From: Harriotta raleighana
Taxonomy: Eukaryota
NCBI GenBank assembly: GCA_050575255.1
Contig: JBNZDD010013638.1
Coordinates: 51,530 to 115,529 of the forward strand
Length of the DNA stretch: 64,000 nt
Direction: 5' to 3'
A program made the translations under genes and the position numbers. Under the pieces are notes generated by a model that worked only from the letters and a program-made list of their open reading frames with translations, ran no database searches and was not told the DNA's origin. The stretch's first letter is position 1; the number at the start of each line of letters is the position of its first letter. Shown in pieces: positions 1 to 64,000 of this stretch.

Positions 1-714
1 GCATTTGTGTGTTGCCATTTGGTTGGTGTAGTTGCCGGTTATTATACCGTTAGGAGATTGGTCCTCCCAGTGTGAAAGACATGGGGGAAATGTGATTTTG
101 TTGTTGTGGATATAAAAGAGTCTCCAAGCTTTTCAGTGGGATTTTCTGTAAAATGCATATTGGTAAGTGAATTCTGCAGCCAATTTGCAAGCAGCAATGT
201 CCAATAAACAATCCAGTCATACAGTCATGAAGTAAATTCCCAATTTTATACGGAGGATTGTTGGCCAGAAAACTGGGATAGGCTCCATTCCCTTTTAGAA
301 TAGGGATCACAATATACATACAATACAATTCGACCACAAAATATACAGTCGATTCATTTTAGTCGATTCACTTTACAGTATTTCCTGTGAAGCTCTTTCA
401 GACGCATCAGACGTGATAGTCAAATGCAAGTATTATGATTATTAATTTGTATTTATACAGCACCTTTCATGTTGGGAGAATGCTTCATACATGCATGGCT
501 GAGCACCTTTTAAAATATGTGTTTTATTCAAAGTTTATGTCATACATTGCTTGCATATGAGTTCAACTCACTTTTGCTGTGTTCCCTTCATAAGAAAGCA
601 AACAAGGCCACATTACAAGGCAGTGCATGTAGAGAGGAAGACCTCTGGCCCGGAGAAAGCTATATCTCAAAAACAAGTTGACATTTTCTTATAAATACTG
701 TGACCCTTGGTTTG

Positions 715-1052
715 GATGTCAGCCTCGTTGAGTTAGTTAGCAATCTTGCCTCTGAGTCAGAAGGTTGTGAATACAAGCCTCACGTCAGGGCTTGCTTGAA
801 ACTCATCTATAAAGTGCTGGTGTGTGTACTGCATTGTTAGAGGTGTCGTACCACAGGTGAGTCATTAAACCGAGGTGCTGATTACCTGTTCAGGTGGATA
901 CGAAAGATCCCATAGCACTATTTGAAAAGCAAAGGGAGTTTCTCCTCGTGTCTTGGCCATCACTCCCTAAAATAAAATTTGTTATTCCCTTGGCTGTTTG
1001 TGGGACATTGCTGTGCATAAATTAGCTGCTGCATTTGCCCACAAAATAGTCA
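715..1052 (+). mobile_element. Older Deu-domain SINE (SacSINE1/AmnSINE-like), truncated by the gap
   Basis: gcctctgagtcagaaggttgtg head; ttaaaccgaggt...cctgttcaggtggatacgaaagatcccatagcactatttgaa core as I recall the Deu domain. Related copies at about 14430-14650 (-), 19560-19700 (-), 22490-22900 (-), 30715-31025 (-), 35150-35335 (-) and 53430-53640 (+). Confidence 0.65.
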
Positions 1053-1818
1053 NNNNNNNNNNNNNNNNNNNNNNNNNNNNNNNNNNNNNNNNNNNNNNNN
1101 NNNNNNNNNNNNNNNNNNNNNNNNNNNNNNNNNNNNNNNNNNNNNNNNNNNNNNNNNNNNNNNNNNNNNNNNNNNNNNNNNNNNNNNNNNNNNNNNNNNN
1201 NNNNNNNNNNNNNNNNNNNNNNNNNNNNNNNNNNNNNNNNNNNNNNNNNNNNNNNNNNNNNNNNNNNNNNNNNNNNNNNNNNNNNNNNNNNNNNNNNNNN
1301 NNNNNNNNNNNNNNNNNNNNNNNNNNNNNNNNNNNNNNNNNNNNNNNNNNNNNNNNNNNNNNNNNNNNNNNNNNNNNNNNNNNNNNNNNNNNNNNNNNNN
1401 NNNNNNNNNNNNNNNNNNNNNNNNNNNNNNNNNNNNNNNNNNNNNNNNNNNNNNNNNNNNNNNNNNNNNNNNNNNNNNNNNNNNNNNNNNNNNNNNNNNN
1501 NNNNNNNNNNNNNNNNNNNNNNNNNNNNNNNNNNNNNNNNNNNNNNNNNNNNNNNNNNNNNNNNNNNNNNNNNNNNNNNNNNNNNNNNNNNNNNNNNNNN
1601 NNNNNNNNNNNNNNNNNNNNNNNNNNNNNNNNNNNNNNNNNNNNNNNNNNNNNNNNNNNNNNNNNNNNNNNNNNNNNNNNNNNNNNNNNNNNNNNNNNNN
1701 NNNNNNNNNNNNNNNNNNNNNNNNNNNNNNNNNNNNNNNNNNNNNNNNNNNNNNNNNNNNNNNNNNNNNNNNNNNNNNNNNNNNNNNNNNNNNNNNNNNN
1801 NNNNNNNNNNNNNNNNNN
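1053..1818. other. Scaffold gap (766 N)
   Basis: Run of N, flanked by a SINE on the left and an L2 fragment on the right. Confidence 0.99.
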
Positions 1819-2230
1819 CGAGTTGGGGGATCAGGATTGGAGCAGTGCGGGGGTGGGGGAGGAGGAGGGTGATCAAAGGCATGGTTGAAGGGGAAGAAAG
1901 AGGGTGATCAAAGGTATGGCTGAAGAGAGGGGTCTTGATGGGGCTCGAAGGAGATAAGGGAAGGGTTGAGGTGGAGGTACTGTAGGATGGAGTTCCAGAT
2001 GGTGGGGGCAGAGTGGCAGAAGTCCTGACTGCCAATGATGGCTGGGTAATGTGGGCAATGTGAAGCAGGCTGGAACCCGCTGAGAGGAGAGAACAAGCAT
2101 GTTGATAGAGGGATTAGGAGGTTGCAGAGGCAAGGGGGAGTAAGGCCATGGAGGGCTTTGAAGGCGAGAACCAGGATCTTGGACTGTATCCTCTGTATCC
2201 TCTGTGTGATGGGAAGCCAGTGGAGACAGA
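1819..2230 (-). mobile_element. L2 LINE 3' fragment (approximate bounds)
   Basis: Same 3' ORF2/UTR sequence as the other copies (ggccatggagggctttgaagg...aggatcttg...agccagtggag). Confidence 0.8.
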
Positions 2231-3749
2231 CCTGAGGAGATCAGTGTCTTTAGTGTTTCTCATTAGTATTCAATGCTGTTGACAGAATTGGATACTATCA
2301 TCCTCTTAACTGAACATGACCTCCTGAGAATTAATATTGAGTTTGGAACACAGTCCTCGTGGTCTACGCTCCATAGGCATTGTGAATATAATGGTCTGGT
2401 GCTCTCTTAATATGTGCTCTGGTGAATGCTGTGTTCTTCAGTTAAAAATTCGTAACTCGTTTCTGCACTGCCTTTGTCAGTTCAGGTTAAGGAAAAGACT
2501 GGTTGGAAAGAAACGTGAGCAGGCATTAAAACAGCTTTTACACTCCCACTGACACCGCTATTGTAGAATTTAAAAAAAAAAAAAACATTCTGTGTGAAAT
2601 AACCCCAAAACTGAAATGTTTTATACTGTTGGCTGTCAGTCATCTGAGTGTTTACGATGTATAACTTTAAAAAATGAACGCTTCACAGTATTTTTCCCAA
2701 CTCACATAATTCTAATCTGTATAAATCATATAATCACCCAAGTTGTACATCTGCCCAAGTCGTGTTGAATTTCCTATTATAGTATTTACATAAACTCATA
2801 CTTTGCATAAATCATTCAATGTATGGTTCCAATTGGTGAAACTTATCTAACTAAGGTTGTCCATCCTTGGGAACTAAATTAAATGTAGTACAGTATACTA
2901 TGAATCCCATAATTACGTGTGTGTGTGTATGTGAGCATAACATAGCAAGAATTCAGTTCATGATTCAGCTATGCCAACAATTACTACTAAACTTTCTCTT
3001 TCTATAGAAAGCACCCCCCTACCCCACTTCACACTCATTCTTACCTCTTGTGTTTCATTCCATTCTACATTTTTCATCACTCACTGCAATATGCACACCT
3101 TGTTTAAAAAAAACACAAAGCACATGGCCCTTGAGGATTGCATTGTGAGACTGCATTGTGGTTTGTTAAGTTGATGAAGATGACTAGCTGGATTGGTTAT
3201 AAATGACATGAATCGAGCCTGACAGAAAGAGGATATGGTGGGTTCACAGATGGCAATGTCTCGGCACCCTGCGGACACTGGCATTTTCTTGTAAACAAAC
3301 CTTGCACTTCATCTATTGAATCACAGAATGAGGAGCTGAGGTTGATAAGATCCTAGTTACCTAGCTAATCTCATGCTCTTCAACACAGTCTGAAATGAGA
3401 AAATACTGCTGTGAGTAAGCATATGAAGCGTTACTCTCAGTCAAATAATAGTGAACGATGTTGACACCATTATTAAGTAAAACTGTTCTGCAGAAACCAG
3501 CTGCTTACCCACAACACAGTTGAAGGTAACTACTGAATAGACTGTGTGACCTCAGCTGAGTAGGCAGTCTACCCCCTTCCCAAAACATGTTCAAAATGCT
3601 GGCCCAGCTGAACAGTGACATATGGCACTATGGCAAAACTGCAATTAGACTAAAGCTAGTGTAAACACAGACACCACCGGTTATTCACCATTATTGGAGC
3701 TGACCTAGTTTGATTCAACTCCATCCCCTAACCCCCCCACCTCACTCTC

Positions 3750-4250
3750 CAAATAAAAAAGGCCCAGGGACTGCGGGATGGAGTTCTAGAGGTTGGGGGG
3801 GTAGGTCGGGGTACATGGAGCAGGCTGGGAACCCGCTGAGTAAAGGGAGTGGGCAGGTTGGTAGGGGGCTAGGAGGTTGCAGAGGTAGGGTGTGGGTGAG
3901 TCCATGGAGGGCTTTAAATGTGAGGACCAGACTCTTCTGGGTGATGCAGAGCCAGTGGAGTCGGTTGAGGGTGGGGGAGATGGAGTCACAAAGATTGGAG
4001 TGATAGAGGAAACCGGATGCCGAGTTCTGGATTATCTGCAACTTATGGAGGGAGGAATTGGGAAGGCCGACAAGCAGGGCATTGGCATAGTTGAGCTGGC
4101 AATATTGTGGAGGTGAGGGAAGGCAGATCGGGTCATGGCTTGGATGTGGGGGAGAAAAGACAGTTGAGGATAGAACAAGATACTTAGGTTCCTGACTGGC
4201 TTGGTGATGTTGAATGTGCAACCATGGAGGTTGATGCTGCCAGTGCCTGG
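3750..4250 (-). mobile_element. L2 LINE fragment (approximate bounds)
   Basis: ORF contains LNYANALLVGLPNSSLHKLQIIQNSA...ISPTLNRLHWL...LVLTFKALHGL. Confidence 0.88.
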
Positions 4251-6098
4251 TGACATCTCTTTTAAGCATTTCACAAGGTTTTACTGTGAAGAGTAGTGAG
4301 TATAATAATACTTATATTTGGTATAGCATCTTTCATGTTGGGAAGATATCCCAAAGCGCTTCACTGGATACACAGTATGGAGGTGTGATTGTTTTTGTGG
4401 TTGAAATGTGTATTTTATAGATGTTTACCTAAAAAGAACAGGAATCAAAGATCATTTCACCCACAAATTATATAGTCAATTCACTCTACAGTATATTCTG
4501 TGAAGCACTGTGAGATATCTTGAACACATAACAAGGTACTGTATCAAATGCAAGGATTATTATTATTGGGTGGTGACATGGCAAAACCATTGAGGTGAAT
4601 GGTTGGGTTCCTCCGATCAGGGACTGGAGGGGTGTTTTCCTCCTTCTCTTTGTCTTCCCCAAATGATCTGAGGATTAGGCTCAGAGCCTAAGACCCATCA
4701 TTGTAACTCTTCTGAATTTCTACTGAAGCCGAGTTTGAAAGACTGATCATTTCCAAGCACTGGTTACAACCTGAGCAAAAACCTGTGCAATGTTGTTTGG
4801 ACACATCACATAGCAGCCAATACCCTTCAAAATCATATGGCTTTAAATACTTCATTCAGAATATTAATGAATTTGATTACAAGGATACTGAGTTGTGTAT
4901 GTAGAATTACTATGGTCGTTTACTGTGCATCTCATTTGCACATCCCTTTAGACCAGTGAACTTACAAGCCTGCCCAAGGATTATTTGTGACCCAGCCCTC
5001 CTTCAGCTATACAGTACTATGGTGACTTGCCCAGATAAATGATGTTGCTGGGGTTGAGATTCTGTGCTATTTTCGCTCCTTTTGTCCTGTCTACGAGTTA
5101 AAGAGAAAGAATATGTTTAAGATGTAAGCCTTTCAACACATCCACAGATCAAGTCAAAGTACTGAGCTGAAATTGAAGGTCCTTTTTAGTTAATAAACAA
5201 ATGTATATCGGTCATGCAAACTTTCTTCCCCTATAGCAGGAAGGTGCAGTGCTTGATAACAATCCACTAGGAACGATCAAAACTAGAAGCTCACCCTTGT
5301 GATGCTGACAGATGTCGCCTTATTGTCCCAGAAGGATTTTGTTTACTCTGTCAGGTCTGTGCCTCCACTTTTCATTCCTTTCCTCCAGCTTCTGAAGATT
5401 TCCGAGTTCCTTTTCTCCTCCAATGGAGTACTGCTCTGCAGATGTCAATCTGGTGCTTCTGCCCCCCCCAAGGGATGCATTATTTAAGTGTTAGACCTAA
5501 ACTGGAGTGTTGGTAGGCTACTCAGTGAGCCTGATGCTGTTCCCGCCTGGGTTCCACACACAGAGGAATCTCTGAATATTGATCAGGCGTGGGAACGCAA
5601 GCTGATATAAAGGGCCTTCACTAATCTGCAGAGTGCAATTACAGCACCTCAAGTACTGCTCTGGCCTAGCACTGAGAACACTCGGAATTGGAAACTTCAG
5701 ATTTCTATAACTTAGTGCTGAAGGGAGCATTGCCTTTATCCACGAGGGGAGTGTGCAGGATGTCTGGCAACTGTTGGGAACAGCCCCTGAACATTGCGTG
5801 GAATTGTCCCCTGTCCCCCCACACAGTTAGTGAGTACAGTACCACTATACTAGACCGTGTTTATGTAAATGTTACCCACTCAGTTTTGATGCGCTTTATA
5901 TTCCAAATCTGTTTTCTACAAGAATGGTGTTATTATGATTCAGATTTGTTTGTTTGTAAAAGGAACACAATGCTAGTCTCAAGCTACAAGCGCACATCGA
6001 ATAAATAAACTCGGAATTTAAATGCCTACTTAAAATAGTTTCCATTTGACTAGCACTTTCCATCTAAACAGCTTTGTTTTCCTTCTTCTTCCCCACAG

Positions 6099-6256
6099 GA
6101 AAAAGCAATCAATCACTTTAAAAATCTCAATTGGAAATAACAGCATTGTGAAGTAATTTTGAGAAGTTTTGACAATAAGAGGAGGAAACCGCAAAGACTT
6201 GATTATTAACAACTGGCTACTCTGTGTTTACTGGGCGAGCCAACTGGCTTTTGACC
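6099..6256 (+). other. MOB3B: MOB3B 5' UTR part of the first coding exon; the non-coding first exon was not identified and probably lies upstream of the window
   Basis: Strong polypyrimidine acceptor tttgttttccttcttcttccccacag ending at 6098, 158 nt before the ATG. Confidence 0.75.
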
Positions 6257-6674
6257 ATGTCAATAGCCTTGAAGCAGGTGTTCAATAAAGACAAGACGTT
6301 TCGGCCAAAGAGGAAATTTGAGCCAGGCACTCAGAGGTTTGAACTGCATAAGAAAGCACAGGCTTCTCTGAGCTCAGGGGTGGACCTAAAAGGTGCTGTG
6401 CAGCTGCCCAATGGTGAAGACCTGAACGACTGGATTGCTGTTCACGTGGTGGACTTCTTCAATCGTATTAACCTGATCTATGGGACCATATGTGAGTTCT
6501 GCACCGAGAGGAGCTGTCCCATCATGTCAGGAGGACAAAAGTATGAGTATCGGTGGCAAGATGATCACAAGTATAAAAGGCCCACTGCACTCCCAGCCCC
6601 ACATTACATGAGCCTTCTGATGGATTGGATTGAGGTCCAAATCAATAATGAAGAAATCTTCCCAACAAGCATAG
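6257..6674 (+). CDS. MOB3B: MOB kinase activator 3B, coding exon 1 (418 nt, ends in phase 1)
   Basis: accATG start; translation [38 protein letters not shown]...[36 protein letters not shown]...[17 protein letters not shown]. The [12 protein letters not shown]-terminus matches MOB3B as I recall it. Donor G|gtaagt at 6675. Confidence 0.95.
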
Positions 6675-6699
6675 GTAAGTAACCTTTTGCATAGAGACA

Positions 6700-7338
6700 G
6701 AACAGCAATGACAAATTACATTTGTACAATAGCCTTTGTATCAGGAGGACATGGCAGGACACTGGAGAGTCAGGAATTAGGACCTGAGCAGGGGTTGGGA
6801 TCAGGAAGGGTAGAGGGCCGGCGGTACAGTTGCAGAGGAGAGTCTTGAACAAGGCCTTAAAAAAGGCAAGGGAAGGAGGAGGAGAATGGACTGTGGGAAG
6901 GTGTTCTAATGGTTGGGGGCAGAGAGGCTGAAGGCTTGACCACTAAGTAGGTGGAGGATGTGGAGCAGGCCATCTGTGGAGGGTGCAGACAGATTGATAT
7001 GGGGTTAGCAGGTCACAGATGCAGAAAGCAGCAAGACCATAGAGTGCTTTGAAGATGAGTATGAGGAATTTGAACATTTATCCTATATGTGATGGGGAGG
7101 CGGTGAAGTTGGATGAGGTTGGGGGTAATAGGATGCCTGGTGCAGGGAAGGACGTGGGCTGCAGAGTTCTGGATGATCTGCAGCTTGTGGAGGGAAGAGT
7201 GGGAAAGCCTACAAGTTGGCAGTTGGCATAGTCGAGTGTAGATCTGAATGAGGGTTTCGGCAGTCTGAGGCTTGAGGTAATGGCAGAGCCAGGCAATGTT
7301 GCCCAGGTGGGGAAAGGCAGAGGCGGTCCTGACAAGGA
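6700..7338 (-). mobile_element. L2 LINE 3' fragment; a SINE (about 7341-7555, - strand) lies directly adjacent
   Basis: AFPHLGNIAWLCHYL...SSLHKLQIIQNSAAHVL...ITP.LIQLHRLP. Confidence 0.85.
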
Positions 7339-10115
7339 TGTAATAATAATAATAATATAATAATCCTTGCATTTGATATAGCGCTTTTCATATCTTATCA
7401 ATATCTCAAAGCGCTTCATAGAATATACTGTAAAGTGAATTGACGGTATATTTGTGTGCAAAACGTGGCAGCCAATTGTGCACAGCAGTGTCCCACAAAC
7501 AGTCGTGGATTGAAATGACCAATTTTATTATCGTTTTTTTTTGATCCATTATTATGTAGGAGAGAAAAAGGCAGTTGATGATAATAAAAAAAAAGCCAAA
7601 TTTCTGGACTGGTTCAGAAAGAATTAACATAATCTCAGAATGCTAGAGGCCTGGATTTGATTCCTGGACAGGGCAAAACCTTAGTTTCCTTTCGCACCTT
7701 GAGACGTCCTCCTGATGTGACAGGCACTCTATAGATGTAATTTTGTTGTTGTTGTACTTCACATGCCTCTGTTTACCTAGCAGAAAGCAGGATCCTGATT
7801 ATTAGTCATTTCTTTTCCGGGGGTAATAATCTCTTTCAAAAAAGATAATAATTTGGTCACTGAATCCATGACTGTTTGTGGGATACTGCCATATTTCACC
7901 CACAAAATATACAGTAAATTCACTTAAAATGATATTCTGTGAAGCACTTCAAGCCATCTGAAAGATTGTGATAATGCACTGTATCCAACTAGAATTATTC
8001 AAATTATTAGATAATATTATTTGGCAGTCCTTCTTAAAAATTAAGATAATGTTGAATTTTGAAAACAATCTTAAATCCTTAATCTTAAAGGTGGAAAACT
8101 GGTTTCTAAGTTGAGACTGATTTTAAGAATTTTCCAAAATTCTGTATCTTATTTAATTTTAAGGCAATGATTTTAATACTAAGGGAGGGTAGAAGATAAG
8201 ATTATCTTAACTTGCATTGTTAGAAAACAACTATAGTATTAGAAATGGCTCTTAGAAAAAAAATATTATATTTTTAAAATTCTTTTTGTGCAATTTCATT
8301 ATTATACCAATCATTTGTATCAGTTTGAGTTTTGGAGTTAGAGATGTCCAATAATAGAGCTGTAGTGAGTACGGGAAAAGAGCTGGGTGCAATTGAAAAT
8401 TAGTGAAGGATGAAAATAACTGAACCCATTCCATTATAATCACAGAATCAGATTGTAGGATCTAGCAAAGGTCTTCAAACTAGTACAGGTTTGCAGAGGA
8501 AAGAGTGAAAGATTGGTTCCTCGAGGTTAGAAAATCAGTAACAAAGGGGCGTAAACTCAGGATTGTCATTGGGAGAGTTGAGGGGAGGTTAGAAAAAACA
8601 TTTTCAAGCTTAAAAAATGCTCAATTGGGTCTAGATTTACTCTGATCACATAGCATTTTAGAATGTCCAGAAATCTGCAAAATGTTAAATTTAGTCTTAA
8701 TATTGTAGTTGGTTTTCTGCAGTTTAACTCAAAAAGCTGACTTAGAAATTAAGGCTGTATTTAAGAATTTAGTGTATTCTAAATGGTTACACGAATAGAG
8801 TAAAAAAAAGTACAGTCTGCAAATACATAGATTTGTTTCCCTACAAAATACAGTCACTACACATTACGGTAAATCCTATGAAGCAATTTGAGATATCCAC
8901 TCGACTTGAAAGGTGCTATATCATGTGCAGGGGATATATAGTAAGCCCACTGATTTGGAATTCGTATGTAGCAGGAATGGATCTGAAAAGGATAAACCAA
9001 AATAAAATTCTATGCATACAAACCAACGTGTGTGTATAATCTCCCACCGGCCCACTTTTCTAACACATAACCCCACCTCACTGTGCTTGCTGGCCTTCAG
9101 GCAGTGATCATGCCGTGATGTCGACATTGACTCAGTTTGAAGCTGACAAACAAATTGTGCTCCCACGATTCAAACAATTACTGTACATTGCTGCTACTGA
9201 TATTTTTCAGCACAGAAAAATGCTAGTGCCAGAAAAGGCCAGTAAATACCTGTACCAGCATTGAAATTATACAAGACGGAAATTACGGCTTACCCAACCA
9301 GACTGTGAAGAGCATTGAGGCATTTCAAAGATATGGTCAGGTGCTATATCAAATGCAAGGATTATTGTTTTGTTTCGGCTGAATGGCCTCCTATTGCTAT
9401 AAATATCCATGGGGTAATGCTGGTAATACTTTATAACGTTCCTCGTGTTCCTCAATGATACTACCGTATGTGCTTTGCTTGGCAACTTTGGATTTAGTAG
9501 ACAAATTTACTGGCCTGCAAGGTCAGGCCAGGCGAGTGACAAACAGCACTGTACTGGAAGGCCTCGATTTGGATTATAACATGGAGATGGATTATAATGT
9601 TAAAGATGCAATTTATATTGGTGGCAGGAGGAATCAAGACATGTCTGAATGGATGGCTGTGTAATTGGTTTTCCTTCGTGTCTCTGTTTGTGATGTGCTC
9701 AGATCTGGAGCTGACAGTGAGCTTCAGTTACATAACCAGCCATGTGGGGACTGTCTTCAATTTTTTTTTTTTTTTTAAAAAAAAACACCTACCCTTCAGT
9801 TAAAAATTGAGGACATTTGACAAATAAAGAGAATCCGGGAATTGTTTGAGGTGGAGCATGATAAAACTGTGACTAACTGCCTGCCTGTGTTGTGACCTGT
9901 TGTCCTGGCAGTATTCTGTAACTCTTTCACTCGTACAATTTCAAGTTTTTTGACTCTTTCTAAATATTACAGTTGAAATGTGGACTTTTTTTAAAAAAAA
10001 AAGCTTCAAATAATTTTGCGTTTATTCAACCTTGCGACCTTAAATGCCTCTGTGTCAGCCTGAGTATATTGGCGATGAGTTGGTATTGGAATCTCATGCA
10101 GGGTGGACTATGATG

Positions 10116-10372
10116 TAGAGATACCCCACTTAATGTTGTTTCGGTTAACGTTGTTACGTTATTGCGTCACTGGTACTGTACATAGGGGAACATATATTAA
10201 CTTAATGTTGCGACGTTCGCTGTTACATCGTTGGCACGGGTGGAAAAGACCTATTTTGGATAGCGTAGGTGTATAGAGACGCTGAATGTCTTGCCCGGGT
10301 TTGCTTAACGTCAGCTCGCTTAAAGTCACACTTTTCGCAAACACAACTGCGACATTAAGCAAAGATTAAGTG
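10116..10372. mobile_element. Degraded Tigger-like MITE
   Basis: Repeated cttaa(c/t)gt(t/c)g motifs, with the inverted motif gacattaag at the right end; TIRs only partly matched. Confidence 0.45.
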
Positions 10373-13300
10373 TTCTTTGACACTGGTTTTAAGCTTGGTA
10401 TCTGAGACCTAGATAACAAAATGTGTGGATGTTCAGCATACTACGACTTGCTGCTGTTTTGCACATTATCACTGCTAATGTTTTTTTAATAATTAGTTTA
10501 TCTCTGGTGTCCTGCGACTATCCATTGCACTGTTTATAATAGGCACACGGTAATGGAAGCTGCTTTGCACTTCTGCCAAGTGTATCAAATTCTGGGTTGC
10601 ATGTTCCTCTCGCTTCAAATTGTAGTGACGCTGACATTGTGCACTTTATGCTGAGGAAAATTGGATTATTAGTGCATCTGATCAAAGCAACTACACTTTG
10701 TAGCAAATCCAGATTTCTTTCCGCATTTCGTGGTGTTCAATTTTGGTCAGCAAAACCCTTGTAAGTGTTGGATTCGAGCTGGAAATGCAATAATAGTCGT
10801 TTAGTCACTGGGCGTTCACTTTCTTTGCCTCGTGAAGTCAGTGTTTCACCAGATACTGGGCATGTGAACAGAAGATTGGGTGAGAATGGTCCGCTATGTT
10901 TGATGCCTGTCCTTGCCTAAACATTTGACTATAAATCTGCAAATGTCATTTTCTTTAAAGAAGAAAACCTTAGCCAAGCCGTTGTTTCTTATGCACAAGG
11001 AGGCTTTCATTTGCCAACTAAAATGGGAGCTGAGTAGCTGATAAAAGGAATGTGAATGTGCCAACTTTGTAATAGAGTTCCTTGTTTAATTAATCAACCT
11101 GATATAAGATACTGTATTCTTTCCTCTTTTGTGGCCTATGGTGTTTTAAAAGGGCAGTGCCTCAAACTGAGAAAGATGACCAGGTAATAATAAAGCTTGC
11201 ATTTGATCATAAGGACATAAGAATTAGGAGTACGCCATTCGGCCCCTCGAGCCTGCCACGCCATTCAATAAGATCATGGCTGATCTATTCTAACTCCACC
11301 TACTCGCTTTATCCCCATATTCCTTAATCCCTTTATTCACATGAAATCTATGATATGGCGCCTTATCCAGAGATGCATTATTTGAATATAAATTTGTATT
11401 AATTGCCACAGGATGTTACTGTGAAGTGGAGTGACTGTGCATTTGTAAGTAAATTCAAATGCAGTGCATTAGGGAAGCATATTTTTAAACAAAATACTGT
11501 ATTTATTTGTTGGTAAAATATATATTTATACTCATCTCCAAAAAGAAACAAATCCTGTGACTGAAAGAAGCAACGCAACATGTTATTATCCCGTTATAGG
11601 GCGCAACAGATCTGGCCTCTTTTGGCGGGGAGAGGTTGGGGTTGCCTCTGCACAATCCACTTTGGTGGAGGGACCTCTGGGTTCTGCTACCCTTTTCAGG
11701 GCACAGTTATGAATGGGGTCTTGTAATCCCCTCCCTCGCTGTCGCCCAACCCCTTTATGGGAAGTGTGGGCAGGTTAACAAACATGCAAGATGTGCAGAC
11801 ATTTTGGGATGCTCCCTTTTTAGTACAGTCTGGAAACATCATTGTGTGATCACTCTATAGTAGTATACAAGCCCACACTCTGATACAGCAGTAACCACAT
11901 TGGCCATTCTCCTCAAGACCCTGGTGGGAAGCCAGGTTCCCTCTGCCTTCTGGCTGTTTGGTTATTAATGTGAAATTAATATTGGACTGTCTCAGACCAA
12001 TATACACTAGGAGTAGCCCAGTAAACACTATTGAGCTGTTCCCCAATCCAACACTCCCCAATCCAATTCTCGTGACACAGAATTATTTTTACATTCACAA
12101 TTTCATAGCACTTCTGCGCCTACAGAATGTGCCCCCTCCTCCACTCCTGTTAAATGGCATTTGAAGCAAAAGCAATCTTTAACCTGAGTGGCTGAAGCCC
12201 ACTGGCTCCCCTCGCAGGGCTGGGTGGTAAATGTCATTACCATTCAGCCTTCCAAAAGTCCCCACAAACACCAACTTGGATTTGTACACAACAACAGCTT
12301 GCATTTATATTCATGCTCTTCACTAAGGGTAAGCAGATATCTTGGGGAGAGCTTATGTAATAGCAGCTTTACTCAGGATAATGTTTCACAGCTCTTGCCA
12401 GTGATGTGTTGGACACTGAACAAAGAGGAAGGGGATAGGGAGGGTGACCATAGGCGCTGTTGAAGAGGTAGATTTTAATGTGGGAGGCAGGGCATTCCAG
12501 GGAGTGAGCGATAATGTCTGAAGACTTGACCAAAGGTGATGGCACAGATGGGATGGGGAAATACCAAGTAGATGATTACTACTAATGTTTGTGAACCTCC
12601 ATAAAGATAATGGATGAAAGAAAGAGTTAAGGATTATAAAATCACTGTGTTTGTTGGCGCAGCAGCTGGGGGTAGACGAGGTAGTTTTGGAAGAGAATTT
12701 AAAACCCATTTACCTCTTTTTGCTCCGATAACTTTCCCATGGCTGCAGATGTTTCTGGCAAGTGAGTGTAGTGGCAAAAATTTCCTTTTGGGATTGCTGA
12801 AGGGGAACTGTCACAATGTGTATTTAGCATTGTCTGGTGTTTTCCCTCAGAAAATATCTTTTTCCAGTGGTCTGACTTTGCCATTCCTGTGGTCAGAAAA
12901 AAATGTTATTACTACTCCCATTTCCGAATTGAGCTATTTGTAGAAGTTCTAATTTGTGACGTTTCATACCCGAGTCCTCTTCCTAAGCCAGGGCTCGGAG
13001 CTCAGTTTTTTTTTGTATGTGTGTTTGTTTGGGGGTTTAGGAGGACTTGGTGCTTGTATGATTGATTGGCTGGTTGAGTAAATGACTGACTAAGCGACGG
13101 GGAAATAGTGAGAGAGTCGGGCAATGTTGTTTGTGCACCATTTGTACAGCAAACTCCAATGCACACAAGTCCACATTGGCATTTCAGTGCAAAGCTGCAT
13201 TATCAGTAGTGCTGTGGTACATCAAGGTTGATGTTAAAGATCCCATAGCACTGCTTGAAAAGAGAAGGCCATCAATCCCCCAGATAAAATTGTTCATCCA

Positions 13301-13394
13301 TTTTTCGACTGGTTTAGGGACATTGAGGTGTGTAAATTGACGGCCATATTCGTCTATAAGAGCATACTCACCACTATGCTCTTTTGTATTTTAA

Positions 13395-14025
13395 GAACAA
13401 CTAAATTAACATTTATAGAGCGCCTTTCACGTCGGAAGGATGTTCCAAGGCGCTGAACTGTCAGGGGTCAGGCCCCGAGCATGGGGTAGGGGCAAGGGGA
13501 ATGGGGAGGGGAGGTCGAGAGGTGGGAGGGTGGCACAAGGCACAATCAAAAAGGAGGACCTTGAGACTGACCTTGAAGGAGGCAAGGGAGGAAGCAAGGT
13601 GAAGGGATTGTGGGATGGAGTTCCAGAGTGGGGGCAGAGAGGCTGAAAGCGCGGCTATCAATAGTAGAGAAGGCTGGTTCAAGGGATATGGAGCAGACCA
13701 GAGCCTATTGTTTGGAGGTGGTGGGCAGGTTGGTATGGAGTCAGCAGCTGGAGAGGTACGAAGGAGCAAGGCTGTGGATGGCCTTGAAAGTGAGGACGAG
13801 GATCTTGAATTCGATCCTCTGTGGAATGGGGAGACAAATGGAGCCATGCGAGGGTGGGAGTGATGGGGTTACAGAGTCTGTTGCAGGAGAGGACACGAGC
13901 TGCAGAGTTTTGGATGATCTGCAGCTTGTGAAGCGAAGAGCTGGGAAGGCCAACGAAGAGGGAGTTTCCATAGTTAAGCTTTGATGCATGGTTGAGGGTT
14001 TCGGCAGTCTGGGGGGTGAAGCAGT
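13395..14025 (-). mobile_element. L2 LINE 3' fragment (approximate bounds)
   Basis: CLPIPQRIEFKILVLTFKAIHSLAPSYLS; LWNSIPQSL...SLASFKVSLK; complete tail. Confidence 0.9.
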
Positions 14026-14753
14026 GGTGGAAAATTTAAGGACATTTTGTGCATAGTTAAATTGTGCTCTGTATAGGGCTGATTCTGTGGCCTACACCCA
14101 AAATATCCTGTAGCCTTGGACAAAGTTATAAATTGTATTACACAACAAATGCCTCGTTGGAAAGGAAATGCTGGTCGCCAGTTGGCATAAATGTCAACAA
14201 AAGGGAAAATAAGTGAATCATAGAATTTAAAGGCTTTCCAGAAATACATAGACATTGACAACAGTCATTAATCTCTCAACTCAAGACCACAACAAAGTTG
14301 TCTATAAATTACCATTGTTTTTAATGTTAAATCAACTCCAGAACATAACCTGTGATTTGATACTTGGGCTTTGAAATGAGTAAAGAGAAATTTCACCATT
14401 GGGCTGGATGGACTCGGGGTCTCTGTGTCCTTCCTCCTTTCTCTTTTTGACTAGTGCTGTGAGATCTTTAACATCCACCTGAACAGGCAGCTGAGACCTC
14501 GGTTTAGCAAAGGATGGCACCTCCGACAATCCAGTACTGTATTGGAGCATCCACTTATCGGACTACGTGATTCTCAGTCTCTATGTGGGGCTTAAACCAC
14601 ATTCTTCTGACTTGGATGCAAAAGTCTACCATTGAGCCAGGCTGACACACAATAATAAAAGCCACAGCTTTGGGTTTCATGTCTCAAACACTTCTGCCAT
14701 GGACCTGCCCCATGGAGCCATGCTTGTGTTTGCTCTATTAAATGATATCAGCC

Positions 14754-15135
14754 ACAACAACAACAACTTCAATTTATATAGCGCTCTCCACGCCGGCCGG
14801 CGTCTCAGAGCGCTTCACAATAACGGATCCCGGGACCGAGCCAGGGGCAGGGACAGAAAGGTGACAAAAAGAGAAAGGTCTTCAGCTGTGACCTGAAACT
14901 GGGAAGAGAGGGCGCGAAGAGAAGGGAGTAAGGAAGGGAGTTCCAGAGCCTTGGGGCGTGGTGGCTGAAGGCACTGCCGCCGAGGGTGGGGCGGAGGATT
15001 CGGGGGACATGGAGGAGGCCAGACCCAGAGGAGCGAAGGCAGCGAGTGCTGGTTTGGGGGGAGAGGAGATCAGAGAGATAGGGGGGTGCAGAGGAGTGGA
15101 GGGATTTGAAAACAAGGGTGAGGATCTTGAAGTCA
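14754..15135 (-). mobile_element. L2 LINE 3' fragment, second subfamily with a GC-rich hairpin tail
   Basis: (caa)n tail, agcgctct...agagcgct hairpin; CpG-rich, so probably young. Confidence 0.85.
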
Positions 15136-17290
15136 AAGTTATTTGGCGTCCTTTAAAAACCCTGACTGAATCCCTCTCCTCTCCCTCCCTTTAGTCACCT
15201 CTGCCTCCTGCTCCCTTTCTTTCATACCCTGATCAATCACATCCAAAATAATCTGTCTGATTTTTTTTGTGGGCCTCCTGTGTCGTGCGCTTGTTTCTGT
15301 GAGCACATAAGGACTAAGTTAGAGACGTAGGAAAAATAGCAGCAAAATGAAGAGGTGACAAAAGTAGTCAAAGTTGGAGGATGTAGCAGACAAAACATAA
15401 AAAGCCTCACTCATAGTGCAGTTGACTCTGCCCCATCCCAGACTCTCTCGCTTACAAATGTTGTGGTTGGGAAAAAAAGCAAGCCACTGGTGACTCATTG
15501 TTCCCAGGTAGAGTGCAGTATTTCACTTCAGTCACAGTCTGAATTGGGTTGAAGGTCAGTAGGTGCTCTGAACACATTTACAATAGGTTATAGTTACATA
15601 ATTTATACATTGTGACTCTAAGTTTATCAAAGGAAGAGAGAGAATTATAAAAGTATGCGTGGCCTCTCCCAAAATGACTTGTTTATAATAATCATAATAT
15701 ACAAATTATACAAATAAATGATGATTTTACCTGTATAGATATGGGGTAAAAAAATAAGTGATAATTAATACTGGTGAAAATCATGACATCACCAAATTAT
15801 ACAATCCAACCAGGGTTTCATTTATCAATCGGTTTTGGGCGTGAATTCCCCTCCCGACTTTGGTACAATGGTTTGGCCTGAGGGCTCACCCATGGCTACT
15901 ATTTTTGTTGCCGCAGAGTATTTCAGCGCCACTTTATGGGGCAACGACTTAACTCAAAGACAGTGAGTGGCACTCAATGTCAGTATTGTTTATCATATCG
16001 CCCATTGCATCTTTCATTCTCCGCCTGCTCCCCTCCCCCAGCCACTATGGTGCAAAACTACTTTGCTGCTAATGGCTCAGTGAGGGTGAGACTGAGCCAG
16101 ATTGGATTTATAATAAGAATCCTTGCATTTGATATCTCTAGCATTTTGTCACATTTTCAAGACACCTTAAAGAGCCTCATGGGGTATACTGTAAAGTGGA
16201 TTCACTGTATTTTACTGGCAAAATTTCTAATCTTCTGATGTTATTTTAGACAACTGTACAATTCATCTCATAGCTAGTGACAGTAATATTAGCCAGACTT
16301 CCTGGTCCTGATCCCAATCTGAAGAGATACATGTCTTCAACAGTCCAACACCCCACTGACGTTCAATTTTCGAGTTCAGACTTGGGTGAAGGATTGCAGG
16401 GTCACTGCTGTTGTCTGTGGAAGTCCAATCAAAGCATAACTCAAAACCTTCAGGACTGAACAGGAGGAGGAAAGTGAGAACAAGCTTGCACCAATAGCCT
16501 CGAGGCATTCCTTCCATCAAAATGTGACGTGCATTTTCTTTACAGATCCTAGAAATCCTCTAAAGATAGGGAAATGCTAAAAGGTCTTTTTTAGAGAGAA
16601 AATTGGCAGCGTTTCCAGAGCAAGCCTGCTAACCGGCAGAATAACAAACAAGGGACCTCTCACACATGTCTCTCCTGAATGTTTGGTGGCATGAGTTCAA
16701 GTCATATGGTCCCACTAACATTTCTTGGAATAATGTGGATTTCCTGGAGGTTTAGGGTGGATTGTAAGCAGGAAGCTGGGTCTTTGCAGTTAATCAGAGA
16801 TTAAGGTCTGACTTTGTGTGTGTGTGTGTGGGGGGGTTTGGGGGGCAGTATGTGTGTGTGTTTAATAGAATTAATCCCAACTCAAAACAGTGTATTTCTG
16901 TTGGCTTTGTTTTTAGAAAATACTTGAGTTACCAAGATAAATAACATAGCAATTTGAGTAAAGCAGCAATGAAACACAGAAAGATTAGACTTTTATTTTT
17001 AAGCCTTGTGCTTGTAAAGGTGATGGGTGTTGTTCTGCTCATCCATTGTTACCGTCAATAGATGTATCCAGCCCAGGTGTTCTACCTTTTGGTACAGAGT
17101 AAAGCCCTCTCTGCCTCAAGAAGGATTAGCACTCCTCACTCCATAAGACTCTGGGCATGGAATGTCCTACCAAAATGGTAGGGTTGAAGTGGAATCTATA
17201 TATCTTTTACAAGAGAATCAGACAAACAGTTTAAAAAAAAGAGAAATATCAAAAGTATTTTTATGAGATAGATAAAAAGAAATCAAACCA

Positions 17291-18082
17291 CAGTAAAACT
17301 TTGTTTATCTGTGACTTGATGAACCGGAAAACTCGTTCAACCGCCACCTCAAAAAAAGTTCCGATTCGATTAACCGTAAGTTATCCGGCAAATAGTGATG
17401 ACCCGTTTAATGAATGGACTGTTGCAAGCGAGTCCAGAACTCATGAATGCAGTACTCGTGGTTGGCCACTAGGTGTGTCTAAACTGGTGAGATGGTCAGA
17501 GCCCTAGGCAGCAGCCATTTACAGGTGAGAGAGAGGGACACACAGATAGAAAGGGACACACACATACAGATAGAGAGAAAAACACAGATAGAGACACACA
17601 CACAGAGACATAGAGAGAGACACACACTTAGATACAGAGAGGGAGGGAGACACAGAGACAGAGTCACAGACACATAGACAGAGAGAGACACACACCTAGA
17701 CAGAGAGAGACACACACCTAGACAGAAAGAGAGAGACCACACAGAGAGAGACAGAGAGAGAAAAAGTTGCGTTTTTTCTTACCTCGGTCGTTTTTATCCA
17801 TTAATGGAAACTCACGCATAGTGATGATTGTCTAAGCTATTACAACACAGAAGTAGCAACTTTGGTCAATTTGATCTAAAAAGGTCGGGTGAGGGCTGCG
17901 ATTGCAAAGTTAAGTATAAATAAAAGTACTAATACAATATTCAGTTGTTATTTAGTCTATTATTAATATGGTATGTGTTAAAAAAAATGTTTAATTACTT
18001 TTTTTTAATATCCGTTCAACCAGAAAAACGGTTTAACCGCCACTGGCCAGGTCCCGTGGGTGCGGATAACAAGGTTTTACTG
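17291..18082. mobile_element. Non-autonomous Tc1/mariner (pogo/Tigger-like) element with terminal inverted repeats and an internal microsatellite
   Basis: Left end cagtaaaactttgtttatctg; right end reverse complement cagtaaaaccttgttatccg; TA follows at 18083-18084 (CA on the left side). Subterminal direct repeat (g/c)aacc(g/a)gaaaa...gtt(c/t)aaccgccac occurs near both ends. Confidence 0.75.
17527..17760. repeat. (AG/AC)n compound microsatellite
   Basis: gagagagacacacacagagacagag-type low-complexity run. Confidence 0.92.
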
Positions 18083-19199
18083 TAAATGGATAGCTTTCAG
18101 ACAGCCAGTAGACATGATGGGCCAAATGGCCTCCTCCAATGTTGCAAATTCACCAACTCTGTGACTCACACCTTTGCCTGTCTCTTTTCTCACCACCTCT
18201 ATTCCTAGGCCAGTCTGAACTATGGTCAATGTTGGTTCGTGAATTCATATCTATGAAGCACTGAATTAAGAGAGCCATAGCCTCATTCCATAAACTGTAT
18301 GACCCTTACAGCTGAAAGAGCAAGGAAATTGGGAAATTACCAAGCTCACCAAGCTGGAAGGGTTTAACTACACATCTCAGTGACGAAAGGCAAAGTTCTC
18401 TGTTCCGTTATGCACACTAGTTCCTCCAAGGTACTGTATTTACAACCAAAAATGTGTTTTGGGTTTGTCACCGTGGCTGAAATTTGTGGCATTTTATAAT
18501 GTAAGGATTGTCACTTATGGAAAGGCTACAAATTGCAAGTCTTAAGTATTGCTGTTACTGCATCAGCTTACTGAAATACCAAAAGAGACGTTTAAAGAAT
18601 CGTTCACTTGCGTTATAAAAGGAATAGAATGTGAAACTGGATGTATTACAGTATTTAGAATAAACTAAGTGACAAAATGAACCTATTATAAATATCTTAT
18701 CAGCTGGTCACATTGTTGCCTATGTGTTTTTCCCAGTTAGTAATGATGTGACAATCATTAATCCTTCAGTGTATATCATTTTGCCCCAGTGATACACAGC
18801 GCATTGATATTTAGTAGACTAACTGATAATGTTTATTATCAAACGTATTGATCCTGACATATATTCATTTAGAAACTAGTGATTGGTTTCAAGCCTGCAG
18901 TCTCATCTCTTGGCTCAGCTGGCTGTTGGAACTCTCTCACACTTCAGTGTCATGATTTGCATTATCAGAAGCCTTTGATTGTATTTCTTCCTTGAGATCA
19001 GTTTGTGCTGCCGGTTGTTCTCCAGATTGAGATTGTATTAAAACACAGAATGATAAATAGCCATTTGGCCCATTAACCTTGTGGAAACACTTATCCTACT
19101 ATGGGATTCACTTCACTTACTCCCATCACCTGAGGGAATGTGCTCCATTGATTTAAAAATAAATCTTATATTTGATATCCTTGGTACTCGTCTTTCACC

Positions 19200-19545
19200 C
19201 ATGAAGTGAATGTCCAGGGATTTGGCAGGCTGAATGGTGAGAAACTATTTTCTCTGGCGAGAGAATTAAGAACTGGAGACCAATAGTCTTAAACTTGAGG
19301 CTAAATAGTTTAGAAATTAAATAAGGAGGTATTGTTTCACACAGCAGGTGTGGTAGTGTGGATTCCACTCCCCCAGAGGGCAGGGGAGACAGAGTCAGTT
19401 CAAGAATTTAAAAGGCAAATAGATATATGCTTGACAAATAGAGGTACCGAGGGATATGGAGAGGGGGTGAAATTGATTTGCGATCTTAGAAAGTGTTGGG
19501 ACAGGCCTGATCGGCTGAATGGCCTACTGTTCTTATGTGCTTTAT
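19200..19545 (+). mobile_element. CR1-type LINE 3' end (approximate bounds)
   Basis: Degenerate ORF2 end, then a ...ggctgaatggcctactgttcttatg tail. Related tails at about 11210-11350 (-), 29505-29650 (-), 34840-35090 (-), 33960-34030 (+) and 55960-56060 (+). Confidence 0.75.
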
Positions 19546-22500
19546 ATTGGTCAGGACGCAGAAGAAAGTCCCTTCTATTTTCGGATAATGCCATAAGATC
19601 TTTAATGACCACTTGAACAGGCAGATGGGACCTTAGTTTAATGTCTCATCTGAAGGGCAGCTTCACTGACAATGCAGCATTTCCTTGAATGTCAGCTGTG
19701 TATGTGAGCTCCTGAGTTCACCTGGTGAAGTCTACTTTTGATGCTGATGATTTCCATTAGAATTCCCATTGACCTACAGGAACTCCTTACAGCAGATTGC
19801 ACCACCTTTTACAGCTCCCATTAAAAACCTCACAATTTGGTGTCTAGTGACAGAACATTTAAATCATATTGGACCTCTATTAGACATGATTTGCGTTGAC
19901 CTTAACGTTTCACCCGCTAGTACTTACAAAATTAATTCCAAGCATTTTTGGAAGCATATTGAGTTGCATTGAAGTCATTGTAAGTATTTGACCCATTGAC
20001 TGTACTTTATATATTCAGTGCTTGAATTTCTGAGTGTATGACCGTTGTGCTCTTTTCAACTCTCCAGAAGTTGTGAATTGGATAAGCTCTCAACCTCTTG
20101 TTGCATTCAGTTTTAGAAAGTAATTATTAATAACGGCAGGCTTCCTGTTTCCATCCACCTTTTACCTCCCCCTGCACATATACACGTGCATATACATCAC
20201 AGCTGCAGAGGATCAGATGTGACTGGGAGCCAGAGGCCACTGCCTGACGCACCTCCATCTATATAGAAGTAACAGCCTCCTGTATTGCAAGTGTGTAATC
20301 AAACTTTTAGCAACCTGTGTTATTTAATAACATAGTGGAATGATCCTTAGCCACTCATCAACTGTGATTCGCTTTGAAAATTGTGGACTTTGTTTTCCTT
20401 TACATTTCTACCTTTTTAGCCTTTCAGAGATTATTTACATATATTTTTTAAAACTCCTCAAATATGAATCATTATTTCCCATAGGTTTCTTTCCCCCCCA
20501 TGGTGTTTTTCTCTCGCAAAATATTTGTCACAAAAGGAATTGTGACAAAATGATTTTTGTTTCATTGTCTTTTTAAAAAAAAAAGTATGTACAACAAAAT
20601 TTTATTATCTTGCAATGTCTTGTGTTTAAAGTAGTGGAATCTACCTTGGTCCCACTACTAATAAGCCTTGCATTTGATAGAGCACCTTGCCATGTCTTTG
20701 AGAGGTCACAAATCGCTTCACAGTATATAGCTTAAAGTGAATTGACTGTATATTTTGTGGGCAAAACGGAGCACCCAATTGTACACAGCAGTTCCCACAA
20801 CCATCGTGGATTGAGTAACCAATTTATATCCCCAGAATAGCAATCTGACAGTCAACTAATAACTGGGTTCCTACTCATTACTAGGTAAATGTGGAGGAAA
20901 GAAACATAGCCAATATTTTGCTCTGCCAGGAGATTCTCATTTGCGAGGAGAATGTTCTAACCACTGAGCTACAGGATAGGGGTCATCTGAAGGGTGGCTT
21001 CTCTGACAATGCAGCATCTCAATGGAGTAGATTGAGCAGGCTCCGCACACTCTGAAAGCAGATCACACTGCTCTCACAGTTAACATTCTGACTGGGAACC
21101 TTGCCTTGCTGTCTCTTTAACTTCAGTGAGACTTGGCTGACTGTATAGCAAAAAAAAGATTTGCTGTCAGCCAGCCAGCTGGATCTCTGTCATCATGCCA
21201 GGTGATCTGAAATTAATTCCCAGATGCCTCGCACTGTGAAACAACAGTGGAGAACTTTAAGTTTCAGAACATCTGGATTGAGGGAATGAATAGTGGATGG
21301 TTGGCTGAAGCAGATAGTTTGTGGTTAGAGGTTTTTCTGAAGGAGTCCTTTTTGATCCCATTCCTGTAGGTTCGGGTTGGGAAGGAAGTGAGAGCGCTGT
21401 GTTTTTCTACAGTGAATATTCACCCCACATCGTTACAGTCAAAAAGAAAGTTTCGGCAGCAGAATCCTGTTTCTGTTCTTTCGAAGCTTTGCCCAGGTGA
21501 CTGTCACTATCAACAATAACCCGAACACTTATATATTGCCCTTCTTGCAGGGAAACGCTAATTGGTCACTTTCCCTCCGCTCTTGCCAGCACAGAATTTC
21601 TGAGGCTGAGGCTACTATCTCTCCATAGATCCAGGATTGTACCTGGGTGCTTACTGGTCTGGATGGGTCAGTGCCAGAGTAGACAAGGGCTTTTACTACC
21701 AGGAGGTTTTCTGTAACCCTTGACAAGATGTCATCTTTCAACAATGGTACTCATGAGACCGAGTCACTAGATTGTGACTGTACTCAGAATCACTGACAAC
21801 CACATTGACACGGTTTGAAGTCGGTTTCTTTGACTTATTGTGATGGATGTTTAACAACAGATGCAAGAATTACAGATCAATTATTCATTGATGCAATTTC
21901 AATAATTATAATAATAATTCCGGCATTTGATATAGCGCCTTATCACGTCTTCGAGTTGTCTCAAAGTGCTTCACAGAATACATTGTAATATAAATTGACT
22001 GTGTACTTTGTAAGGAAAATGTGGCAGCCAATGTGGAAGAAATGAAGCTGAAATGTGATATTCACAAACTAATTTGAGTTGTTAATTGCTTTTCAACTTC
22101 AGATTGCTAGATTTGTAATAAAAAACAGTGAATCATGAGGTAGTAAAGCGTAAAAACAATCTGGTGAGCAATTCACCAGTGGAAAACAACTGGCCTGTTG
22201 TTCACCAGTCTTTTTTTTCAGATGGTTTGTGATTCACTCTGTTGAAAATTTTGCTTGAATCTCTCATTTTCCACCTCAATAATTTGGTGGTGCAGTGAGG
22301 TGTGGAAGATTACTTTAGATGTCAGCAATAATGATGATGCTCAAAGCAAACATAGAATCAAGATTCTTACCTGTAACAATGCTGCTATTTCATAATACTG
22401 TAGTAAAATTATCTCCTGCTCGGAGGCAAACTTACAACTTGTGCCAGTGCTTTGCCAAGACGTATCTTGTTGCACTCGTCTAGACATATAGTCATTCACA

Positions 22501-25500
22501 TAATAATAGTCCGTGCATTTGATACAGCACCCTTCATGTTAGCAGGGCATCTCAAAGTGCTTGACCAATTTACTGTAAAGTATAGTGACTATATATTGTA
22601 GGCAAACATGTTTGTCAATTTGTACACAGCAAGTAGACTTCCAAGTGTCCTTCAAATAGCCATAAGTGAATGACCAATTTTATCAGGGTGATTGTTACCT
22701 AGGTCACAGGAGAAACTCCCTTCTCTTTTCTAATAGTGTTAACATCCACCTGACCAAACAAATGCTACCTCGGTTTAATGTCTCACCCGAAGAACAGTAT
22801 CTCTGACATACCACCCCACCAGCTCTACATTGAAGTGTCAGCCATAACTAGGAGCTCAAAGTTCTAATGTAGTACTTGAACCCACAATATTTTGACTCCA
22901 CTAAGTGCGAACAACTCATTCAGAGTGCTCTAATTTGCAGCTTGTGTAAACCCCCATTTAATTAACAACCAATGAAAATATGGAGAGAGTGAATTGTAGG
23001 ACTAGGAAGGTAGGAGGTATAATGCACTATAACTGGTTTGCAGTTTGAAACAGTGAACACTTTCACAAACAGGCCTCTATGTAAATGTTTACCAGATGAG
23101 AAAATAATCTCTTTGTTTCTGAATGAATTTGCTGTGGGACAGTTAATGTGTAATAGATACATTGAATTATCAAAATAACCTTTTCACTTTTGGAGAAATT
23201 CACAATTTGAGGTATTCTTAATACTAATAATCCCTTGCATTTGATATTGTGCTTTTCATTTTGGGAAGATACCTCACAGGATCTACTATCAAGTGTAGTG
23301 ACTGTGTTTTTGAATACTGTAGTACCATTCGATCTTTAATCTGCATCTAATTAGGATCTCACCTTAACTGTGAGCTCAAAGACCCGACATAGAACTTGAG
23401 CCCACAATCTCCCGACTCAGAGGTGAAAGCACGAATGAACTGAGCTAGCCTGACATAAATTGACAAGTGTAAGAATATTGTTTTTCTTTTCCTATTCCTT
23501 TCCTGGTGTTCACTTTTTGAATAGTAAAAGCGCATCTGAAGAAAAGGCAAGAAGGCTCTAGGTTTGGTTTGATGTCTCATTTCAAAGACCCTCACCTAGA
23601 ACTACATCAGAGTGACAGCCTAGGCTATGAACTCGAGTGCAAATGTAGAGCCAGATACCATAATTTTCTGTCCCAATGCAAAAGCACCACCAACCGAACC
23701 TAGCTGGCATCTGCCTCTATACTGTCTTTTGGGCTTCATCTGAAACCAGCTCTCCAAGGTGCAAGGTCTAATGCATTGAAACTTAAATCTGCCAAATTTA
23801 GGTGCTTTCTGACAAAATTCTGACAAGATAACTCAGTGAAACAGTCTTCCAACCTTTCTAGCAAGTTTGAGCACAGGAGATTTCATTTTACAATTCATTT
23901 TAGGTTCTATTTTAAAATGTCAGCGCAGTTCCCCAATGGCCTCTTGAATAAAAGCACTGACTGACCCCGGAGTCAAAGTCAAGGACAGAAACTGTATTGA
24001 ATACTCAGTGTAGATAGAGTGAGCGGGTCACAGACGAGAGCAGAGATTGGAGCACTGCAATTGGCCCCATTGCCTCTCGAGCTAAGAGAGGATAAAGTCA
24101 GTGTGTTGTGGCCTGCCACTGCTCGTAAGTGGATGTCAGGTGAGGGTAATGACAGCCCTGGCCATGGAGGTCGAGTAGCCATCAGCTGTCATTGTGTTGC
24201 CCACGTGTAAATAATAGTTACTTGGATAAGGTACTAGAGGAAACCTGTGGAACTTCCTCAATAGAGGAAACTGTACTTCAGTAGAGTCAAATTGGTTCGA
24301 GGGGATAAAATACAATGTGGTGTGCTGTGCAGTTTGCCAGATTGATGCTCACTGGAGGCCAGGCACACCATCACAGCTCCTGGGATGCATCATGTTTACT
24401 CAAATCTAAGGTGGAGGCAAATTTCAGAGGGTTTGGGGAAAAACAAGGAGCTTTACTACTGTGGATTGTTCACTCAATCCACATCTGTTTGTGAGACATT
24501 GCTGTGTGCAATTTGGCTGCTGTATTTCACCCATAAAATATACAATCAACTGCGTTTGCAGTATATTCTGTGAAGTGCTTTGAGACATCTGGAAGATGTG
24601 ATAAGGTGCTATATAATATTATTATAATACTGAAATCACTCTGATTTTTGGGGCACATTAAATTTAAAATGAAGTGTAGATTTTTTAAATGTAAATATGG
24701 CACTTTGTTTCAGTGAAGATAGCATGTAGGTGTGTTTCTAATACAGTAATTCAAGATAGAGATTCAGGGTATATCGTACAAACCACATCAGAGTGCACTT
24801 CACTATCACCTACGTTGTACCATCCACCTGTATACTGGAAGTGTGATACACATTGGGCTTTGGCCGTCCAGGTTCCTACAAAGTAATGTTAGCAACGACT
24901 TGACAAACAGTCAAGTGCTGATTTTTATAACGTGCCTCATTCTAACACTGCCGCTCAGTTTCTGGACCCAAACAATCACATTACAATGTGATCAACCTGT
25001 TGTTGGCAGAAAATTCAGATGGGAATCCAAGGAGTGAATGACTTTACAGCTTTTCAGTCACTCTCGTATCTAATTTTTCTATAATATACTGTAGAGTTGA
25101 CAGGGGTGGGGAGGGTTAATAAATTCAGGCTTGCGCTTTGCAGGGGTTTTGGTTGGTGCCGGGAGCCAATGAGCTCCTGGCTGCTGCCTGATTTGATCAG
25201 AACTGAAGGATTGAAGACTGTGATTTAATTGTTAAAGGTCTAGCCGTAATCTGCGGTTGTTCACCAGGGAAGCGATGGTCAGTATATATTACATCTGCTC
25301 GAGTGGACAGAGCTCTTAAGTATCTCAACTGATATTAATAGATGTCATCGGTACTGACGCTTTTCTAACCAGGCCCCAAAATGGAAATGTATTGCCACGG
25401 GCGAGAAACAAGGGAGGGCCTGGAGCGGAGAGGGCATTAGCAGGTCACACAACACAAGACCTTAAATTATTCCAGTGGGGCAGTTGATGGTGTCTGATGC

Positions 25501-26363
25501 TGTATCTGACTATATCTGTATCTGGCTGTATCTAGCTGTATCTGATGCCTGATAGTGCCTGGGAACAGCACTGTGATCATAATCCAATGATAGACACACA
25601 GGGTCGGGCCGGCTGCAGGATGGGCTTGTGCCTCCTCTGCTGTTATCCCCGGGGAGAGTGCGCTAAGTGAGAATTCCCTGACCAACACTGATCTTCTTTG
25701 AACGAGTGGCTGCACTGACCTGCTGCTAGGAGGCACTGAATGAAGCTCATTGTCTCCCAACGATGCTGAAACACTCCACCTTCATCAGCGGAAAAGACTA
25801 AAGCGTGAAAGATGAAAGACTTATGATTATTTGTGTCATCTGGAGGCAAAAGCCAACTGAAGTTTTCTCTCTCTCTCTCTCTCTCCTTCCCCTGTTAAGA
25901 TCAACTACTCCTCTAGCCCTCCCAGATATCAATTAATTCAGCTCAAAGCAGGTATGGAGCTTGGGATACCTTCTTGCTTTGATTGAGTGCATTATTCTGC
26001 TCGACCACAAACCACTCAAATCTTGATTTGGCTGACGTGTTCCTGCCAATATCAAGATAATTTCAAGTTAAACATCTCCCCTCCATCTCTGAAAGGTGTG
26101 TTGCCAGTGTACTTAGTGCTCTTATAGGGAGGGTTGGATGTGGTAAAAAGGTAAACAACAACAACCCGCATTTACATAGCACCCTTCACATGGTGCAGCA
26201 TCCCACAGAGCTCGACAGAGGTGGAATCTGACCCTGAGCCAGCAGGAAAGGGAGGCGACTGTAAACACGATTATTTTATTTAAAAAAGTCTTTAGGCAGG
26301 ATTTGAAAGTGGGATATTTATTTGTCTGTTTACTAGTGTTAATGATACTGTATTTATGTAACT

Positions 26364-26540
26364 GATTACTTTCTGTCTCCCTGTTTGAGTACGATATTGA
26401 TGACATGGAGATGATTATTTTCTGTTTCCCTGATTGTGTCCAGTACTGGTGAAATGTATAGACAGTCATTTTCTATCTCCCTGATAATATACTGTATTGC
26501 TAATACAGTACATGTGAATGATCACTTTTTGTCTCCCTGC
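26364..26540. repeat. Degenerate minisatellite, about 50-bp period, at least 4 units
   Basis: Core resembling gattactttctgtctccctg at 26364, 26413, 26465 and 26520. Confidence 0.7.
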
Positions 26541-27172
26541 TGGTGTATACTATTAGTGATGTGTATGGTAGGATTTACAATTCAGAATGCCATGGCTGGA
26601 GGAATGTTAAGGTTATTGAACTTTAAAATCTCTCTTGTGCACAGAACTTGCACAGAAGTATTCACCCACAAAGCTATCACAGTCACCATATTACTGTACA
26701 TCCAGTGAGGCTCTTTGAGAGATCAAGATGACGCGATAAGGCACTCTATTAAATGCCAGGATTATTAATATTATTAAAAAGGTCTGGAGGTAAGTGTTGA
26801 GGGTAGAGAGCAATGCCAGAGTTGCTGACCATCAAATAAGACAATAAACTGTCTGCATGCAGTCACTAGACCTGATAGTAATTACTTTGAAGCACTGCAA
26901 GACATTTTGACGTGGTAAGTCTGTGGGAGCAAAAATATAAGAAATATTATTTTCATATAAAAGAATATACTTGCACACTCCAGTAGAACGGTCCGTAACG
27001 TAGTATGTGTAAAGCAAATAGTGGATCCAGGAAAATGTTGGGTCTTCATTGGGGTGGGGAAGAGGAGAAGGAAGAAAGCTGAGTCAGCAAGAAATGTAAA
27101 ATAAAATGGCCCATTAGGTCTTCTGCTTTAATTCTACTTTCACCCCCCCCCTCCCCCATTCTCTCTTTGCAG

Positions 27173-27375
27173 GAATTCCCTTTCCCAAGAACTTTCTGCA
27201 GATCTGCAAGAAGATTCTCTGTCGACTCTTTCGAGTCTTTGTTCATGTTTACATTCACCACTTTGATCGGATCAGCACCATGGGAGCAGAGGCACACGTC
27301 AACACCTGTTATAAGCACTTTTATTACTTTGTAACGGAGTTTAACCTGGTAGACCGCAAGGAATTAGAACCATTG
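27173..27375 (+). CDS. MOB3B: MOB3B coding exon 2 (203 nt)
   Basis: Acceptor ctctctttgcag; reads (G)[67 protein letters not shown]; donor TTG|gtacgt. Phase 1 in and phase 0 out, compatible with the flanking exons. Not shown in the ORF track. Confidence 0.96.
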
Positions 27376-28214
27376 GTACGTATCTGAACAAAACCCACTC
27401 GCTTTAACATGTCACATATTCTTAGTCATTCTTTTATCCTGCGATCAGTTAGCTGCCACACAACATAATATAATGCTGAATTAATGTGTTTAATGACTGG
27501 TAGCTATGGACAATACGTTCTGTGTTTCAGCCAGGTAATGCTTGTGGCACTGTTACAATCAGCTGTGTCTTTCGTGTCTGAATAAATAAGTGACATTTCA
27601 TCTTAACTTCATAAAAGGAAATGCAAATCCCGTGTAGATCAACTCGATCGTTGAGTTTTCGGTTAGTGCTAGAATGTCCCGGTTTTCCTCCAGGAAAACA
27701 TAGAAAAACAATTTGTAGTAATGGTAACACATTGTAATGAATTTTGCCCTGTCACTCTCATCTCTCTTTCGCTCTCCCTCGTACACACCCACATACACAC
27801 TGGCCCAATGGTTGGGCCTGAAGGTGCCCTCAGCAGCATTAAGTATTATTACTATTAAACTGACCAAACTAAAAAAAAATCTAGAGTTAAACTGGTACTC
27901 GAGAAGCCAACCCTCCACTGTATGGGTTGGTAAGTTCAATGGTTGCTGTGGTGGTTGGCTTCAAACTCAGCCATTGTAACAGAGTTAGAGCAGGATATAA
28001 CATAGAAGAGTTGGTTACACCAAACATTGACAGAGTGGAATTTTCTACAATGTATATTAACAGAGTTTCCTGTTGGATTTCTTAATAGGAAATAGTGCAA
28101 GACAGACCCCTTTAGTAATACTAATCTAGATTATGTGCAATAATCCTAAATTCGTAATCATGGAATTATACAACAAAGTTACATTTCATGTTGGGAGGAT
28201 GTCCTAAGGTGCTG

Positions 28215-28620
28215 AAGGAGGCCATTCTGTCCATCGTGGCCTATACATCGCAGAAGAAGGTCATTTGTCCCATTGTATCTATGCCGACTCTTTTAAAAGA
28301 GCTATTCAAATCAATCCCACTTCCCTGCTCTCTCCCATATCCCTGCAAACTTGTCCTCCCCAAATAATTATCTATTTCACTTTTAAAAGTTGTTATCCTA
28401 CCGGCTTCCACCATCCTTTTAGATAATTGATTCCAGATCCAAACAACTCACTGTGTGAAAAAAAATTCTATTCACCGCCCATCTGTTTCTTTTAACAACA
28501 ATTGTAAGTTGGTGTTCTTGGGTTCCCGTCACACCAGCCAGTGGAAATCGTTTTTCTTTGTTCACCCTATCGAATCCCCTCACAATTTTGAAAATGTCTA
28601 TTTAATCTTCTCTTAACCTT
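28215..28620 (-). mobile_element. CR1-type LINE 3' fragment (approximate bounds)
   Basis: ggaggccatt...cccat tail, ccactt..ctgctctctcccatatccctgcaa, ccagatcc.aacaactcactgtgtgaaaaaa; similar to 34840-35090. Confidence 0.7.
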
Positions 28621-28659
28621 GGAGGCTTGTTTGACCCTCTTCTATCCTTTCTACCCAAA

Positions 28660-29315
28660 CCCGTGCCATGACCTGCTTTGCATTCCCCCACATCTACAAC
28701 ATTGACCAGCTCCGCCACTGTCAAACCGCAGGTCGCTGAAACACTCATACATGCATTCACAATATTCTGCTTATGACTATGCAAACTCTTTACTTGTCAG
28801 CCTCCCCAACTCCTCCCTCTACAGATCATCCAGAACTCTGCAGCCTATGTCCTCTNCTGCACTAGGGTCCGTGAACATATCACCCCCACCCTCACCTGAT
28901 CACACGCAAAAGATGCAATTCAATATCCTGGTCCTCACCTTCAAGGTCCTCTATGGTCTCGCTCCCCCTACCTCTGCGACTTCCTAACCCCTTATCAACC
29001 TGGCTGCTCCCTCTGCTCAGCGGGCTCTGGCCTACTTCACGTATCTGTCTCGCCCACCCAATCACTGGTAGGTGGGCCTTCAGCCTCTCTGCCTCCATCC
29101 TCTGAAACTCCATCCCGCATTCCTTCCACCTTACCCTATTGCTTGCCTCCTTCAAGACTCACGTTAAGGCCCTCCTCTTCAACTGTGCTTTGGATCAACC
29201 TCCTCCATCCTCCCCAATCCCTAGCCCCAGCTGGGGTCCGAAATACTGTCTGTCCAGTGCCTTGGGATGCCCTCCTGACGTGAAAGGCACTAAACAAATA
29301 TAATTGTTGTTGTTG
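28660..29315 (+). mobile_element. L2 LINE 3' fragment (approximate bounds)
   Basis: DYANSLLVSLPNSSL...QFNILVLTFKVLYGLAP; tail ttgttgttgttg. Confidence 0.85.
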
Positions 29316-32300
29316 ACTCCAGGGAAACCCAGGTTCAAAACCTTCTTTGGGTGCTATAACTGATGTTTCAACAGCACTGAATGGGAAACTAACACAGTAA
29401 AGTTGGTTTCCTGTTTTTCAAAAATAACTTGAAGATTTGCCTCAATCACAGAAGATTAGTAGGAGTTATGGGAGCTGAAATGGCCACTGGGTAGTCTTAG
29501 GAGCAACATAGGTACAGGTGTAGGCCATTCAACCCTTCGAACCGGTTCCACCATATTAGATCATGGCTGATCTGTTCCTCAACTGAATCGTTCAATTCCA
29601 ATTTCCCACTTTCTCCTCATATCCCTTAATACCCTGACCTACCAAAAATCGCATACTGAATTGTTGGGAATAAGGGAAATATCCAATTTAACTTCATAAA
29701 TTGAAAAGCAAATCACATTTAGGTCAAGTCTGCCATAATGAACCTAGTTGACAGACCAATGCACACTGACGTAAAGTAAGGGATGAAGCTTACAGGGCTC
29801 AAGAATACATTAACACAAGGAACATGAAATGCTGCTAACTTTCACCCCAATGATTTTCAGTCAGTTGCTTAATGTCCCCTATGTGCTCTGTTGTTTGACA
29901 ACAACCAGAGATCAAGTCCTAGCTAAATGTTTATGGAATCTTTGGAATCCTTATAAATAAGCGAGTTGCCAAGGAATGTAGCTGTGAAGACATTTTTTAT
30001 ACACAGCTGCGGTTAAAAAAAAAGACAAAAGTTTGGTATCAAAGCCCATTATACTCATTCATTCAGAGATTCAATCCAAACAAAAATGCTGAAACCCAAA
30101 CAAACTTTGAATGGCTGACTCGTGTCTTCATTCAGGAGTCAGTTGACAGCAGTGTACTGACCAGCTGGCAAGCCAAGGTTTGGGACTAGATGGAGAAACC
30201 TGTGCAATCATTACCTGGGTTCATATTATTAATAATATCAGGCGTTTGAATCAGTGATTTACAAGCAGATAATTACCACTAAACTGTTGCATTCACAGAA
30301 CTTTTAGTTGGGTTGTCCCTGGTGGCATAGACCAATTAGGCCGAATGATCCCCATTTTTTGTGAAAATTTTCTTGTATTTATTTCCCCCCAACAATGTAC
30401 TGTAATATGGTTGCTTTCTCCTCTCCTCTTACCTCTGTCAACCACACACAGATAATTTGGGTACTCATCCAAATTATAGGCCACCAAATACCATTATTAA
30501 GTGCCGCACTATAATTTTTCCTCCATGCATGCTCACTGTATTGAAAAAGCAAAATTATTGCATTGTACTATATGCATTCTTTCCCAGATGCAGAATCTAT
30601 ACTGCATACCCAGAATAGAATCATAGAAATTTACATCACACAAGAAGGCTGTTCAGTCCATCAGATCTGCATAGCTCTCAAACCCACTGATCTGCCTTAT
30701 CCCCCTCCCCCCTCAATAATAATAATCCTTGCATTGATATAGTGCCTTAGCACATCATCGAGATGTTTCAAAATGCTTTGCAAGATATACTCTAAATTGG
30801 TTTGACTGTACTTTTGTGTGTGAAACACAGCAGCCAATTGCACATAGCAATATCCCACAAGCAGCTGTGCAGGGAGCGATCAATTTTATTAGGGGATTGT
30901 TGGCCAGGATATCAGGAGCAACTCTTGTCCTTTCAAATTTAGCCATGGGATCTTTAACATCCATTTGAACAGGCAGATTGGCCTTGGTTTAATGTCTCAT
31001 CTGAAGGATGGCAGCTCCAACAATTCTAAGGCAGGGCTAGAAGCTTCCTTCATCCAGCCTCAGGGCAAGAGAGTTCTCGGGCTTTTATACCACATAGGCT
31101 CTGCCCCACTGCTCCTCAGGTGACAGTGAAATACTGTTTGGAGTGACCTCAATCCTAAACACAGGACCGGCTAAACTAGGATTCGTGGGCAGATTCCAAT
31201 ACAGTGATAGAAAATGAATCTGCTTTAAAGACTGTTTCGTTGGCACTGGCTGCTGCTTTGTGGCCACACAATACACAGTTAATTCACTTTGCAATTCACT
31301 TTACATCTTGTGAAGCACTTGAGACATCTCACCGATGCGAGAAGGCGTTTTATCAAACGCAAGGATTATTATTATGATGAACATTTGCGCTAGTCTAGGT
31401 ATGTGCATGTTCAAGTGGTCGTGTGTTTCCAGGTATTTCCTAAGTGAATATTCCTCAATTTATGACACAAATCAAGAAATATTCAATCAAGAACGTTTAG
31501 TTTTAAATTTGTTACAATACTTTGCATTTATAATGCAGCTTTTATGTTGAAAGCAAGTGTCTTTCAAAGCACTTTACAAAAATAAAATGGAGAGCAGTGA
31601 AGTGAATGTTATGTAAGTAAGCACAGCAACTAATTTACACAAGCTAAGTTCCATAAACCACAATACAACCAATTAAATTGGGGGATACATTTGGATTAGG
31701 AGTGCATATAAACCTCTAACAGGAAGGAAGATTTCATTTCTGTGAAAGACCTTTTAAATTCATCAAGATCCCAAGGCAAAACCTACTCTACAGAGAGTTT
31801 TGCTGCTACATAAAGAATAACTTTGGACTGGTAGCCCAATGGAAGGCATCACTAAGTCTAAAAATAGATGGTGAAGGATTAACCTGCTGTTAAAGGCACC
31901 CTCCTAACAAATTGTGGTGCAAGAGACAACAGCAGAGATTTGAACAGAATAGGTGGGTCCTTCAGTCCAGTTGATCTCATCCATTCAGAATACCCACTCT
32001 AATGTATTCGCATTACACAGTCAGGATGCCTAATGAATAGGTCCAGTGACCCTGTGGCTATCACTATTCACGGTAACAGTTTAAGTGGCGGACTGGCTCC
32101 TTGAAAGAGCTTTGGATGTTCATGGAAAAAGGAGGGCATTGACTCGTGGTGGGTGGGGGACAACAATGTCAAAAAGCATAAAACAACATGCAAAGGCCCT
32201 CGCATATTAGTATCATCTGAACCCTGGCACAGCTGGTTCGGACTTGGGTTGAGGGAAACTGGACAGATGGATGGCTTATTACTGGTGGGAGTCCTGTAGC

Positions 32301-35300
32301 TCAGTGGTTGAAGCACTTGCCTCGCAAGCAGGAGACCTGGGTTCGATTCCAGGTAGGGCGAAACCTTTGGCTAGTTTCCTTACTCCACATGCCTGATATT
32401 AATTCTTCAAAAAACAATAATAAATTGGTCACTTAATTGCACGACTGTTTGCGGGACACTGTTGTACACAATTGGCTGCTGTGTTTCACCCAAGAAAGAG
32501 AAAGAAAAGGAGAGAGAGAAAAAGTATAAATGACCCGTGAGACTCTGGGCAGTAATTCAAGCCCGTAGCTCTGTTGACCATGTATACTGCAGGAGCTTTG
32601 TTTTTTTTTTGCAATTTATGACATGATCAGAGCCGCTCAATTGAATTACTGACCTGCAACTCATTGCCAGCTTCCTGCTATCATATCCCTCGAGTCCTGT
32701 GTCATAAAACCACTCGTGTCCATTGACTCACTGGTTTGATGTAATTGAATCCCTTATTTCAATTACCATCTTGCAATTCACTCAGGATGATCCATTACAC
32801 TCAATTTCATTCTTAAATTATCTATAAACTGTATAATGTTTTCCTTGAATTGCATTGAATTGCTTTCGTATAAAAGACATTAAAACCACCCTGCAGTTTT
32901 TTTAAAACAAAAACATTATATTAATCCACAAATTTGTATCATTCAAACAACCACTGTTTGTGGGACACCGCTGTGTGCAATTGGCTGCTGCGTTTCGCCC
33001 ACAAATATACAGGAAATTCACTTTACAGTATATACTTTGAGACATCTAGAAGACGTGACATAGCGCTATATCAAATACAACTATTATTCTGATCATTAAC
33101 TATACCCAGTGTCTGATGTACACCTGCAGACAGACTGTAAACAATGAGATTTAATCTGCAGTGATTTTTAATGGGACTCCCTAATAAGGAATATGAGTGT
33201 AATAGTAATTCTTGCATTTGATATAGTGCCTTTTTCATGTCTTCTAGACTTCAGTAATCAGTGTCCAGTAATCAGAGGGTAAAAAACTTGTATCATACGA
33301 ACTCTTAGAAATGTGGTTTCTAAATTACATTTGGAATAGAGTTCCCATGAGTCACCTGCCACCTTTCAGGCTCTGTGTCTAACCCATATGTCTTACCCAT
33401 TAGGTAAGCAGGGTGTGTCTCCCTAGGGAAATAAGTCATGCCCCACAACAGACAAATATAAAGAAATACAATTCCCAGTCTGGTTTGCAGACATATAAGC
33501 ATTCAAGCATAATTTTTTTTTGCATAGCTGCCCCCCTCCCTTTTATTTATCAGTAAAGCTAGTTAGAAATCACTTCGTATTAGACTCTGAATATAAATAT
33601 TTAGTAACATTCTGGAGTGGTTCCATTCTACACACTAATAGTGTTAATGATCAAAATAGGTCTGAAGCCCCACAGAAGTAAATTTTGTCAAGCACTCTAT
33701 GGCTTCTCCCTCTTCTCACTGGGGGGAGAGGCAGAGGGGGAGGGATGTGGGACGTGGGGGGGAATTACTCGTACCTCTAAGCCTGAGGGGATAATGTTTA
33801 CAACATCATTTTATTGCTCTGAGTAACAAATGCAGCACAGCTGCCAGACCTTAATACCAATTTATTTAAATGCTAGTTGTTGTTGTATCATTGTCTTTGC
33901 CCTTGAGGCAGCAATCCAGGTAAGGAACAATGGTGTTTAACTTGCGGTTGAATTTTATAATGTACCAATTTGGAATTGGGGATCAGACTCCATGGCTTGA
34001 TTGGCCTCTTCCTGTATTCCTATGTTCTTCGGGTGAGATGTTAAACTGGGGCCCTATCTCCCTGTTCAGGTGGACCATAAAGGTCCCATGTCACTATTCG
34101 AAACGAGAAGGGAGTTTATTTTGGTGTCCTGGCCAACCATCCCCCAGATAAAATTGAACATTTATTTTACGGCTGTTTGTAGGATATACAAAGAAGTGGG
34201 GTGGAACAGAGCTGTAAGGGAGTGGGTGGTGGTGAGAGGGAACAAGTTGCTGCACTCCATACTTCATATTGAGACCAATAGCAGATTTGTCCATTTCAAC
34301 ACTGTAGTCTTTCTGCAGATTTCAGGAAAGTGAGACACTGAATTCAACAAGGACCACTTGTGAAACAAATGGCAGATCTGAAGAACATATGGTTTAGTGA
34401 AAAGGCAGCTGGCTAACTCTCTTAAAGCACTGACAGACTTTCTAATGAGGCAACCTGCGTTTTCAATTTCAAACAAAAAGCATTTGGGTTGTTTTTCAAA
34501 GTATGAACAGTTTGCAGTGCTTGTTTGTGAGAATGGAGTGGTTAGAGCAAACACCTTAAAGTGAGAGGACCTGGGTTTGATTACCGGGAATGGCGAAACA
34601 CTGACAAATCACCTTACTCCATATAGCTGTGTTAAGTAAGAACCTGGTTGCTGGTCGATATCTTTTCAGGAGAATAATCCCATAATAAAATAATGATAAT
34701 TTGTTCATTCAATCCATGACTGTTTGTGGGAAGCACACAATTGGTTGCCACATTTTGCCCACAAAAAATACACAGTCACTTCAATTTCCAGTACATTCTG
34801 TGAAACTCTGTAACACATCAACTGCAAGGATTTATTCATAGAATATTAGGGCACAGAAGGAGACCATTCGGCCCATCGAGTCTGTGTCGGCTCTTTGACA
34901 GAGCAATGTCACTTTCATTAACCCCAATCACCAGCTTTCTCCCCATAACCCTGCAAACCCGTCTTCCCCAGATACCTATTCAGTTCTCTCTTAAAAGCTG
35001 CTATCGAATCGGACCTCACTACCCTTTCAAGCAGATCATTCCAAATTCGAAAAACTCGCTGAGTGAAAAAGTTTCTTCTAACCACATTATTCTATCAAAG
35101 CATCTCACAAAAAGTTTCCCAAGTAATTGCTGACAGGTTTACTGATATTGTCCAAGCGAATGTATCAAGATCCCCACAAACAGCTATGAAATGAATGATC
35201 AATTTATCTGGAGAATTGTTGGCCTGGATAGAGGCAGAATCTTCCTTCCCTTTGAATAGTGCCATGACATTTTTGGCAACCACCTAACAGTGAGGATGGT

Positions 35301-35340
35301 TTAACGTCTCTTTGAAAGGATGGCGCACCTCCAATATTGA

Positions 35341-35668
35341 AATAATAATAATAATCCTTGCATTTGATATAGCACTTTTCACTTCTTCTTGACAACTCCC
35401 AAGCATTTCAGAGAATATACGGTAAAGTGAATTGACTGTACTGTATATTTGTGGGCAAAATGTGGCAGCCAATTGTGCACAGCAGTGTCCCACAAGTAGT
35501 CGTGGATCAAAAATGACTAATTTATTATAGTCTTTTTTTTGACGGATTATTATTAGGATGGGGAGTAAGGAAACTTGCACAAAGTTTCGCCCTGACCTGC
35601 CTGGATTCGAAACACAGGTCTCTCTCTTGTAAGGCGAGTGCTCTAACCACCGAGCTACAGGAGCTCCA
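35341..35668 (-). mobile_element. Full-length young tRNA-derived SINE
   Basis: From the (aat)n tail to ggattcgaa...ctctaaccaccgagctacaggagctcca. Confidence 0.88.
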
Positions 35669-38359
35669 ATATGAATTCCTTTGTAATTTAATTTGTCATT
35701 TCAACAACTAACTTTGGGATTCAATGAATAATATGGTTACAAAAATATTTGCTCAATGGAATGTAGTGGTTCCTAACACAGATGCATCCAGGGTATTCGA
35801 GGACACGTGTTGGCTCCGATTTTTCCCATTCAGTTCTTGCTAACCCCGTGTCAGCCCGGGCTGTGAGCTCAAGTACCAAATGAAGGGTTTGAATATATAA
35901 TCCTTGGACTCAACAGCAAGAGCTGTTGACCCACCAAAGTTGCCAATTAAAGAAACAAAGAGAAACTGGGCCTTCATTAAGTTTGTAACCGTACTCCTAT
36001 AAAACTGTACTCCTCCGTAAGGACACAAAACTGCAGTTGCACTTAAAGGTTTGAAAGCGCTATTTGATTCAGTCTGTAGTGGGTATAATTTTCTCTTTTG
36101 GCTGTGCATCTCTGCAGTTGCATCCTTCAGATCTTACCCATCAAAGAAGTGATGGATGTTCTCAGTGAACAGGTGTGTGTTTTACGCGCATTTTGGCTTT
36201 TGATGCACCAAAACAGATGTAACCCAATATTATAGTTTACAACATGTTAAAAGACATTGTATTGCAGAGCACACAAAGCAACAATAAATAAAGACTTTGA
36301 AGTTTCAAAAATGGATGTTTCTTAAACTGGGTTAACACAGAATAGTGCCCTTTGTAAATTAAACCTGTTTTTTAAAAAAAATCACAGCATCTCCACAGAG
36401 GCTTTGTGTCCAGCGTTATATGGGAAGAGACTGTGATTTAAAGGGGTCCCAGTTACCCATCTCTTTCCACCTGTTGCTGTAACTGTGGCCAGGTAATGCT
36501 CGAGTGCTGCGTTCCTTGTTCTCTCATCTCATCCTTTGCATCCTCTCTACCCTGTAATACTTGGATTCAGCGCAGAGGCAAGTTAGTTTTGAGGAACACT
36601 TTGTTCCTAATCTATTCCACGATATAGTTTCATAACCATTGGCACAGACACACAGCATATGGTTTGTACAAAATCTTTTGAGCATTCATTAATTCAGTTT
36701 GTCTGGGTTTGCAAGCTAAGCATCAGAACCACCGGTTGAGAGGATCATGACGTCACAGTCTGTGGCTCTTTAAACAAAGAGTTGAAGGATTATGATTAAA
36801 GTCTTATCCGAATTCCACTTTTTGTGGCAAATCCATGCAGCCAAATTGTAATGTTTAGGTTACAAACAAATGCAAATCACTTGTTAGGCATAAGGCAAAT
36901 ATACTAAACTCCCCAACAATCCCCCAAGTATATTTCTTACAGAAAGTCAAATGCAACCTAATGGTTTGGCAATTGTTTTCCCTTGGAAAGACCAGAGCAG
37001 ATGTAACATAGACAAGCTGATAACAATTTGCATTGGGAGATTGACTCAAAACACTTTACAAAGACTTCAGTCAGAGCCCAAGCTGGGTTAGGGAAGATGC
37101 TTGAAAACATAGTCAAATAGGTTTTCATGGTGCATTTGAAAGCAGAGAGAAGGGGGGAGATTAAATGATTTCAGAAAAGAATTCCAGAAAATACAGAAAC
37201 CTGGTTTAGTATCTGCATCACTTTATGAGAGACCAGTATGGACAACAAGAATCTGGTAGAATTTGCAAAGCAACAAAAAAAGATTTTGCTAAACATCTTC
37301 CTTGTGAAGACGATGCTGCTTTCATCAAATGAAATTGCAATAACCAAACATAAATTTTAGTTATTTCAAATTGTGCACACAGGAACAGTTACGTAGTGTT
37401 TTGAACTCGCCTTTATTCAATACTATTTTTGCAATCACCATTGTATTTTTAAAGAAGGGAAGAAAAAATCTTATTGTGAAAAATGTTGAAGATGGTTTTA
37501 GCTCCACCCACTGGCAAGCTCTGGAAATGCACAAATTGTAGTTTTCAGATGGCCTCCGCTTAAGGTTGCTTTTGCCAAACAAACTTCATGACACCCTGCA
37601 GGATATTGTACTTACATCCTGTATATATCCTCCAATAATGGGCTGATACAAGAGGGATGGTAGGGTAGGGGATCCAACTCATCACTCAGTGTCCCTGCCA
37701 TCAAGGATGATGCTCTTCAAACATATCAATAAAATTTCACATAGTAAAATATATCCCCTGTGCACTCTGCGTAGCTAATATGTAAGCCAATTCATAAATT
37801 GAACCAACTATAGGTCACCCACTATTTCACCCAATTCAATAAGATGTATTTATGTAAGGTAAAGTGGTTGCCCACGGAACTGTCAGCTCGGTGCATTACC
37901 TCACTGCGTTAATTGTGTACTGCAGAGTGTAGCTATAGCAGGTTGAGGATACAGCAGATTGGGTCTTGGAATAATACAAGACATAGTGGTACAGTGGGGA
38001 GATGACATATAGAGACCAGGGGCTTCATTATTCCATACCCTGATAATAATCCCTCAAAAAACCCTAAAATAAATTGGTCATTTCAATCCGCGACTGTTTG
38101 TGAGACACTGCTGTGCACAATACGCTGCCATGTTTTACCCACATATATACAACAACAACAACTTCGATTTATATAACTCCCTCCACACTGGATGGCGTCT
38201 CAGAGTGCTTGAAGTCAATTCACAGTCAATTCACTTTAAAGTATATTCTGTGAAGCGCTTTAAGACGTCTAGAAGATGTGAAAAACCCTACATCAAATGC
38301 AAGGATTATTATTTTAAATATTATTGTATACAGAACAAGTACTGTATTTAACTTTATTT

Positions 38360-38557
38360 AGACATCCAGAAGATCAGGGTGAGCACCATATTTTCAACGC
38401 AGTTAATGCTTTTTTGCCTTGTTCTATGCAACATTGTCCGTAACATGATGGAGAGATGAGATGAAATACATGTCTGACAGCTTGTTTCAGCTCCTCTGTA
38501 GGCTCATATCTCATAGCTGTTTTGTAACGGGGTAAGAAGATTTTGCGGACACCTGTA
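38360..38557 (-). mobile_element. Tc1/mariner relic with one TIR-like end and a transposase C-terminal remnant
   Basis: Reverse complement begins tacaggtgtccgcaaaatc; reads TEELKQAVRHVFHLISP, resembling the helical C-terminus of Tc1/mariner transposases. Confidence 0.45.
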
Positions 38558-39273
38558 CAAGGAAAGAAGGCTGCTAAAAGCCATAGAAGCCTAGAACTCC
38601 ACAATCTAGTAGGAAGTGATTTGACCCATTGTGTTAATATCAGCGATAAAGCAAGTGATTAAATCATTTCATTTCCAAGATTATTCAAAACATACGAGAA
38701 AACACACATGATGTACCTGATTTTAGCTGTATCCCTGTGTCTTTTAGAGAAAAAAAACGTAACTACTGGGATTGATCAGTCTAGAACTGTGACAAAATAA
38801 AGGTGACAGGACGGGCTATTAACATGTTTCCTGTAGATGATACACTTCTGCACAATCATTCCTCCAAACTAGATGTGAGGGCAAAACACTGTACCCAATG
38901 GGAATTCCTGTCAGTGTAGGTTTACTTTAAAATAAATCTTGGTTGATCACAGCCCACACAGCTTACTGTGTCATTGCTCTCCAATTTGTTGGGAACTGCA
39001 GTAATCGTTATTTCCAGAAAAAATTATTTGGTTGCCACGGTGATCACAGTTGTGTTATATTACTGTATAGCTAAATGCTGAGATAGCTCGATTGTAAAGT
39101 GCCACAAGTTATTCATCTCACAGACTCTTTAATTTACTTCACATCAGTCTTCCAGACTTCATTAACTATCAATATATTCCAATCACATTAGGAAGCCTTG
39201 GTTAGCTTGAAGCTGGGCAGATACAAACTTGCAAAAGACTAACATGCTCTCTTTCTCCCCTGACTGTGTACAG

Positions 39274-39303
39274 AAAGAGATGACAGCACGAATATGCCAC
39301 TGA
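39274..39303 (+). CDS. MOB3B: MOB3B last coding exon (KEMTARICH*)
   Basis: Acceptor ctctctttctcccctgactgtgtacag, then AAA GAG ATG ACA GCA CGA ATA TGC CAC TGA. 418+203+30=651 nt, i.e. 216 aa plus stop, consistent with the MOB3 C-terminus (KEMTxxxCH). Confidence 0.93.
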   Translation, partial: KEMTARICH

Positions 39304-40494
39304 AGTACTGCCTCTACAAAAGAAGATGTTATGGATAGTCCAGTTACCTGCAGACTCTACTGTGTACCCGCACGCAGCAAATATATTGGCTCTCTACTCA
39401 TCTCTATGACCCCACAATCGAGAGAGTCAAAGACGGAGCTTTGTTCAGTGATGGCCTCCAATAAATATTTCTTCTGCGTCTCACTAATCGTGAATGTGAA
39501 CATTAAGCAGCACAAATACTATAAGAAAAAATGCCTATATTTACATGATTCATCTCTTTTTCATTCAGCAAGGTTCAAGACAGAGACTAAAGAGAAGCAT
39601 GTCTGAAATCAGCTTTGAACCTTTCTGACTGAGGTGCAATCAAGCTCTGAAATACAAGAGCATTAACTTGCATTTATATAGCACCCTTTACACCGGACAG
39701 AGTCTTGGAGCGTATTCTGAAGAACTCTGAGGCAGAAAATCCAGTCTGAAAGACCCATTTTGACCCCATTTCTCCCAACTTTTCATTCTCAATTTCCATT
39801 CCACTGGATCCAATTATCCATTTTTTTTAAAAAAAAGTTGGGTTCACATGTATTTTTCGGTTGCAAAGCCCCGGCTTCATTTCACCCTTGCTCTTGCCTT
39901 AAATGAACAACAGGCTTGTACCAGTTCATCGGGATTAGTTAAAGAACAGATCCACTGGTGGAGTTAGGTTCTCAGGCACCAATCAAACTCTGTGTCAATG
40001 CCTGAGCTGCGGAGGTTTGCTTCCAGGGAATTAGCTACATAGTAGAGCAATCTCAATTTTGCTCCATCATTTCTGGATTCATACTCTTATTATTTAATGG
40101 AGATCAGTTAATGAGATGTTTGTCTTGTGATGGAAAATGCGTGGAGTAAGAGGGTACTGGGTGATAGAGTCTATTTTCACCTCTGGGAGCTGGCTTCAAA
40201 TCCATCAGAGGCTGATAGAATGAACACCCCCCTTTATTCTTTACTCCGCAAAATAGCCAAGAATTTTCCAGTCCAGTTGTTTTTAATTTAAGTCATTCTG
40301 GAAATAGAGTGTGTAAAACAGAAATGTCACATTGGCACATTTCCGAGCCATTTCTGATTAGACATGTCTGTTTTAGTTTGAGTATTTTTTTCTTAATTAG
40401 AAGGTAATAAATGACCCTTTGTCACCCATTGTCCCCAAACATATAACACTGTGCTGAATTTTGGGAACCAGCCTTAAATTCAGGTTTAATATGG

Positions 40495-40985
40495 AATTTG
40501 ACCACATCATCTCCACTGGCTCCCCATCCCCCAGAGGATCGAATTCAAGATCCTCATCTTTACCTACAAGGCCATTCAAGGCCTTGCTTCCTCCTATCGC
40601 TCCGACCTACTATCCCCCTATCTACCTGCCCGTACCCTCCGTTCCTCTGGCTCTGGTCTGCTCCACATCCCCTGCCCTAACCGCCCTACCATTGGCGGCC
40701 GGGCTTTCATCCGCTCAGCCCCCAGGCTCTGGAACTCCATCCCCCAGTGCCTTCGCCTCGCTTCCTCCCTTTCCTCCTTCAAGGCCGGTCTCAATACCTT
40801 TCTCTTCGACCGTGCCTTCAGCTCCCCTCTCGACTCTCTACCCCCTCCTCGCTCCCACCACCCCCCCCCCTCGCTCTGAACATCTCCCCCTGCTCGGGTC
40901 TTAAACCAACTGTCCAGCGCCTTGGGACATCCTCCTACGTGAAACGTGCTCTATAAATGCAATTTTGTTATTGTTATTGTTGTTG
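40495..40985 (+). mobile_element. L2 LINE 3' fragment, possibly inside the MOB3B 3' UTR
   Basis: ctccactggctccccatcccccagaggatcgaattcaagatcctc (LHWLPIPQRIEFKIL); complete tail. Confidence 0.9.
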
Positions 40986-42674
40986 AAGCTAGTTTCCCAG
41001 AAAGTGCAGAAATATGAATTCATGTAAATTAAGACTGAAATTAACACTTTTCCACAATTCTGCATAATCATAAATGTTAAGACAAGGCTCTTAAATCTAA
41101 CAACATGGAGATTTGGGGACTCTTGCTTGAGTTTGGGCCTTTGTTGAGGGAGAACACAAGGAGCTTTCTACAGGAGTATTCAATGCTGACTCTGGATATA
41201 AAAACATAGGAAAATGTTTCACCTGTAAACTGACAACCCACAGACAGATGAACACAAAACTATTTTAGAACTTTCTCCAGCACTAATTAATTCCCAGTAA
41301 TTTTAAATTCAACACAATGAATGTGCTTAAACGTTGTTGGAGTTTACTTTTAGGCAATTTATCAGCCTATGTTTTGTTTCTGAAATAACATTTTAGAAGA
41401 ACATAAGAAATGCTGGATGAAAAAAGACTAATGTCCACCTTCCTGGCAGTCACATGCACATGTCCCAAACTTCCTATGTACTATATCTGATCCCGGATAT
41501 TAAGAGGTGGATTGGGGCCAGTTTGTAAATGGGATTATTATTCCTGCCAAAAGTCGTGGCTAATATTTTTCCAGATAATGCAAAGGTACAGGATGGTGAT
41601 TGCGGCATTTAAAATCACTGATACAATGTGAACTTATTCACACAGTTTGAGATCCTCACAGCTCTTTAAACCCCATTCAATTCCATGTTCTGTGGCTGCC
41701 GCTGGTCGAACGTCTACAGATGCTCAACCCTCATTGTGGGCATTTGTCTGGACTTAGCTGTATTAGCAATTTTTATAAAATATTTGAATTTTTTTTCATG
41801 ATTAGAATGACTCTTTGCCACCTATTTCTGTTCTCCCCCTCCCTGACATGTAGCACAGACCTGTCCTAACTTGTGGGCACAACTAAGTTGCTGCCCAGCA
41901 TCACCTGTCCACATTACAGTTGAGCTAGCCTCACTGGAAAGTGATGAGTGATCCAGGCTGACTTGCTCTCAAAAGACTCCCACTTTCTCTGTGGGAATGT
42001 ATCTTATTCTCTGCACAGCAGCGAAACTTTACAGACTCAAGTTGTGGGAAACTGGCTTGGTGGATTGGTTTCAGGTTCATTTATTTGTCATGTTCTCCCC
42101 TCTTCAGGCAAGGGTTCATGCCTCAAGCAAGAGGGAACGAATCACCCACCTTAAGCCAAGCTGTCCACCTGTGCCCAGAGTGCTGTTGCCCTTATATATC
42201 TCCTCCCCTCATCCTGTTTCAGGAGTGAACCTTGCAGGTCAGGGAGAAACCTTGGCCATGTTTCTTTATTCAACAAGCCTAATAATAATCCCTCCAAGCC
42301 AACAAACAATAATAAAATTGGTCATTTCAATCCACGACTGTTTGTGGGACACTGCTGTGCACAATTGGCTGCTGCATTTCTCCCACAAATTTATTCTTTA
42401 AAGAATAAAGTGAAGCACTTTAAGACGTCTAGAAGATGTGAAAAGTGCTATATCAAATGCAAGGATTATTGTTATTATACCTTATACCCTACCACTCTGG
42501 TAAACTACCAACAACAACTTGCACTTATATTGCTCCCTCCATACAAAAGTCTCAGGGTACTTAACAATGGTGGGAGACCTGGTGGGGAGGTGACCGTTTG
42601 AAAAGAGGGAGAGGTTGCAAGGCAGAGGGTTTGAGGGTTCAATAGTTTGGGGGAATACTAGCTGCATGCTTGAC

Positions 42675-43510
42675 AACAACAACAAAATAACAATACAATT
42701 ACATTTTTAGAGCGCCTTTCATGTTGGGAAGACGTCCCAAGACGCTGCAAAGTATTGGTTTCCAATTGTGTGTGAGGGACAAGCAGGAGGCCGGCATCAG
42801 CGGAGGCACCGGGTGTTGGATTAGGAGATTGGAGATGTAGGGAGGTGCCAGGAAGTGAAGGGATTTGAACACTAGTATGAGGATCTTGAAGTCAATTCGT
42901 TCATTGTTGGGGAGCCAGTGGAGCCTGGGCCAGATGTGGGTGAGATGTGGGTTTGGAGTTTGGTCTGGATCAGTCTGAGGGTAACACTAGAGTTCTGAAT
43001 GAGCAGGACTTTTTGAATAGTGGAGCTGGGGAGACCGGCGAGGAGTGCATTTGAGTAATTCAGGCCGGAGGTGACAAAACACATGCACAAGAGTTTAAGC
43101 TGCACTTGGGATAGGTATGATCAGATGCAAACAATGTGGTAGAAATGGAGGAATGCAGTCCTGGTCACAGACCAGATGTAGAAGAGGAAGGACAGCTAGG
43201 GGTCAAACTGGACGCCTAGATTGCGCACTGATTCAGAGAAAGAGCCCTGGGAGGTTGAGAAGTTCAGATCCGCAGGAGTGAAACCATTGATGGGAGCCAA
43301 GGAATATGGCTTCCGTTTTCTCCACATTCAGCTGCAGGAAGTTTACAATCATCCAGGCCATGATGTCTGTCAGACAAGCTGATAGATGGAGTCGATGCTG
43401 GGGGAGGCAAAATCGATTTGTGTGTCACCTGTATACATGTGGAAGTTTACTCTATGTCTGTCTCCAGATGTCATCTGCAAGCGGAGCATATAGATAAAGA
43501 AAAGAAGAGG
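42675..43510 (-). mobile_element. Older, internally deleted L2 LINE fragment(s) (approximate bounds)
   Basis: FVTSGLNYSNALLAGLPSSTI.K..LIQNS; L2 tail at about 42675-42750. Confidence 0.75.
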
Positions 43511-44532
43511 ATGGTGCTTATACTCCACACCAGTTCTGCTTAATAACCTGTATAATACAGTTCATAAGAACATCGGTGAAGTCAGGTTTAATTAGACGTT
43601 CTGCTCTGGCCTACCCAATTACATGGTATTCAATTTATGATCAAAGATATCTCAATTTAGCAAGAATGTGTAAAGTCTTGCTAAATATAGGTTATAACCA
43701 GAAAATGCATAGCAGCAACAGCAGCAGCAGCAGTGAGATAGGAGACTGAAATGACAGATGCAATCTGGTTTGCAAAGGATTGTAAATATTGAATTCCTGG
43801 GGAGAAATTCTACCTCTTTATGCACCATTACAGAGTGTCCTGAATTAACTTTGAGGCAGTTTGCTGTAGTTCTACAACAACATTTTTAGCTTCAAAATGT
43901 ATTTAAGAATTTGATAAATTCTGGACATGCCAAAATTGTGAGAAAATAGATTTGATATTTATGGTCCTTTGTGAATCCAAAACTCGGCATTCTTCACCTC
44001 AAATATATTTTTGCCCTTGAGCTCTTCACTCGGGCAAGCTGTCTCTTGCTGAACATCACGTATCATGCCGTGTGTTCACAATGGGGATGTGTGAATTCAT
44101 AACCTTGGAACTAACAACACAGAGACAACTACTTGTCCCACTATTCATCATTGCCATCAATAAAATGAAACTTAAAAAATATTTTTGGTGAAGGGATGAA
44201 GGGTAGAATCTAGTCAGAGATGACATAAGAATTGGGTTTGATCGACCTGTCAGTCCTTTGCGATTTTTAGAGAATATACATCTAAGATGTGAAGTGCAAG
44301 TTGCACCTTCTGCTATGTTGCTGATGTTCCTTCTAAATCATGCATGAAATCTCATTTTAATGCAGAAGATAGCTAGTTTCCAGTGTGAAGTAAACAGCCC
44401 AAATAGCTGACCTAAGCTGCAGCTCCATTTTTATTGCACTTGCATGGAACTTGGATGTAAGTGATTTAAAAACTCCAAGTGACATTTTAAATTAAATGTT
44501 TGATTATCCAAGTTGCGGTGACATCCACATTA

Positions 44533-47500
44533 ATTGCCTGTATGGTATGTCGAAGCACTCACACTCACTATACAATAAACACATTTTACACTCACTGTAA
44601 AATATTAAAATGAATTACATTATTAAAATGAAATGGTGGTCCATTATAATTGATACAGAAATGTGCGATTGTTACACATATAGGTCAGATCTGTACGTCA
44701 ACATAATATCACAAAGGTGGAACTGTCTCATATGCTTTTCATGACAAGTCAACTATTAAATGGCAATCTGATTTGAATCTATTTTCATCTCTCTCAAAGG
44801 CGATGGTCATTGAACAATTCAACAGCTTGAAGCAGCTTGAGGCTTCCAACCAAATGTAACATTCTTTTCATTACTTATTTACAATTAAAAGAATAAGATA
44901 AAAGTTTTAATGAACATCATGGAATAGATCATATTCTTCGGGCACATTTTTTTCTTTGCTAAGCAGTTGATTTCAAACATAATTTGCTGTGATGCCTTAT
45001 ACATCTGGATTATTGTTATTTATTGTACTAATGTTGTTACAGAAAATCTGTTATCATAAATATCATCACTTTTTACTTTGTACCAAGGTACTTGAAGGTA
45101 CTGTGATTTAATTCATATTGATATGAGAAAGCCAAGTCTAGTTGGTGAAGGAAATAGTGTTATAAAAATGTGCGATCTCTAAATGGTGATCAGGAGCTTA
45201 ACATCAATGTGTGACAATTTCCTGCTACAATTAAAGAACAAAAATACGTGCAGTTTTACCTATTTTGAGACATGGTATTTGAGACAATGATGATTATTAT
45301 TTTAGAATAAAATGCAGTGGTACATGATTCGCTTCTGTAAACCAAATGCTTGATTTGGATAAATTGTGAAAGAGTTATAAACCAGCCAGTTTTTTTCATG
45401 TATCATTTAATTTAAGAATTTGACTTTTCTTTCATTTAATGGTGATTCTTTTAGATTTTATTTTAGTTTTAATAAAAATTGGGGTAAGAACATACATGGG
45501 TTGATGGTGTCACCAATGTAGAATGTCAGGATTTATTATTTTTACTTCTGATCCTGCTGATAGTTGATTAAGTGTCCATGAACATGTGTTTAATTGTGGT
45601 GTTGTTTTTAGTTTATTTGCTTTCCAAAGTTCTCCTTAAATAAATCTACTGAAATAGAGCCATGCTCCCCTCCATTTTGTATGTCATTTCCTTCCTCACT
45701 TACGGTAATCACTTGATCCAATTTTTACACACAACTTTGCACCTAATTTTGTTTGTCTATTTTAGGTAGAAAATAAATTAACTTTTTCCTTGCAACATCC
45801 CGGTGTTTGAAATCTTGGGGGTTTGGCAACATTGGAATTGCGTGCGAGAACTGCGGGGTCGTCATCATTATGTACAGAAACACCAAAATGAGAAGATATC
45901 ACAAGAGAATTAGGCGTCCTTTCAGCCCAATCTTGCACTTCCAGAACACATATCCATTGTATTGTATTCACATTTCTAGGATCAAGCTGTTTCCTGGTCT
46001 CAAGCACCCTTCCTGGTAACCCATGTCTCTGTTGAAAGAAGCACGTTTTGATGTCTATCCTAAACATAACCCTTCATCGAACATGAATCTGTGGCCTATT
46101 ATCCTGCCACCTTGGCATATATGAAGGTAATGGTCTTATTGAGACAAGGAGCTCACCAGTTACAGTGTGAACATACACCTGCTTGATGGACTNATTGCCT
46201 GTATGGTATGTCGAAGCACTCACACTCACTATACAATAAACACATTTTACACTCACTGTAAAATATTAAAATGAATTACATTATTAAAATGAAATGGTGG
46301 TCCATTATAATTGATACAGAAATGTGCGATTGTTACACATATAGGTCAGATCTGTACGTCAACATAATATCACAAAGGTGGAACTGTCTCATATGCTTTT
46401 CATGACAAGTCAACTATTAAATGGCAATCTGATTTGAATCTATTTTCATCTCTCTCAAAGGCGATGGTCATTGAACAATTCAACAGCTTGAAGCAGCTTG
46501 AGGCTTCCAACCAAATGTAACATTCTTTTCATTACTTATTTACAATTAAAAGAATAAGATAAAAGTTTTAATGAACATCATGGAATAGATCATATTCTTC
46601 GGGCACATTTTTTTCTTTGCTAAGCAGTTGATTTCAAACATAATTTGCTGTGATGCCTTATACATCTGGATTATTGTTATTTATTGTACTAATGTTGTTA
46701 CAGAAAATCTGTTATCATAAATATCATCACTTTTTACTTTGTACCAAGGTACTTGAAGGTACTGTGATTTAATTCATATTGATATGAGAAAGCCAAGTCT
46801 AGTTGGTGAAGGAAATAGTGTTATAAAAATGTGCGATCTCTAAATGGTGATCAGGAGCTTAACATCAATGTGTGACAATTTCCTGCTACAATTAAAGAAC
46901 AAAAATACGTGCAGTTTTACCTATTTTGAGACATGGTATTTGAGACAATGATGATTATTATTTTAGAATAAAATGCAGTGGTACATGATTCGCTTCTGTA
47001 AAGCAAATGCTTGATTTGGATAAATTGTGAAAGAGTTATAAACCAGCCAGTTTTTTTCATGTATCATTTAATTTAAGAATTTGACTTTTCTTTCATTTAA
47101 TGGTGATTCTTTTAGATTTTATTTTAGTTTTAATAAAAATTGGGGTAAGAACATACATGGGTTGATGGTGTCACCAATGTAGAATGTCAGGATTTATTAT
47201 TTTTACTTCTGATCCTGCTGATAGTTGATTAAGTGTCCATGAACATGTGTTTAATTGTGGTGTTGTTTTTAGTTTATTTGCTTTCCAAAGTTCTCCTTAA
47301 ATAAATCTACTGAAATAGAGCCATGCTCCCCTCCATTTTGTATGTCATTTCCTTCCTCACTTACGGTAATCACTTGACCCAATTTTTACACACAACTTTG
47401 CACCTAATTTTGTTTGTCTATTTTAGGTAGAAAATAAATTCACTTTTTCCTTGCAACATCCCGGTGTTTGAAATCTTGGGGGTTTGGCAACATTGGAATT

Positions 47501-47853
47501 GCGTGCGAGAACTGCGGGGTCGTCATCATTATGTACAGAAACACCAAAATGAGAAGATATCACAAGAGAATTAGGTGTCCTTTCAGCCCAATCTTGCACT
47601 TCCAGAACATATATCCATTGTATTGTATTCACATTTCTAGGATCAAGCTGTTTCCTGGTCTCAAGCACCCTTCCTGGTAACCCATGTCTCTGTTGAAAGA
47701 AGCACGTTTTGATGTCTATCCTAAACATAACCCTTCATCGAACATGAATCTGTGGCCTATTATCCTGCCACCTTGGCATATATGAAGGTAATGGCCTTAT
47801 TGAGACAAGGAGCTCACCAGTTACAGTGTGAACATACACCTGCTTGATGGACT
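44533..47853. repeat. Near-perfect tandem duplication of 1660 bp (44533-46192 and 46194-47853) separated by one N
   Basis: Offset 1661; about six substitutions seen by eye; the ORFs at 45762/47423 and 45807/47468 are duplicated. Confidence 0.97.
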
Positions 47854-48499
47854 TACAATAACATTTCTCAGTTATACCTTATGCAGTCAGTAGCATAAAA
47901 AAAGACTTCTGTAAATCACAGGCACAAAAATGTATGGACCAGAGAGAATCATTGGCAAATCTAATTCTGTTTATTATCCATCTTTCAAGTTTATTCCTTA
48001 AACTGCGAACACTGTATTTAGTAAGTGTGTGTGCTATGCCAAATATTACTTGGCAAATAAATATGCACAGATGTGTACCAGTTCTTTCAAGTTCCTTCCA
48101 AGACTCCTTTACAACCTCATAATCATTCCCAGGTAGAGGTTTGAGGCTGGGAATAATAACATTAATACGAAAAAAAATAAAAATCACTAATAAAATGGCA
48201 GCTCCTGCCAAAAATAAACTCAGTTTTGCTTTGAAGCCATGACCTGTTAAAGCTGGGTATCTTCACTGTGGTGGTACAGATTAATTAGAGTCAAAGAATG
48301 TTACAGCACAGGATGGGGCCACTTTGCCCATCAATTCCATGATTTTTTCACCCTACATGGACCACTTTGTTCCCATAACGTTAAATAATACTTTGTTTTT
48401 CAAGCATTTACACCCACAAAGTACAGTCGCTACACTTTATACTAAATCCTGTCAAGGGTTTGGGGATGTCTTCCTGACATGAAACCTGTATCAAAATGT

Positions 48500-48787
48500 C
48501 CTCTAAACCACCCACTGCACCATGGTGGGCGAGCTTCCAGCCACTTTGCCCCCAACATCTGGAATTGCATCCCGCAGCCCTTCTGCCTCGTCCCTTCCCT
48601 GGCCTCCTTCAAGTTCTGCCTCAAGAGCCTCCTCTTCAACCATGCCATTGGTCAGCCCCCTTTTCCCTCTCTTTCTTCCACCCTATCTGATCCCGTCCCC
48701 AGCTCAGGTCCGAAACACTGACTGTCCAACGCCTTGTGACATCCGCCTGACGTAAAAGGCGCTACACAAGTGTAATTTTGTTGTTAT
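48500..48787 (+). mobile_element. L2 LINE 3' end (approximate bounds)
   Basis: GGRASSHFAPNIWNCIP...SLASFKFCLKSLLF; tail gtaattttgttgtt. Confidence 0.85.
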
Positions 48788-51700
48788 GATTTTTTCCTCC
48801 ATAAATCTCTACAACATATCAATTCACAATGAAATGAATGGTACTAAACAGGTTGGACTCAAGCCAGACCAGAGTCCAGCTATCAATGTAAATGTTTGTA
48901 GGTGTCAAATCATTCTGGAGTCGATTCATTTATCGAGCATTTTATTTCACTGAAACAAGCAGTCAATGGAACATTCCTAGTCACCAATCATATTCCAATT
49001 TTACTAACCCTTGAATTTAATATAGCTCATTTTGTATCAGGAGGCCATCTCAAATGAGTTACTGTAATGTGTAGTGACCTTGTATTTTGTAGGGAAATGC
49101 CACAGTTCCTTGCAATGCATCTAAGGCATGTACTCTCACAAATTCATAAATGAGTTAAGGATAAAGAAAACTTATATGATTTTCCTACTTCCTTCAACTC
49201 CTTTGTCCTTTAGTGACCTGGTTATGAACACCCATCATGTCCGTGGCTTCATAACCAGTGGCATCAGTTTGGAAAAGGATCCCTCATTGACTGCTTTCCT
49301 GGGTTTACCTCTAATCTTATAAACTATAAAATGACTGTAACAGTGGAACCCAAACCTCCTCCTTTCTGTTCATAACCAAAACCCATTAATGTGACTGTCA
49401 GTCAGAGTTAACACTCTCCATATTGACTCAATAGAATGTGAAATCCTGAAAGAAAACAAATGTACATTAAATCAACAGCTAGAAATCAACAGCTGGAGCT
49501 AACTAGGGAACAGTGATGGTCGTTCTGCTCTAATTGTTACATGCAATGAATTCAACAAAGTGCATAAACACTATTCTTAACGTTTGGTAAGTTTGCTGAT
49601 ATTTCATTCCTGTGTGCTTCCCGAAATGGATTCAACACATTTTAAAAGTGTTATTTGATTTCATATTCATAAATCCTGTTTAATTTTATTTTAAATCACA
49701 TTAAATTCACTGATGAGTGCACAGGAACAAATTCACTAAGAGAGCAGAGCAGAACAGCATTCAGCCTACAGATGTGAATCTGCTTCATGGAGCATTGAGT
49801 TTTAATCTATGTATATGGGTTTGAAGCAGCGTTTATTTGCTTGCAAGCCAATAGGCATATTATGTCTAGATTTACTGTTAAAATCCTATTGTAAGGTAAG
49901 ATGTTACTTTACACTCAGAAATATTAGCCTGAGTACTGCGTCATATGTAGATTGCTTGATATAGTACCTCCAGATTAATGCAATAATACCACTAATCAAC
50001 TAATGCAACAGAGGAGATTTATGATTGTTAAGTAAGATGTAGACATTAAAGAAAGTATATAATCCTTTTGGGGTCAGATTGGCTGAAATGTAGTAAAGTA
50101 ATGCCTGAAACATGTTGAATATATCAATTACAGCAACTAATTGTTGGAAATATTGTTGTTTGGCATTCAAAGATCTTTCTAAACCATTTAAGGCAAATAC
50201 TTTGCCAATATAAATGAACAGGAGCAGGAAATACTTGTGCGAAGCTTTATTTTTGAAAATGTCTTGAATTCAGGAGGGATTAAATCGAAGTATTAGGAAC
50301 TTGCTCTTTCAATTCAATCGGATTATTCTTATTCCAGTGCAGCACTATATATACTGTATCACCCAAATTATTTCCCAATCAGCAGACAGTCTTCACATGT
50401 CTTACCAATTGGCGCTCAATAGCTATTTGCCCAGTTAGATATTTGTCTGTAGAAACCATTTTGTTCGTGAATTGAAGAATAAGAAACAACTGACAGAAAC
50501 TGCTGGTGCATTTTGTTGTTTCCTAACATCATGTCAAAGAATGCGTCAAACCCTCCTGTATGCGTACAGTTGTTCTCAATGATTCTACTGGTTGTTTTTG
50601 GACTTTACTGTGTGTTGAAAGGAGCTTCTTTTGCCTCGTTCAGCTGGTGGTACATCCTGGGAGCCTCCTGCATTGTGGCAGCTGCCTTCGCTTTATTCCG
50701 TGTGTATGAAACCTGCGTATTAACATCTTTGAAAGAGACCACTTCAGAACATCCTTCACCTAACACCTGAAAAGTGATGACCTGAAAACTGATCTACAAC
50801 AACCAGCTGCAGTCGGGAAGAGAACATTTTACCGCAGATCAACTTCGCTGTTTAAAGTTACATGTCATCACTGGTACAACAGATATCTCTTAGGCAAGTT
50901 TCCTTATTTCACATGCCTCTGTTTACCTAGGATTAAGTAGGAACCCAGTTGTTGGTTGATTGGCAGATAACTTTCCTTCCCACCAAAAATGGACCCTCAA
51001 TTCAAAAATGTTTGTGGGACAATGCTGTGCAAAATCGGCTGCCGCTCTTTGCTCACTTTAAGATATATTCTGTGAAGCATTTTGAGATGTCTCAATGATG
51101 TGATATGGCTCTAAATAAAATGAAAAGATTATTATTATTATTATATTGGATATTCATATTTTTCCTGCTGGGCTGGGTAAAATTCTTGGAATGTTTATTG
51201 TCTAGTTTGGGTGATTCAAACCAAATGATTTCTTTTGGGGGGGAAATATATATTTATTTGTAAATATAGTATTTGGTACAATATACCATGTAAAATACAA
51301 CATAATCTCCCCTCTGCTTCTGAATATATTGATATCCACACATTTAGAAGCAAATCTTCTCCAGCATCTTCACCGTGCCCAAGTGCCCGTACTTAACATG
51401 TCAGCATAGGTCGAGAGTATGAGCAGCCTATTCATCAGGGCTGGGGAGTGGGGGAGAGCAAGTCACAGTCGAGTCCAACTCTGACCACACCAACGTCCAC
51501 AAACAAATTTTACAACAGCAAGAAAAGGGGACAGTACCGTGCTCAAGAATAGTAACCCTGCTTGATTTTTCCCCTCCTTAGCCCAATAGATACTGAGGCA
51601 AATTGTAGGACAGTATAATGCTGACATAGCTGAGATCACAAACTCAGCACTGACTGTGGATCAAACCTGAAGCCTTCTTTTCATAGCAGATAGTGACTTT

Positions 51701-52606
51701 GCATTCTGAACCACTGGAGAAATCTTTGGGATAAATGATTTACCGAAGAATTAGCAGTATAGTTTGCTACAAACTGTATTTGTAACCATAATTCAGTACA
51801 ATTACCTTAACGCTAATGTGGGATAACTATGCATGTCGGGATTCTACAGCTATTTTTGAGTCATGTTCTACGTCCATCCCTTTGCTGATCACATCCCAAG
51901 GGTGTTTCTTGGCACATCAGTGTCAAGAAGACCATTGGGAGCATCTGTCAAGCTCCAGAGGCTACAATACCCCAATAAAAAAATCTCAATAAAAAAAAAT
52001 TGCTTATATACAAATTCTCTTCCAATTTGGAGTTCAAAACTCTGTGTGACTTTGGAAAAAACAAAGTTTAATTATGAAAATGTACATCATTATAATTGTT
52101 TGGGTGGTTGTTTTGAACTGTAAAAGTGTATGAAATGAATTATTGTAGATATGAAACGTTTGTTATTTATAACTATTGGAAACAGCCGAGTCAATCTGTG
52201 ACCAAGAGCTCAATAAAATATATCAGAATTTATTGTCATTCAATGGCTTTCTTTAAGTATTATTGTGAGCAATGAACATGAGTTACAATGTATTCTTGCG
52301 ATGTAAACTCCTCACTTCCTTTTGGTAAGCTTTTAACTCAGACGTTTGCAAGACCAGAAAAACATTGGTGTCCATCAAACACTACTCTTATAATCCTCAA
52401 TTGATTTTTATAACAAATAACTATCTAAAACCCTCTTGAATTTGCTGACACAATCTACCACCACTTATATCATGAGTAGCCTTTGCTTCATATCCACTAT
52501 TTTCCATCCAAAGTAATTAAACGATCCACTCATCTCTCTCTCTCTCTCATCTGAGATTGAACCCATGCCATGTAGAATTACCCCGTAACTGCTGGAAATC
52601 TAAATT

Positions 52607-53080
52607 AATAATAATAATCCTTGTACATATTTGAAAAACACCTTATCACATCATTGAGACATCTCAAAGTACTTCACGGAATATACTGTAAAGTCTCCCC
52701 TCGACCACTATTCACAAAATCCAGGTAATCCCAAATTCTGCCCGCCCACATTCTCTCCCATACCAAAATCATTCCCCGATTATCCCAGTTCTTGCCAGAC
52801 TTCACTAGCTCCCGGTCTCGGAACAGATCGATTTTAAAATCCTCATTGTTGTCTTCAAATCTCTCCACTCCTCTGCATCCCCCTGCCTCTCTCCTTTCTT
52901 TTTGACTGTGGTTTTGTCCACCTCCCTCTGGCTCGGCCCCGGGATCCGTTACTTGAAGAACTCTGAGACGCTGTCGGGTGTGGAGAGCGCTTTATAAATC
53001 CAAGTTATTGTTGTTGTACCGACTGTATATTTTGTGGGCACGAATGAGGCAGCTAGTTGTGCCACAAACAGTTATGGATT
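52607..53080 (-). mobile_element. SINE 3' half interrupted by a + strand L2 fragment (about 52695-53017)
   Basis: SINE ...atatactgtaaagt, then L2 sequence ending ...caagttattgttgttg, then the SINE resumes at gactgtatattttgtggg. Confidence 0.75.
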
Positions 53081-53834
53081 ACATTCACACAGAGCCTTTC
53101 ACATCAGGTGAAGTAACAGCAAAAATTGTTAAATGTGAGGAGCATTTCAAATAGAAATATAAGTAAGAAATTTGTGACTTTGAGCCAATAGGCAAGGCTG
53201 ATAAGCAACAGTCTCCAACTCCAGTCTATCTCCACTAGGTGACACTCTTGCACGTGATGAAAAAGGCCAGAGTAACACTAGAACTGTATAGTCATTTAGT
53301 CTGCAAACAAAGCAGGTTGCAGAAAATATTTTATATAGTGTCCTTACCTCAAAATTACTGTGCTAAATATCGCTTTGTCTTATCATTATTAAGCATGCAC
53401 AAGGAGACACCTAGCGGTTAGTCCCCTGGTTTAGGCTGACACTATTATAGTGCTGAGGGAGTGATGCATTTGTGGAGGTGCTGTTGTTTGGATGAAAGGT
53501 TAAACCCAGGTCCTGTCTTCCTGTTCAGATGAATGTTAAGAGAATGGAGTTTCTCCCAGAGTCCTGGTCAACAATTCCCAAATGAAAAATTGGTCATTCA
53601 TTTCATGGCTGTGCAATTTGCCTGCAGCATACGTCTAAAATACAGATGGCTGTTTAAACTCTAACAATATACCAATACATATACTCCCTGGAATTAGGTA
53701 AGCAAAGTGGGTAACCTCCATGGGGGGAATGTGTATTCCATTCAAGACACAGAGAAAGTTCCAAGTGTAGATGCCACATATGGAACTCTTAGTCTGGTTT
53801 GGATAATCTTAAAATTTGTGATGGGTTTCTGTGT

Positions 53835-54155
53835 GGAGGGAGCCCTGTACCTTAGTGGTTAGCGCACACGCCTCGCAAGCGAGAGGACGAAGGTTTGATT
53901 CCCAGCTCTACGAAACGTGAGTCAAGCTTCCTTACTCCACACATCTGTTTATCTAAAAGTAAGTAGGAACATGATTATTAGTTGATTGGCAGCCCACAAT
54001 GTGGCAATAATTCCTTTAAAAAATAAAAAACAAAAACGTTGTAGATTGGTTACTCAATCCACAACTGTTTGTGGAACACTGCTATGGGCAATTGGTTGCC
54101 ACGATCGGCTGGTGCGTTCCACCCACAAAATACACAGTCACCACACTTTACAGTA
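53835..54155 (+). mobile_element. tRNA-derived SINE, diverged (approximate bounds)
   Basis: gagccctgtaccttagtggttagcgc head and family body. Confidence 0.75.
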
Positions 54156-54474
54156 GTGCTTTGCAATGTCCTCCCTACATGGCAGGCTATACCAATTATA
54201 TACCATATTTATTTTAAAATATTTATGATGAAATATTTTCTATATCAAATGTGAAGGATTAGTAATTTTACATCAAACCACATCTCTCCATTATAGTATA
54301 GTACTTGGTGGGGAATACTGTATTTGAGGAGGACAGCACCTCCACAAACGTAGCACTCCCCCAGGACTAGGTTAGAGCATCAGCCTTGACTGTCTAAGTA
54401 AGAAATTTGGGAGCTCTGAGTACTGAAGCTCTTAAATTTCTATTTTAAGACATGGTTGGCCTGCTCTGCACATT

Positions 54475-54765
54475 GTGGAATCCAAAAGCTCAGTGGTTAG
54501 AGCACTCGCCTTACAAGTGTGAGCCCTGTGTTCAAATCCAGGCAGGTCAGGGTGAAACCTTGGGCAAATTTCCTTGCTCCACATCCTTGCTCCTAATAAT
54601 AATCCCTCCAAAAAAACTACAATAATAAAAAAATTGGTCATTTCAATCCAGAACTGTTTGTTGGACACTGCTGTGCGCAATCGACTCCCGCATTTCGCCC
54701 ACAAATATCCAGTCAATTCCCCTTACAGGATATTCTGTGAAGTGCTTTGAGATGTCTAGAAGACG
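54475..54765 (+). mobile_element. Young tRNA-derived SINE, 3'-truncated; inverted partner of 55201-55529
   Basis: A and B boxes and family body present; tail lost after agaagacg. Confidence 0.88.
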
Positions 54766-55200
54766 TTACCTGATTTTATTTTAGAGGGGGGTGGGGGAGA
54801 TTAACACAAAGATTATTGCAACTCAATAAAATGTCAGTAACCTGAATTGATTGACCTGTGGTGGATTCCCTTTATTTCCTGGTTTCATTGAAGTGATTTA
54901 ATTCAACTTTTTCATTTAATTTGAACTGATTAATTTAAATGAATGAATAGATTCCAAGCCACATGCAGTTGAATTTGAAGGTGTCTGACACTCACTGAAT
55001 GGGAATTGACTGAGCAGTAGTGACTGGAGTGGATCCTGTGTTAAATATCTGGGAGGCAGACTGTGTGTGTGTGTGTGTGAGAGAGAGAGAGTATGGCTAG
55101 AGGCAAGGCGTGGCTTGTCATTCACTCTCTGTGGAGGGAGGCAGTGAAGGGAGAGAGAGATGGGCTTGTCACTCACATTCTCTCTGGAGGCTGCAGAGAT

Positions 55201-55529
55201 AATAATAATAATAATAATCCTTGCATTTGATATAGCGCTTTTCACATCTTATCGACGTCCCAAAGCACTTCACAGAATATACTGTAAAGTGATTTGACTG
55301 GATATTTGTGGGCGAAATGCGGGAGCCAATTGCGCACAGCAGCGTCCAACAAACAGTTCTGGATTGAAATGACCAATTTTTTTATTATTGTAGTTTTTTT
55401 GGAGGGATTATTATTAGGCATGTGGAGCAAGGAAATTTGCCCAAGGTTTCGCCCTGAACTGCCTGGATTCGAACACAGGTCTCATGCGTGCAAGGCGAGT
55501 GCTCTAACCATTAAGCCACAGGAGCTCCA
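55201..55529 (-). mobile_element. Full-length young tRNA-derived SINE at the REXO1-like start codon
   Basis: Reverse complement of the 62519 family; flanked by the direct repeat cagagat (55194-55200 and 55530-55536). Confidence 0.9.
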
Positions 55530-55534
55530 CAGAG

Positions 55535-55655
55535 ATGCTGAGACCCACTGGCTTCTTCTGTACTAGCCCCTGCCCCTTTCTGAGTCGTGGCTGCTATTAG
55601 CAGCCCTTCTCTCACCTTAGACATGCCAGCAAAGCAGCCTCTGCTGTAGCCCAGG
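55535..55655 (+). pseudogene. REXO1: REXO1-like exon 1 with in-frame TAG
   Basis: Reads MLRPTGFFCTSPCPFLSRGCY*QPFSHLRHASKAASAVAQ, versus recalled human MLRSTGFFRAIDCPY...CRRPYCHFRH. TAG at 55598-55600. Phase-1 donor G|gtaagg matches the phase-1 acceptor at 58083. Confidence 0.85.
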
Positions 55656-56874
55656 GTAAGGAGGAGGAGGGGAGGCAGGGGTTACTGAGCTCCATACATC
55701 ACAGCACACACTGCAGGAGACCAAGGGCAATTGGTCCCCCCCCCAAAAAAAAATCACTTAACTACACACAAATTCACTCCCCAGCCCCAACCCCACCTTG
55801 TGCAATGTGTTGCAAATGATTCCACATGTTTGGTAAGACATGGATTAACTGTCCTATTAATGAACAGTATCCTAATCATTTTCACTTGCTGAAAAGTTGG
55901 TTCATTTTCACTAGCATTCCCCCCACCCTCAATTTAGAATTTAATGATAATACTGTAATTGGAATTCAGGTACAGATCAGCCAGGATCAAATAGAAATGG
56001 TGGGACAGGCTCGAGGGGCTGAATGGCCTTCTCCGGTTCCTTTATTCCTATATGTTCCTTTAATAGGTTGGTTAGTTAGTGGCCTTAAACTCAGGTGATG
56101 GTTTCTGTGTTTTAAGGGAATTATTGACCTTGTCGGTTTTCCTTATTGATTAAGGTGGTTTGGCTGGATGTGGTTTTGTGGATGTTGCAAGCCCTCCAGT
56201 TCCTCACTTAAGTGGCTCTAAATCAATTGCAAATTGTTGTTTGTGTGGTCGGAGTACCTGCTTCTCAATTGAACTAATCTGCATACTTGTCCTTTAGATG
56301 ATTTAAATTGAAATGGTTATTCTCAGATTTTTTTTCCAACTATGAAAAGAGACTGTAATTTGTGTCCTGATGCTGGGTGTAGGAAGTAAATGATTAGTAT
56401 ATGATATGTTGCTGATCACTGACCAATAACCAGTTGGAAGGTGTAGGTGTAGAAACAAAATTTGGATTTGGCTCTTTAGTCTTTTTGTGTTGCAGTCGAG
56501 GCTTACAAATGAAGAAGAAAGATTTGACTAGCTAATAGAACTTCTAAGATGTATCCCACTGCGAAAAAAAATGCTTGTTTGAAACTCTTCGGATAATTCC
56601 TTGATTGAGCGAGTGGGTTAATAACCTCTCTGGTCTTTGCAGGTGCTGTTTAGCCTGGCCAGGAGGTGATGTATGGCGGTGATGGCGGGGATGGTATTAG
56701 GTAATTTGACATCTAATATTTATTTTCCTTTCTCTCTAGAGAAAGTGTAGCCTTAACAAATAATTTTTGAGACACGAGTCTGTTCTCGCCAGACCTCCCT
56801 ATAAGTTGAAAATCTCACTCTGCTTTTACCCTGGGAATGATTGTTAAGGGCTGTGGGATGCGAGTCTGTATGAG

Positions 56875-57205
56875 AGAATTCCTGCAGTTTAGTGGTTAGA
56901 GCACTCATCTTGCAAGCGAGAGACTTGGGCATGATTCATGGGTGGGCTGAAATCTTAGGCAAGTTTTTTTTACTCCACACGCCTCTGTTTACTGAGCAGT
57001 AAGTAGGAACTCAGGTATTAGTTGATTTGCAGATTGCTTCGATTGGTAGGTAATCCCTCCCATTTAAAAAAAATTGCTCCCTTAATCCCTGACTGTTTGT
57101 GGGACCCATCTGTGCACAATTGACTGCTGTATTTTGCCCACAGAATAGTCAATTCACTTTACAGTATATTCTGTGAAGCGCTTTGGGACATCTTGAAGAC
57201 GTAAG
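56875..57205 (+). mobile_element. tRNA-derived SINE, longer subtype (approximate bounds)
   Basis: agtggttagagcactc head and family 3' body; abuts an L2 tail-to-tail. Confidence 0.8.
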
Positions 57206-57207
57206 AC

Positions 57208-57740
57208 CACAACAAAATTACATTGTACAGCAGCTTTCACGTCGGGAGGATGTCCCAAGGCACTGGACAGTCAGTTTTTCAGACCAGAGCTGGGATCGGG
57301 GAGGTGGAGGGAAGGGAGGGGAAGGGGGGTGACTGCTGGCACCATCGAAGAGGAGGGTCTTGAGATAGGACTTGAAGGAGGCTAGGGAGGGGACGAGGCA
57401 AGGGATGGAATTCCAAAGGTTGGGTGCAGAGTGGTTGAAGGCTCATCCTCCGATCATGCGGTGGCTTGGTCAAGGAACATGGAGCCTGCTGAGCGGAGGG
57501 AGCGCACAGGTGGGACGAGGCTGTGGAGGGCTTTGAATGTGAGGACTAGGATCTTGAACTGAATCCTCTGAATGATGGGCAGCCAATGGAGTCGGGCGAG
57601 AATACGAGAGATGGGGTCACAGAGCTTGGATCGGAAGAGGACACAGGCTGCAGAGTCCTAGATGATGTGCAGCCTATGGAGGGAGGAGTTGGGAAGCCTG
57701 ACCAGAAGGGAGTTGCATAGTCGAGCCTGGATGTGGTATG
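57208..57740 (-). mobile_element. L2 LINE 3' fragment (approximate bounds)
   Basis: SRLDYA...; 3' tail seen as acaacaaaattaca...tttcacgtcgggaggatgtcccaaggc. Confidence 0.85.
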
Positions 57741-58083
57741 AAGACAATACATAAAATATAATTATTTTATGAATGCAAGTTGTTTTTGATCAGTCTGATT
57801 AGATCTTGCCCTCTTTAATTGAGAACCTGATGGTTTTAATGCATCGCAATACTTTTTTTCCAAGAAAAGATATGTTGGCTTTCTGTTACTGTTTTCATTT
57901 CATGCCTGACTTTCTGTTTTCAATACACCAAATTTTCTTTGTAGACTAATACGTCTAGATTATTCAGAAACCCAAATGGAGGCACCCATTTATAGTTTCC
58001 ATTGACTTGATAACATGTGCTCCCCCATTGCTTGATGACAGTAATCAGTCTGATCTACTAGGTCTTTATGTTTTTTTTTACAG

Positions 58084-59838
58084 TCTCTGTAGCTGTGCCA
58101 TCTGATGATGAATTATCTACAGCAGAGGATCCTAAGGTATTGGAAAAACAAAGTGATTTGCCCAAATTTCCTGAAGCTGTGCATACAGTACTTGAATTGG
58201 AAAAGATCAGCAAAGCTATCGAGGTGGTCAAGAGTGAGGTGCAAGAGCAACAGCAGAAGCTTGTGCAGTACAAGTCCTTGCTGGAATGTGAATCCTGTGA
58301 CTCGGAGACCCCATCGATGAGTAATGACTATAGCTCTCCTAGTCCGAAGGTGAAGAACGTTTTGCCATCTCTGGAGCAGAACCCCATGAGTGTATTGATG
58401 TCTGAAGCACAAGATGCTCAATTCAACCACTTCATCTTCAATCCAATATTTAGCAGTTCTGCAAGTAAGAATTCATTCAGTGAATTAAATGACCAAGCTG
58501 AAAAGAAATACTTATTTCAGCATGAAACCGTGACCGTATCCAAGGCAATGACCAGTTGTGAGTGCACAGTTCTGAATAGTAAGTACGTGATTGATGATAA
58601 CAGGTCATGCAGTGACTTAGAGTATGACCCACTGATGAACTATTCTACTAAGTATAGGAGCCAATATCTCAGGAAGAGACTTATGGAGAAAAAAGAACGA
58701 TTCCAGAGTTCCATTGAGCATAGCTGTGAAAAGAGGCACTCACCAACATCCAAAAGAGCTAGGAGCTGTGAATCAGAATTTAATTTGCAGGAGTCATCCA
58801 ATGAGCTTGTTATTGATATTCCAGGAATTCAACCCCCTGAACAGAAGTTTGCAACCAGGAAGAGAAATGCGAAATGTTTAAAATCAGCAATAAGCTTGCA
58901 GGAAGCTGATGATGATAATATTCCAACGATACCTCTTTTCATTCAAAAGCCAGCTACCAAGCAGAGGTTCCAGAGTGAGAGAACTCCTGTGAGAGATAAT
59001 CCTGTTTTCAATGTTAGTTTAATTCGTAAAGTAAAGCAGCACAAGACTGCCAAGTCCTCCACTCCATTGGTGGGAAAGTCAGCGACTGACACTGATGGCT
59101 TTTCTGCAATGAAGGATAGTGACAGCAAGTCTGGTCTCTATTCAGGTGATTTTCGAGAAAAAGAAAAGCGTAACTCAAATTCATCCACCTTAACAGATAT
59201 TCATGCGAATGAGAGCAGGAAGAGCTATGGGCTCCCGAGCAAATGTGGAAAAGGAGAGTTGTTGAATTGAGAAATAGTTAAAAGGGTAAATTCTGTAACT
59301 TGTGCTAATGCCACTAAATCTGCAAACTCCCTGGATCAGAAACTTGGAAGAGTGTTTACACCTGATGGGTCTAAAGTGGTGTGTCAGAAACGTGAAGCTA
59401 CGAAAGAAAAAAACTTGAAAGAATCACATTGCAAAGGGTCTAAGAGACTGCCTGAAAGCAGAAACACCAATCTGAAAGTCAATTGGCAGCCTCACTGTAG
59501 TGAAATGTACTGGTCAGGGTGCTGCCCATGAGAGCAAATGCAGTGATGACTTAGGTAACAACACCTCAAGGATCAATCAACAAGGACAGAAGTGGCCGAG
59601 CCAAAGTGACATTTTTGATGATGAAAAAGGGATTGAAGGTTTCAAAAAGGGTGATGAGGGTCCACAAAATCCAATTGATAAAGGAGAAGAATCGTTTTCT
59701 TCAGACAAAGATTTGTACTGTTCATTTTCAGATGAAGATCTAGACTTTTCAGAATCTGACCCAATGGAGGAATGCTTTAGGATTTTTAATGAATCCTCCA
59801 AACAGGAAACCGAAGACAGTAGAACAGAAGCTAAACCA
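58084..59838 (+). pseudogene. REXO1: REXO1-like large exon 2, disrupted by a stop and a frameshift
   Basis: Acceptor ttttttttttacag at 58083. The 400-aa ORF ends at TGA 59268-59270, and the same frame then stays open to TGA 59529. The conserved DLDFSESDPMEECFRIFNESSK is in the +1 frame (59500 ORF, bounded upstream by TGA 59473). Probable weak donor CCA|gtattt at 59839. Confidence 0.85.
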
Positions 59839-60426
59839 GTATTTACTGCATTTTTATATTGTCTATGTTGGAAAGAATAAAATTATTTGGTACTTCAAGG
59901 ATATTGTAGAATCATCTCTAATAATAATTGCATTTAATATAGCACTTTGCCACATCTCAAGATATCTCAAAGTGCTTCACAGGATTTACCATAAAGTAGC
60001 TGTTTTGTGGGTGATGCTGTCAACAATTTGGACACCGCAATGTCCCACAAATACCCAAGTAGTGATGACTTAATTTTATTTGGGATTTATTAGCCAGGAC
60101 ACTGAGAGAATTACTTTTTAAAAAATCTACAGTATATTGCTATGAGATCTTTATCAGCCACCTGGACAAGCAGATAGGACCTAGATTTACTGTAAAGTGA
60201 ATTGACTGCATATTTGTGGGTGAAATGCGGCAGCCAATTATGCATAGTAGTGTCCCACAAACAGTCGTGGATTGAAATGATAAATTTTATTAATTTATTA
60301 ATTTTTGGGGGGTTTATTATTAGGCGTGTGAAGTAAGGAAACTTACCCAAGGTTTTTCCACCTGCTCAAAGAAAATACTTGTCCAAGGAACGATCCCACA
60401 ACCAGTTTGTGCCATAAAATCAGGTA

Positions 60427-61345
60427 ATAAAAATAATAATAATAATAATAATCCTTGCATTTGATATAGTGCTTTGCACATCCAATCGACATCTCAAAGT
60501 GCTTCACAGAATATACTGTAAAGTGAATTGACTGTATATTTGGGCGTCTTATTCGACCCCAAACTATCCTTCCTCCCCCACATCTGCTTCATGACTGGCA
60601 CAGCCTTCTACCACCTCTGCAATATTGCCAGACTCCGCCACTACCTCAGCCCCAGGCCGCCAAAACCCTTATTCACGCCTTTATCACTTCCAGGCTTGAC
60701 TACGGGAACTCTCTCCTCGTTGGCCTTCCCAACTCCTTCCTTCATAGGCTGCAGATCATTCAGAATTCTGCAGCCCGTGTACTCTCCCGCACTCGGCTTC
60801 ATGACCATATCACTCCCACCCTCGCCTGCCTCCACTGGCTCCCCATCCCCCATAGGATTGACTTCCAGATCCTCATCCTCATTTTCAAGGTCATTCACGG
60901 CCTTGCCCCCGCCTATCTCTCTGACCTGCTGTCTCCCTATCATCTGCCCAAATCCTCCGTTCTCAAGACCTTCCTCTTCGGCTCGCCCCCAACCCTTCCC
61001 TCTCTCCCGCTCTCCTTCCCCCTCCCCCCTGACCACCCCCTTCCCCCCGCTCGATGCCCGACCTGACTGTTCAGCGCTTTGGGATGTCCTTCCGACATGA
61101 AAGGCGTTATACAAGTGTAATTTTGTTGTTGATTTGTGGGCGAAATGCGGCAGGCAATTGCGTGCAGCAGTATCCCACAAACAGTCGCGGATTGAAATGA
61201 CCAATTTTTTTCTTTTTTTTAAAGGGTTTATTATTAGAGGAATAAGGAAATTTGCTCAAGGTTTCACCCTGACCTGCCTGGATTCAAACACAGGTCTCAT
61301 GCTTGTAAGGCGAGTGCTCTAACCACTGAGCTACAGGAGCTCCAC
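60427..61345 (-). mobile_element. Full-length young SINE split by a nested L2 insertion
   Basis: SINE tail at about 60427-60542 and SINE head at 61132-61345, with the 5-bp duplication atttg at both L2 junctions. Confidence 0.85.
60543..61131 (+). mobile_element. L2 LINE 3' fragment nested in a SINE
   Basis: Encodes LGVLFDPKLSFLPHI...AFYHLCNIARLRHYLS and a frameshifted LHWLPIP..IDF.ILILIFK (L2 ORF2 C-terminus); tail ...gtaattttgttgttg. Confidence 0.88.
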
Positions 61346-62123
61346 AAATGCTAATAAATGCTCAGCTCACCTAATGCCACAAGCAACACAAAATTCAGTT
61401 CTAGTTTGAAAATGTCTTTAGTGAGCCGGGTGCTCGACACATGTAAACGAGTCGATCCTCTGTTTGACACATTACAAAACTCAGTCAACTTTGCGCAAGA
61501 AAATAAATAATAATAATAATAATTTGGTCATTCAATCCATGACTGTTTGTGGGACACTGCTGTGTGGAATTGGCTGAAGTGTTTCGATTCCAGGCCAAGG
61601 GTGGGACCTTGGGCAAGTTTCCTTACTGGAAACTGATAATAATCCCTCAAAATAAAATCATAATAAATTAGTCATTTCAATCCATGGCTGTTTGTGAGAC
61701 GCTGCTGGGCACAATTGGCCGCAGCGTTTCGCCCACATGTATGCACTCAATTCACTTTACAGTATATTCTGTGAAGTACTTTGAAACATCTAGAAGATGT
61801 GAAAAGCGCTGCATCAAATGCAAGGATTATTATTATGGTGTACATTCTAGCAGCCAATGGCTTAGTGTCAGGGATAGAAACCCTGTCGCCTTTCCCAAAT
61901 ATAGTGGACCCTCCCTCCCCAACTTCAACACTTAAATCAACAAATTGAAGACAGGACAAAAAAATACAACATGCAACCATCTTACTTGTGTATATGGTGT
62001 GCTGTCAATCAGGCAGTGTCCTCAGTCTTGTGAATGATGGATGGGTGTGTGTTTGGGGGGAATTGATTGCATTCTGCCGAATTTATTATAATACAGTAAG
62101 ACACTAACTAGTAGTGTTTCTAG

Positions 62124-62248
62124 TTTCTCGAAATAACTCAGGAAGAAGATCTGCCACTCTTAGCACCTCTAGCCTTAATGCACACTTAAAAGAGAGGACG
62201 GTTTCTCAGATTGCGATGAAGGGAGCACATACTTTGTCTTTACTATAG
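62124..62248 (+). pseudogene. REXO1: REXO1-like internal exon whose last codon is TAG
   Basis: Acceptor gtgtttctag, donor gtgagt; reads SRNNSGRRSATLSTSSLNAHLKERTVSQIAMKGAHTLSLL*, versus recalled human LKTRTLSGMASK...IAHSPSLQ. The terminal TAG (62246-62248) sits where a CAG (Gln) is expected. A 97-nt intron follows. Confidence 0.7.
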
Positions 62249-62345
62249 GTGAGTCTTTTAGCATTTACCTTTTGAAGTAAGATTTTTTTTTAAAAAAACG
62301 GAACTGCATGAAACTGATATCTGCTTTTTTCGTTTCTCTTTTCAG

Positions 62346-62483
62346 GGAACGAATGTGAAGAGAGCAGCTCCTTCTGTAGCAAGAGGTTCTAACATTTCCA
62401 AAAGGCTTAGGCAACAATACCTTAACTTTTTCATTGAAGAATTCTTAAAGATCTGCTCAACTGAGCAAGAGGCCTGCAATAAG
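62346..62483 (+). pseudogene. REXO1: REXO1-like exon (138 nt, intact frame)
   Basis: Acceptor ttttttcgtttctcttttcag; reads GTNVKRAAPSVARGSNISKRLRQQYLNFFIEEFLKICSTEQEACNK, versus recalled human ...[26 protein letters not shown]; donor AAG|gtaact. Confidence 0.88.
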
Positions 62484-62518
62484 GTAACTTTTAAAAAAAG
62501 TAATTGGATAATATTACT

Positions 62519-62846
62519 GTGGAGTCCTGTAGCTCAGTGGTTAGAGCACTCGCCTTAAAAGCGTGAGACCTGTGTTCGAATCCAGGCAGATCAGGACAAA
62601 ACCTTGGGCAAGTTTCCTTACTCCACACGCCTAATAATAATCTGTCCCCCCAAAAAATCCACAATAATAAAGTTGGTCATTTCAATCCATGACTGCTTGT
62701 GGGACACTGCTGTGCATAATTGGCTGCCACATTTCGCCCACAAATATACAGTCAATTCACTTTGCAGTATATTCTGTGAAGCGCTTTGAGACATCTAGAA
62801 GACGTGAAAAGTGCTATATCAAATACAAGGATTATTATCATTATTA
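62519..62846 (+). mobile_element. Full-length young tRNA-derived SINE
   Basis: A box tagctcagtgg, B box gttcgaatcc, body ...gtgggacactgctgtgcataattggctgcc..., L2-like tail ending in (att)n. Many related copies in the window. Confidence 0.9.
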
Positions 62847-63699
62847 CATTGCTGATGATATTGTGCATAACTTTTCAACTTTTGATGGGGAGAGGAATTT
62901 TGCATAAGCGTTTGACACATTGTATGGTTCTGTATAAGGATGTGGCATCTTTGATTTCCACTGTAAGGTTGGCTATTTCAATTAACAATTTTCTTATCAC
63001 AGTAAATTACATTTGTATAGCACCTTTCACATTGGAAGGTTATCCCAAGCTGGGCATTTTTTCTTTTTTGGAGGGAGTCACCTGGATGTTTGACACATAC
63101 AGAAATCCATCACCATGCTTAAGAGTATCCCAACCAAGCTAAGGTTTCAAAGCATCCCACCTCGGCAAGAGCCAAGCCTGGGAGACCCCCAGAGTGTGCA
63201 CGAGGATGCAACTGGAGTCTAACCAGCTAAAACCCCATAGTTTGCAATTTGACATCACTGTCTGGCAAGCGTTCCCCTTTATTGTCCAGCTAGGATCACC
63301 CGATCAATAAAGGCGTTGGCTTGCAGGGTTAACCGGAGCTGAGTGGGGTGTCTCTCCGCCCCCAGTGACTGGTCTGCCCTTCTACATCCTCTCACTGAGC
63401 CAGGCTGGCTGACCTGTCACCTGCAGTGCCCTGGATTAATAACAAGAATCCTTGCCTTTGATATAGCACTTTTTTCATATTTTCTCGATGTTTCAAAGCA
63501 CTTCATACGTTCGACCCACCTGTATCAGGTATCAAACTAGAGACCATCCTAGAGGGCTGGCTCAATTTTGACATTCCATTGACAGGCGAGCCACTTTGGA
63601 GCAGTTCAAACCAAGGAGACCCCATTTACCTCCCCCCAAAGGAGGATAGTCACTAATCCAAGGTGCTGGACAGCAAAGGATTTGTACCTGAGCTGGGGA

Positions 63700-63890
63700 T
63701 TGTGATCAGAAGGATTGGAGTGCAAGGGCAGGACTATTGACTGTGGATTGACTGAAGCTGTGATTGAAGAGGAAGGTTTTCAGATGAGCCTTAAAGGAGG
63801 CAGGGGAGGAGATGAGGGGCAGGGTCGGTGGGATGGAATTCCAAAGGGTGGGGGTAAAGAAGCCGAAGGCCTGACCACCGGTGTACAATG
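63700..63890 (-). mobile_element. L2 LINE 3' fragment (approximate bounds)
   Basis: GGQAF...PTLWNSIP...SFKAHLKTFLF. Confidence 0.75.
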
Positions 63891-64000
63891 TGATCATAGC
63901 CATTCTTTCCTATCTTGTCTGTTAACTGTACAAGATGCTAGAAAAATTGGTTGATCTGCTTGACAGTGGGAGTGAGATAATCAGTCCTCTGCAGATTGTG

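What the first reader, a model, noticed from the sequence alone, without database searches (positions are those of the whole stretch)
55535..62483. Dead REXO1 paralog next to MOB3B: candidate decayed ohnolog that the ORF track makes look like a gene
Seen: four colinear exons with canonical splice sites, with matching phases at the exon 1/exon 2 and 62248/62346 junctions. Independent lesions fall in three different exons: TAG 55598, TGA 59268 plus a +1 frameshift at 59476-59528, and TAG 62246. The third Cys of the N-terminal C-C-C-H motif is Ser (QPFSHLRH versus recalled RPYCHFRH). Introns are retained, so it is not a retrocopy. Established: human REXO1 and MOB3A both lie at 19p13.3, while MOB3B lies at 9p21, where I know of no REXO1 paralog. 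Inference: this is a REXO1 ohnolog from the vertebrate whole-genome duplications that persisted in this lineage and died recently enough to keep long open frames.
Basis: partly seen in the sequence, partly recalled or inferred. Interest (0 to 1): 0.75.

Follow-up and report, generated by a model that had tools for sequence, protein, structure and literature searches.

The report
Dead REXO1 twin in a chimaera
This is a broken, intron-containing second copy of the RNA-trimming gene REXO1 in a chimaera (ghost-shark) genome; it likely dates from the jawed-vertebrate genome doubling, and its unbroken relatives in sharks and rays lack key catalytic residues, so they are predicted to be inactive enzymes.

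Summary
The four exons, three stops, +1 frameshift and Cys-to-Ser change are all present. The gene runs on 15 kb past the window, with more damage: exon 3 and most of exon 4 are gone, SINEs sit at the start codon and in exon 8, exon 9 has a -1 frameshift, and the Exo II aspartate is deleted. An intact 16-exon REXO1 lies 65 kb from a second MOB3 gene on another contig, with the same intron phases. A tree gives two jawed-vertebrate clades with lamprey outside; duplications confined to chimaeras or cartilaginous fish are rejected. So this is most likely a decayed ohnolog. It is not peculiar to this lineage: full-length orthologues are annotated in sharks, rays, coelacanth, lungfish, frog, gecko, opossum and ray-finned fish. 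Human LINC00032 fills the same TEK-MOB3B slot (recalled as renamed REXO6P, unverified). Unexpected: 0 of 12 complete shark/ray orthologues keep the DEDDh catalytic set, against 21 of 21 REXO1. The stops are not confirmed in reads. Real, well supported, modest interest.

The parts
55194..55536 (-). Full-length SINE (336 nt) inserted at the start codon; 7-nt target-site duplication at 55194-55200 and 55530-55536, the right copy overlapping the ATG
   Evidence: duplication found; 262 blastn hits in 461 kb of fetched DNA, 61 of 250 nt or more, best other copies about 91% identical; strand inferred from the position of the (TAA)n tail
55535..55655 (+). Exon 1 (zinc-finger-like C-C-C-H motif); TAG at codon 22 (55598); third Cys is Ser; phase-1 GT donor
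58084..59838 (+). Exon 2 (1755 nt); TGA at 59268; net +1 frameshift near 59492
   Evidence: 39% identity over 91% of the open part to Cetorhinus XP_078413204
59839..60365 (.). Place of the missing exon 3 and 5' part of exon 4; largely SINE sequence
   Evidence: profiles of shark exon 3 find nothing; weak test, 2.4 bits even on intact REXO1; 70% of 59839-62123 is repeat
60366..60423 (+). 3' stub of exon 4, cut off on its 5' side by a SINE; keeps a phase-1 GT donor
   Evidence: (tblastn E 0.031, colinear)
62124..62248 (+). Exon 5; last codon is TAG (62246), where intact REXO1 has CAG
62346..62483 (+). Exon 6, start of the EloA-BP1/KIX domain; open, 138 nt as in REXO1
62484..64000 (+). Intron 6, running off the window. 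Beyond it, at G000:C13638:116028-130454, lie exons 7-16 (KIX, CHORD, DEDDh): 131-nt SINE fragment with 5-nt duplication in exon 8 (C13638:116328-116458); -1 frameshift in exon 9; 9-nt deletion in exon 14 removing the Exo II Asp; exons 10-16 otherwise open
6257..39303 (+). MOB3B, upstream neighbour (coding exons 6257-6674, 27173-27375, 39274-39303), open frames
   Evidence: named MOB3B from the TEK and LRRC19 neighbours

Best explanation
This is a broken, intron-containing copy of the second jawed-vertebrate REXO1 gene, lying between MOB3B and TEK in a chimaera genome, and it likely arose in the jawed-vertebrate genome duplication and likely makes no working protein. Shown: a spliced message from the ATG would stop after 21 codons, and there are at least eight further lesions (two more stops, two frameshifts, a deletion of exon 3 and most of exon 4, two SINE insertions, loss of a catalytic Asp). 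Inferred history: the MOB3-REXO1 block was doubled after the lamprey split; the MOB3A-side copy stayed a conserved KIX-CHORD-DEDDh 3'-5' exoribonuclease; the MOB3B-side copy evolved about 2.5-3 times faster and repeatedly shed catalytic residues. Sharks and rays kept it as a full-length protein without Exo I Asp and Exo III His/Asp (predicted pseudonuclease); in this chimaera it was lost outright, mostly after the split from Callorhinchus.
For: Lesions. Only two REXO1-type loci in the 1.10-Gb assembly, so no intact second copy of the paralogue. The other locus is a clean 16-exon, 1292-aa REXO1, all introns GT-AG, and every surviving exon of the broken copy has the same phase. Synteny: MOB3-pseudogene-TEK-LRRC19 here matches human 9p21.2; REXO1 lies 65 kb from a second MOB3, same strand and order, beside AP3D1-, FZR1- and DOHH-like domains (their human 19p13.3 position is recalled). 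Tree of 36 rows: paralogue clade 100/99, REXO1 clade 97/95, lamprey outside both; AU test rejects a chimaera-only clade (p 1.3e-6) and a cartilaginous-fish-only clade (p 0.006). Catalytic set complete in 0 of 12 elasmobranch, 17 of 35 bony-vertebrate paralogues, 21 of 21 REXO1, 78 of 78 outside rows. Timing: 43 of 325 residues differ from Callorhinchus, fewer than in the loosely conserved linker of working REXO1 (89 of 424, Fisher p 0.007), and the exon 8, 9 and 14 lesions are absent from the Callorhinchus model.
Against: No stop codon was confirmed in reads; only the frameshift region is spanned, by one contig of depth 2.8 with no gap (record 13). Exons 10-16 (251 codons) have no stop or frameshift, and exon 9 has an in-frame ATG after its frameshift. 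Synteny of the shark and bony-vertebrate orthologues could not be checked, so orthology rests on the tree. One lamprey sequence cannot separate a gnathostome-specific genome duplication from an earlier one with loss, or from a large segmental duplication. Timing is soft: intron sequence that the Callorhinchus model reads through matches at 15 of 18 residues, which suggests low neutral divergence, and 15 of 22 departures at conserved columns are shared with Callorhinchus.
Confidence: 0.86

Rival explanations
1. The 5' half is dead but exons 9/10-16 are still expressed as a short CHORD + DEDDh protein from an internal start.
For: Exons 10-16 are open with canonical splice sites; CHORD Cys/His are kept; Exo I D-x-E and Exo III H/D are kept. 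CHORD+DEDDh-only variants exist in fly and worm, and a non-canonical Exo II is known (PMC12129344 section 10). The Callorhinchus model also covers only the C-terminal 401 aa.
Against: The Exo II Asp is deleted. Six stop/frameshift lesions in 2503 nt upstream predict only about 1.8 in the 755 nt of exons 10-16, so none has probability about 0.16 (arithmetic lengths). The region differs from Callorhinchus 4.8 times more than REXO1 does, against 2.7 times for shark versus ray.
Confidence: 0.07
2. Same pseudogene, but the duplication was a regional (segmental) event in the gnathostome stem or an earlier round with loss in lamprey, not the gnathostome genome doubling.
For: The tree dates the split only between lamprey and the cartilaginous/bony divergence; I showed only MOB3 as a shared paralogous neighbour; the third MOB3 locus (C13730) has no REXO1 trace.
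Against: Both blocks match human 9p21.2 and 19p13.3 gene orders, which are textbook members of one paralogon (recalled, not tested).
Confidence: 0.05
3. The lesions are assembly errors in a working gene.
For: Reads were not obtained over the three stops.
Against: Lesions are of five kinds, including SINE insertions with target-site duplications and loss of exons; the three stops are substitutions; REXO1 (3879 nt) and MOB3B in the same assembly are clean; a contig from a public run spans the exon 2 frameshift with no gap.
Confidence: 0.02

Closest known systems
REXO1 / EloA-BP1 (Rex3-type DEDDh exoribonuclease; Pfam PF15870; KIX-CHORD-DEDDh per PMC12129344)
   Same: Same exon phases, N-terminal C-C-C-H motif, EloA-BP1/KIX, CHORD and DEDDh order.
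   Different: Separate gnathostome clade; no open frame; Exo II Asp deleted; no CpG island at the 5' end (CpG o/e 0.10 against 0.85).
Second vertebrate 'RNA exonuclease 1 homolog' (e.g. Cetorhinus XP_078413204, Latimeria XP_014348705, Protopterus XP_043917371, Ascaphus XP_075451730, Monodelphis XP_007498156, Polyodon XP_041105943; Callorhinchus A0A4W3I5P6)
   Same: One clade with the pseudogene, 100/99; Callorhinchus is its sister.
   Different: Those are predicted proteins of about 900-1400 aa (Callorhinchus only 401 aa, no start Met, exon 10 missing, Exo I Asp to His). Shark and ray members lack Exo I Asp and Exo III His/Asp, which the dead chimaera copy still has.
Human LINC00032 / C9orf14 (recalled as HGNC REXO6P)
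   Same: Same interval: LRRC19, TEK, LINC00032, EQTN, MOB3B at 9p21.2 (PMC5264603 table passage).
   Different: Sequence homology not tested here; the REXO6P name comes from memory and appears in 0 papers. If right, it is an independent loss of the same gene.
REXO1L1/GOR-type mammalian copies
   Same: Extra REXO1 copies with a DEDDh domain.
   Different: Recalled as intron-less retrocopies; this copy keeps its introns and belongs to the other clade.

Membership tests
REXO1/Rex3 family | EloA-BP1 (KIX) domain | tested here: met
   PF15870 38.5 bits on exon 6, cut-off 27; three exon hits
REXO1/Rex3 family | CHORD Cys/His pattern before the nuclease domain | tested here: met
   aligned Cys/His kept
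REXO1/Rex3 family (working enzyme) | DEDDh catalytic set (Exo I D-x-E, Exo II D, Exo III H and D) | tested here: not met
   Exo II Asp deleted; positions anchored on SDN1 5Z9X and ISG20 1WLJ alignments
REXO1/Rex3 family (working gene) | Uninterrupted reading frame | tested here: not met
   first spliced ORF is 21 aa
REXO1 orthologue proper | Groups with REXO1 of other vertebrates | tested here: not met
   falls in the sister clade; the C13630 gene is the orthologue
Unprocessed (non-retro) pseudogene | Introns kept at parental positions, disabling lesions | tested here: met
   14 exons plus an exon 4 stub, phases as in REXO1
Unitary pseudogene | No intact copy of the same orthologue in the genome | tested here: met
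   2 loci only in family, DNA and protein searches; the assembly may be incomplete
Unitary pseudogene | No protein product | not testable with these tools
   needs RNA-seq or proteomics of the species
Ohnolog | Duplication dated to the vertebrate/gnathostome stem | tested here: met
Ohnolog | Lies in a duplicated block | tested here: inconclusive
   one shared paralogous neighbour (MOB3) shown; both blocks match 9p21.2- and 19p13.3-like orders; wider paralogon recalled
Orthologue of human LINC00032/REXO6P | Sequence homology | not testable with these tools
   only the positional match was shown

The most novel reading that the evidence does not exclude
Jawed vertebrates carry an uncharacterised REXO1 ohnolog that has been shedding its nuclease activity again and again: a full-length pseudonuclease (zinc finger, KIX and CHORD kept) in all sharks and rays, non-canonical in about half of bony-vertebrate representatives, dead independently in two chimaera lineages, and fossilised in humans as the lncRNA LINC00032.
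Probability: 0.55. Interest if true: 0.5.

Novelty: new member of a known kind. Interest (0 to 1): 0.33.

Why it matters
Decayed ohnologs are a known class, and the living orthologues are already in RefSeq under a generic name, so the dead chimaera copy alone is a catalogue entry. It is useful as a clean example of ohnolog loss hundreds of millions of years after duplication. The side result matters more: REXO1 itself has not been functionally characterised (PMC12129344), and a naturally catalytic-dead but conserved twin in sharks and rays would separate a scaffold role (Elongin A binding, KIX, CHORD) from nuclease activity. It would also give LINC00032, a candidate melanoma-locus lncRNA, a protein-coding ancestry.

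Tried and rejected
Retrocopy: rejected, introns and phases are kept. Recent or chondrichthyan-only duplicate: rejected by AU tests. Haplotig or second intact copy: none found. Read check: one search listed 7 runs, no RNA holder listed, so nothing can be said on expression; one search was swamped by SINE reads and its table of differing letters showed no exon position; contig 16 spans TAG 62246 with 2 other letters and 1 gap at unshown places, so the stops remain unchecked in reads. Absence of Pfam RNase_T in shark paralogues was not used, since true shark REXO1 also lacks that precomputed hit. CK1gamma_C and C9orf72 as synteny markers fell on other contigs. SINE age as a clock: 13 of 113 sites differ from the family majority, but subfamily structure is unknown, so not used. 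Papers: REXO6P 0, REXO6 0, LINC00032+REXO1 0, REXO1+MOB3B 0, MOB3B+TEK+synteny+shark 0; none of the 20 papers listed of 177 mentions REXO1. Earlier findings: none. No structure was predicted; motif alignment sufficed.
Full report
Observation. The window is G000:C13638:51530-115529 of a 1.10-Gb assembly. The organism is a chimaera other than Callorhinchus milii: both its REXO1-type genes are sister to the C. milii copies with 100% support, and its REXO1 differs from that of C. milii at 16.5% of exon 2 residues.

The whole gene. With shark orthologues as queries the gene continues to a stop at C13638:130454. Fourteen exons have AG/GT ends where expected. Compared with the intact paralogue, the four window exons are exons 1, 2, 5 and 6. 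Exon 3 was not found (the profile test is weak: 2.4 bits even on intact REXO1), and only 58 nt of exon 4 survive at 60366-60423 beside a SINE. A 336-nt SINE with a 7-nt target-site duplication sits at the start codon. A 131-nt piece of the same family, with a 5-nt duplication, interrupts exon 8, and the exon stays out of frame by one without it; exon 8 is skippable in frame, so this lesion alone need not be fatal. Exon 9 has a -1 shift at its third codon, and exon 14 is 9 nt shorter than in REXO1, losing the Exo II Asp. The first spliced ORF is 21 aa. The 5' end has no CpG island (o/e 0.10 against 0.85 for REXO1).

The intact copy and synteny. Family, DNA and protein searches give two loci only. 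The second, C13630:2816268-2840535, is a 16-exon, 1292-aa REXO1 with no lesion and the same intron phases. A MOB3 gene lies 65 kb upstream of it on the same strand, as MOB3 lies upstream of the pseudogene. A Pfam scan of 141 of 544 non-repetitive flank ORFs (the longest, less nine known REXO1 frames) found Tie2 Ig, fn3, kinase and LRRC19 domains downstream of the pseudogene, and AP3D1, a homeodomain, CDC20/Fizzy WD40 and HEAT-PBS (FZR1- and DOHH-like) around REXO1. The human 9p21.2 order is LRRC19, TEK, LINC00032, EQTN, MOB3B (PMC5264603, one table passage seen); LINC00032 is tied to C9orf14 at 9p21 by text and reference passages in PMC4116217. That the other neighbours are at human 19p13.3, and that LINC00032 is now called REXO6P, is recalled, not shown.

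Tree. Of 169 proteins considered, 157 covered 70% or more of the C-terminal region; 12 were dropped, and only 5 of the many bird and turtle REXO1 hits were included. A maximum-likelihood tree of 36 of these (named rows plus 4 unnamed outgroups; 415 columns) gives a REXO1 clade (9 rows, 97/95) and a paralogue clade (21 rows, 100/99), each with cartilaginous and bony members, and lamprey with the invertebrates. The paralogue clade holds Callorhinchus, sharks, rays, Latimeria, Protopterus, Polyodon, Monopterus, Ascaphus, Tachyglossus, Monodelphis, lizards and a pigeon. Holding the four chimaera copies together is rejected (p 1.3e-6), as is holding all 14 cartilaginous-fish copies together (p 0.006). 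The duplication therefore falls between the lamprey split and the cartilaginous/bony split, which fits the gnathostome genome duplication; a segmental event of that age is not excluded.

Catalytic residues. Positions were anchored on solved DEDDh nucleases. The full D-E-D-H-D set is present in 21 of 21 REXO1-clade rows and 78 of 78 complete outside rows (83 rows), but in 0 of 12 complete elasmobranch paralogues (14 rows; first Asp absent in 14 of 14) and 17 of 35 complete bony-vertebrate paralogues (37 rows). The shark proteins keep the C-C-C-H motif and most CHORD Cys/His. These are predicted proteins, partly 50%-cluster representatives, and may hold model errors. PMC12129344 (passages and section 10 read) defines REXO1 as KIX-CHORD-DEDDh, calls it functionally uncharacterised, notes E/Q changes in two danionin proteins, and warns that non-canonical centres can be active; its main text has 0 occurrences of 'paralog' or 'pseudogene'. 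Its supplements were not seen and may bear on this. 'Pseudonuclease' is thus a prediction.

When it died. The C. milii model A0A4W3I5P6 is 401 aa, lacks a start Met and exon 10, reads through introns, has His for the Exo I Asp and has no NCBI member in its cluster, so that copy is probably damaged too (inference). It lacks the exon 8 SINE, the exon 9 shift and the exon 14 deletion. Over 325 shared columns the two differ at 43 (24 assigned to this lineage, 16 to C. milii, 3 unclear), against 9 for REXO1; that 4.8-fold excess compares with 2.7-fold between shark and ray. It is still below the 21% seen in the loosely conserved REXO1 linker (p 0.007), so some constraint persisted after the split. 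Three stops in 1045 codons imply about 0.02-0.03 substitutions per site since death (range 0.004-0.08). Against a late death: read-through intron sequence matches C. milii at 15 of 18 residues, and 15 of 22 departures at conserved columns are shared.

Reads. No RNA holder was listed. One low-depth contig spans 59368-59543 with one other letter and no gap, so the exon 2 frameshift is not peculiar to the assembly. The stops remain unchecked in reads.

Verdict. A real unitary pseudogene of an ancient REXO1 paralogue, most likely an ohnolog (0.86). It is a new member of a known kind: the orthologues are annotated in many species, though my ten paper searches found no account of this gene's history. 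Interest 0.33; 0.5 if the repeated loss of catalysis and the link to LINC00032 hold.

Noticed in passing
P0001-P0008, P0010, P0013, P0122, P0124, P0125, P0128 (shark and ray orthologues): All 14 rows lack the first Exo I Asp and none of 12 complete ones has the full DEDDh set, yet they keep zinc-finger, KIX and CHORD motifs: predicted pseudonuclease.
   Followed up: partly
L045:1989-3101:+ (G000:C13630:2931989-2933101): Open 371-aa frame with DDE_Tnp_4 and HTH_Tnp_4 domains (Harbinger/HARBI1-like) between the FZR1-like and DOHH-like genes.
   Followed up: no
L010:1400-6650 (G000:C13638:134.4-139.7 kb): Identical ORFs recur at a 3912-nt spacing just past the pseudogene's end, with one N in the locus: tandem duplication or assembly artefact.
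   Followed up: no
G000:C13630:2893180-2896416: The same stretch appears on opposite strands about 3 kb apart: an inverted repeat, possibly a transposon.
   Followed up: no
G000:C100, C13679, C3968: C9orf72 exons occur twice (C13679, and C100 plus C3968), and not on C13638: possible haplotype duplicates.
   Followed up: no
G000:C13730:341208-346163: Third MOB3 gene (MOB3C-like) with no EloA-BP1 match nearby.
   Followed up: partly
window 1050-1830: Assembly gap; the window holds 768 N.
   Followed up: no
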